Shown here: positions 1 to 64,000 of the stretch, in pieces | How positions within the stretch are numbered: the stretch's first letter is position 1 | Layout of the letters: each line of letters begins with the position of its first letter | Assembly (NCBI RefSeq): GCF_001194135.2 | Contig: NC_068993.1 | Coordinates: 28,286,165-28,350,164, forward strand | Length of the DNA stretch: 64,000 bases | Direction: 5' to 3' | Origin: Octopus bimaculoides | Taxonomy: Eukaryota | The notes under the pieces: generated by a model | What the model was told of the DNA's origin: nothing | The model's database searches: none | What the model saw: the letters and a program-made list of their open reading frames with translations, nothing else | Translations under genes and position numbers: made by a program

Positions 1-729
1 CCGTTATTAATTCTGTCCGGGACAAAGCTGGGGGGATTTTCTTCCTCGACACTCCTGCAGGAACTGGCAAAACTTTTGTCACAAAATTAATATTGGCTGA
101 GATTAGGCGAACACAAGGCATTGCCTTAGCTGTGGCATCATCTGCAATTGCGGCTACTTTGTTGCCAGGCGGCAGGACAGCTCACTCCACTTTCAACCTT
201 CCGCTTGACTTAGCGAAGACGGACACACCAATTTGCAACATCAGTAACAGCTCAGATCAGGCAGAAGTGTTCAGACGATGCAAGCTTATCGTTTGGGATG
301 AATGTACAGTGGCCTACAGAGGTGCTCTTAAGGCGCTACATAGATCTCTGAGAGACATCAAAGACTCTACAGTTCCCATGGGAGGCATAACACTTCTTCT
401 TTCAGGAGACTTCAGGCAAATACTGCCAGTTATTCCCAAAGGGAATAGAGCTGATACAGTACGTGCCTGTCTTAAGTCATCTGCATTGCTAAGACATTGT
501 TACAATTGTGAGAACAATAAAACAGCTTTTTCAGGGCCACCTCACATTCTATTGTTACCCACTTCTCAGAGTGCTGCAATGCTCTAGGCAAGGCTTTCTG
601 TCCAGTTGCAAATTGATTGGTTGGTTTTCAACTTATAGCAATCTTTCCCTCAATAATCATAATCGAGTAGAATCATCAACAGTACTTTAAAACAATTAAG
701 CCCCGAGCAACGCCGGGCACTTCTGCTAG
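1..729 (+). mobile_element. Helitron 3' end with degenerate Pif1-like helicase fragment
   Basis: FLDTPAGTGKTF, AVASSAIAATLLPGGRTAHSTF, IVWDECT, LLSGDFRQILPV motifs; subterminal GC hairpin gccc..gggc (700-718), then CTAG (726-729) followed by T. Confidence 0.88.
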
Positions 730-1806
730 TAATCTTATAAAACCATAAATCTTGGAAATACAGCTACCCAGGGTATCCTGGTGGAAATAATAATTTATTC
801 CACTATTTATCAAAGTGAAAACAAAACAATTTGTCAGTTGTATTTTGAGCTGATAACGTTAAAGAAAAATACAAGGGAGATAACCAATGTTACAATAATT
901 TGATGTAAAGCAGGCATAAGCAAGATGTTAATGGTTTACTAAGTGTCCAATGGCCTACTTTTAAATTCCAACAAGATGTGTTTTTTGAAATGCAGACATA
1001 CAGAAAAAATCTTGTTCCTCAAATTTATGTATTTGTTGGAAGTTCTCAAGTTTTTAAAGAGATACAGTTTTTCAAGAGTACATACTGAACATTTTTTTTT
1101 TGGACCTGTTAATACAGGGCTTAGACTTGGAGAGGATTTTCCATTTGATGTTGAAACTGGTCACTTCGTCTTTAAGTTTCCAGATTAAAGCTGAAAGGGT
1201 TGTTGAATGTCTCTTATCATGGTACCTAAAATTTGATAGATGGTTGTTATACCTAGATTTAAATTTTCCTTCCATGGCTCCAAATATAACATTTGATATT
1301 TGTATGGCCATTGTCATAGTTCACTGAAACCTGTGCTTTATAAGCAATGAAAGATATATCACACTACTGTCCTAGAAGACATTTAGATTTGTCTCTATAT
1401 GGGCATCTAGGGCAGGCTTGAGTCCTTCATTGCTTATTGATATATGACTTAACATTAGGAGAACAAAGACATGCTAAAAGTTACCTTTTCTTGTATCTCT
1501 TAAAAGACTTGTAAACCTCCAATGGATACATAAATTCGAGGACCAAGATTTTTTTTCTATATGTCTGCATTTCAAGAAATACATCTTGTCAGAATTTAAA
1601 AGTAGGCCACTGGACACTTCATAAACCATTAATATCTTGTTTACATCTGCTTCACATTGAATTATTATAGTGTCGGTTATCTCCCTTGTTTTTTTCTTGT
1701 ATTCTTCTTTACCAGCATCTCTTGTTTAAATGTTATCTGCTCAAAAAGCAACTGAAACCCTGGGTAGCTGTATTTACAAGATTTGTGGTTTTTATTATAA
1801 GATTAT
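730..1806 (-). mobile_element. Penelope-like element remnant (GIY-YIG endonuclease end) with long inverted arms
   Basis: 1072-1317(-) FKSRYNNHLSNFR..HSTTLS..IWKLKD..IKWKIL; arms ~730-1070 and ~1490-1806 are reverse complements. Confidence 0.75.
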
Positions 1807-1861
1807 CTTTACTCAGTTGATTGACTGCTTTTCTACTTGAAACATTACCACATAATGTGGG

Positions 1862-1882
1862 TGTGCATACACATACACCCAC

Positions 1883-1975
<93 letters not shown>

Positions 1976-1980
1976 TATAT
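1862..1980. repeat. (CA)n/(TA)n compound microsatellite
   Basis: Directly visible. Confidence 0.95.
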
Positions 1981-2519
1981 TATTTAACAGCCATGTTCTA
2001 ACTGGTATGTGTTGGATGCTGTGATAAGATCCAATAAGTCTGAGAGTTGCATTGTGCCTATGTCTTCTTTGGCATATTTTCTCTGGCTGTATACTCTTCC
2101 TAATGCTAATTACTCTACAACATGTATTGGGTGCTTTTTTTGTGGTGTGATACAGCCTGCCAGACTGAGGAGTGGGGGTAAGCTATGCCTGTGCCCATGT
2201 ATATACCCATTTGAAATATTCCTGTATTTTCTACATAGGATACTAACAACCCTGATCACAAGACCTGGCCTCTGCCCAGACTCATCACCCAAAATCCTAA
2301 TCCAGGACCTCTCCCAGGGTTTTCAAGAATGTTAGACAATAGGATGTAATCTGGTTTCATCCACCCTTCACCCTCAATATTGAAAGTAGACTATCAAAAT
2401 TGTTTTTTACTACTTTAGCAAGGCACCTTCTCGTGTATAGAAAGATTTGAACCCCTATTCCATTACATTATCATATTCCTCTAACATAACTGATGTTATA
2501 CGTAAGATTAATAAATGAA

Positions 2520-2655
2520 GGAGACGACGTTGGCACGGGTGCCAGTCGTCGAATTTAACTCGATTTCGATTTCACTTGCCTCAACAGGTCTTCGCAAGTG
2601 GAGTTTAGTGTCCAATGAAGGAAGGAAAGTACGCATAAGTGGACTGGCTGAGGCC
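2520..2655 (-). mobile_element. Fragment of RTE-LINE-associated 3' sequence
   Basis: Reverse complement resembles ~31240-31345 (aggcaagtgaaatc..atcgaac; ggcacc..tgccaacgtc). Confidence 0.55.
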
Positions 2656-2663
2656 TAATGTAC

Positions 2664-2696
<33 letters not shown>

Positions 2697-2895
2697 NNNN
2701 NNNNNNNNNNNNNNNNNNNNNNNNNNNNNNNNNNNNNNNNNNNNNNNNNNNNNNNNNNNNNNNNNNNNNNNNNNNNNNNNNNNNNNNNNNNNNNNNNNNN
2801 NNNNNNNNNNNNNNNNNNNNNNNNNNNNNNNNNNNNNNNNNNNNNNNNNNNNNNNNNNNNNNNNNNNNNNNNNNNNNNNNNNNNNNNNNNNNNNN
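2697..2895. other. Assembly gap (N); further gaps at 3690-3789, 4786-5501, 6497-6609, 35546-35594, 36061-36331, 42860-43378
   Basis: N runs, mostly flanked by (TA)n. Confidence 0.99.
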
Positions 2896-3305
2896 CTGTG
2901 CGTGCGCGAGAGTCTGCGAGTGTGTGTGTGATAACAGAACATGCGTGTGCGTATGTATGTGTGTGTGTGTGTGTGTGTGCATGGTTTGGTGGTTTATCTG
3001 TTAGTGTGTATGTGTGTTTGTGTGTGTGTGTGTGTGTGTGACGTAGTGGAAGGAATTAGTAGCAGGAATAGTTAGTGGGTGCTTATGGACAATGGTGAGT
3101 GGAGATATATATATAATGTATATATATACACATTGTATATATATACAATGTATATATATATATACATATATATATATATACACACATTGTATATATATAT
3201 ACAGTGTATATATATATTTATACAATGTATGTATATATATAAAATGTATATATATATATAATGTATATATTTATATATAATGTGTATATATATATATATA
3301 AAATA
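2896..3305. repeat. (TG)n and degenerate (TA)n low-complexity tract
   Basis: Directly visible. Confidence 0.9.
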
Positions 3306-3616
3306 TATAATACAGTTCTATATTTAAGAGATGAGGAATTATTTACATTATTTACATTATTTACATTTGACGGATATTTGTCCTCATCTTGTTTGTTGTT
3401 AACACAACGTTTCGGCTGATATACCTTCCAGCCTTCGTCAGGTGTCTTGGGGAAAATTCGAACCTGGGTTCTCATTCCTAACGATGTTACTATTATTATA
3501 TTACTATTATTATTATTATTATTATTATTACTATTATTAATCAGGTCGCTGCCGTGAATCGAACTCGGAATCTTGGGGTTAGTAGCCCACACTCTTAACC
3601 ACTATGCCATATGCCC
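3300..3616 (-). mobile_element. tRNA-headed SINE-like element carrying a minimal hammerhead motif
   Basis: Minus strand: TGGCATAGTGG (A box) ... GAGTTCGATTC (B box) at 3616-3542, an (AAT)n tract, then a hammerhead core at 3446-3401. Confidence 0.65.
3401..3446 (-). ncRNA. Minimal type I hammerhead ribozyme motif
   Basis: GACAC-CUGACGA-A-GGCUG(10 nt)CAGCC-GAAAC-GU-U-GUGUU: stem I 5 bp, stem II 5 bp, palindromic ACGU stem III. Confidence 0.65.
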
Positions 3617-4648
3617 GTGGGCAATTATGGAGTGAATTATTTTTTTTAGGGCTTATAAATCTATTATTTTTCTATCCTTCCTCAATACCNNNNNNNNNNN
3701 NNNNNNNNNNNNNNNNNNNNNNNNNNNNNNNNNNNNNNNNNNNNNNNNNNNNNNNNNNNNNNNNNNNNNNNNNNNNNNNNNNNNNNNNNGTTCCAATTCT
3801 GTCTGTTTTTTTGTGTTTTATTTATATTCTTATAAAATTAATGTAAGATATAAAATATGGAATATATTTAATTCTCTATATTTAATACTCAATATTTCAT
3901 ATATTCAATAAGACATTCAATACTTCATTTCATTTTACTATTTATATTATATTATATATTCCATATTCTATATCACACATTAATTTTATAAGAATATAAA
4001 TAAAACATAAAAAACAGACAGAGTTGGAACCCTTTTAAATAATATATATATATATATATACATATATATAGCAATTAGAAAATGGAGGAGAATATGCGGT
4101 ACCCATCAACTGTGGTTTTTGTCATTTTAGTTACAAAATAAATTAATTAATTCAACGGAATAAACTGTCTGCATATTCTCCTCCATTTTCTAATTGCTAT
4201 ATAAATTTAGGGTAAAATAATACCCCCTTTTACCTGCACTCACTTATTACACTTGGTATAACACTAGTGTAACAATAATTGGGTACCCTCCCAGTAATAT
4301 ATTGGATAGATACTATCCCTTAGTGGGTTGAATCCTCAACCCCTAACTCTCTTGCATTATACACACACACACACACATATATATATTTATATATATACAC
4401 ATATATATACATACATATATATATATATGTATATACCTCAATTTAATTTTGATTTTTATAAATTGATTTTAATTGAGTTTTTACCTGTAATTTTGGTTTT
4501 TGTCCCTAATATTATTATGTATATACGTATATAAATATATATATATATATACGTATATATATATGTATATATATATGTATATGTATATATCGTTGACTGA
4601 ACACTATTCAATTTTTTTTTCTCCGTGTTTTTCTCCTTGTCTCCGTAT

Positions 4649-4685
4649 TCTTTCTGTTGAAGAGCGTAGCTCAAAACGTTAAAGA
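4649..4685 (+). ncRNA. Degenerate minimal hammerhead motif (probably inactive)
   Basis: UCUUU-CUGUUGA-A-GAGC(GUA)GCUC-AAAAC-GU-U-AAAGA; two core positions deviate. Confidence 0.4.
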
Positions 4686-6109
4686 CTTTCCGTATTCCCG
4701 AGCGTCATACTAATACATCCTTTTGTTATTTACACCACCTGTCCTCATCTGTTGTTTTTTTCGTACATTCTCCCATATATATATANNNNNNNNNNNNNNN
4801 NNNNNNNNNNNNNNNNNNNNNNNNNNNNNNNNNNNNNNNNNNNNNNNNNNNNNNNNNNNNNNNNNNNNNNNNNNNNNNNNNNNNNNNNNNNNNNNNNNNN
4901 NNNNNNNNNNNNNNNNNNNNNNNNNNNNNNNNNNNNNNNNNNNNNNNNNNNNNNNNNNNNNNNNNNNNNNNNNNNNNNNNNNNNNNNNNNNNNNNNNNNN
5001 NNNNNNNNNNNNNNNNNNNNNNNNNNNNNNNNNNNNNNNNNNNNNNNNNNNNNNNNNNNNNNNNNNNNNNNNNNNNNNNNNNNNNNNNNNNNNNNNNNNN
5101 NNNNNNNNNNNNNNNNNNNNNNNNNNNNNNNNNNNNNNNNNNNNNNNNNNNNNNNNNNNNNNNNNNNNNNNNNNNNNNNNNNNNNNNNNNNNNNNNNNNN
5201 NNNNNNNNNNNNNNNNNNNNNNNNNNNNNNNNNNNNNNNNNNNNNNNNNNNNNNNNNNNNNNNNNNNNNNNNNNNNNNNNNNNNNNNNNNNNNNNNNNNN
5301 NNNNNNNNNNNNNNNNNNNNNNNNNNNNNNNNNNNNNNNNNNNNNNNNNNNNNNNNNNNNNNNNNNNNNNNNNNNNNNNNNNNNNNNNNNNNNNNNNNNN
5401 NNNNNNNNNNNNNNNNNNNNNNNNNNNNNNNNNNNNNNNNNNNNNNNNNNNNNNNNNNNNNNNNNNNNNNNNNNNNNNNNNNNNNNNNNNNNNNNNNNNN
5501 NCACATTCTGTAATTATAAACATAATTATAATTAGGTGTCAGCTAATTGCTTCACCACATACCGAATTTAGAAATCAGCGTTAAAAAATTCCCTTTCTAC
5601 TACTGTAAGAATCTCCCAGACACACTTCTTTTAAGTAGGGAAAGAGAAAAATGAATCAACACGACTCCAATTAGCCACAGAAGCGTTTTTAGATTAAAGT
5701 GTTTAATTACTTACTTCCCGTCATCAGTGTAGCATTTCCAGTATAAAATTTGAAAGTGCTAGGGTTAAATATGCATACGATTGAACGATATTGTGCAACA
5801 GATATCCAACCAACACTTCCAAAATTTACACACCCGAATGTACATACATAGTTATCCCTTGTACTCACGTGTATGTTATGAGCAGTACTGCCGAAAACTG
5901 CAGTATTCGATCAGGGAGTAAATTATAATTTCAAATTAATAATAAAAGGGTAAAATTCATTAATCAATCAATTAATTAATACTTTTACCAAGTAGATCGG
6001 TAAAATTATTTGTGTCTTTCATTGTTCGAAAGAATAGTTCATTTTCCATGTATTCATAAAATTATTATTAATGTGAAATTTTAAATATATATAAATATAT
6101 ATATTTCAA

Positions 6110-6300
6110 GCAACAGCTAACAGACAGCTGCTGCGATGATTATCAGACGCTGCATCACGCCAATCCGGAGGAACCTCTTCACTTTGCCAAACCCTCTGAA
6201 TCACATCCATCAAAATGTGTAAAATGTGGAAGGGTGTGCCTCTCAGTTGGAGGTCTAAAAAGACAAAAGACATGTTAAGAGAGTGCATATGATGGCACCT
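6110..6300 (-). mobile_element. Non-LTR retrotransposon RT fragment
   Basis: DVIQRVWQSEEVPPDWRDA resembles RT-proximal LINE sequence. Confidence 0.55.
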
Positions 6301-6463
6301 GTTTCTCCTGCCAGCCAGCACAATTGTCTAGTATATAAGAAAATGTGTAAAAGCTTGGCTGGGCTTAAAAGTCATATAAGGGCATCATGTGGCAACAATA
6401 ATGAATCATTTCAGTAAGTCTTCATGGAAGGCTGACGTTAAACGACGACGACGACGATGATGA

Positions 6464-6496
<33 letters not shown>

Positions 6497-6814
6497 NNNN
6501 NNNNNNNNNNNNNNNNNNNNNNNNNNNNNNNNNNNNNNNNNNNNNNNNNNNNNNNNNNNNNNNNNNNNNNNNNNNNNNNNNNNNNNNNNNNNNNNNNNNN
6601 NNNNNNNNNTAGGTTTCAACTGCTAGTAGCTGAAATGCCAACTTTCTACATTAATAAATCTGCAGTCCATGCCAGTATGGAACATAGACTTGTGAAATTT
6701 TGAAAGAAAATTTTCAACTCATATATGTATATAAAGTAAATATATGTATTTAAAAATCACATTTTGTGTAGCTTATTTTGTAACCAAAAAACAGGTACAG
6801 ATTATAAACAATGA

Positions 6815-8645
6815 AAGGCTGAGTTTGGTGATTCATTTGACAGAGGTAGTAGTGATGAAAGTTACAGAGAAGGTCATAGCCTAACTACTTAGGGAGAGAG
6901 TTAGCCTAGATGAGATGCAGTTTGGTTTTGTGCCAGGCAGAAGCACCACTGATGCTATATTTCTGGTAAAGCAACTGCAGGAGAAATATCTAGCCAAAGA
7001 TAAACCTCTGTACCTGGCGTTTGTTGACTTGGAGAAAGCCTTTGACAGAGTCCCCCAATCCCATATCTGGTGGTCAATGTGGAAACTGGGGATAGACTAG
7101 TGGTTGGTAAGAGCTGTACAAGGATGGTGTCATTAAGGTGAGGGTTGGCAACGAGTATAGTGAAGAATTCCAAGTAGAAGTAGGGGTTCACCAAGGATCA
7201 GTCCTCAGTCTCCTCTTATTTATTATAGTCCTCCAGGCAATAACAGAGGAATTCAAGACAGGTTTCCCCTGAGCGCTCCTCTATCCTGATGACCTTGTCC
7301 TAATAGCCGAGTCACTGCCAGAACTAGAGATGAAATTTAGGGTGCAGAAGCAAGGTGTAGAATCGAAGGGCCTTAGTATCAACCTAGCAAAAACCAAAGT
7401 CTTAGTAAGTAGGAAGGCTGTCAAACCACAATCCCCTTCAGGTAGATGGACCTGCTTGATCTGTAGGAAAGGCGTGGGTAGAAACTCCATATGATGTACC
7501 CGGTGTAAGCTATGGACACTTAATAGGTGCAGCAATATCACAGGAAGGTTAACTGGGAAAATAGTTTTTATGTGTGGCAGATGCACAGGGACAATAAACA
7601 CTGAAGATGTACAGAAAACAGATTCCATCACATGCCAGGGGGAGAAACTAGTAGTTAATTGCTTCCGCTACCTACACGACCAAGTCTGTAGTGGGGTGGA
7701 TGCTCTGAGAGTGTAGCAGCTAGAATAAGAGCAGACTGGGAAGAGTTTGGGGAGCTCCTCCCTCTGCTGGCAACTAAGCGCCTCTTGCTCAGGATGAAAG
7801 GTAGACTGTATGATGCATGTGTGTGAACTGCCATGCTACAAGGTGATGAAACATGGACCATGACTGTTGAGGACATGCATAGGCTTGAAAGAAATAAAGC
7901 TAGTATGATCGGCTGGATGCGTAATGCCAGTGTGCACACACAACAGAGTGTAAGCACCCTGAGAGAAATGCTGGACATCAAATGTGGTGCGCATGAGAAA
8001 CAACTGCACAGGTATGGTCATGTGTTACATATGGATGAAGACAACTGCATGACAAAGTGCCACTCCCTAACTGTGGAAGGAACCTGTAGAAGTGGTAGAC
8101 CAAGGAAGACATGGGATGAGGTGGTGAAGCATGACCTTTGAACATTGGGTCTCACAGAGGCAATGACAGGAGACTGAGACCTTTGGAGATATGCTGTGAT
8201 TGAAAAAACCCAGCAACTAAAGTGAGATCGCAGCCACGTATGTCCAGCCCATCCCTGATGCTCTGTGCAACATAATATGCTTGAGAAGACCTGTTGAATC
8301 AAGCAAAACCAATATCGGCCAGTGCCCACTGACTGTGCTAGTGGCATATAAAAAGCACCAACCAAATGTAGCAGATGACAATACCTGCTGACAGGCCCCT
8401 GTGCTGGTGGGATGTAAAAAGCACTATCCAAACGTGATCAATGCCAGGCCCACCTAACTGGCTTCTGTGCTGGTGGCACATAGAAAGTACCCACTATACT
8501 CTCAGAGTGGTTGGCTTTAGGAAGGGCATCCAGAAACATTGCCAGATCAGATTGGAGCCTGGTGCAGCCGCTGGCTCTCCAGACCTCAGTCAAACCATCC
8601 AACCCATGCCAGCATGGAAAACGGACATTAAATGATAATGATGAT
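6815..8645 (+). mobile_element. 5'-truncated RTE-clade LINE pseudogene with 3' UTR and (GAT)n-like tail
   Basis: [59 protein letters not shown], interrupted by stops and frameshifts; tail ccaacccatgccagcatggaaa..gacattaaatgataatgatgat. Confidence 0.9.
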
Positions 8646-8650
8646 ATATG

Positions 8651-8709
<59 letters not shown>

Positions 8710-8716
<7 letters not shown>

Positions 8717-9080
8717 AGCACTCTGTCGCTTAAGACGTCGAAGGTTCCAGTTGATCCGATCAATGGAACAGCCTGCTCGTGAAACTAACATGCAAGTCGC
8801 TGAGCACTCCACATACACGTGTACCCTTAACGTAGTTCTCGGGGATATTCAGCGTGACACAGTGTGACAAGGCTGACCCTTTGAAATACATGTACAACAG
8901 AAACAGGAAGTTGTGGTGTACTCTTGTACAGCAGGGTTCGCCACCATCCCCTGCCGGAGCCTCGTGGAGCTTTAGGTGTTTTTGCTCAATAAACACTCAC
9001 AACGCCCGATCTGGGAATCGAAACCGCGCTCCTATGACCGCGAGTCTGCTGCCCTAACCACTGAGCCATTGCACCTCCAC
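8710..9080 (-). mobile_element. tRNA-derived SINE
   Basis: Minus-strand head GGAGGTGCAATGGCTCAGTGGTTAGGG..GGTTTCGATTCCCAG (A and B boxes); CpG-rich body; flanked by (TA)n. Confidence 0.75.
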
Positions 9081-9329
9081 TATATATATATATATATATA
9101 TATATACATACATACATACACACATATATATATATAAACATATAAGACTGATACCATGCTGTGTAGTTACCCTACATTCATGTTCCGTCTCCCTACCTCT
9201 CTTCCTGGTCAACCTACGTGCCCTACCTTTATGTCCTCTTTCCTTGTTATCCCTTAACTTGGATGTTGTATGGGATTGGGGAAATTGTAATTCAAATGAA
9301 TTGAATAATGTATAAAAGCTTTATCCCAC

Positions 9330-12300
9330 CTGGCAAGTGTTTGCACAGATCTTTTCAGGTCTCGACAAAATACTCACAATTACTGCCTCTTCCAAGTATA
9401 GAATTTCAGGGCTGCTACCATCAACATTGGCACAATGAAAGGTAGATCTGAGATTATTGAAGTGATGGAGTTTCACCATGTTGATGTGTACAAGAAGTGA
9501 GATGGAAAGAGGCCTCTGCTAGATTGCTCATGGGTAAGAAACAGATTCTACTGGGTAGGCAGGAGTGATGGAGTGGGCATACTGTTAGCAGAAAAGCAGG
9601 TGGATAAGGTAATAGAGGTAATCAGAGTATGTGATAGGGTTATTAATCTAAGACTTATAGATAAATTATGTTTATCTCTGTCTATGCTCCACAGGTTGGG
9701 CTGGCTGATGACCTGAAGAACCAATTCTACAAGGTCCTTCAACAAACTACTTCAATGACAAGTAACAGAGACTTGGTTATTGTGGCTGGTGACTTTAATG
9801 GACATGTCTGGTAGCATTCCCATGGATTCAAGAATGAGTGAGGAACAAGGCTACTGTAGTTCTGTGATGCAAATGATTTCATGGTCTGCAACACTAACTT
9901 CAGAAAACCAGCCAGCTACGTAATCACTTATCAGTTTCGTTGGCACATAAGTCAGATTGATTACCTCCTGACCAGGCAAAATAATAGGCAGATGCTCACA
10001 AATGAAAAGTCTTTCTCAGGTGAAGCATGTACACCCCAACATAGGCTAGTTAGTGACTTCAGAATTAGGGCTAGAAAGACTTGGAAAAATAAACCATACT
10101 GAAAAAGATCATGGAAGCTCAAAGACCCAGCAAATGGACAGAAATCCAAAGACATTCTAATGGAAGCCTGACAACAGAGAGGACGAAGTAGGGACATATA
10201 AATTAGAGGACAATTGGAAGTTCTTGCAGGACATTCGACTGAAGGCTCCAAACCAAATCTGTGGCTGATGCAAAGTCCCAGCTAGACTGCAGATGACATG
10301 GTGATGGACAGCACTATAAAAGCAGAGAAACAGGCCTGGAAAAATGATGGGAGCAGAGAATTATATCAGGTAGCCTGAAGGGAAGCTAGGTGACAGGTTT
10401 ACATAGCAAAAGGAATAGCTGAAGGTAAGAGGCTTGCCAATGTTCTACAGTATGAGGTGTTCAGGATTGCAAAGCAGTGTATCAGAGAGAATAGAGATGT
10501 GGTGGGGGAGAAATGTGTGCAAATGGATAATGGTATGCTTGCACTTAGTGACTCAGAGAAGAAAGATGTGAGGAAGTGCCACTATGAAGAGTTACTAAAT
10601 GTGGAAAATGAATTGAGGGACCAGCCATCAGAGTTGATAGCAGCATAATACTTAAGGCAATTAAGGATATGAAGTCAGGAAAAGCCCCTGAGCCATCAGG
10701 AATCACTGCCAAGATGATAAAAATATTCAGTGGTGTAGGATACAGCCTAGTCACCTGTATAGTTAATCAGGTTATTCAGGAAGGCACCATCTCCACTGAC
10801 TGGTGTATAGTATTACAGTTAACTGCTACAATGGGGAAGGTGATGCCTTAGATAGAAACAACTACAGAGGTATCAAACTATTAGATCAGGTCATGAAAAT
10901 TACAAGAGGGTAATAGCTCAAATGATTAGGAATAAAATTAAACTAGATGAGTTGCAGTTTGGTTTTGTACCTGGGAAGAGTACCACAGATGCCACCTTCC
11001 TAATGAGACAGCTACAGGAAAAGTATTTGGCCAAAAGTAAGCCACTGTACTTAACTTTTGTCAACCTGGAGAAAGCTTTTGACAGAAAATTCCCACTCTG
11101 TTATCTGGTGGTTTCCAAGGAAGTTAGGAGTAGAAGAGTAGCATGTTACAGCTGTACAAGCCATGTACAGTAGTGTTGCCAGTAAAGTGGTGAATTTAGC
11201 GTACAAGTAGAGGTTCACTAAGTTTCAGTTCTTAGCCCACTCTTATTCATTATATTAATAGTCCTTCAGGTCATAACAGCAGAATTCAAAACTGGATGTC
11301 TATCGGAACTACTTTATGCTGATGCCTTCACTCTTATTGCAGAAACTGTAACAGAATTGGAGAAGAGATTCCATGTATGGAAGCAAAACTTGGTATCAAA
11401 GGGCCTTAAAGTTAACCTAACAAAGACCAAAGTTGTTGTTTGCAAGAAAGAAGATAAAATTCTCTTTCCATCAAGTAAACGGCTCTGCTCAATATGTAGG
11501 AAAGGAGTTGGAAGTAATTCTATTTGCTGCACCTAGTGTAAGCTATGGACACATAAGAGGTGCAGTGGAATCACAGATAGATTAACAGATAAAACTGTCT
11601 TCATATGTGGCAGATGTGCATGAACAATAAGCACTAAGAGCACTCGGGACTTAGATTCTAAAATGCCAAGGAGGCTCTCTTGAGAATGTAAATAGTTTCT
11701 GAACCCAGGTAACCAAATTAACAATGGTGGAGGATGCTCTGAAAGTATTGATTCTAGAATAAGAATAGGATGAAGTTCAGAGAGCTATTACCTCTGTTGG
11801 TAACAAAAGGACTTTCTCTCAGAGTGAAAGGTAGACTGTATGATGCTTGCGTGCAAACGGCTATACTCCATGGTAGTGAGACACGGGCTCCGGATGTGGA
11901 AGACATGTAGAGACTGGAGAGAAATGAAGGCAGTATTCTCCGATGGATATGCAACATCAGTGTGCATGTATGGCAGTGCTAATGTATTGAGAGAAAAGTT
12001 GGACATAAGAGGAATCAAATGCAGCATGCAAGAGAAAAGACTATGCTGGTTTGGATGTGATGCATATGAATAAAGGCAGCTGTATAAGTAAGTGGAGGGT
12101 ACTCGTGGAAGGGGGAGACCCAGGAAGACAAGGGATGAAGTGATAAAGACCAATCTCAGAAAGTTGGGCTTCACGGAGGAAATGTCAATAGACTGAGATG
12201 TCTGGCAATGTGAAATTCTGAAGACCCACATATGTCAGGGGAACTGAGTTCTAGAAGAGCTGAGTGCCCCACCCACACGTAACAAGATAACTTTTCACAT

Positions 12301-13080
12301 AACCTACCCCAGCAAACCAAACTACATCTCTTTCATGCACTATGCTTATCTCTCACCCTCCAGTCCTGTCTTCGTGGCCCTGTTCACCATATTATTGCTA
12401 TCCAGTAGCCCCCCGCCCCTCTGTATACCCAGGTTTTCACCCCTCACTGCATTCTTCTCCCCACGCTTCCTTGGCAATGCCTTGCTACTTATGACCTCTG
12501 TACCTCAAAGGTATGCCCTGGCATTTGCCACCATCTATCTCTCTCTTCTTTTACTTGACCATCCCATTTATATTCTGATCCCTGTCCCTTGTGAGAATGT
12601 CTGGCATTTTGCAACCATCTCTCTCCATTACAGCAGTACAAGTTTCTGTCCTCATTCTTATTTCTCTCTGGCTAGGTAACCACGTACTTCCCCACAGCAA
12701 GACACCTGTTTCTGTCTCTCTGTTCCACTATAACCTTTCATCATCTGACACAAGATCACCTCCTCCAATGACCCTGACCCTCTCAAAGGATCTTTGTCTT
12801 GCAAGTTACTTGGTGACCCTGTCAGTGCCAAAGCATCCAGTCCACACTGTAAAGTGGTTGGCATCCAGCTGTAAAAACTGACCCTGCCAGTGCTTGTGTC
12901 ACATAAAAAGCACTCAGTCCACTCTGCTGGGTGGTTGGCGTTAGGAAGGGCATCCAGCTGTAAAAACCCAGCCAAAACAGTTACAGAAGTCTGATGCAGG
13001 CTCTTGCCTAGCCAGCTCCTGTCAAACCGTCCAACCCATGCCAGCATGGAAGGTGGATGTTAAACAATGATGATGATGAT
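9330..13080 (+). mobile_element. Degraded long RTE-clade LINE (APE endonuclease + RT) with 3' tail
   Basis: ISVYAPQVG, VAGDFNGHV, VCNTNFRK, QIDYLL (APE); KSGKAPEPSGI, QFGFVPGKSTTDA, VNLEKAFD, LYADA (RT); (GAT)n tail at ~13065-13080. Confidence 0.9.
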
Positions 13081-13809
13081 GTGCGTTTTATTGTCTCATT
13101 ACCTTGACATCAAGCAATAACTGTAAGCGTGTGTCAGTCATGCAAGAGGTGTTCTTTGTTTTCAATCTTTCACATAATCATGTTTGGACATAGTGAAACA
13201 TTATCTTTTTGGAAAGAGGTAAGGGTTAGGTGATGGGAAGGGCATCCGGCTGTACAAAATGTCTGATCCATGTGAACATGCAAAAGTATGTATATATATA
13301 TTCATTATATTAACAGAGACTTTCTCAGTCATAATGTCTGTGTATTCCGAAAATCTAATTTTCTCAGATAAGGTGCATTTCATATTCAAGATGAAACTTT
13401 AGGATGTTATCTGGGTAATCAGCTAAGAATCCACTGCATCTTATAGCAGAAACAGCTGTAAGCTAAATGAAGTTCATTACATAACCTTTGCTTTTTTACC
13501 AGTGTCATCTCTTTGTTTTTATTACCACTCTACATTCATCTAGCTTTGTGTTCTGAAGCATACACATTGCCAAAGTGAAATATTAAAATAATATATATCA
13601 CTTGGATGATATTTCCAAGTAAGACATTACAACTGTATCTCTTCAAGCACTTCAATTCAGTATACGTACATATATTTACTTGATTGTCAACCTTTATCAA
13701 TGGTTTCTCCGACTGTTTTAAACAGAACTGTCAACATTTTTGATGACATGGGCATGTTAGTCTACATTATCATTCTGCTTGTTTGTTCACACATTACACT
13801 TTAGCTAGT

Positions 13810-14350
13810 TAGAGAGAGAAGTGGAGTGGAGTGAGTGAAAAATGGAATAAAAATGTGAGAGATGGAGGGAGAGCAAGAGAGAAAGGGGAAGGTGGAGTGA
13901 GTGAGATGGCACGAGAGAGAGAGAGGAAGAAGAGAAAGAAGTAGAGAAAGCTGTATACATACATATCAATATGCTAAGGCCATATGTGTTACACTATCAT
14001 GTGGATATTAGTTGGAGAGAGAATGAGAGAAGTGTTAAAGATGTGAGGTTGTAGGAGAAAGGAGTAGTTATCATATAGATAACAAATTAAAGGGAGAGGT
14101 ATAGAGAGTTAGAAATACAATGTTTAGCAGAGAGGTGATGTTCTAGTGGTGCATTTAAAGAAATGCAAGTAGAGAGAGAGGGGAAGGCAGTTATTTTAAG
14201 AGTGAGAGGCAGAGAGAGAGAGAGAGAGAGAGAGTAGTGATGCTATGCCAACCAATGCATTACGCTGTCACATAGTGGAAGTGAGAGGTGAAGAGGAGAA
14301 TTACATGGTTAAAAAGTTTGTTGAAGTAGAGAGAAAGAGAGAGAGAGAAA
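13810..14350. repeat. Purine-rich (GA)n low-complexity region
   Basis: Strong G/A strand bias with (GA)n runs. Confidence 0.8.
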
Positions 14351-15859
14351 TGTAAAGTGTTTAACAGAGGAAAATTTTAAACATTATTATTATGACTGAC
14401 AAAAACAAAATTTTAATAGCCAATCATTTTAAAAATCAAACTATTTATTTTTCTATCCACATTGATGGATATATGGAAAAAAGAAAGCTTACATTAGACA
14501 TACTAATAAACTTATCATAAATAGAAAGATAGATTTTTCAATGAAAGTGAAATAACCAAGCAAAATAGCTGTGGATGTTTCTGTTTTTTCATCTTATTTT
14601 GTTATTTGAACTTTGTATTGTCAAAGTACAAAGTACAGTGCAGTAGGAAAAGTAGATATAAACAAACAGCTGAACTGAACTGAAATGAAACAATTTAGAC
14701 TGAGTTTTGTTGCTGAAAACTATAATGGTGGTGGGTGAGTGGATAATAAAAAGTGTTTTTTTTAATTGAACTAAATTTATATTGCCTATCACAATACAGG
14801 AGTATAAGTGCAATTACTTATTTGCTCACTTGAAAATTGATATTCATTTATAAAATATGAATGAGAGATGACTTAAGCTAACAAGAAACAGAATGAGACA
14901 GCATAGGCAACAACGTAAAGAGAAGCAGAGGGTTGGATCACTAGTGTAATCACAGAAACAATAGCGTAGAAGGGAAAATATGAATCAAAGAGAAAGTGAG
15001 TGTTTGCAATAGATAAGACAGAATAGAAAATGACAATGAGAGAACATCAAAAAAGAAATGAATTTAAAAAATGGTTGAAAATTACATTGATGACATGAAT
15101 ATTCTATGTAATCATTGTGAAACTCTTAAATTTATAAATGAACTTCTGAGAGACTGGGTAAGTCATACTCCCTCAACCACAGCCTTTTCCAGGAAGGAAA
15201 GACTTTTTTTTTAATGAAAATAAGACAGAATATACAATATCATAAGAAACACTAATTTTAATGTTCTATATATAAACTTCCAACCATCTAAAAAATTCTG
15301 TATTTATTGTGGAATTTCCATGGGTACTGCTGGTATTCTTTATTTTGTAACCTGTTCTGTTGTTCTTAGCAAAGAAATTACTCATCTGTTTTCATTCTAA
15401 TTGTTTATTTCTCACTGAATGTTATTTTGATTTTGGTTCGTTGACTTAAATATCAAATGTTAGGAGGTTTGTTGATGAAGTATTATATACATTTGGTCTA
15501 TTTGCATAGAGTTGACATGCAGGTTTATTTCTTAGGTTGTCTTTCAAATTTGAATTAACAATATTACTGCATAAGTTCCATATAATGTATGTATTACATA
15601 ACTTATATAATGCCCATTGGATCAAACCATGTTCACCTTTGTAATTGATTGAAGTATAATCAACCTTCCTTCAGTTATCAGAATACTACACTAACCAGGT
15701 TCATACATGATGTGCTGATAAAGTGATTGCCTGGATCATAACCATCCCTTGAATTATAACATATATATAATTTTGTGCATTTCAGCCCAAAGGCTGTGCC
15801 CATGTTGGGGCACAGCCAGCAGATTTATTCAGTTTGACATTGTCTATTTCTAGCATGTA

Positions 15860-17280
15860 ATGTTGAAATCCTTTCTTCTGAAGGATTTAGGTATGAGCAG
15901 GCAATTCACCAACATCAGTGACCTTGATGTCAGAATCATCACAAATGCTAGAAAGTGTCTTGATTCATGACCATTCTTACAGAGTTAAGAAAGGTGACTC
16001 ACAGTTCAATGTACCTATGGAAGCTATGAAGGCACCAAATTCACTGATCTCATTGAGTTATCTTGGATAACTTTTGGAAGCACATGCACCAGCCTGGAAA
16101 TCTCAAACTATATGAATAGTCATGTTATGGACAAGTTCAGGAAGGACTTCGTAACAATCTTCAAAGAATTCAGTCTAACCATAACAGTTTCTACCAACTT
16201 GACAAAGGCTGACTTCCTGGCCATAACCCTAGACCTGGTAACTGATAAGTACTACCCATAAAGGAAACTGTAAAAGCTCTCCCTGTAATCAGAAACTTAT
16301 CTGGAATTAGCAAAACAATCTCTAAATTTCCTGCAGACTGGGATCTTCAACAAGGCTCCACTTAATTACAACAAAGAATTAGTGAGGAGTGGACTCACCA
16401 AGACGTTAACATATAGAGAAGTCTCACCCACCTCTGCCTCCAAAGATAACCAGAGAAAGAAATAAAATATGGCTAAAACCTACTTTTAACCTTGAAATTT
16501 CCACCAACATAGCTTGGAGTTTCCTGTTGTTGACCAAGAAGCATTTCCCATGCTCTTCAACTTTTACAATGCTGAGGTTAGCTACTCTGTTTCGACAACA
16601 TTGCATGGCACAAAAGATGCAAACACACCCATATACTCCCCTAACCTATAACTACCAGAACCCTAATAATTACCCTCTGGGTGGATCCTGTCCTTCAAGA
16701 GCTGTGGTCTACAGTAACACAAGATACGGATATGACAGACGACTTCAAGGGAAGGTACACACAGCATATGCACTCCCTCAGTTGTAGGGATAGGGAAAAT
16801 TCTAACTTCCTGTTATGCTTTATCCGGAGACTTTGCAACCATTGGAACAACCACCTCAACATTGAATGGAACATTACTGATAGGCCTCCGCCCTATTCAC
16901 CCAGAACTCACAATTGCCAGCTGTGCCTCCATGAAAGACTGCATATTTTCTATCAACAGGAAGAATGAGCTATCATATTGTTGCCACCATATGTACATTA
17001 TACAGGTAAACTTCGAGCAGCTAATAATCCGGATAGACCATCATAAATCTGACTACCTCATACACAGGAGTAAGATACTCACCCACCTGTATAAACAAGC
17101 TTACCCAAGTAGATCATTCAGTTGCAATGTAACTACATGTACTGTTGGCAATTTCTTCTCCTTCTTTGGATTTTCCCATCTCCTTTCTGATGAAGAGCTA
17201 TGCTCGAAACGTTAAATTCTCTCCTTTCACCAAACTAATATACTTTTTCACATCTGTCATTTTTCTTTTTTATCCGCTTA
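15860..17280 (+). mobile_element. Degraded Penelope-like element (RT + GIY-YIG) with terminal hammerhead motif
   Basis: FNVPM(G)SYEG, DFLAITLDL, NYPLGGSCPSRAVVY, FKGRYTQH, IEWNI..YSP..NCQLCLHE; hammerhead core at 17184-17216. Confidence 0.82.
17184..17216 (+). ncRNA. Minimal type I hammerhead ribozyme motif
   Basis: UUU-CUGAUGA-A-GAGC(UAU)GCUC-GAAAC-GU-U-AAA. Confidence 0.6.
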
Positions 17281-17319
17281 TTTGAACTCTCTCTCTATAT
17301 ATCTATATATTTAGGTAGG

Positions 17320-17697
17320 TACAGGCGTGACTACATGGTAAGAAGCATGCTTCCCAACCACATGGTTCCAGGTTCAGCCCCACCTCGTGGCTCCTTGGGC
17401 AAGTGTCTTCTACTATAGCCTCAGACTGACCATAGGCTTGTGAATGGATTTGGTAGATGGAAACTGAAAGAAGTCTCTTGTATATGTATACGTGTGTGTG
17501 TGTGTGAATTTGTCCCCCACCCACCATCACTTGACAACCAACATTGATGTGCTTGCATCCCCATAACTTAACAGTTCAGCAAAAGAGACCATTAGAATAA
17601 GTATTAGGCTTACAAAGAATAAGTACTAGGGTCGATTTGTTCCACTAAAGGTGGTGCTCCAGCATGGCCGCAGTCAAATGACTAAAACAAATAAAAG
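17320..17697 (+). mobile_element. tRNA-derived SINE (family repeated in window)
   Basis: Head ggcgtgactacatggtaagaag..ggttcagcccc, ccttgggcaagtgtc, internal (TG)n, tail gctccagcatggccgcagtcaaatgactaaaac. Confidence 0.85.
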
Positions 17698-17704
17698 AAT
17701 ATAT

Positions 17705-17823
17705 AGGGCATCCAGCTGTAGAAACTGCCAAATCAGATTGGAGCAATCTGGTTCACCAGTCCTCAGTGAAATCGTCCAACCCATGCTAGCATGGGAAGCA
17801 GACGTTAAACGACGATGATGATG
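17705..17823 (+). mobile_element. RTE LINE 3' tail fragment; further copies at ~27170-27330, 42510-42685, 45445-45602, 55735-55895, 58870-58935, 63610-63700
   Basis: gggcatccagctgtagaaac..ccaacccatgctagcatggaa..gacgttaaacgatgatgat consensus, seen repeatedly. Confidence 0.85.
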
Positions 17824-17973
17824 ATACACACACACCTCTGTCAAGCACCATCATAATTCTGGTTACGCTCTTCAAAATGCTCTCACCAATGTTTGGCAAT
17901 AAATATAACACATCAGTACATGCAGTCTCATGTGTACACTCCAGACGTATCACACACCACAAACGCATACATA

Positions 17974-19275
17974 CAAGAGGGTACCCAAAAGAAATCGGAA
18001 TTTTGCAATATTTTATTCACTTTGTTTTACATGTTTGTACTTCTACTGCCTTCAAAGTATTCTCCATCTGAAGCAATGCATTGGTCCAGATGTGTTTTCC
18101 ATTGTTCAAAGTAGTCCTGGAACTCTTGTGAAGTGATACTTTTAACACCTTTGTCATTTTTTTTCTTTAACTCTTCCACATCTGCAAAACATTTTCCTTT
18201 AAGGACTTTCTTTCATTTGGGGAAACAAAAAAATCACAAGGAGCAAGATCAGGTGAATAGAGAAGGGTCGTGTAATTTTTGGTCAAAAACTGTCTCACAC
18301 TCAAGGTGGTGTGCACAGGCACGTTGTCATGATGAAACCACTGCTCTCCACTTTGCCACAGGTCGGAGTGTTTTTGTATCACTACGTCTTGCAAATGCTT
18401 CAGAACTGCTAAGTAAAATGTCTAATTAACAGTTTGACCAGGAGGAATAAATTCTGTGTGGACAATTCCTTTCGCATCGATGAAACAAGTCAGCATCATC
18501 TTGACATTGGACTTCACTTGATGTGCTTTTTTGGGGCATGGGGACATCAAATGCTTCCATTGACTTCATTGCTGCTTTGTTTCCGGATTGTAGCCATAAT
18601 ACCAGCTTTCATCACCAGTGATGACCTTTGAAAAAGGGTCCGGATCAACTCCTAACTGTTCTTTCAGTTCACGACACACAGTCAGTCATGACTGTTTTGA
18701 TCTTCTGTGAATAAGCAAAGCACAAATTTTGCTGCACCTTTTTTGATTTGCAATTCTTGACTCAAAATTTGTTGGCAGGAGCTCCAGGATACACCAGTCA
18801 TATCAACAAATTCATTAATTGTTCAGCAACGGTCCTCCAAGATCAGTTCATGAATTTTCGTGATGTTTTCATTCGTTCAGGAGCTCAACAGTCGCTCTGA
18901 ATGAGGTTGGTCATCAAGCAACACGTGACCGTTCCTAAAGCATGAAAATCACTCGTAAACTTGCGTTTTGCTCATGGTAGCATCTTTGTAAGCTGTTTGA
19001 GGCATGACAACTGTTTCGGCCACCGTTTTCCCTAGCAGAAAACAGAATTTCATGAAAGCACGCTGTTCCTTCGTTTCAACGATCGCATAAATTGATGAAC
19101 AGGGGAGAAGTACTGCAAAACAAAGATACACCACATGGCAGTTGGACTCTAATCAATGATGCCAGTCAGCAGACTGATGCTGAGGGTTGCATCTGGCTTC
19201 TAGCGGCAGAAGTCTGAACTACAATGGGCTTTGTCCCACAGAGAATGTTTCCAGTTACTTATGGGGACCTCCTCG
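17974..19275 (-). mobile_element. Full-length degraded mariner transposon
   Basis: Imperfect TIRs caagagggtacccaaaag / cttatggggacctcctcg with TA on both sides; EQRAFMKFCFLLGKT, WFHHDNVPVH, YSPDLAPCDFF. Confidence 0.88.
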
Positions 19276-19639
19276 TACATACATGTGTCAGATGCTCATA
19301 CCAATGATTTGCAGACGCTTCCACTTCCTAGACAGGCAATCACCATCAACATCCCGCCTAACCATATGGGCCAGGAACTCAGTTTCTAATTGTTGCATGT
19401 GTCAATAACACTACGTTAGTAACACCATATGACTCATTTTGACCAATAGCAGTACAACATACAGAAGTCACCTAGAATCTTCTGCGTTCAGACCACCATG
19501 CCCGACAAGTTAGGGTCAATGAATGAACCTATAAAACTTTACATTGCATACAGCTGAATCAAACTGTTATTAAATATATATATATATATATATATAAAAA
19601 GTCCAACAAACCTTCATACATAGGGCAGTAGTGAAACAA

Positions 19640-20170
19640 CAGCCTGTCCTTTCAGCAGCTGCACTAGAGCCTTAGTTAATGGCTATTACCACTGGCAAAA
19701 TGACCAGGTGCTCAAAGCTGATTTGGAGGTGATGTCAATAACCAAGTAAATACCATCCTAGGAAAGAGGCCATCACTTTACTCAGAGGTAAAAAGTATTC
19801 CAATTCACTGAAACATCAACAACCATCATACTTACTTTCAACAGCCCCAGACTGGCAGCTGAGAGTGGATCATGTGGAACAGTTATAGCTCCCAGACCAC
19901 ATCATACCAACACTCTGCCCAGAAACAATTGTGTTCTCAAATTCCCTCAAACATGAGATGGTGTGGGAACTGTGTTTTGAGAGGAACACAAGGATGAAGC
20001 ATGCCAAATATCGGGAGCTGGTAGTGCAGGGCTTGAAAGCATATTGCAAGGCAACAGAAGTGGGCCAATAGCGGGTGGTCATTCTACAAAGCTCTGAGAG
20101 GGCTTGGAGAGAAGAACATCTGGATAAAAGGGGCAGACCAGTGGTTTGCTACTATTGGATGCAAAGTAGA
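19640..20170 (+). mobile_element. Remnant of an RLE-endonuclease (R2/NeSL-type) non-LTR retrotransposon C-terminus
   Basis: PTLCPETIVFSNSLK..VWELCFE..KHAKYRELV..KATEVG resembles the PD..ELT.P.E..K..KY..EVG motif. Confidence 0.55.
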
Positions 20171-20699
20171 AGTTCATCAACCCCAGATGGTTCAAACTGG
20201 TGGTGGTGGTGGTGGTGGTAGGGGTTGTATATAGTTTGATTATTAAATAGAATTTATAAAAGTGGCATAGAGGCAGAATCGTTTTGAGAAAATAATATCT
20301 TGCACTGTTCTGGTTCTTTACTTTCTTAGCTCAGACGCTACAAAGGCCAACTCTGTCTTTCATCCCTCAGAGGTGGAGTACTAGAAGTGATGTTATTGAT
20401 TAAACACCTCCCCTGAGAATTACTGGCTCTGTGCCTAAATCAGAAACAATAAATACATTGTTTAGAGCAGATGAAAGAATTTTAATACATTTCATAGAAA
20501 GAATGAATGTGTGTACGTGTATGTGTGTATATATATATTAATATATATATATATACATACATACACACACACGCACACACGCACACACACACGTATATAC
20601 ACACACAAAAAAAATGAAATTCTGGACAGTCTTTCTGCATCTATTATTAACAACAATATCAATAACAAATTAACAACTATAACCATTAAATTTTCTCAT

Positions 20700-22309
20700 A
20701 CATTATATAAAGAAAATATAAATAATAAAATTAAAAAACAGCTTGTTTGCATTAGGTTTTCTTGCTGAAGTTGATTTTTTTTAAAGATCCTTTTTAGATG
20801 TCTTTGCATGATTGCCAACCATGAATGTATGGTGTAATGGAACCTGTTTATAATAAAGTGGAGAGCAAGCACGAAAAGTCTTTCAAAAGTTGAATGCACA
20901 CAGGCTTTATCTTTTAAACAAACAGTGTCAAGTTTATGTTGGTTTATTTGGAAAATAATCACAAATAACAAAACTAGTGCCAACAAATTAAAAATATTCA
21001 CAACTCAATAATGCTAACTATTATTCAGAGAAGGTTTTACTATGACTCTAAAAAAACTTTTCAATGGCTATAATGAAGATTTTGCATTTTTCCATTAAAT
21101 CTTGCAAAACAATGTTATATTCATTTTTGAAAATATATTTAAGTTGAATATCTATTGTGCCATTATTTAAAGTTTTGTATCAACAGGACTTCCTTGACAT
21201 TTCAATGAAGAGCACTTTCTTCATTAACATGCCATCTGAAAAATTCATAGATGACAGTGAACTTAAAAATATGTGTCTAGTTCTTATTTCAACAATATAG
21301 AGTACCCTTCACTTTGTACGCCAAAAATACAAACAATATATAATGCATACACACACACATTTCTAAATAAACATGTACTCAAACATTTATGAACACATGC
21401 AAATGGGAATGGGAGGAAAAAACTTGAAAATCACCAAGATTTTATGGTTAATGGAGTATTTATACATGTTAATGTGTCTACAAGTGTCTTCTCTCTCTCT
21501 CAATTTTTATTTAACACACACCCATTATTAAAATAGAAAAGGAAAATTAATAAAAATAAAACATGAAAATACAGAAAAATGTTGCAGTTCAGCCAGGATT
21601 GAAATCTAGACAGCCTTAATAGTTTTGGCTTGTATCTAAAACAATGAAAGTAAGTTTTATTTCACTAGTTCTAAGTAAAAAAAAAAAAAAATTAATACAA
21701 TGAGCCTCCTTCCATTTTTTCTAAATAATAAACACATTTTTTTTCAAAATAAACTCATAAGTTTGTGAAAAAGATTCACACATGTGTGTGTTCATATATG
21801 TGTGGGTGTCTTTGTATGTATATATGTATTTGTATGTGTGTGTATATGCGCATGTATGTATGTAATATAAGCCATTGGTATATATGTTTTAAATTAAATG
21901 GCTAGTAGAAATAGTAAAGAACTTAGAATTTTTGCTATTATGACGAAATCCCGCCAAACCTGCCTAACAGAAGGCTTCAACAGAAAACCCATCCTGGTTT
22001 TCCCATACAATAATCTGTTGATTAACTGTAATTTGTAATTTAATTTTTTTTTGTTTTTATATACTTGAAATATTGGGTTGACCATCTAGAAAAAGACTTG
22101 TTCTTGTTGAATTTTATATATATACACACACACACACACACACGCACACACACACACACACATACATGCACACATACAATCAATTTTATTTTAACTCACA
22201 CCACGAATGAATTGCTCTTTTAACTGAAAGTGGCTACAATTTTTGAAGTACCATTTCAGTTCCATTTAAGTTGATGGCTGGATGGAAATGAAAATACTTT
22301 TGCTACATG
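20700..22309 (-). other. Probable calnexin 3' UTR (extent uncertain)
   Basis: Non-transposon AT-rich sequence after the stop; AATAAA hexamers on the minus strand near 22185, 21656, 21506 and 20943; contains a (TG)n tract. Confidence 0.5.
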
Positions 22310-22334
22310 TTAATCTTTTCTTGAACGCCGTCTT
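22310..22334 (-). CDS. CANX: Calnexin terminal coding exon (R)RRRSRKD*
   Basis: Long U-rich tract + tgtag acceptor; A|AGA CGG CGT TCA AGA AAA GAT TAA; basic C-terminus like human SPRNRKPRRE. Confidence 0.85.
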
Positions 22335-25300
22335 CTACAAAAGAAAATAAAAGAAAAACAAAAACAATTGGAGAATACTGAAATTTTGTTAAGAAAATTG
22401 TCATTTCATTAAAATTGGTATGTTAATAGAGTCCAAATGTCCATTAACATAAAGTTTCACAAGTAGTCATGGTAACGATTAAAACACACTGACAGATACT
22501 ACTGAACAATTACATTGTAGCCATTCATTCAGAATGAGAACTGATTCTTCATTTAGATAAAAAATTATCATTATAATATATTTCATCATTATTTACAAAA
22601 TTTATCCACTCCCATATCTCATTATGATTGATATTTTCTAAGGCTTCAAACATCAATGATGACCATAACTGGTCAATATATCATCTCTCCAATTTCCCAC
22701 CACTGAACTTGAACAAACTGGGCTCAGCTGCCATTTGACAATAAGTTCCTTTGACAGATATCAACTTTTTCACCTTGCACGATGGAGAGCTTTACTCTCA
22801 ACCACTTCAAACCACCAATGTAACTTCCCTAGCTCTACCATGCACTCCCACCAGAAGAGACACTAACTGCAAGCTACATACAGGCAAGTTGTCAAAGAAA
22901 GCAGTAACTCGATACAAGGTAGAGGTGACTTGTTAAACCTACTACAAACTATCTAACTAGTGTTAGTGGCATAAAATGTACCCAGTCCAGGCTATCAAGT
23001 AGTTTGAGATCATCCAGCATCAGAGGTGACTCATCTCATCTACACTAGCATGGAAAAGGCAAACTTAAAATGCTTATAGTATATAATACTATTAAGAAAT
23101 AAAACAAAGCTGAATGTAATAATATATGTATGCATGTTTTACATGCCTGTGGTGACCATGGAATCATTCCTTTTCAATACACATTTAGAGACAAAAAAAA
23201 ATCTCTTAAAAATTTCTATTCTATTAAAAAAATAGATGTTAATATAATCCAAATATATAGAAGACTATTTTTGTATCTGGTCTGCACAATTCTTTATGTG
23301 AATTCATAGGTTGAAACAAATTTTGTTGTCTGGTCAACAAAAAAAAATTTTTTGAAATGGTGTTGAGACACCAAACATCTTTTTTTAGCTAATTTGAGGG
23401 TGCTGAATCTGAAAATGACCTTACTTTTTCTTGGTTAGCTAGTTTTTGCTGTACAGAAATGCCTCATTTTTGGAGAAAAAAGCATTTTTTGCATTTGTTT
23501 TCTGTATATTTGATATTGATCAATGGCAATATTTTTTAAAGTAAAATTGTAGAAACCTCTCAATTCATATTTAAACCAACAAATATTGGTCTGCTTATTG
23601 AGAAATACTACTTTTGCAATAACAATCAGACCCTAAGTCTTTAAAAATAACACAATTGAATATACCAAGACCAACAAGTATTTTCATCAAATCGTTAAAT
23701 AAACTAACAGCAGAAATAAAACCTTCGTGAACATAAGAACTATGGTAAAAATTTTCTCTTTCTTGATTGCCATATTCAATGTTATTTAAGTCCCTTTTGA
23801 TACTCCAGCAGTAGTCAGCTATCATTTGATTGTCTCACCGTCTCTGGTAGCGCTCTTCCATTTTGGTATCCTGATGGATATCTTTCTCCTTGCTCATCAC
23901 TCACATCGCCACAATTATCCAGAAATTTATCTAGATGGCTATGTAAAAAAATGAACCTTAATACTCATATTAGCGCCTATGTCCTGAAGACTTTTCAACA
24001 GCTTTTCATCACGTCAACAAATGATGTCCAAACACGTAATTCCAAGTCATTCATTGAATTAAATTCATCATCCTTAGTAAGTTTCCTGATATCAGGACCA
24101 CCAAACACTCCTGCTTTGAGTTTTTCAGTGCTAAGTCCTGGAAACGATTTACATATAGACTCAAAACATTTACTTTCTTTGTTGAGTGATTTTACATACT
24201 GTTTCATTAATCCCAATTTGATATGCAAAGGAGGGAACTAGCGCTGCACTAATAACACTCTTTTCACTGGCCTTCAACTCTCTTTCCTTTTCCAATGCCC
24301 CTCTTTTGCTCTACTCTCCCACATACACAAAAAATATGGGAAGTTCGTGTAGCCACTTTGTTGACCAAGCAGGAAATTTACCATTTTCAAATCAACACAC
24401 AACACCCATTTATGTTTGGTATAGTCAATCTGTTCCAGAACCTGCTTGATGGCATCATGTTTTTTTTTCAGTGTTGTTGTATGACCTGTAGGTATTGGCG
24501 CATACATGTTGGTATTATGGAGCAAAACACATTTTGAACTATCAATGAACAATCTCCATTTATTAGGATCATATTTGTGGACGCTTAGTCAAAGAACGCT
24601 CTCAATGTCATTGCAATGAACAAGATCCATGTTCTCATTAAAGATTGGTACAAATTCGGCATCCCTATTTTGATAGAATGTTACCTTTGTGCCTTTTGCT
24701 AACATGTATTTTTCATTGAGCCTAGAGGCCAAAAGTTCTGCTGATTCTTTGCTTAGATTTAAGTCTCGAACCAAATCATTCAGCTCATTTTGGTTAAACG
24801 GCTCTGGCACGGTTTCGGGAACATAGTCAGGATCCTTTTCTCTGTATCGCTCATTTACATCAGTATCAGACATGTCACTTTCAACAAGTTTCAACAAATT
24901 TTTATGAAAAACTGGGATTGGCAAATCATCTGAATGCAGTACTGGCTGAATAGCGGAATGAAGACTGGGATAGTCGATAGAACTGCGTTTCTTTTGGTTC
25001 AGTCCCACAACACTGACTGAGCAGAAGTAACATTTGTCAGAGTGGTTCTTTGGCTCACGTCAGATCATAGGAACAGCGAATCTCAGCGATTTTCGGGTAC
25101 CTGGAGTCCACTGTCTCATGTGTTCCAAACATGTCTGGCAAACAATGTGAAGGGCCCATGATTTGTCCTGACCACCAAGCTCGATGTAAAAGTAAGCACG
25201 ATAGGCTTTCTTGTAAAAGTTAGATATCGGGTTTACTGTTGGCTTTTGGTGTGAACTCGCCGCATATATAGCAAAATAAGTTGGGATCATTTTTGCATTT

Positions 25301-28300
25301 TCTCGTTGAAGCCATGTTATTTGATGTCTACCTCTATGATTAAAAAATAACACAAGTTGGTTGAGCATTTACATTACACTTTGCATGTTCACATTTAGCT
25401 AATTTGATCTTTCCTAATGTCCCATTGAAAGACTCATAAAACTGCCAATAGCAAGAGATGGAAAGAGTCTTTACGCTGATTCTACTTTGTATCTTTGTAA
25501 TCCCGCATGGAGGGCAGATGTTATGGTGAAACCATTTTCAAGATGTTCAAATGTCTTTAGTTGGAGTTTTTTTTTTCCAACTGTGAAAACAAAAGCTCTT
25601 AATGTGCTTGGTTTTCTTCCATATTGAAAGGAAGATGGGATAAATTTATGAATATCAAACAAAAGATTTTAGGGTTTCATTTTTTTGATGTCACCTTAAT
25701 TATCAGGTTTACTAGTCTATTACTGAAAAAGTTTATCAGTTAATTAAAATTTTGGCAATAAATTGGAAAAATTCTGTACTTCTATTTTAAAAGTTTCGAC
25801 TCAAAAACACTTTTTTCTTAAAAAATTATTTCAGGTGGCTGATGTAAATTGCTCAGCCTACTTGAAAATTCATGGGTTTCTACTACCTTTTTGAACTAAA
25901 TTTTGCGATCAGCCAAGATCGTAAATTGATCTTTATTCCAAAAATGAACAATTTCAGTACAGCAAAAACAGTAGCTAACCATGAAAAACTAAGGTCATTT
26001 TCAGAATCAGGACCATCAAATTAACTAAAAAATGTGTTTTGTTTCTTGGCACCAAAAATTATGTTGACCAGTGTTATTAACACATGCACTGATTCAGTTC
26101 CACTCCTTTATTATCAGGTCATCCCATAAGTTCTGTCTGAATTTTGAATAAAGAAAACAAGCGATCAAATGTTATATTTAATTGAAATTTAATCATCAAT
26201 GTACTTTCCCTGATTATCTATGACTTCCTTCCATCTATTTACGAGCTTTTTAATCCCATCAATGTAAAATTCTTTTGGTTTCAAAGCGAAGAACTCTGAA
26301 ATGTCAGTTTCGACCTCCTCCTGGCTTGTGAAAATTATGTCCCCCAAATGATTCTGTAAACTATGAAACAAATGGTAACTTTGTTTCATAAACATTCTAA
26401 AATACTATTAAATTTCATTCAATTTTAAAAAAGGTAAAATCGGACAGAACTTATGGGATGACCTGATATTAGTCAAATGGTTAAATATCCAGCTAACTCG
26501 ATTGATTGTTTAATTTTGTTAAACAATAAGTGATTTGTTTTGTTTGTCAAAGCTCTTTCGTTGCTACTTGCAACTTTGTTGTGTGCGCGTGTGTATGCAT
26601 ACTTCTGCTTCCTTGTGTGTGCATGCTTAAGTGTATCTACGCATGAGTTTGTGTATATGCATGAGTGCCTATATATGTTTTTGTGTGTGTGCATGTCTGT
26701 ACTACCTATATACCTACCTTCCTTCATACATACATACCTTATTTATCTACCTATTAACTTGCCTATCTTCCTACCTATCTAGCTACCTACATAACTGACT
26801 AAGTAACTAACAATCTATATAACTGACCTAACCATGTAAAACCCATCTACTTACCTATCTACCTACCTATTTACCTACTTCACAAATGTACCTATGTGCA
26901 CGTACTGTGTGGATGATATGTGACATTGGTGTATTCCTACCTTCTATGTATATTTCCTATTTAGTATGGGTAATGTTTCATTTACAAGGATGTACTCTTT
27001 TATTTGTCATCAATGGTGTTATGTAAATTGGCACCTGGGACTCATGGTCATTGGCAGTGCCATGTAAATGGCACCTGTGCATCTAGCCACCGTCATTGCC
27101 GGTCCCATGTAAATGGCACCCACCTATGAATCATAATCATGATTGTTGCCAGTGACACATAAAAGCACCCATTACACTCCTGGAGTGGTTGGTGTTATGG
27201 TGTTAGGAAGGACATCCAGCTGTAGAAACCATGTCAAATCGGACTGGAACCTGGTGCAGCTCTCTGGCTCATCAGCTCCAGTCAAACAACCCATGTTGTT
27301 AAATACAGATGTTAAATGATGATGATGATAACCCCATGACTACCAAGGAAACCAAGAGGAGCATGATGGCAAGCATCCAGCATATAGCTAATTCCATCCG
27401 GCAAAGTATCAAGGTAACTATAGATTACCCAACTAGGCACCCTAACAATAGACATTCGATCCTTGATACTGAACTTTGGTTAGAGATAAACAACAGAGTA
27501 CAGCTCCTCCACTATTACATGAAATCCATAGCTTCTAAATATGTTGTTCACAAGAACTCAGCTTTGTCACACGATATGAAAATTAGCATACTAATTTAGA
27601 CTTAGAGTAATGAATAATGTATCCCCCCTATGTGAACCCAGTGAAACAAGGAGACATGTACAGAACTTCATGCACAACATGCAATTATCTGGATATGACC
27701 AGAAAGATAGGATTCGAGTAAGAAATTAGACGACATCATACGTAATGATGCCTGTGTAAAGATTGGAATACACAGAGGATTTGTGACAAAGCAAAGAGAG
27801 TGAACACATGGTACAGGGCTGATAAATATCAAGGAGTGATGTTTGTGGAGGCCACACCTCATGAAGAATTAGCCCGCAGACTTAGGAAAGCTCTGAAGGA
27901 CACCAAACTCAACATTAAGGTCATTGAGAAGCCAAGGAGCTCCATCAGATCACAATTATGTAGGATGTACAGCTTCGAAAATATCACATGCACTAATGAG
28001 AACTGTGTAGTATGAAAGTTTAACTCCAATATTACTTGTAAAACTAAGAATGTAGTCTACAGAATAAGGTGCATGGAAGAAGTTTGTAAGGACAGAAACA
28101 CAGCGGAGCACCAGAGAGAGTATAATGACAAGAAACAGTTGTCCATGCTCTATCAACATGCCAAAGACCAACATGGCAGCACACTGGGCCAAAATGACAT
28201 CCACATTTTGTCCAAACACCCGAAGGCCCTATCACTAAGACAAATACAAGAGTACACCCTCATAAATGAAACATTACTCATACGAAATAAGAAATACACA

Positions 28301-31300
28301 AAGGTAGGGATACCCCCAATGCCACAGATACCACCCACACAGTATACATACATAGGTACACTCATAAGTAGGCAGTCAAGCAGGTAGGCAGATACGTTTT
28401 AGGTGGTTAGATCAGTTATATAGATTGTTAGTTAGTTAGTTAATTACATAGATAGGTAGGTACATAGGTAGTATGGACACACACACATACAGAAGAAAGA
28501 AACACATGACCATACATACAGACATATGCAGGCACACATACATACACAAACTCATATGAATAGACACACTCAGGCACACACGCACAAAGAAGCAGAAGTA
28601 TGCAGATACATAATACATACGAATACACAGAAAAATACATTCAATCACATATACATATGCTAGCACATGTGCACACTTGCACGAAACAAGGTCTCAGGTA
28701 GACAAACACAGCCTCTGAATAAACTAAGTCAAAAGTCACTGAAAAAGTTTCAAATAGCAATGAAAGAGCTTTGACAAATAAAAACAAAACAAATGACTTA
28801 CTGTTTAACCAAAGTAAACAAACAATCAATTAGTTGGATATTTAACCAATTGACTAATAATAAAGGAGTGAAATTGAACCAGTGAGTGTTAATAATATTG
28901 GCATAATGACTCTCCCTAGACACTATAGAAAACATATTAAGATGAAGAGAAAATGATATGAAATATAGGATATGAGGGCTATTCAAGGACATTTAATTAT
29001 CAGTATATTATTCTATTCAAACTAATTAAAAGATTTTATTTCTTTCAGACCTCCTTGACAGATAAAGGCCAATGAAATGAAACAAGAAATGAAAACACAC
29101 GCAGTCATCGGTGCTATGTATGGAATGCAGTAGTTTAGAAATTGCCAACTTTCTGAATGTTGCAAGATCTTTTCCAAACAAAGATCAGATGGAATTGGAA
29201 GCTTCTGGTGAGAATGTTTCAACTGTATCAAAGGGGAATGTTTAAAAAAAAAGCCCATAACATTCAGACACAAAATAAAAACACAACAATTCATCCAATG
29301 GGTTAAAAACATTACTGATGATCATTCCAGAAAATCAATGAGGACAATTGCTGAAGAACTTAAGATGCTACAGTGGACTACCAGAACTCCTGTGCATGAG
29401 AACGTTCTATACAAGTCAAATGTACTAAGAGGCCAATTCATTTTAGCAAAGATAAAGGAAAACTATTTGATCTCTGCTAAGTGGTTATAATCTCAAAAGC
29501 ATGGCATGCTTTGATTCTTCTCCGATCAGAAAAACTTTGATTAACACCAACAGTCTAACAAGAAAAATAACACAGTAATATGCAGATCATTCTAACGTCT
29601 CCAGAGTGATGCACAATGTTTTCAATAACTGTGAATTGTTTTTTAGGAGTGATAATAAAGGTCATACCTCACCACCTCACATCTTTCCACAGGGTCTACA
29701 ACTAACCCTTTTGTCACTATATTGCTAACCAAAATACACCCTTATGTGTTTCAATAAAATTCTAAAATAATCATGAATTTAGTATAACATTTGTTAATTC
29801 AAACTAAGAAGCGGTTAAAAAAAACCCATCGGTTTTGTTTCTGTGGAAAGACTGTGACTAGGTCCAACCTCTTCTGAAAATCATTAAGAGAAGCAGTTTT
29901 CAAAGTTTCATTTCATTCAAGTACAAATTCTTCTTTTTTTAAAATCATTATCAGAGCTGACGAAATGGCTGGTTTCACTTTTAAAAATCAAAATACTAGA
30001 TTCATCACACACCACATGGTTTTTATGTTCACTTTATATTTTGCTGGATTTCTCCATGTCTTCTAAAATCTTTCAAATTCTGATTTGCTACTTGAGAACA
30101 TGAAACTGGTATCTAGTTTTTATCAGTAGTAAAAACTTTCAGAAAATAGATGTAGAAAAAAACCTCCAAAAATTCACAGAACTCAGCATGTCAAATAATG
30201 TCAGACACTATAACTCAGTGAGATCATGTGCTTACATGTACTAACAAGATCCATTCTAAAATTTTCATTTAAATATGAATAGGTTATCTTGAGCAGTTCT
30301 AGGCAGGTTGGTAACAAAAAGCTTATGTTATTAAGCCCTGGATGAGTGATGTACACGGTTGAAGGCTATGCATGTCTCACAAAGCTTACATAATCCATCA
30401 ATGGACAAATGCTTTACATTCATTTAACACCAAACTTGTAGCCTCCAAACTCACCAGATTTAAATTACATGGACTACTATGTGTGGAGCATTGTTGAAAA
30501 AGGCAGACTAATGGACCTCCTTCCAATACCATAGCTTCACTGAAACTCATCATTGTCTAGGTAATGTCCAAAATGAATAAAGAACATTTAGTATATCATC
30601 GTATAATTCAATATCTTTTGTTTGTTAGTTAAGTCTGAATAAATGAGCAATGTCCAATGCTTTTGAGATCAGTAAGATTGAGGTTAATATCCCACATATA
30701 TTCTAGTCACAAGAAATGCAACAATCATTTAATTACAATTATTCAATCCCTTAATTACTGTTATTAAAGAAATCTTCCATTTACCTGGGTGTTTCATCAT
30801 CATCTGCACTTTCAGCAGCATCTGTTTTCTGTGAAAAGATATTTCAATATTCTTTGTCTTATCAAGGATTACAGTTATTGAAGAGAAACAATCACAAGGA
30901 GATATAAATAACATACAAACAACAAGTGAATCATTTCTTAGCAAGGTGCTATGATCAATTATTCACTTACAAATAATAATATCTAGTTTTTGTATGGATG
31001 AGGATAGCTGTGTGAAAAAGTACCACACCCTAGCGGTTGAGGGAACCTGTGGAAGAGGCAGGCCCAGGAAGACCTGGGATGAGGTGGTGAAGCACAACCT
31101 CCGAACATTTGGCCTCACCGAGGCAATGACTTCTGACCGAGACCTTTGGAAATATGCTGTGCATGAGACGACCCGGCAAGACAAGTGAGACCAAAATCCA
31201 AGGCCTCTGCCAGGGATGTAGCCAGCCCACTTATGCATAACATTCCTTCTTTGGACACTAAACTCCGCTTGCAAAGACAGAATCGTTGAGGCAAGTGAAA

Positions 31301-34300
31301 TCAAAATCGAACTAAATTTGTAGATTGGCACCCATGCCAACGTCTCTTCATTGAACACTAAACTCAGCTTGTGAAGACCTGTTGGGGCAAGCGAAAGCGA
31401 AATCGTGATGGTACCTGTACCAGTAGATCACTAAGAGCACCGTCCAAGCGGGATCGTTGCCAGAGCACCAGCTGTCTGGCTTCCGTTCCGGTGGCACGTA
31501 AATAGCACCATTTAAGCATGATCGTTACCAACGTCGCCTTCCTGGCACTTGTGCCAGTGGCACATAAATAGCACCATTTAAGCGTGATCGTTACCAACGT
31601 CGCCTTCCTGGCACGTGAAAAGACATTCAAGCAAGATCGTTGCCACTGCCGCTGGACTGGCTCCTGTGCAGGTGGCACGTAAAATACACAATTTCGAGCA
31701 TGGCCATTGCCAGTACCGCTTGACTGGCCTTTATGCCGGTGGCACGTAATAACACCCACTACACTCTCGGAGTGGTTGGCGTTAGGAAGAGCATCCAGCT
31801 GTAGAAACTCTGCCAAATCAGATTGGAGCCTGGTGTAGCCATCTGGTTCACCAGTCCTCAGTCAAATCGTCCAACCCATGCTAGCATGGAAAGCAGACGT
31901 TAAACTACGTTGATGACACAAACTGAGCTGACACAAGTTTTAGTACATTGGCAGCAATTAGACTTATAACTGAAGTCACAGTTTTTTTTGTATGTGAAGG
32001 TGTGTAAAATAGACTGCCACAGCAACATGTGTTCTTGTTGGTTACTAAAATGTGAAAAATACCATGAAGTCATGAATTTTAAAAAGCAAATTTGAAAATA
32101 CAGGTGAGAGCATTAGGGCTGTCATACATAAATTACAAGTTTTTATGGAGCTGGTGCTGAACTCTAGTTCCTAAAGCATTAAAAGGTTAACGAGACAAAA
32201 AAAAAATGTTATTTCTATCAGTTGAGAATTTAAGTTGAACTATCTAAAACATCAGTTAAAGTAATGTAAAACCAAGTGTTTTCTCCAAACAGCCTAATCA
32301 TTCACTTATCTAAAAAATGAAAATAGCTAAATCATTAAGAGAAACCATGAAGTTTACTTAATTATCACTTAAAAATAGGTAAACATTATTTGAATAAGTG
32401 CTGAGAGAATTCTGTAACAGCATTTTCAACTTACTTTTTCAACTTCAAGATCCCCCTTCAAAGGTTTTTTAGGTCTACCATCAACCGGCTCCACTTTTTC
32501 TTCAGAACCTGAAGCATTATCACCTTCTTCTTCTTCTTCTTCTTCTTCTTGACCACCTTCATCTGCAAGTTTATCAGAATTGTCTTTCTTCTTGTCAGAA
32601 TCATCTTTCATCTCCTCAGAATCACCTTTCACCTTGCCAGAATCATCACTAATTTTGTCATCAGGTGATGGTGCATCGGTTTTCTTCCTCTCTGCAGTTT
32701 CATCCTTGAAGCAATGTGAGAATAAATATTAGAAGCAAACTTCTATATATAAACAGTTAAACATTTAATATCAAAAGCTAGAGATGCCCTGCAAAGTAAA
32801 TAGAAGAGAAGCAAGTGGCAACTTAGTCACACCCACATACATATTCAATTATGTCCTTCATACCCATACACAGGTTTTCTTTTTTCTAATACCTATCAAC
32901 AATATTGAACAGAATTTTCTTCTTTGAGATTATAATGTATATGCATATCAAACATCATTTGTTTTAACTGTTCTAATTTATATTTCTTTCAACTCCATTT
33001 AACATCGAAGAAAGTCTTTAAATGTTTAACTTATTTAAACAACAAAACTGAAACCAACTTAATAAATATGACATAACAGAAGCTGATTTTATAGTCTATT
33101 GAATTGGATTAGTTCAGAAATTCTTTCAGGAAATTAATTCTTTATTTATACATTAGACTATTTTGGGTTATTTTTATTAATAGATAAAAATCATTTAACA
33201 TCAAAATTCATGAAAATGATTGTGTTCATTATTTATAAGGATCCTCAACAAAACATTTACAACTCACAGAATTTATGACAGTACCCTAATAATGTTTACA
33301 TACATCTGATATACATTGAAAATAGTCAATATTAGGGAAGTATTTAGTGCAAAGTTTTGTTATAGCATTTCTCTTTCACACAACACTCGCACATATATGT
33401 ACAATATCATTGCTGGTAAAGAGAAACATGAACAGATTACAATGTGCCAGTGATGTGTACATGAAATGTGCTGGGGGAGGGCAAGATTTGAGGATGTAAA
33501 CTATTTTGAAAACTGGGAAAATTTAGTGTTATAGTTTTTCAATGTAACAACCATATTCAGTCAATAACTCAAGCCAATTTATTTTTTGAGACCATAGCTG
33601 ATTTTAATGTGAAATGTCACATTTTACAACAGAATGCTAAGAAACCAAAATAGATACATAACTATGTGCATATCTAATCTGTTTAGTTAATATCAAATCA
33701 CTATAGAGACAGGATTTAAAAAGAAAAAAAATCATGCAGTGCCCACAAGTATAAAGGCAAGTCTCAGATGTGGACTTAGAAAGGTAAAAATTTTATTCTT
33801 ATTTCAGACAACTTGGATTACTAAGAAGTTTTTATAAGAATAGGATGCTATATCTGCATAAAATGAACTTTAAATAAACATGCAAAATTTTGCCTGAAGT
33901 TGCTGTATGTAACACCATGGCTGAAAAGTTCATAAGCTGACTATGAAGGAGTGATGCTAGAGTTGTGAAATCTTGCATGCATTAATTTCAACTTTCCTTA
34001 TTAGTAACTTCATTGTTTCTTTCTTTCCAGGTAAACTGACATCTGATTGTTCAAAGAACACTTCAAAAGTAACTTGTAGCAACTTCTCTTGAAAATGGAC
34101 AAAAATTGGCATCGTGGTGTTGTCAAGTACCTGCAGAAAAAGGCTTTAACTCCCAAGGATTTTCATGTTGACATGGTTGCTACATTAGGGGATGATACTC
34201 CACCTATATCAACAGTGGAAAAGTGGACAGCAGAATTTAGGAGGGGAATGGAGTCTTGATGATGACTCAACATTTGGACATCCTGCAACTGCCACTATCA

Positions 34301-35594
34301 AGGAAAACATTGATTGTGTTCACCACATACTGATGAATGACAGGTGACTGACTATAAATCAAATAGCCAATGCTATTAGCATATCACGTGAGAGAGTTGA
34401 GAATATTCTGCACAATGAAATTGGAAGGATGAAAGTTTCTGCTTGGTGGGTACCATGGCTTCAGATACTTGATCAAAAGTGACCAAGCTGATCTTGTTAT
34501 GGGAAAATCTGACATTGTTTCAGGCAGAGCCAGATGATTTCCTTAAATGTTTCCCAACCCAGGATGAGAGTTGGGCTCATCACTTTGAGCTAGAGACAAA
34601 GAGACAATCCATAGTGTGGAAATACTCTTCTTCACCTGTTCTAAAGACAGTCAAATTAATTTCATCTGCAGATAGTATGAAGGCCTCAGTCAATAAACAC
34701 AATGCCTTTTGCAGCCCCAAAAATTATCTTCAAAAGGATCATGCCAACTTGCTGAGGCAGTTACAAAAGGTATCAAGACCAAATGCCCAGGAAAACCAAC
34801 AAAAGCTGACTTGTTTCCTCAGGACAATGCTCCAGTACACAAGTTCTTGGTTTCAATGGCTGCTGTACATAATTGTTGCTTAGAACTGGTTGATTTGGCC
34901 TCATCTGACTATCATATCTTCCCAAACATAAGAAAACATTTGGCTGGGAACCAGTATTCCAGCAATGATGATATCATATCTGCTGTTGATGACTTTTTTA
35001 ACCAACAGGATGAAAGTTTCTTTACCAATGGGATCCAAGCACTAATGGAAGAAGTGTGTGGACTGCAAAGGGGACTATATTGAAAAATAAACTTCACTTG
35101 GTCACATTTCATGAGTATTTTGGTCAGCTAATCCTCAAATAACTATCTGATCAGATACATTTTGGCAACCTGAAACTTTGAAGATAAAAGCCATGACAAC
35201 AAGGACTGGTACCATTTCTGTAACTGGCATTATCTCCTTAACTGTACGACTTGACTAGCCAAAAGTTGGTACTACTTCTATATTGCAGATTCCGAATATA
35301 CAAAAAGTTATAACTTTTCTATACACATGTAATTTAAGTACAACTAATAATGTTGTCTGTTGTTTACTGTCTGTTGTGAATTAATGTAACTTGGCCCTGA
35401 AGAGGTGCAAGACTTCATGTTTTTATCTCAGACAAGAGTGAGTCGGGATCTTGCATTGAAATGTGCATAGGTTATTAAACAAGCTTTATTAAGGATTGCG
35501 TTATGGCTCTTAGTTAAATTGATATATATATATATATATATGTATNNNNNNNNNNNNNNNNNNNNNNNNNNNNNNNNNNNNNNNNNNNNNNNNN

Positions 35595-35626
<32 letters not shown>

Positions 35627-35977
35627 AGAATTTAAAAAAAAGCTAAAGACGAAGACAGGTGCTGGAGACAACAAACAGATGTACTAGTATAACGCTTGGG
35701 AAGTGAAAAAGTCTTTCAATGTTTTGAGCCTACGTTCTTCCACAGAAAGAAACTAGTAGAGAAAAAAAAGAATGTGTAGTGGCTAGCGATCTATCATGGT
35801 GATACACATATATATACGTATATACACATACATAACTACATATATGCATACATATATATATACATGCATACATATATATATACATGCATACATACATATA
35901 TACATACATACATATATATATATACATACATATATATATACATACATACATATATATATACATACATACATATATAT

Positions 35978-36008
<31 letters not shown>

Positions 36009-36353
36009 CATACATACATACATACATATACATACACATACATACATACATATACATACANNNNNNNNNNNNNNNNNNNNNNNNNNNNNNNNNNNNNNNN
36101 NNNNNNNNNNNNNNNNNNNNNNNNNNNNNNNNNNNNNNNNNNNNNNNNNNNNNNNNNNNNNNNNNNNNNNNNNNNNNNNNNNNNNNNNNNNNNNNNNNNN
36201 NNNNNNNNNNNNNNNNNNNNNNNNNNNNNNNNNNNNNNNNNNNNNNNNNNNNNNNNNNNNNNNNNNNNNNNNNNNNNNNNNNNNNNNNNNNNNNNNNNNN
36301 NNNNNNNNNNNNNNNNNNNNNNNNNNNNNNNTATATATGTATATACATATATG

Positions 36354-36385
<32 letters not shown>

Positions 36386-39300
36386 CATACATATATATAT
36401 ATATGTATATACATATATGTACATACATATATATACATATATATACATACATATATATATACATACATATATATATACATACATATATATATACATACAT
36501 ATATATATACATACATATATATATATATGTATATATATATAGACATATAAATATATGTATATACATATATATACATACACATACATACATATATATCCAT
36601 ATCTATATAGCTGAGTTTGTGAGTGTGTTGCATCTATAGAAATCCACGCCTTACAAGATAGCAATCTGGGAGTCGCACCGATGGATTCCTCATGGTTGAA
36701 AATGCCCGGAATCGGCTATTTGTCTTTTTTTTTCGTTGCTTCCTAACACGTGAAATTTTGCATTAAAAATAATTTTAAACCATAAATTCTAACAAGTTTC
36801 AAGTCGCCATTATTTGCAAACATGAGTTCAGTCCCCTTCTAGCGACGGTGCAAAGACAGAGAGCAACAGAGATAACAGATATGTTAACTTTAACTTTATT
36901 TCTATTTTAATATAAACCTTTAAATGAGTTGGGTGTTTTTTCTCAAGTATCTAATGAATTATTTGATATAGTGGTGTTGTTTTCATCTACCTACTTTACA
37001 TCATAATAGTTACTTAATTTTTAATTTATATGTATATGTGAGATAGTAACGATTACATCGTAATATTTGTTTACTTTTCACTTTATTGATTAAATCCGTT
37101 CTTTCTTTTGATATTATTTTTAATATTGTATCTGAACCCCATTACTAAGTTAATTTATTATAATTTTTCTTAAACTTTGATAGCTGCAATCTGAATGTAA
37201 CCTAATTTATTTCACTTATTATCTATAGTTTATATTCTCTAATTTATCTTGTATATAATAAACGTGAAGTTGTGGATCTGTGTGAAGTCTTTTTAAAAGT
37301 TTATAGAAATCCACATTTTCCACTTTTTCGTAAATTTTTTTACATCAATGAAATTTTCTCGATGTGGACTTTCCAATGCAGTAATTAGATTTTTTAAAAT
37401 TCCGTTTACTTTGTGATTTAAGGGAGGTTTGGCTGTTATTTCTAGCAACTTTTATATTTCTTCCCTTCTACCTGTAACAGCGTTCTTATACACATATATC
37501 ACGCGCTCAACATAAAATATAGAATAAGAGTGAGAGAGAGAGAGAGAGAGAGAAAGAGAAAGTGATACATACAAAGTCTTCTTTCTTTTTCCTCTCTCCC
37601 ATTTAATAGTTTTCTTGTATCCCTCTACCTCTAACATATTTTTCATAACATAGAAGCGTAAAAACACACACACAACCACACATACGTGATCTGTGACAAC
37701 AACATACACATAAACATTATAGATATAAGATTTCTGCCCAATCTGATAGAATTCTGGCAAAACTGTGTAGCAACAGATCGCCAGCAATTGCTTCATCACA
37801 AATTGCCATCCTAGTTCCTGCTAAAAGGGATTACCCTGCTATGTATAATCAGGGCAGCGCAAAAAGTTGTTTTGCACAAGCATTTCTATAGCCAATTAGA
37901 CGGATGAAATTTACGTATGCTTAATAATGTTACGCAAAACAGCCTTCAGACTTTCCCTATTAATTTCACTGTCTTTTGAATTATGAACATATTTACATCA
38001 TAAGGGTTTATTCGTTGTAAGGCTTCCTTTTTTAGTTGATTTTCACCTAGCAAGACTTATCGTAGATGGCGTAATAAGTCACACCCGGACAACGTCAGGT
38101 TATGCTGCTAGTATATATATAAAGGTTGGCATCAGATCTGCTGTATTGTTTATGCCATTGAATGCATTCTTGTTTACTCCTATCTGTCTCAAACATTATT
38201 CCCTATCTCTATCACTGTGAATGTCATACAACACCTGCATTAATGTCTCCCTATCACTTTCCCCTACCACCCTGCTTGCACCATGATACTTATAATCTTG
38301 CTTCTTTCACCCTCTTGATTTTCATGCTTTTCCTATTCACATTCTTGGTCAATGTTTGCATTGAATTTTAAGTCAAGAGTACTTTTTAGTCTTGCAGGGA
38401 ACAAAGTAACCTCTGTAGTATTAGTATCATAATAAGTATACTCTGAATTGTATAGAAAGGGCATCCAATAACAGAAACTATGCCATAATGGAATATACAA
38501 ACCAAGACAAATTCTTCACACTTATCTAAGGAGGACTGGCTTGATAAGCACTGAAAATAGCATGTACATGGTGTTATATGTCAGCTGGTAATTTAAGTTT
38601 AACCACAAACTCAGCTCAAGATAGAGTTCACTACCAGTTTGTAGTACTTGTATACAATGTGTTATATATCACAACTAGAGCATTAGTAGTCACAAGCTTC
38701 TGACAGGCCAACCACTGCTCACTCTATTTCTGAAAGAATAAGTAGTTAAGGAGTATCTATAAACTTGATGTTGAACAAATATTTGAAAGGGCTTCATTTG
38801 TAAAGCACCAGTTTCTCCAACCAGTATAGAAAGACACACATAATGATAGTTTCTCAGCACTGACAAGATATTAATCAACCTGCAGCTATAGTAGAAGACA
38901 TCTGCCCTAAGTTGCCATGAAGTTGGATCAGTTGCAAAATTCTTAACATTGCAGCCATACCTGTGCACAAAAACAATATAATCACTACATCTAAAAGTGG
39001 GGTACTTAAACTGCAGGTTTTGAATGAACAAATATATCAAAGAGAGGCAAGTGGGAGAAAAAGCAATGTGAAAGCTATACTTGAGCAACTACTGCAACTA
39101 GTATAGAAAATACTGGACAATGCAGCCACAACACATAAACTACCTCTTGATTCCCTCCTTTAGAGATAATGTAGAGAGACAGTAGTATGATAGGAATGAT
39201 AATAATCATTCCATATGTAACAATTAACCAGGGATTGTCTTCAGCAGCAAATGAAAGTTTATTCATCAACATCATGAAATAGCTACTTTCCTGTATACAG

Positions 39301-42300
39301 AAAACAAAACCAAATCTTTTTTTTAAAATGCGACAAAACATGAATCATTGAAACAATGATAAGTAGAATGCTGAAAGGGAAATATCTTGCCATTGGGAAG
39401 GGGAGGAGTTAGTCACAAATATTTAAGCAATGTCCAGAAATGGGTTCAGTATCCAGACATATTCTCCAAGAGCAGTTAGTTACATTGCACAGAAAAACGG
39501 GGGCTTTAAACAGAGCCACACTTTTTTCATGTACACACAAAGGCTTTAGTATTTTAGAAGATAAAGAAAAAACTGGATATGCAGCTGCATGCAATGCAAA
39601 CCAGCTATTTTCAAAGGGAAAGCTTACCTTTGCTGAGCTGCCTACACAGCAATAGGCAATAACAAGTACAATAGGAAGCAAAACAACAACAATGAATACG
39701 GCCCATAGCCAAGGCCGTTCATTAGTCACATCAAGAACAGCTTGCACTACACTTTTCTGAAACAGAGAAGCATTTAATTGAAGAAAGTTGACATAAATTA
39801 GAGAATTAAAAAGTAATACTCCATAACCCATTGAGTTCTTGGGGAACCACTGAATATAATTTTTCATTATTTGGACAGTGATTCAAGGTTGTGGTTTTAA
39901 CAGGGTCACAAGGAAGGTTTGATTATTTTAACCTTCTCAAAATCCATGGAAAAATATTAGCTTAATACTTCAAGCTAACCAAACACATCTGATACACACA
40001 GCTCACATGATTTAAAGCAGTAAATTAAACCTGCACATGATACCTATATACAATTGAATGGTCTTGACATTTTATAATTGTATAAACACTGCACATCATT
40101 GTCAGGGTATGAGCTGATGAACCTTCTGCTGGCAGGTCAAAGCCCAACTAACATGCCATTCAATTGCAATATTAAAATCAAAAACAATACAGTAATATTT
40201 TTCGTCTTATTTTATAGCTAAATGTAATAAATTACAGCTACTGATTAGCCATAAAAAACCTTGAGAATATTGTTACTGCATCAATATATATATATATAGA
40301 ATGCTGAAAGGGAAATATCTTGACATTGGGAAGGGGAGGAGTTAGTCACAAATATTTAAGCAATGTCCAGAAATGGGTTCAGTATCCAGACATATTCTCC
40401 AAGAGCAGTTAGTTATATTGCACAGAAAAGGGGGGGGGGCTTTAAACAGAGCCACACTTTTATTCACTGCACTATATATATATATATAGTGCAGTTAAGT
40501 AAACTGTCGTCTAAATTACATGAAAATGAAAACAACAATGACATCACATTTTAACAGATATATTTACCAAAGTTGCATAAAAATATATTCAAATACTAAA
40601 GAGTAAATTTATTCAATAAAATCCTCATTGGTTTCAATCATGGCCTCCAGACGACTTCGGAATCTCCCGCAACTCTTCTGGATGGTCTCCTTGTTTAAGT
40701 TGATGAATGCTGCCATAATCCTTGCTTTCAGTTCATCTTTGGTGTTACAAAGAGTTTTGTTGGTCTCTTGCTCAACTGCGCCTCACACATAAAAATCAAG
40801 GGAGTTGCAGTGTGGGGAGTTAGGTGGTCAGATGTTAAGGGTGATATGGTCACAGAAATTATCTGAAAACCATGACTGGGTTCTCCTGCTTATGTGACAT
40901 GATGCAGAGTCCTGCTGCCAAACAGAGGGTCTTCCAGCAGCCACCCTCTTGACCCAGGGTAGCACTACTTCTTCCAGGCACTTGATGTAAGCCTCCATGT
41001 TGAGACTGAGGCCGTGTGGGAAGACGAATGGAGGCATAACGTCACCATCACTAGAGACCACCCCAAACACCATGATGTTGACTGGATGTTTGATTTTCAT
41101 CACACTTGGTCCTCAGATTGACTCCCAAATACTTTGAAATGTTTGTATTGGACCTTCTGGCACAAATGCCAAGCAGTACAGTATGTCGTTACCAAATTTT
41201 GGGCAGAATGAATTGTGTCATGGTGCTATTTTTCTCACAGATGGTGTCCAACTGACCCTACTATACTGTGTAGTCAACAAAATCAAAAACAAACAATGCA
41301 CATGCGTGAAATTAAAAATATAAAATGGCGATGATTTACCCAGTGCACCCTTATATATCATAGCTTTGTATCACTTGTCATTATTTACAGGAACATAAGC
41401 AATTGATAATCATAAATATTGATAAGAGCTGATAAATAAATAGATGTTAAAACTATTCTTTTATTTGTTTCAGTCATTTGACTGTGACCATGCTGGAGCA
41501 CCACCTTTAGTCAAACAAATTGCCCCCAGGACTTATTCTTTGTAAGCCTAGTACTTATTCTATTAATCTCTTTTGCTGAACTGCTAAGTTATGAGGATGT
41601 AAACACATCAACATTGGTTGTCAAGCAATGGTGGTGGGGGGACAAACACATGACGGGCTTCTTTCAGTTTCCATCTACCAAATCTACTCACAAGCTTTGG
41701 TCAGCCTGAGGCTATAGTATAAGACACTAGCCCAAGGTACCATGCAGTGGGACTAAGGTGATGATGAAATCACAAAAATGCCTGATCCTTAGAGCACAGG
41801 ATTAATAGGTTCCATTTTTAAGCTAAAAAGAGAAACTTTCATTTTGAGCTATATTGCCTCACTTATTCCTTGAAGACAAACTCATTTAATTAAGTTTTTC
41901 AGGTATTTAACTCAAAGGATGAGCTCAAAACAAAGCTAGCAATTGCCATATGTGCCAGACTCTTCAGTAGCATTGTCCTACTTGTGCTCTAATATGATAT
42001 TGAGACAACGAAGACAATAGAACATCAATTGGCAATGATGCAAAGGGCCATGGAAAGATCTATGTTAGGAATATCATTAAGAGAGCACATTCAAAATGAG
42101 ATACTTCAAGAATGGAGTGAGTGAATCATGTGATCACAGAGTACCAAAAGCACAAGTTCTGCTGGGCCATACATGTCACAAGGTTGAGAGACTACAGGTG
42201 GACCTGTGCAGTTGCTGAGTAATAGCCGAAAGATCACAAAAGGTCACTTGGAAGGTCTTCACAACAATAGGAAGACGATTTGGTTAAGCAATTGGGGTTT

Positions 42301-45136
42301 GGAAGTGCACTGTGACCAGTGGAGTATAACAACATCTGAAGGCCTGGTCGATACTGTGATACTATGAGTCAGAAAAAACTATAAAACATCATTAAACACA
42401 TTTCATTAAGAATACTTTTTGATAATGGCACAAGGCCACAACAGTGCTGAGGAAGAAATTGTCCCCAGATATATAAATGAAGTCAAGCCAAGTAATTTCA
42501 AAAGAGAAAACTACACTCTCTGAGTGGTTGGCGTTAGGAAGGGCATCCAGCTGTAGAAACTCTGCCAAATCAGACTGGAGCCTGGTGTTGCCATCCGGTT
42601 TCACCAGTCCTCAGTCAAATCGTCCAACCCATGCTAGCATGGAAAGCGGACGTTAAACGATGATGATGATGATGATGATGATGAAAACGAAAGACTAACG
42701 ACAAAATATATACTTTTAGACATTCAGTCTATTTCTGCCATTCCACTGTGCTTAATTACTATTACTACTTGTAGTAAGTTCTAACTTTGGAACAAACCCA
42801 CAAATTTAGAGGTAAGAGCATGTCAACTTAAATCTACTCAATGTCAACACAGACACTATNNNNNNNNNNNNNNNNNNNNNNNNNNNNNNNNNNNNNNNNN
42901 NNNNNNNNNNNNNNNNNNNNNNNNNNNNNNNNNNNNNNNNNNNNNNNNNNNNNNNNNNNNNNNNNNNNNNNNNNNNNNNNNNNNNNNNNNNNNNNNNNNN
43001 NNNNNNNNNNNNNNNNNNNNNNNNNNNNNNNNNNNNNNNNNNNNNNNNNNNNNNNNNNNNNNNNNNNNNNNNNNNNNNNNNNNNNNNNNNNNNNNNNNNN
43101 NNNNNNNNNNNNNNNNNNNNNNNNNNNNNNNNNNNNNNNNNNNNNNNNNNNNNNNNNNNNNNNNNNNNNNNNNNNNNNNNNNNNNNNNNNNNNNNNNNNN
43201 NNNNNNNNNNNNNNNNNNNNNNNNNNNNNNNNNNNNNNNNNNNNNNNNNNNNNNNNNNNNNNNNNNNNNNNNNNNNNNNNNNNNNNNNNNNNNNNNNNNN
43301 NNNNNNNNNNNNNNNNNNNNNNNNNNNNNNNNNNNNNNNNNNNNNNNNNNNNNNNNNNNNNNNNNNNNNNNNNNNNNNATCTACTTTTAAAAACTATCTC
43401 TCTCTTGTCTTCTTTTATTGATTTATATTCTTTTCAAAAGTTTTCTGATTTAATATTTGTATTGCTTCAACTATAGTTGGCATCAGCAATATGTGAGGAT
43501 GATTTTAAATATTGTAAACAATTTCAAAATAAAATCATTCAGTCTTGTATTTTTTTTGTTTGTTTCAGTCATTTGACTGCGGCCATACTGGAGCACCACC
43601 TTTAGTTGAACAAATCGACCTCTGGACTTAGCCTAGTACTTATTTTATCGGTCTCTTTTGCCAAACCACTAAGTTACAGGGACATAAACACACCAACATT
43701 GGTTGTCAAGTGAAGACAGTGGGACAAACAAACACAAATATATATATATATATATTAAAAGCGATGGGCTTCCTTCAGTTTCCATCTACCAAATTCACTC
43801 ACAAGGCTTTGGTCAGCCTGAGGCTATAGTAGAATAGTAGAAAACATTTGTACAAGGTGCCACACAGTAGGACTGAACCCAGAACCACGTAGTTGGGAAG
43901 CAAGCTTCTTACCACACAGCCACTCCCTAAGCCTAATAATAATTATTGATGTAGTGTGCAAGAGAGACGTCTGTGTTGGTATGGTCATGTGATGTGTATG
44001 GATGAGGACAGCTGTGTAAAGAGGAGTCGATCTCTAACTGTAGAGGGAACCTGTGGAAGGGGTAGACCCAAGAAGTAATGGGATGAGGTGATGAAGCATG
44101 ATCTTCGAACATTGGGTCTCACAGAAGCAATGACAAGTGACTGAGACCTTTGTGATTGGCCATGCTTGAGAAGCACCAACAAGCCAAGTGAATTCATAGT
44201 CATGGCCAATGCCAGTGGCACATAAAAAGCACCCTTTGAACATTGGACCCCATGGAGACAATGATAAGTGCTGACACTTTTGGCGATATGCCATGCATGA
44301 GATGACTCGGCAAGCCAAGTGAAATCATAGTCAAAGCTGTTTATTTGGAGGCTTTGTTTTAAACTAATTTAAAACAAGTTCTCTCATTGGTTGAAAAAAT
44401 TTCAACCGAAATCATCCTAGGTTTTAGCCAGAATTATTCTAAAAGATATTTCAGAACGCTTCTAGAAACTTCCATGGAAAGTTATAAAAGCCTGAATTTT
44501 TTCCGATTTTAGTTAGTGGATAGTGTGGCTTCTGGAAGCTGTTACTCGCTCTCACATACACTTCTTGTAGTTTAACATTCCTGCTATGATACAAGACGTT
44601 GCTTTCCTCCATAATGACCTTTGCTTTCTTTAGTTTAGTTTCAATGAAATAGATAGGTAATTTAATTCTTGTTATGTCTTTGTGGTAGATAAACTCTTAG
44701 AGAAAAATTTTAAATTTCCTACTATACGTATGTTTTCTCACGTCTTTCTTTATTGACGAAGGGAGAGATTACTCTCATGTATTTATATTTAATTGTAATT
44801 AAACTTAGTAAAATAAACGAGAACCAAATGAAAATATCTTTGAAATTGAGCTTTCACAGAAATTTATTTGATGATTCTTGTCATTTTACCAACAGGAAGT
44901 GATAAAAGAAATTAGGTCAACTTCAATATATTATATCTGGGGAGGAGTGGCTGTGTGGTAAGTAGCTTGCTTACCAACCACATGGTTCCGGATTCAGTCG
45001 CACTGCGTGGCATCTTGGGCAAGTGTATTCTACTATAGCCTCGGGCTGACCAAAGCCTTGTGAGTGGATTTGGTACACGGAAACTGAAAGAAGCTCGTTG
45101 TATATATGTGTATATAATATATATATATATATATAT

Positions 45137-45168
<32 letters not shown>

Positions 45169-48100
45169 TTGTCCCCCCAACATCGCTTGACAACCGATGG
45201 CGTGTTTACATCCCCGTAATTTAGCAGTTCGGCAAAAGAGACCGATAGAATAAGTACTAGGCTTCCAAAGAATAAGTCCTGGGGTCGATTTGCTCAACTA
45301 AAGGCGGTGCTCCAGCATGGCCACAGTCAAAAAGACTGAAACAAGTAAAAGAGTAAAGAGTAAATACATCATCAACCACAGAATATATATGAAGACAACA
45401 AAATAAGAACCCGAAAATACAACAGCACATAAAAAGCAAGCACCCATTACATTCTTGGAGTGGTTGGCATTAGGAAGGGCGTCCAGCTGTAGAAACTATG
45501 CCTAATCAGATTGGAACCTGGTGTAGCTCTACAGCTTACCAGTTTCAATCAAACTGTCTCTAACCCATGCCAGTATGGAAAGCAGATACTAAATGATGAT
45601 GTAAAACGTTGCCTTAATATAACATTGGAATGACACATATTAAAGAGGAAAGTAGAGTCAATTAAAATAATCTCAGTACTTGTCTGGAATGTAATTTTAT
45701 CTAGTCCAGAAGGATGAGAGGCAAAGTTGATTTCAGTGTAGGATTTGAGAACCACTGCCTTGTCACAAATTTAGTTTTGGATGAAATAACAGAAACATTT
45801 AAAGTAGCTGTAGATGAAAACAGATTTTTATCAGTAAGAAGGCTTATTCAACTTACACCAGAAATGGAAGATTTTTCCTGAGCTTGTTTTAGTGCAAACG
45901 TATCTTCAGTCCATTTCGTAGTTGTTGCAAGGTTGTCTGTTATAAGAATGTTATCAAACATGATAGATTCAGTCATAGACCATAACTCTAATCCAACAGC
46001 ACCCTGGAAAAGAAATTTTCAAATTTAAGTAAAAGCATAATGAATCTCCATCAAATTTTTCTTCATTTTCATTTTTTTTTTTTTGGTAAATAGGATATCA
46101 ATTTTTGAAGTAAATTTTGCATTTCCAGTGAGTACATAGAGCAGTGGTTTTCTATCATTCAACTCTGTGCATTAAAAACTTTGTTCATTTCTCTTGCATT
46201 TATTTTTCCATGCTTGCATGGGTTTGATCAGTATATACTACTAAAGTATTGTTTTATAATTAGATCCCCTTCCTGGCATTAAACTGGCCTGTTTTTCAAG
46301 AGATTTTTAAAAAATTTCTTATGTCTTCTAGTTTGTTGACAGAGAACTGTCAACAAAGTTCCCCATTTGTGCTCAGCACTATTTATATGCGAATGCAGAA
46401 TGTAATCATTCGCACACATGGAAATCACTGTCTACCTAATTTACTCACAAAACATTGTTAGGCTAGGACCTAGAGTAGAAGAAATTTCCCCACAAAACTA
46501 TGTTGCTGAGGAAGCAAGCTTCCTAACTGCTATATAAGCATCTTGTGTTTTCAAAGACATTAATATGAATTTTCTAAATTCCTAGATTATATATTATTTT
46601 TAATCCAGGCATACTTACAGTACTTTGCAGCATACCATTTAAGAACCACTGATGCAGAAAGAAGGGGTGGGTTAATTTTTATTTTTTTAACTTTTGAACA
46701 AAATTAAATAATCCACTTACAATTGGTATCATTTGATAAGGATTCAAGTCTTCAAAATAATCAGGATTAGGAATCATTCTTGGTTTCCATATACCCTAGA
46801 GAGAGAGAAAGGTATATATATATATATAAAACACATATTTATGCCCATATATACATTTATGTATGTGTGATGATGATATATCAACAGAGGTACTCAGTGA
46901 TGCTCAAGTATCAAATGAACATGAGGGTGTGATTTGAGGAAGAATTAACTACTAAAGATCTTGCTTGTTGGTTTATGCATACATAAGATAGTAGAGTGTG
47001 ATTTGAGGAAAATTTGGATAACATCTATTAACTGCCCAAAGACTAAAAGTTTTAATTAGCAGGAATGAAAACAGGATTCTTTTGCCAATGGAAAAGTGAC
47101 TATGTTCAATATGCAGAGATAAAGTAGAAATTCTTTACGGTGTACACAGTGTAAATTAAGTGCACACAAGAGCTGTAGTAGAAGCACAAGCAGGCTGACA
47201 GAAAAGGTAGATTTTGTATAAGGCAGATGTATAAGAGTTAGTAATAAACTACAAGTCAAATAGATTCTTTCAAATGCTTAGAAAACTACCTAGAAGTAGT
47301 TGATAACATTTGTTATGCGTGTGAATAAATCAGTAGTGAAAAGGGAAGTAGGGTTGAGAAAGCACAGAAGCCAGTATCAGAACAAGGTAGAAAAAATTCA
47401 TTAAAATCTATTGCTTCTGTTCTCAACAAAAGCTTTTTCAGAGTAAAGTGCAAATTATATGATACTTGTGTATGAACTGGGATGCTGCATGGTAACAAGA
47501 TGTGAGCCTTGAATGAAGAAGATATGGAAAGGCAAGAAAGTGATGATGTAAGAATGCTAAGGTGGATCTGTAACGCTAGTAAACATACAGTAGAGCACAA
47601 ATGAACAGAGAGAAAAATTGGATACAAGAGGGATCAAGATAGTGCTGATAAGGTTATGTGACATGTAGGGAGAACACAGGCTATATACAGGAGCAAGTGA
47701 TCCAAGTAAATGGAATTTGTAGAAAGGAAACCTGCAGAAAACCTAATATGTAGCAAAAACTGATCTCAAGAAGCAGAATTCATGAAGAGATAAATGCTGT
47801 ACTAGAGAAGTCTTGCCCACTAGTATGACCATCTAAAATAACAACAGTGATGAAGGCTGGGATATTCAATATATTTATAATTGTTTCTTTCTCTGTCCAT
47901 TGGCTCCTAGCACTATCTCTTTCTCTCATCCTGCCACTTGTGAAATGACAATTGCAACATACTGGATTTCTCTCAATTCAATATCGCTTCCAATACCCCA
48001 GTCACTATTGCATAATTATTTTCTTTTTTCTCTTTACACTTTCTTCTCATTGTTACCTAATCCATCATGAAGCAGTCTATCACTATTTTCCATTAATTTC

Positions 48101-50617
48101 CCTTCTATCCTCTCTTGCACTGGCTCTCTCCTACCACTCTCTTTGCCATGTTCCTATTTAATCTCCTTACTAACAACCTTTATACTATCATCTCTCTCCC
48201 ACACTCTCCCTATCACCTAATAGCGCTTTCTGACCACTTCTGCCCTCTTAGTTGAGTGAAAAGAAAAGAATAAACAGAGAACATAAGGAAGAGGGGACAA
48301 GGTCTCTACTGATAATGAATAGAGACAATAAAGGATGGAAAACATTCTTTAGACTTGCTAGGAACAAAAGTCATTCTCAGATCAGAACATAAAAAAAAAA
48401 AAAAAAAAGGCAGAATTAGTATAGTTTATTAATTTTAGTATTAGTTTCTATTACTTCAGCTATATTACTTTCTGTTTACTAATTCATCTGAAGATCAATT
48501 TTTATAGAAGAGAATATTTACATGGTCAACTAAATTTAACCCTAGTATATAACAAGTAATTATTTGACCAACAAAGTAGTATGGAAGACAAAAATTAACC
48601 CTAATACCAAAATAGCTATCTCATCCAGTTACGTTTTCTTTTGTTTTTGCCCAAATTTGGCTCTTAATTGCCTTTAGTGGAATCCATTGTTACAAGTATG
48701 CACAGAAATCTCTGGACAGACAGAAACTGGAGAATTGCTTTGCCCACTACCCAACTCCCACCATCTGAAAAGCCTTAAAAGGGTGAATACTCGAGTTGTC
48801 TCCCCCACCCATAAGCTCCCAAAGGTCTCAGAAATCCTACAAAGGAAATTCCTAAATAATTCACCCACCATCACATACCAAAATTTTCAAAGATACTTAA
48901 AAAAATCATGGATACAGCATCCCTTTCTTATCAAGACGAAAAAACTGACCTGGTAATTTGGGTTGTCAATCATTGGAGGTCTCCATTTGCCCTTGTATTT
49001 AGGATTATCAATCATACCTGGTTTCCATTCACCACAACCAGGTGCATCTGCACATTTTGGGTTAGCTAAATTTACAAAAATGAAAATAAATTCAAAAAGT
49101 TATAGCATATATCATGAAAAATGTGTTCTTTGTGTAGGTCAACAAAATTATGTTATTTAGTTGTGAAATTTATTTTCTTAAAAATTTACTACAACTTAAC
49201 ACATTTCAAACAAAAGAGTAAGTAATATCTTGTAAATATAATTACAGAAGTGAGAAATTACTTACAGATCAAGGGAGCCTCCCATTCTCCATCCATATCA
49301 TCATCCCTATATGAATAAGAGAAAGACAAGTAAAAATAACCTGGCCAGAAGTTAAATTCGTACAAAAGAAGTAGAAATACAAACATCTGCAAATTCAAAG
49401 AGAAAACTTCAGTTAATTGATTTTAGGTAATTTTTAAATTATTAAAATATGTTTGACATCTTGTCATTTGAAAAAACCTTGAAATATAAATAAATTTTTT
49501 TTTTTTACCAAATTACTGTAACTATGAAGTATATATCAATAGTGCTTGTATGAGCAACCATTTGTTTTCAAAAAACAACTGAACAATAGCATTTGTAAAC
49601 GGTTTCCAATGGATTAGCCATTGGTTCATGGCATGTTTAATTTAGTGAAGTACAAATACCACAATGTAACAAACATCCATCATGTTATCAAGGTAATCAT
49701 TTTCCATCTGCACAATATCACTTTCAGTTAGATAATAACTGAATAGTTATTTCTTTCTCATGCTGTCCAAACAGCACTGATTCACATACTTAGATTATTC
49801 TCACTCTTCTTCAACCCTTGTCTGTAACATCACTCCAAGTACACATTGCATCACCCACAACCTGTCTTATTCCTTTACAATTTACTACGCCCCTACCTCA
49901 CTTCTATTGTTCAAGTCATATACTGAATGCCAGTAATGGCAGGTCTATATAAACAAGCCCAGATTTTTCCAACAACAAATGTTACACCTCACACATACTT
50001 CTAAATCTCAAAGTTAACATACCAGTCAGCTGGTTTTTCAGCATCAGGGTCTGGAATATCTTCTGGTTCATCATCAAGCCAACCAGAAGGCTTCACAGCA
50101 TCCTCATCAATAATTTTTTCTGGTTGTTCTTCATCCCTGAAGTTAGATACACAAATTATATATAAAATTGTTCTGGTGTCCACTTTATGTTTGCTTGAGC
50201 TGGACAGAATTATTTTTTGAGGCAAATTTTCTACAATTAAATGCTCTTTCTCCTGTTTTTACATGAGGAAATATTTCCTCATGGCCAGACATGTTTTCAC
50301 AAAGGATTGAAAAGGACACTAATTTATGATGGTAACACATGCTTACAACTGTCATGCAGTGTCAAGACAAGGAAACACAAATACTCATGTACAAGTGTGT
50401 GTATACACATGTACACAAAACATATGTTCACTTGGACATATCACCATATCTCTTTCAAATTACAATAGGGAGCAACTTTATAGTAAGAGAATAAGAAGTG
50501 AAGGGGGATAAAGCAGGAAAGAAAAGGGTTAGAGCACAGCATGTTTCTTGCTGTGAAGCTACATGATTACTCACATTTTAGGAGAGAAGCTGGGAGTGGT
50601 TAGGTGTGTGTGTGTGT

Positions 50618-50660
<43 letters not shown>

Positions 50661-51405
50661 TTGTCAACTAGTCCTTGAATATGATATCTTGGAACTTCTT
50701 GAGCTTCTTTTTTTACTTGGTAAATAATTCTTCATGCCAGCCTTTGATTTCATCACTTTGCTACACATACTGCATTAAAACCAAGTTGCTGGGAAGACTG
50801 CAGCTGCTCCATATTATCATGCTCTCTGATGTGGTTGTGAGGCTTTCCTCTTACCTTGGAATTCTCACATTACACCGCTGACTCCTTCGTGTATTACCTG
50901 GTTAACAATACGGGTGACTAGGCTATATAGCCTACACTGCCAGATATTTTTAGCATCTCTGTAGTGATTCCTGATGGGCTGGGGGGGCTTTCCTTGTTTT
51001 CATACTCTTAACAGCTTTATCTACCATGGTACTGTCAACTCGAATCGCTGGTCCCTCTGTTGGGTTGACATTCAGCAGACTCTCTTCCTCCCATTCATTC
51101 TCTTTATTGAGCAACCTTTTGTAGTGGTGTCTCCAAACCTCTTTCTTTGCAGCTTCGTTTAGTGCAAGCGTGCCATCATCCATGCGAACACATTTCTCTC
51201 CCACGACATCCGATTCTCTCTCTCACACTGTCTTGCAACCCCAAATACCTCAAGTCTTTCGGCCTCATGGTGCAGAACATTGGCAAATTTTTTCTTATCT
51301 GCTTCCCCTCTGGCTTAATAAACCTGTCGCTTAGCTTCCCTTCTGGCAGTCTGATACAATTCCCTGCTACCACCGTTTTTCCAGTCCTTCCAAGCCTGTT
51401 TCTTT

Positions 51406-51504
<99 letters not shown>

Positions 51505-54500
51505 CTTACGTTGAATGTCAAGTGTTTGAGATGTATTGAAAGATACAGATAAGGAAGTAGCATGAACAGGACAAACTATCAATATTTTGCAGAAAAATCT
51601 GTCGGCAGCCAGCCATGAGACTCAAACTCACATCCCCGTTATTACGCGTCAAGTGCTTTACCATTAAACTAAACTGCCCAGACGATAAATTCTTCTGTAA
51701 ATTTAGGATATATAAATCTAGCTTTTATAATATGCTATCGCATGTTAAATTAAACTTATGCTGAAAGTCAACAAACGAAGTTTGCTTTAGAAGCGTTGAT
51801 ACAGATAAGGAAATAATTTAATTCTCAAACGCATGTGTGTATTCAGTTATACATATATTCGGCTCAGAGGACTACAAATCTTGAAGGAGGTGGGAGGGTA
51901 GGTTGAGCTTCATGCTTAGGGATGAAAGAATTACTGAGGAGGGGGTGGGGCAGAGAGAGAAAGAAAAAATGATCAATAGGAGCTGCTAGGGATAGATAAT
52001 GGCAATGAGGTGCCTAGATGGCCCTACAAGGCACAAGGTGAGTAGAAGTGAGTAGGTGATTTGCAAGATTGTATAGGAAGAAGAATGAAGGGATGGAAGG
52101 TAGACTGTCAAAATGGGTAGGATTGAAAGGTGGATGTAAACGACAGGAGTAGTAAAGGTGACACAGTTGCCAGAGGGAAATGACATGTTAAGCAGGCATA
52201 GTATATGTAAAGGTGAGGATGAATCACAGTAATGTGTGGAGGGCACAAAACGTACCACATCCAGAGCCGAGTTTCACTGAAGAGGGTGGGTCTTTTCAAG
52301 AACCTCAAATCACCAGAGATCCTAGTCCTTTGTCATCTCCTCCACTATGCTCAGGGTACTGGGGTCAGCCTTCACCACTTCATCCCATGTCTTCCAGCAT
52401 CTCCTTCTTCCATAAGTTCCATCTACATTTAGTGATCAACACATTTTTATACAGCTGTCCTCATCCATATGCATCATGCATCACATGACTTCTTTCTTGC
52501 ACAGTAGATCTGATTCCTTCAATACCCAGTTTTTCACTCAGCACCTTCATACTAATTATTTCATGCACACTCACATTGCACATCCAATAGAGTATACTCA
52601 CTTCATTTCTCTGTAGTCTTCTCAAGTGCTCTACATCCAAGGCCCATGTTTCACTACCATGCAGCTTTGTAGTTCTAACACAAGCATCATAAAATCTACT
52701 CTTCACTCTTAGGGAAAAGATCTTTGTTGTCAGCAGTGGTAGCAGCTCCCTGAACTTTTTCTGAGATTTTACTCTAGCTACTATATAGGGATAAGGCCAG
52801 CAGGGAGGACTCAGTATGAGGGGAAGTAGTGTCATCATACAATATATATGGGTGAGTGAATAGAGTGGTGCCTGGAGGAGAGATAAAATGATGATGAGGG
52901 ACGAATGCATGTCCTCAAGATAATGTCCGAGAGAACATGGTGACAGGAGAATGAGGGATGGATGGGTGGGTGGGTAAAGGTTGCCAGAGCGCAATCCTTG
53001 CCTAATTGAGCATCATGATTTAGGAAGAAAAAGGAAGGAGAGATACCAAGACATAAGCGATTCAAGTATGGAGATACTTACCTCCTTTCTCCATACTTGA
53101 TAAAAGAACAGATAAGGGGGTAGAGTAATATGAGGTCATGAAATGGACCATAGACTGATCAAAGGGAGAGCATGCACAAAACAAAAAACAAAGGAAGGTG
53201 GGGTACTATGCCATCATTTCAACAAATATTTCACCACATTTACTCATTTTAAATGCTAAAAATTTAATACATTAGGATTGAAATTACTGATTAATATACT
53301 TCAGAGTAAAAGAAGATAATACACAACTGATTTTTAGGTAGAAAATGTTTGGGTGGGTGGGGTTAGTATTACATTAAAGATCACATTGAGTAGATATGGA
53401 TAAAGAACAAATGAGTTTAGAGGTAAGAGGGAAAATTTTTACATAACTGATTTTGTTAAATCAAGACAAGATTGTAAGAAAATGTAATAAAATTTTACCA
53501 ATCATCAGGTTTCACTGCATCAGGATCAGCTATTCTGAAAATAAAGTAAATATTTCATTGAACATGAATGTAATGATTCAGGTTATGAAAACATTCAAGA
53601 AACAAACTACACAAGAAAAAGTTACACTTTTTATTTAAAGTGAAACCTTTCATAATTTCATGTTAATTTATGTTCCAAACATCATGATTATTTTCTAAAT
53701 TAATTCAAAGAAAGGTTGTGTATTTCAATAGAAGCAGGGTTTCAAAAAAGTTCAGTTACTTACTTCTCTCTATCATCCCAGTCAGCAGGTTTCTGATCTT
53801 TATTATCTTCAATTTCTTTAGCTGGATTAACTGGAGGTCTATAATGAAACAAATATCACTAAGCAAAGAGACTTTGAATGTCACATCTAATACTTATCAC
53901 TACATTTAGAGAGAAACAAGCCGATGAGGAATGGAGGGATTGTGTTGCCTATCTTTTTACTCAATGATACAGTTCAGAATTTGATGTATTTCAACCTTGT
54001 ACAAAGACCTTGCTCACCAAAATGGAATAATAAAATAAAATACCAGTCAAATACTATGGTTGATGTAATCAAATAAGCCACTTCCCTCAAAAGTGTATCT
54101 AAATTATAAACACATTTATTAGAGTAGTGGAATACCAGAAATTTCAGTGCAACAGACAAAATGGTTTGTGGTGTTTCCTCTGGCTCTTTATGTTGAATAT
54201 AAGTTTGTTATCATTTCAGGGGTTTATAAGATAAAGTACTGTATATTTCCATGTATAAGACGACCTTTCGATCAGATGAGGTTAAAATTTGTGAAAAAAA
54301 TTTCATGAATTTATCTCATGTCTGTAGTATAAGACAACTGCTAAATTACAAAACCATCTATGTACAGACTAGCTTTTGCAACAAGTATCTTTAGAAATAT
54401 TGGTCATGTAAAGATGATGTTATTACAAATGTTTTTTTTACTTACTATATCCTTAGAAATTAAAATAAATGAAATAGTAAATCCCTTTCTATATCATATT

Positions 54501-57500
54501 TTTTTCATACATACATCACCAAAAAGGGAACCTGATTCTTCTTTATCAAAACATTATTGCTATCATAACTGCTAAAAATGGTGATTCATATGACTGAAAT
54601 GTTCTAAACTGTTACAGTCAGCCTGGACTATTAATAACCAGTTATCTATACTTCATATAAAATCACGAACTGTCTAGTCAAGTGAAATTTATAATTATTC
54701 TATACCTATACCAATATGCAACCACCAGCAATATATGGTGGCTAGTTTCAAACTGAAAGTTACAGAAGTAGTCAAGAGTTCGAAACACTATGCTACTGCT
54801 AGAACATTCGGCATTACTGAGAAGATGATACAAGAGTGGAGAAAGAATGAAGTAAAATTAAGACAAATGCTCAAACAAAAATGTGCAATAAAAGGAAGCA
54901 CTCGATGGCTGAAGCTGGAAAATGATGTAGCAGAATGGGTACTCTAGAGACAAGATAGCTACATTGTAACACGAAATAATTCATCGTCCAGCTGAGAAAA
55001 AGAATCAGTTTCCATTGTCTCATATTGGAAATATGGATGAAACTCCATTAAAATCTGACATGCTGAGTAACAAACCAGTAGATTTGAAATGAGTAAAAAC
55101 AGTGCATGTTAAAAGCACAGGATATGAGAAAACGAGGTGTGTGTGCATGTCCCACCGAGGAGATGACTGAACCAATATGAGATTCTTAAGACTCATACAC
55201 CTCAGCAAAACTGAGTTTTGGAAGAGCTGTGTATTCCACCCACATGTAACATTAAATTTTTCACACACTACTCCAATGAATCAAACTACACTGCATCTTC
55301 TTCATGCACTATGCTTATCTCTCCCTCCCTATTCCTGCAGCCCAATCTTATCCTCTCTGCCCAGCCAACTGTATCATTGCTATTTAATTGTCTCCTCTCT
55401 CTATACACCCAGGTTCTACCAGTCACAACAACATCCCTTGCATTCACATGAACTTCCTACTCATATACCCTGGGCAATACTTTACCATCCCTTTTATAGT
55501 CATATCCTCATACCTTGAGTATGCCCTAGCATACTGCCATAATTTCTCCCCCTCTCTCTCTCCCTCTGACAGGAGTAACTATGTATCCCCTCTATGCAAG
55601 ACACCTGTTTCTGTCTCTTGGTCATATTCTAAGCTCTCATCACCCAGCACAAAGCCACTTTCTTCAATACCATACCCCACTCAAACAATCTTTGTCTTGC
55701 AAGTTACTTGGTGATCTCACTGGGGTTGGTGCCATGTAAAAAGCATCCAGTTCACTCTGTAAAGTGGTTGGTGTTAGGAAGGGAATCCAGCAATAAAATC
55801 TATGCCAAAACAGAGAGTAGAGCTTGGTGCAATCCACTGGCTTGCCAGCTCCTGTTAAACTGTCCAACCCATGCTAGCATGGAAGATGTTAAACAATATT
55901 ATATATATATATATACATACACACACACATCTATATACATATATATGTATTAGGTTGTCAAGAAAGTTCTTGCAGTTTTTAACCTTTAAATTCAGATGCA
56001 CATATCTTTGGCTCAAACAAAACTTTATTAATCGAAATAAACACCATCAGAATCAACGCACTTTTGCCAACGCGAAACAAGTTTATTTATGCCAGTAGCG
56101 TAAAAATCATGCGCTCTGGTGGCGATGAAGTCGCTGAAGGTGTGTTTGGCATTGTCTTTGTTTCTGAAGCATTTCTCACGCAGGAAGTTGTCAAGATGCT
56201 TGAAAAAGTGGTAATCGGTAGGCAAGAGGTCTGGTGAGTATGGCAGATGAGGCAGTTTCATAGCCCAATTCTTTCAACCTCTGCAGAGTCAGTTGTGTGA
56301 CGTGCGGCCGAGTGTTGACGTGGAGAAGAATTGGTCCTTTTCTATTGACCAATGCTGGCTGTTCTTGTCGGAGTTTCTTATGCATTTCACCCATTTGCTG
56401 ACAGTACTTCTCCACTGTAATGGTTTCGCCTGGATTCAAAAAGCTGTGATGGATGAGACTGGCCACAGACCACCAAACAGTCACCATGACCTTCTTTTGG
56501 TGCAACTTTGGCTTCGGGAAGTGCCGTGGAGCTTCGTCGGTGTCCAACCACTGAGCTGAGCGTTGCCAGTTGTCATAAAGAATCCACTTTTCATCGCAAG
56601 TCACAATCTGGTCGAGAAACAGGTTGTTCTTGTTGCGTAAAAGAGAAGACAACACTTTTTGTTGTTCAATTCATGTGGCACCCATTTCTCAAGTATTTTT
56701 GTTTTTCCAATCTCTTTCAAGTGGTTGGAAATTGTCGTATATGTTAAGTCTAATACAGAAGCAAGCTCCTGAACAGTTGTGCGTGGATTGGCTTTGACTA
56801 AGGCTCTTAGTTTATTGTTGTCAACATCCGATGGCTGACCACTATGCTTATCATCTTCATGACTCTCATCACCGCTATGAAATTTCTTGAACCACTATTG
56901 TGCTGTACATTCATTAGTGGTTCCTGGGCCAAACACATCGTTGATATCGTGAGCTGTTTCAGTAGCTTTTCAGCCTAGCTTGAACGGAAATAAGAAAATT
57001 GTGCGAATTTGCTTTTTGTCCATGTTGTATTCAACATTCCGGAAAAAATGGCCTAATTATTCAAAAAGGAAATGAATAACACGATTAGATAGAGTGAAAA
57101 ATGAGCTTTAAAATTATATATGAAGTCAAAGTGATTTAATGAAAATTAATTTGAAAACTCATCATTTAAAACCAAAATTAAAAATTCCTTAAGAACTTTC
57201 TTGACAACCTAATATATATGTATAAAAGACACCAACCAAACCCTAAACCTCTTCAACTCATTCTCTTTTCCATCTGGAGAATCCAAAGCCTTTTTCACCA
57301 AGGCCACCAAATCACTGTACACTGTCATCCTCCATAACAACAGTCTACTAGCCTTAAAACATTTCTTCGTCTGTCTCCTCTACCTAGCTGAACTCATCGA
57401 AACACTTAATTGCTTTTTTCTGGAGAATTTTATGAATAGGTTAGCAGTGCTGTTATAGGAACTAGGACGGACCCCAATTATACCAACCTCTTTGTAAGCC

Positions 57501-60500
57501 ACCACACTTACCAGATAACAATTTTATCTCTTTTGTTAACAACTTTCGACCCTGTCTTAGAATTTACTTCCACTGTATCCCATACTTTTGTTAGTTTTCT
57601 CAATATCTCCAAACAATATCCACCTATCTACCCATGTCCAATCCAACCTACTGACTCCCACTCCTACCTCCACTACTCTTCTTCTGACACCAAACACACT
57701 AAATCTGCCATACCCCTCGCAATTCTTTCACTTATGCTGGCTCTGCAGTGGATTCATATTCTAAACCCCAATGCCAAACAATGCAACAATTCTTCCTGAA
57801 TCAAGAGCACCCTCGATCAGTTGACACTCTGCTAGGTCCATGTCACTGACCATGCTGCTGTTCTCCTATTGCCTTTACACACATCTACAGACTGTATTCT
57901 ACTTTCCGACCTCACAACTGCTCCAAACTTTCCTGGACCATTTCTGTTCGCCTTTAAAAAAGATAAGAATCTTTGAAATTTCCTAATAAGAAGCACTATA
58001 AAACTCAGTTCCACACAACCAAGCACTTTTGAATGCACTTGCTTATGATACAACACTTTCCCCTATGTTAATGATATTACTATCACCACTAGGCCCAAGA
58101 CACAATATGATATTAATCAGAACTTCTCTTGCACATTGCCTAACCTTATACATTGCATCATCTACAAACTTTGCAGTGCAATTTACATTAGGGAAACAGG
58201 CAAATGCCTTGTTGATCTGTTTCAGGAGTATATTCAAAGCATACTACTACATATGTCAGGCCAGTTTATTGCCACCCACTTCAACATAACAGGCCACTCC
58301 ACCACTTACTTATCAGTGTGGGTCATCACTGCACACTACAAAACCACAATCTCAAAGGAACAGAGGGGAACAACATTTCGTATTCAAAGTTTAAATGAAC
58401 GTTTTTTTTTTTTAACTCTCTACTCCTATATCTACTCTTAGTTTATTCAACACTTTCTTATCTTTCACCTCCCCTTTATTCTCATCTTTTCCCTTCATCT
58501 TAGCCTATTTCTCCTCATTCCAATCCTCTTTCCTTCTCACACTATTTCTCCTACCATTTATTGTTTACATACAAAGCTCAGGAGGTCCTGCATTTCTTAT
58601 CAGTTGCTGCCAGTTTTTCTAACTTGGGAAGATGTACAACTCTGCTGTCACAATTTCTCTCATTCCAATTTTTCTTGGAGAAGGGCACATTGGATTTTTC
58701 ACTTCTCACAGCAAGTTTACTTACTCTTTTTATTGACTTTACTATATATTATACACACACACACATGGCTAGGACAAAGTTCTGTGGCTGAGAAGTTCAC
58801 TTCCTAACCATGTGGTTTTAGGTTCAGTGACATAACCTTACTAGTGCTTGTGGAAAAAAAAAGGGACTTGTAAAGTGCTTGGCATTAGGCAGAGCTTCTA
58901 GTCAAACTGTCCAACCCATGGAAGATGATGCTGATGTGTGTGTGATTATATTTGCAATCACATGTACATATGTAGCAGTGGGTGGAGTTGTTATCACTTG
59001 TCCTGTCAACAAATCATCCAGTTATTTTGTATCTTTGAAGTTATGTGGAATAAAAGATTCCTTAAATGCAAAGCAGACAAGGGTTAGCATGAAGAAGGCT
59101 ATCCAGTTGTAAAACAATGTATCTGCTCCAAGAGAGCATACATATATAACTGATGTAAAATGAAATGCGAGGGGTTGGCAACAGAAAGGACATCTGGTTA
59201 TAGATGTGGTTCATTGAATTTCATCTGACACACGCAAGCATGGGAAAATGGACATTGTATAGCAAAGTCAACCTTGGTGAGATTTGAATTTAGAACATGT
59301 CAAACAGACACCTGTATTTTGTCCAACACTAACAATTCAACCAATCCACTAATGAATTCTTAAATCAGCATATAATCACAATAGATCGTGAGGGAATATT
59401 TTATTAGTCAGCAAACTAACAAAATACACCCTAATTATGTGGCCTCACACGATATTCATCTATAACTAGAACTTGAAAAAATTAAATATCTGGACCATAT
59501 AGAAAGGCTTCTATATAGTACCGCACCAGTTGTAGGATACTTAGACAATCTGGTACCCAACAGGTGGTAGAATACAAGAGCCAAAACAATTTCTTTAAGT
59601 TGAAGGTATGGGTTTGAACCCAGAAGGCAAATTCTATGCACTTAACTTGCTGTAATTGCATTCCATGACATACATACTTGAATAACAGAGAAACAAAGGT
59701 ACAAAAATTTGATTGATACTTACGTCATGTCTTCTAACAAATTTCCTTCATTAACAACTGTTCCATCAACAGAGATTTTGAAAGTGTTATCAGGATTCAC
59801 AACTGTGAAGAAACATTTTATACATTAAGTTTTCAGTTATCATGTAATAAATTCAGATTACTTTTTAAAATATATTTCAGTTCATATTTATAAGTACAAA
59901 AGAAAAAGAAAATGGTATTTGTTAATGTAATGTTATCTTCTCAGCTAAGATAACATTACATTAACAAATGCCAACATGTCCACAAAAATGCACACACACA
60001 ACTTAAAGTAAAGAGCCTTGTTCAGATCAAGACATCTCAATTGTGCAAAGTTTAAATGTCCAGAAACATTCAAACACTCACTCATAATAGAATGCTTTAT
60101 ACAAGTCAATAAAACAAGTCTACCCCAACTGTGCAAGTTTAAAAACATAGATAATTGTAAACATTCTTATTGAGATAGCTAGTGTTGTGGAAGATTCGCA
60201 ATGCCTTTGTATACAATGGATCTAGAAGACTTTTGTTACATTAGTCAGTCATTGAAGGAGGAAGTTCAGGACTGCTGATCTATACAGGATCTCCCTGACC
60301 AGTGAAATTGATACCCTACAGGTGTTGAAACAATAGTAGATTAACAGGCCAGTGAGAAGATTCCATGCTGTTTTTTTGATTTGCTAGAAATAACAGCTCA
60401 AGTCCCTTAAAATTGCACCCAATTGTTTTGAAAGTGATATTGCCTTTTGGAAAGTTGAGATTCAGTTTGAAATTCAGAAGATTGCTGTCTGCAAGCAAAA

Positions 60501-62185
60501 TGTGTGGAAAGAGAGAATTCAAAAAGTTGTAATTCTGGGTAAGAATGATAGTGCAAAATGTTTAGTGTACAATCTGGGAAGTGAGAAAAGGGATAGGCAC
60601 ACACAATAAGTTTGGGTAGAGGTGGGTGCAGCTAGCTCAATCAGACGAGCACATTTAATGGCTTAAAGTCATGTAAGCCAGTGGTTCTAACATATTAGAG
60701 AATCTTTTCCAAAGCAGCTGAATAGTAATGGGTGGAAGAGCTGCCTAGAATTAGAGTTTGTGTGTGTAACAGCAAACACAGTTCCAGATACATATATACA
60801 AAGTTTGTGCAAGATTATACACATGAAATTGTCCTGAGGGATCAGAGATTTTGATGCCTAGTATTAATAAGGATTGAGAACTTTGTGCTGCACATAGGCA
60901 AGGAGTTCTATCCATAAAGAATTTCAACAAAATATAAAACAGCTATTATACTGTACAGCAATGCATGCAATAAGCAACAAGGTTCTCAGTTGTATACCCA
61001 TGCAATTTAGAAAGCAACAGAGATCATGAAAGTTTAATTTTCTCCAGTAATTTGAGCAGACATGTAACATATCTACTTGATCATGTTTGGACACAATGCT
61101 GCACTAGACTGAAATAAGTCTTGATCATCCAATTCTCTTAAAGATAGTACTCAATTCAGATTGTCATCTAATATCAGCTTTCCAAAAGGCAATATCACTT
61201 TCAAAACAATTGGGTGCATTTTTAAGAGACTTTGGCTGCTATTTCTAGCAAGTCAAAAAATAGCATGGAATCTTCTCACTGGCCTGTTTAGATACTATTG
61301 TTTCAACATTACCATTATACTTCACAGTTGCTTGGCTAAATATTGAAATCTGATGCAGTTTTACTTCCAGAAATATCTACATATTAAATACTTGCTAGAA
61401 ATCTTTCTAAAATGAAAATTTATAAAGATGTTAACTTCCACAGGACCTAGAATGAGATGCAGTTTGGTTTTGTATCAGGAAGAAGTGCCGTAGATGCCAT
61501 CCTCCAAGTGATGGCAACTGTAAGAGAAATAATTAACTAGCAGTAAGCCGCTATATGCAACATTCATAGACCTGGAGAAAGCCTTCAACTGGGTTCTTTT
61601 CTCAGTCATCTGGTGGGTACTAAAGAAGTTTGGAGTAAATGAGTGGCTAGAAAGGCCATTCAAGCTATGTACAAAGGGACAATCAGCAAGGTTGGAGTTA
61701 ATGATTACAGGTGAATTTAACATGCACACAGGGATCAGTCTTCAACCCTCTACTGTTTATAACAGACCTCCAAGCCATGACAGGAGTTTAAGATTGGTTG
61801 GCCACATGAACTCCAGCATGTTGATGATCATGATCTTATAGTAGAATCTGTGGAAGATTTGGAGAAGAAATATCAGACATGGAAGCAAAAACTGGAATTG
61901 AAGAGCCTTGAAATAAATTTAGCCAAGCCAGGTATGCATAAAAGGAATAGTATTGTCTTCACTTCTACTTTAATATTTTATAATAATAATATACATTATT
62001 AGCTGTCAAAGCTACTTACCACTATTTATTATTCCTAAAACAAGATATCAAAGCTATTTTATTATAACACAGAATACTATATGAATAATGAAAGATTAAA
62101 TAAACTTACTAAGTTGATATAAATGTGTCTTTTTATCTGTAAAGTAACTTTCAATGCTTCCTGTAGGTTTTTTGGCATGCTTTTC
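22310..62185 (-). CDS. CANX: Calnexin, spliced model, 5'-partial (upstream exons lie beyond the window): 13 exons, 1227 nt, 408 aa + stop
   Basis: Manually joined GT-AG exons with matching phases translate to [27 protein letters not shown]..., four motif-1 repeats (I.D....KP.DWD/GWL), four motif-2 repeats (G.W..P.I.NP), C-x3-PGC, GLELWSM, ERPWLW + TM + CC, acidic tail and basic C-terminus, all calnexin hallmarks. Confidence 0.97.
23328..26073 (-). mobile_element. Degraded DNA transposon with ~90-bp TIRs, CMC/Chapaev-3-like
   Basis: TIRs ctggtcaaca..gaatctgaaaatgacctt / aaggtcattttcagaatc..tgttgaccagtg followed by TTA; motifs [66 protein letters not shown]. Confidence 0.75.
26114..26466 (-). 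mobile_element. Internally deleted mariner (353 bp, MITE-like)
   Basis: Perfect TIRs tcaggtcatcccataagttctgtc / gacagaacttatgggatgacctga with TA TSD; retains transposase C-terminus [21 protein letters not shown]. Confidence 0.9.
26469..28860 (+). mobile_element. Penelope-like remnant with long inverted arms and a nested RTE tail
   Basis: [43 protein letters not shown]; arms ~26469-27005 and ~28243-28860 are reverse complements. Confidence 0.7.
30785..30828 (-). CDS. CANX: Calnexin penultimate exon [14 protein letters not shown](R)
   Basis: tttcacag acceptor, gtaaat donor, phase 0-2; supplies the phase needed to join the terminal exon. Confidence 0.85.
30985..31915 (+). mobile_element. RTE LINE 3' fragment with well-preserved 3' UTR containing internal tandem repeats
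   Basis: [33 protein letters not shown]; repeat aatagcaccatttaagc.tgatcgttaccaacgtcgccttcctggcac x2 (~31501-31614). Confidence 0.85.
32435..32704 (-). CDS. CANX: Calnexin cytosolic tail exon [16 protein letters not shown]...EEEEEEEE...DLEVEK
   Basis: caag acceptor, gtaagt donor, 270 nt, phase 0-0; KKTDAP motif conserved in calnexins, followed by an acidic tail. Confidence 0.94.
33910..35135 (+). mobile_element. Degraded mariner transposon
   Basis: [56 protein letters not shown]; decayed TIRs. Confidence 0.85.
35393..35473 (+). ncRNA. Type I hammerhead-like motif with long stem II
   Basis: GGCC-CUGAAGA-GGUGCAAGA...UCUUGCAUU-GAAA-UG(UG)CAU-A-GGUU. Confidence 0.45.
35800..36600. repeat. (TA)n/(TACA)n microsatellite block with internal gap
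   Basis: Directly visible. Confidence 0.95.
36602..38111 (+). mobile_element. Probable non-autonomous Helitron
   Basis: 5' a|TCtatatagctgagtttgtgagtgtg; 3' cccggacaacgtcagg..tgCTAG|t, similar to the terminus at 700-729. Confidence 0.6.
39144..39290 (-). CDS. CANX: Putative alternative (mutually exclusive) calnexin transmembrane exon B: [49 protein letters not shown]
   Basis: ttttgttttctgtatacag acceptor, GAG|gtagtt donor, 147 nt, phase 0-0, no stops; [10 protein letters not shown]...P aligns to calnexin AAEERPWL..VY...P. Confidence 0.75.
39364..39525 (+). repeat. ~160-bp direct repeat, copy 1 (copy 2 at 40297-40461)
   Basis: tagaatgctgaaagggaaatatcttg..gggctttaaacagagccacactttt is nearly identical at both sites. 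Confidence 0.92.
39628..39756 (-). CDS. CANX: Calnexin transmembrane exon A: [43 protein letters not shown]
   Basis: ctctgtttcag acceptor, gtaagc donor, phase 0-0; ERPWLW + hydrophobic helix + CC. Confidence 0.96.
40600..41352 (-). mobile_element. Tc1-like transposon remnant
   Basis: [36 protein letters not shown]; one TIR-like end atttacccagtgcaccct. Confidence 0.8.
41460..41755 (-). mobile_element. tRNA-derived SINE, 5'-truncated
   Basis: Reverse complement of the 44940-45360 family. Confidence 0.85.
41950..42300 (+). mobile_element. RTE-like LINE 3' ORF fragment
   Basis: [37 protein letters not shown]. Confidence 0.65.
43555..43925 (-). mobile_element. tRNA-derived SINE
   Basis: Reverse complement of the 44940-45360 family, including head ggagtggctgtgtggtaagaagcttgc. 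Confidence 0.88.
43975..44330 (+). mobile_element. RTE LINE 3' fragment
   Basis: [25 protein letters not shown]. Confidence 0.8.
44940..45360 (+). mobile_element. Full-length tRNA-derived SINE
   Basis: ggaggagtggctgtgtggtaagtag..ggattcagtcgcactgcgtggcatcttgggcaagtg, (TA)n(TG)n middle, tail ..gactgaaacaagtaaaagagtaaagag. Confidence 0.9.
45857..46003 (-). CDS. CANX: Calnexin exon [23 protein letters not shown]...EKSSISG
   Basis: cag acceptor, gtaagt donor, phase 0-0; GLELWSM..I.FDN motif. Confidence 0.97.
46721..46795 (-). CDS. CANX: Calnexin exon [25 protein letters not shown]
   Basis: ctag acceptor, gtaagt donor, phase 0-0. Confidence 0.97.
47060..47830 (+). mobile_element. Highly degraded RTE LINE 3' fragment
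   Basis: Decayed similarity to 7450-8140 and 11500-12230 ([17 protein letters not shown]). Confidence 0.65.
48950..49065 (-). CDS. CANX: Calnexin exon [38 protein letters not shown]
   Basis: tag acceptor, gtcagt donor, phase 1-0; P-domain Cys pair and motif-2 repeats. Confidence 0.97.
49266..49306 (-). CDS. CANX: Calnexin exon [13 protein letters not shown](S)
   Basis: tag acceptor, gtaagt donor, phase 2-1. Confidence 0.96.
50023..50136 (-). CDS. CANX: Calnexin exon [37 protein letters not shown](W)
   Basis: cag acceptor, gtatgt donor, phase 2-2; motif-1 repeats 3 and 4. Confidence 0.97.
50850..51200 (-). mobile_element. RTE LINE fragment
   Basis: [39 protein letters not shown], homologous to 10500-10700. 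Confidence 0.85.
51407..51500. repeat. (CT)n(AT)n microsatellite
   Basis: Directly visible. Confidence 0.95.
51900..53050 (-). mobile_element. RTE LINE 3' fragment and purine-rich 3' UTR-like sequence
   Basis: [33 protein letters not shown]. Confidence 0.75.
53499..53534 (-). CDS. CANX: Calnexin 36-nt exon [11 protein letters not shown](W)
   Basis: ttttcag acceptor, gtaaaa donor, phase 2-2; motif-1 repeat 2. Confidence 0.94.
53764..53838 (-). CDS. CANX: Calnexin exon [24 protein letters not shown](K)
   Basis: tag acceptor, gtaagt donor, phase 2-2; start of P-domain. Confidence 0.96.
54237..55145 (+). mobile_element. pogo/Tigger-like DNA transposon remnant
   Basis: End tactgtatatttccatgtataagacg; CENP-B-like [37 protein letters not shown]; [16 protein letters not shown]. 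Confidence 0.75.
55950..57212 (-). mobile_element. Full-length degraded mariner transposon
   Basis: Perfect TIRs ttaggttgtcaagaaagttctt / aagaactttcttgacaacctaa with TA TSD; [46 protein letters not shown]; frameshifted. Confidence 0.92.
57230..58450 (+). mobile_element. Degraded Penelope-like element (RT end + GIY-YIG)
   Basis: [33 protein letters not shown]. Confidence 0.65.
59724..59802 (-). CDS. CANX: Calnexin exon (I)[25 protein letters not shown](T)
   Basis: cag acceptor, gtaagt donor, phase 1-2; matches LNPDNSF..VD..VVN.GNLL.DMT. Confidence 0.95.
60322..61310. repeat. ~140-bp inverted repeat pair (60322-60460 / 61170-61310)
   Basis: gtgagaagattccatgc..gaaagtgatattgccttttggaaag versus ctttccaaaaggcaatatcactttc..gcatggaatcttctcac. 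Confidence 0.85.
61450..61930 (+). mobile_element. RTE LINE RT fragment
   Basis: [31 protein letters not shown]. Confidence 0.8.
62110..62185 (-). CDS. CANX: Calnexin exon [25 protein letters not shown] (phase 0-1)
   Basis: ttttatttctag acceptor, gtaagt donor; matches calnexin [15 protein letters not shown]. Confidence 0.95.
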
Positions 62186-62419
62186 CTAGAAATAAAAAGT
62201 AGGTATTTACAAAACCATAATACTAATTTTGGCACAAGACCAACAATTTTGATAGGAGGAAGCAAGTCAATTACATCAACCCTAGTACTTGACTGGTACT
62301 TTATTGACCTCAAAAGGATGCAAGGCAAAAATCAATCTTGAAGACATGCCACTAAGCGTTTTGTTTGACATGCTAAGAATTCTGCTACCTTGCCACTTTA
62401 ATATTTTTTTCTTTTTGTC

Positions 62420-63200
62420 CTTCTGACCTCTGCAAGGTGGCTGGAGATTAATCTGCTTAAGTGGTCAAATGAAGCAGGAGGTAAAAAGACAAAAGAGTGA
62501 AAACATTTTTGTCTTTAATTAAAAATTCAATAATTTAGTTGTGAATCACCAAGAACATGGTGGGCCTGCAATGGAATAGAATCTGAAGGTGCTATGTTTG
62601 GAAGTAAGTTCAGTACATTACAGATTGGAAAAGATGTCAGCTCAAACACCTAATGATGAAGCCTAATATGGTCCTTAAGATGCATGCCTGCTTTGTATCA
62701 AAATTATAAGCAGATGATCAAACCTTTTCCAAGCAAGAAACTACATCATCATTGTGAAATGAATGCAACTGAGCATTTCTGTCATGAAGAAACTTTTGAT
62801 TCTCCTGATTGTGGATGAAATGGGATGCTTCATGCTGGTGATCAACAAATAATACCCCTAAAAATGCTCAGTGGGGAAAGACATGTGGAACTGAAACATT
62901 GAGTTTGTGTAGACTATGCAGATTATGATGGTGAATACCTGTTCATTATTATAGATGCACATTCAAAGTGGATTGACATTTGCACAACATGGATCAGCCA
63001 CATGAACCCAATGCAGCAATTCAATTAACCATTACCACTTGTGTAGAGAAGCCTTTGCCAGTGAACTCCTGGTACAGTGACAAAGGTATCATTTGTTCAA
63101 TTTTCAATATTAAACTCAATGTCAGTTCACCACACATAATTTCAGGTGACAGCTTTCATTTTGATTATTCCAGAGTGACACTAGTGAAGCTTGTCTAAAA
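62420..63200 (+). mobile_element. Gypsy-type LTR retrotransposon integrase remnant
   Basis: VCVDYADYDGEYLFIIIDAHSKWIDI and YSDKG resemble HVDYAG..FLIIVDAHSKW and SDNG. Confidence 0.65.
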
Positions 63201-63304
63201 CTCATCTGAAATACTGTGTGAATCAAATCCTGTATTCTAATGTAAAACTGCATGTGGTTATTAATAGCAACTATCATATAGTCCTAGCTATGTAATAAGA
63301 AGTT

Positions 63305-63540
63305 TATTCACAACCACCTGGTTTTGAGTTTAGCCCCACTGCATGGCATCTTAGGCAAGTGACTTCCACTATAGCACCAAGCCAACCAAAACCTGGGACC
63401 TGGATTTGAAAGACAGAAATTGAAAGAAGCCCATCATGTAAGTGCACACCTGTGTGTGTATTTGTGAGAGTAGGTGCGTGGATGTGTTTGTGATTCTTTG
63501 CCATCACATTGTCAGCAAGTGTCAACATTATGCAAGGTGT
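63305..63540 (-). mobile_element. tRNA-derived SINE (degraded)
   Basis: Reverse complement of the 44940 family head (cacttgcctaagatgccatgcagtgg). Confidence 0.75.
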
Positions 63541-63806
63541 TTCCAATCTTCTGTGAAAATATGTGTCAGTCATGGGGAAATATTTCCTTATTTGGAAACA
63601 GTCAGGGTTGACAACGGAAAGAACATCCAGCAATAGATAATATGCTTCAACAAATTACATCCCATGGGCATCGGAAAATGGATGTTAAAACAATGATGAT
63701 TAACATTATATGATTCTTGGTAGCAGGTGTCCAAGAGATTTATGGTCCATAATAATGCAGAACAGGTATTCAAGAAAATACAAATGGATTGTATGTGTAT
63801 ATGTGT

Positions 63807-64000
63807 TGTTACGAACGCCTGCACACGAAGCACCTCCTTAACCGAAGAGAGAACTCGCGTGCGCGCGAATGTCGAACGCTCAGTGAGTTAGCAGCTCGCC
63901 TCGGTCACTTGGCCAATAATAAGCCCCAGCTGGAGCACGCAACGAAGAACAACACAGGCAAAAGGAGGGGTGGAAGAAACAACACGAAAACCATGCGTTG
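63807..64000 (+). mobile_element. Possible 5' end of a young LTR or other CpG-rich insertion, truncated by the window
   Basis: Abrupt switch to GC/CpG-rich sequence beginning TGTTACG. Confidence 0.4.

Follow-up and report, generated by a model that had tools for sequence, protein, structure and literature searches.

Several families of genes vary one element of a protein by choosing between neighbouring copies of an exon. In the exon pairs that encode transmembrane segments of voltage-gated calcium and sodium channels, and in exons 2 and 3 of alpha-tropomyosin, neighbouring homologous exons share their phase, are of comparable length and code for one structural element. Calnexin has been described differently: vertebrates have a single anchor exon, diversification has come from gene duplication (calmegin), and acylation is regulated enzymatically. 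Studies of vertebrate calnexin have generally taken its anchor to be invariant and examined acylation as a switch operated by enzymes. The biology of palmitoylation of the cysteine pair in vertebrate calnexin has been reviewed (PMC9913998); that 2023 review mentions neither splicing nor isoforms, and our literature search found no published description of alternative calnexin anchor exons.

Here, we analyzed a calnexin gene of Octopus bimaculoides within a stretch of 64 kb (the window), in which two adjacent exons, A and B, could each supply the membrane anchor. We put the probability at about 75% that A and B are ancient tandem-duplicate anchor exons and that, most likely, one or the other is used per calnexin transcript. 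In this respect the pair resembles the channel and tropomyosin exons in arrangement, and differs from them in what is exchanged, namely the only segment that ties an ER chaperone to the membrane.

The calnexin gene and its two anchor exons

The gene lies on the minus strand, and its N-terminal exons fall beyond the 64-kb window. The segments that define it are as follows (a slash marks the exon boundary):

45857-46003, minus strand: constitutive lumenal exon, ending ...KSSISG, with acceptor cag/ and donor /gtaagt; it matches bivalve calnexin mRNA (tblastn) and lies inside the PF00262 match
39628-39756, minus strand: exon A, membrane anchor with juxtamembrane Cys-Cys, 129 nt, phase 0-0, with acceptor ...ctctgtttcag/ and strong donor AAG/gtaagc
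39144-39290, minus strand: exon B, putative alternative membrane anchor without cysteine, 147 nt, phase 0-0, with acceptor ...ttggttttgttttctgtatacag/ and weak donor GAG/gtagtt
32435-32704, minus strand: first cytosolic tail exon (...DLEVEK), 90 codons, acidic and without cysteine, starting caag/GATGAA and serving as acceptor for A or B
22310-22334, minus strand: probable last coding segment, ending ..RRRSRKD-stop (a calnexin-type basic C-terminus), with an inferred acceptor

When exons from the window were concatenated, they matched PF00262 (calreticulin family) with E = 1.8e-50, and the window exons also matched a bivalve calnexin mRNA by tblastn. Like vertebrate CANX, the gene combines a calreticulin-family lumenal domain, one transmembrane helix with a central proline (one per anchor exon), an acidic tail and a basic end. 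The tail exon carries a KKTD..PDD motif that is common to the calnexin tails of other animals, and the C-terminus ..RRRSRKD can be compared with the ending ..SPRKRKSRKD of the bivalve mRNA.

Exon A encodes 43 residues, of which ..AYCCVG.. places a cysteine pair where the helix reaches the cytosol, the same position as the palmitoylated Cys502/Cys503 of CANX; the A isoform thus has cysteines of the S-palmitoylation type. It shares 71-79% identity with its exon A counterparts in Lamellibrachia and Tegillarca. Exon B encodes 49 residues, with an AAE..PWL motif, then about 21 hydrophobic residues with a proline in the middle, and a polar end; there is no cysteine in exon B or in the first tail exon. 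The 2 exons are 30% identical over 23 residues and find each other in reciprocal tblastn searches inside the window (E = 0.002-0.003). By tblastn, they are the only anchor-like exons in the 64 kb, and a search of the introns of the window for a third anchor exon found none. In other words, A and B are adjacent homologous exons of 129 and 147 nt, both in phase 0-0. The upstream donor at 45857 (SSISG/gtaagt) serves either of them, and all 4 junctions around A and B are in phase 0, so that either exon fits.

This pair had been proposed in a first-pass annotation of the same DNA, and the coordinates, frames, splice sites, 337-nt spacing and 0-0 phase that it gave were all reproduced. The helices that it described were also recovered as 19-residue Kyte-Doolittle maxima of 3.21 for A and 2.49 for B. 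Its claim that B is a real calnexin-anchor coding exon gains support from the AAE..PWL motif, from the exact AG and GT bounds and from the conservation described below. Together, these sequence features support the view that exon B is a genuine coding exon, kept by selection and homologous to the exon for the calnexin membrane anchor. We propose that A and B would be ancient tandem duplicates of a single exon that encoded the lumenal juxtamembrane segment, the transmembrane helix and the first cytosolic residues, and that the pre-mRNA most likely takes A or B, which would yield 2 calnexins differing only in the membrane anchor.

Conservation of exon B in a related species

Compared with a related species, exon B is identical at 144 of 147 positions (98.0%), contains no indels and keeps both its acceptor and its donor, against an identity of 85.8% for the pooled introns (n = 1376; P = 4e-7 for the excess in exon B). 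Gap columns number 0 in both exons and 73 in the introns. Exon A is identical at 127 of 129 positions, with both differences synonymous. For exon B, pN is 0.026 and pS is 0, compared with an intron rate of 0.142 (pN versus intron, P = 2e-5); none of about 30 possible synonymous differences is seen (P = 0.01), and the three differences that do occur are all nonsynonymous and conservative (N>S, F>L, I>V). The conservation stops at the splice sites: divergence jumps immediately past the B donor, with identity in the following intron at 77.5% over the first 40 nt and 83% overall. The usable splice sites of both A and B are conserved in relatives. The intervals that flank exon B are:

39291-39627, minus strand: A-B intron of 337 nt; 89.1% identity and 17 gap columns in the alignment with the related species
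39060-39121, minus strand: conserved intronic block, possible splicing regulatory element, 25-85 nt past the B donor; sliding identity 92-95%

Judged by this comparison, exon B is under purifying selection, synonymous sites included. The first-pass annotation had argued for such selection from a frame that stayed intact despite deep divergence from A; the selection is borne out, while the divergence itself is better read as reflecting an ancient exon duplication. Of the stops, frameshifts or lost splice sites that would have spoken against the exon, this related species shows none. Synonymous constraint is a reported trait of regulated alternative exons, and a conserved flanking intron and reduced synonymous change are features that this locus shares with tandem-duplicated mutually exclusive exons.

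The full conservation of synonymous sites and the conservation of adjacent intron blocks would also suit a non-coding element, such as an RNA gene or a regulator of splicing within the intron, whose frame is open by chance. However, the translation is a recognizable calnexin anchor from its AAE..PWL motif to its polar end, it matches the B exons of bivalves with E of about 1e-7, and its AG and GT boundaries are exact and in the correct phase. We consider a non-coding origin of the block highly improbable.

Anchor pairs and transcripts in other lophotrochozoans

When exon B was compared with mollusc genomes, as the first-pass annotation had suggested, B exons were found in 3 bivalves, each downstream of an A exon:

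Tegillarca (L007): A 11573-11698, B 12562-12693, phases 0-0
A further bivalve (L011): A 707-832, B 1330-1464, phases 0-0
Argopecten (L013): A 9239-9364, B 9894-10025, phases 0-0

Octopus exon B scores 80 and 86 against bivalve B exons in tblastn, compared with 54-65 against any A exon. This similarity is modest, and the proposed orthology of octopus B with bivalve B is based on where the exons lie, on their phase and on the AAE..PWL motif. In the annelid Lamellibrachia, a B-like exon (L008, 12343-12441) lies just 21 nt past the A donor and has a conserved counterpart in another annelid (P0016). A protein model from Mya (P0008) contains A and then B. The A-then-B arrangement is therefore old by sequence comparison, being present in at least three bivalve genomes and the Mya model, with a B-like form in 2 annelids, and the pair is not a local novelty. 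Tandem exons of this kind also mislead gene predictors: the Mya model holds both, and the Tegillarca model P0014 splices out in mid-B.

The breadth of the pair bears on its purpose. The locus had been interpreted as a candidate switch that removes the palmitoylation cysteines, and octopus B indeed has none. Nevertheless, because the B exons of bivalves retain two cysteines (..ICLCPR..), the switch cannot originally have served to remove them, and its ancestral role was, for the same reason, probably a changed helix and juxtamembrane partner specificity. From these comparisons, the absence of cysteine from B was acquired secondarily in this lineage, as it was in the B-like annelid exon, which lacks cysteine as octopus B does.

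Alternative use is directly evident in a bivalve orthologue. The bivalve RNA contig L009 joins the upstream exon to B and B to the tail, with A skipped (0 of the 20-mers of exon A occur in it). A junction of B with the tail is also seen in P0063 and P0059, and A-only spliced forms are found in other lophotrochozoans (P0003, P0004 and the P0002 model); among these sequences, no one species yielded both a B-without-A and an A-only form. For octopus exon B with its junction flanks, the sole match in a word-indexed search was the unspliced genomic ORF of the related species, and the hits of an exhaustive HMMER search with exon B were limited to that ORF, the Mya model and some spurious matches to repeat proteins. 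These searches turned up no RNA of octopus or of its close relative. The searched collections evidently do not include an octopus transcriptome, as the exon A form is missing too (the closest named proteins come from an annelid and bivalves), which makes the absence of a B transcript uninformative.

An unused relic (pseudo-exon) of an old duplication that merely looks intact would likewise leave no B transcript, and the weak GTAGTT donor, the strong divergence from A and the wholly nonsynonymous nature of the three substitutions would fit one. A relic would not, however, be expected to keep its identity so far above that of the introns, free of indels, with its acceptor and donor preserved and the conservation ending at the splice sites, nor to have an orthologue that is spliced into bivalve mRNA, and we regard this explanation as improbable. 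Use of exon B as an alternative to A in octopus is, on the sequence evidence, most likely.

Whether the use of A excludes that of B is a further question. Unlike classical mutually exclusive exons, the octopus pair is 337 nt apart and every combination stays in frame, both exons being multiples of three in phase 0-0, so the sequence permits double inclusion or double skipping. B could then be a cassette that follows A (a two-helix calnexin), or both could be skipped (a soluble form). The 337-nt intron is spliceable, the Mya model holds both exons, and a search for an enforcing mechanism found none: in octopus, neither steric hindrance (at 337 nt) nor a frame or NMD effect applies in cis. Docking/selector or looping RNA structures were also considered and rejected, as inverted repeats, duplex folding and ungapped helices did not rise meaningfully above shuffled controls, and the strongest helix (39590-39580 with 39130-39120) is disrupted by the sequence of the related species. 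Against free combination, L009 contains B without A; in Lamellibrachia, A and B cannot be joined because 21 nt is too short to splice, which is a steric mechanism of the tropomyosin type; two helices would place the tail and retrieval motif in the lumen; and P0008 is a partial automatic model, with the Tegillarca model P0014 visibly mis-spliced at the same place. Non-exclusive use thus appears unlikely, and A and B are probably mutually exclusive in octopus.

Candidate regulation and predicted consequences of a proposed anchor switch

A candidate regulator of the choice between A and B lies in the intron that separates them:

39588-39593, minus strand: UGCAUG, Rbfox-type motif, 36 nt past the A donor; identical in the related species

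UGCAUG also occurs past the A donors of 2 bivalves (+55 in Tegillarca, +39 in L011), with a chance occurrence, estimated by shuffling, of about 0.01 per lineage; at the equivalent position in the scallop Argopecten it is absent. Three bivalves have a GCAUG 23-39 nt ahead of exon B, which octopus lacks. The position of (U)GCAUG, within about 60 nt past one exon and kept across very distant species (the scallop excepted), resembles that in Rbfox-regulated exons, including mutually exclusive pairs of C. elegans (PMC4165533). The likeness at this locus is one of motif, whereas the C. elegans pairs are Rbfox-regulated (PMC4165533). The conserved UGCAUG at +36 suggests that A, with its strong GTAAG donor, would be used by default or enhanced by Rbfox. 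The regulated exon would be B, whose GTAGTT donor is weak and whose flanking introns contain conserved blocks.

Unlike the CANX/calmegin pair, the octopus anchor would thus be diversified by splicing, with one version lacking the acylation site. Because octopus B has no cysteine, the B isoform would not be S-acylatable beside the membrane and, by analogy with vertebrate Cys-to-Ala mutants, is predicted to have a shorter lifetime and to be less concentrated at the ribosome-translocon and where the ER contacts mitochondria. More tentatively, lophotrochozoan calnexin may have carried a mutually exclusive anchor switch, governed by tissue-specific splicing factors (e.g., Rbfox), from the time of the common ancestor of molluscs and annelids or earlier, and here this switch might have become an encoded on/off control of S-acylation that directs the chaperone to the translocon and mitochondrial contacts or to the bulk ER.

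If the conserved alternative anchor pair is confirmed, the anchor itself is a variable part of calnexin in some animals. Octopus B, without cysteine, would then be nature's equivalent of the Cys-to-Ala mutants made in the laboratory, and with two native isoforms the roles of anchor identity and of acylation in targeting to ER subdomains would become testable.

Two membrane-anchor exons in the octopus calnexin gene

By its sequence the gene under study is calnexin; the exons in the window match PF00262 (calreticulin family, 1.8e-50) and the product has an acidic tail with the C-terminus ..RRRSRKD-stop, while the N-terminal exons lie beyond the window. Its membrane anchor is represented by two homologous exons, A and B, spaced 337 nt apart, with phase 0 at every junction from the upstream exon to the tail exon:

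Anchor-region exons of the calnexin gene (window coordinates)
end 45857, minus strand: upstream lumenal exon, ..SSISG/gtaagt
39756-39628, minus strand: exon A, 129 nt, 43 residues; pyrimidine tract and AG acceptor, donor AAG/gtaagc
39290-39144, minus strand: exon B, 147 nt, 49 residues; pyrimidine tract and AG acceptor, donor GAG/gtagtt
start 32704, minus strand: tail exon, preceded by caag/

The first-pass annotation had described both exons from sequence, and its coordinates, splice sites and phases were all reproduced, as were the lack of cysteine in exon B and its clear hydrophobic stretch. No further anchor-like exon was found in the 64 kb window. The window includes 1967 N in several masked or unassembled runs (e.g. 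42837-43380, 4760-5500 and 35800-36200), mostly adjoining TG/TA-rich simple repeats, and one run, in the intron that precedes exon A, could hide a small element.

With the exon B protein as query, a single ORF (P0001) was found in Logan contigs of about 2 kb from three sequencing runs, which are unspliced DNA aligning to window 40013-38314 and represent the one close relative on which the conservation figures rest. Exons A and B are identical to this related species at 127/129 and 144/147 positions, whereas intron identity, pooled from three segments with 1376 aligned bases and 73 gap columns, is 85.8%; at that rate of divergence exon B would show no more than three mismatches with a probability of 4e-7. 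Neither the lost splice sites nor the frameshifts that the first-pass annotation had named as counting against exon B were found there, its acceptor and donor both being preserved and exons A and B having no gap columns. Directly 3' of the exon B donor, identity drops to 31/40. Nonsynonymous divergence in exon B is 0.026, versus 0.142 for the intron (P = 2e-5), and none of its ~30 synonymous sites differs (P = 0.01); low synonymous divergence of this sort has been reported for regulated alternative exons. Two flanking intron blocks, one of ~100 nt upstream of A (39757-39860, minus) and one downstream of B (39121-39060, minus), are 92-95% identical, compared with 83-89% in the surrounding intron, and may be splicing regulatory elements.

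The window also holds a dispersed repeat of ~150 nt (42522-42675, 31769-31916, 8505-8644, 45455-45601 and 27206-27287), probably a SINE-like element, whose copies are 74-76% identical to the start of a contig of the related species (L001 113-268); the short contigs of that species terminate within this repeat. Broken ORFs resembling Tc1/mariner transposases were noted by eye at 56031-56894, 18020-18608 and 26192-26404 (all minus), and are tentatively regarded as remnants of such elements: a Pfam run on two ORFs from the first region and one from the second gave a single transposase-type match, to HTH_Tnp_Tc3_2 in the first 56031-56894 ORF (E = 4e-4, below the curated cut-off).

Distribution and use of the exon pair

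Loci outside the window were reached with two queries, the protein's C-terminal portion and aligned B-type sequences. In the bivalve Tegillarca granosa, an A exon is followed 863 nt on by a B exon, KGILTTLKTAAEQYPWLWAVYVVVILLPVLLLAICLCPRNGPTR, both 0-0 and with the same flanking exons as in the octopus gene; Argopecten irradians and the bivalve genomic contig L011 share this layout, and a Mya arenaria protein model carries A then B in one sequence. The B exons of several bivalves are near-identical around ..ICLCPRSGPIK. Because octopus exon B scores 80 and 86 against bivalve B exons versus 54-65 against A exons, and shares position, phase and the AAE..PWL motif with the former, we consider it, with moderate confidence, to be their orthologue; on this sequence comparison the A/B pair is old. 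Two deposited gene models handle the tandem exons wrongly: the Mya model (P0008) has both anchors in series, and the Tegillarca model (P0014; L007:12562-12693) splices out of exon B past ..PWLWA, at a cryptic site.

The annelid Lamellibrachia satsuma has another open 0-0 exon, VWDFLMTHCWTISMVVVVLVVLLVAYAIWHQKQ/gtaacg, beyond exon A, with a gap of only 21 nt (L008:12322-12342) between the two. This further exon is anchor-like, cysteine-poor and without a cytosolic-side cysteine, and is kept in a contig of another annelid (P0016), with ~63 nt at the position of the gap; its orthology to mollusc B is uncertain. A very compact animal genome (L004:10001-10369, Logan SRR23372228) encodes a calnexin with a single B-type anchor, 70% identical to Mya B and joined to the preceding exon without an intron; no A-type exon was found in this calnexin. 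An A(A/T)EERPWLW motif also occurs in vertebrate and nematode anchors.

A bivalve calnexin mRNA contig with 3' UTR (L009) maps to L011 as upstream exon (122-269), B (1330-1464) and tail (from 2288). The mRNA contains no 20-mer of exon A, whose genomic position (707-832) falls between the first two. B is likewise joined to the tail in P0063 and the Argopecten model P0059, and A-only spliced forms occur in other lophotrochozoan transcripts and the Lamellibrachia model. B is thus spliced into mRNA as an alternative exon of an orthologous gene; within any one species only one of the two forms, A-only or B-containing, was seen. In the octopus itself, we infer that A and B are mutually exclusive.

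Cysteines and exon choice

Vertebrate calnexin is acylated at two juxtamembrane cysteines; the modification makes the protein longer-lived and favours its placement at the ribosome-translocon complex and at contacts between ER and mitochondria (PMC9913998). Octopus exon A has Cys-Cys as in vertebrate calnexin; neither exon B nor the first tail exon contains a cysteine, which means that a B isoform could not undergo juxtamembrane acylation. The first-pass proposal of a switch that removes palmitoylation cysteines fits octopus B but not the original purpose of the pair, since bivalve B exons keep two cysteines. A changed helix and juxtamembrane identity is the more likely original purpose, and loss of the acylation site is, by this comparison, a later change in the octopus lineage.

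In Lamellibrachia the gap of 21 nt from A donor to second acceptor is too short to splice, which looks like the classical, textbook steric route to exclusivity. In the octopus and bivalves, steric and frame/NMD mechanisms do not apply, because A and B are far apart and all their combinations keep the frame; RNA pairing around A/B in the octopus gene was not above chance. Splice-site strength is consistently asymmetric, with GTAAG-type A donors and weak B donors (GTAGTT in the octopus; GTACTG, GTGCTT and GTACTG in bivalves). The octopus and the related species have UGCAUG 36 nt beyond the A donor, and two bivalves have it at +55 and +39 (chance ~0.01 each by shuffling, or ~0.03 given a density of 0.5 per kb as observed); it is absent after the A donor in the scallop Argopecten; GCAUG lies 23-39 nt upstream of B in 3/3 bivalves. 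Because Rbfox proteins promote inclusion from downstream sites and skipping from upstream ones, this placement would favour exon A in Rbfox-rich tissues.

The literature searched did not yield any account of alternative anchor exons in calnexin, and a 2023 review of calnexin mentions neither splicing nor isoforms (PMC9913998); as far as searched, the switch is undescribed. An automatic annotation with the B exon exists (Argopecten 'calnexin-like isoform X1'), and the event is therefore latent in databases. Systems of this kind are known; the A/B exons of calnexin add another.
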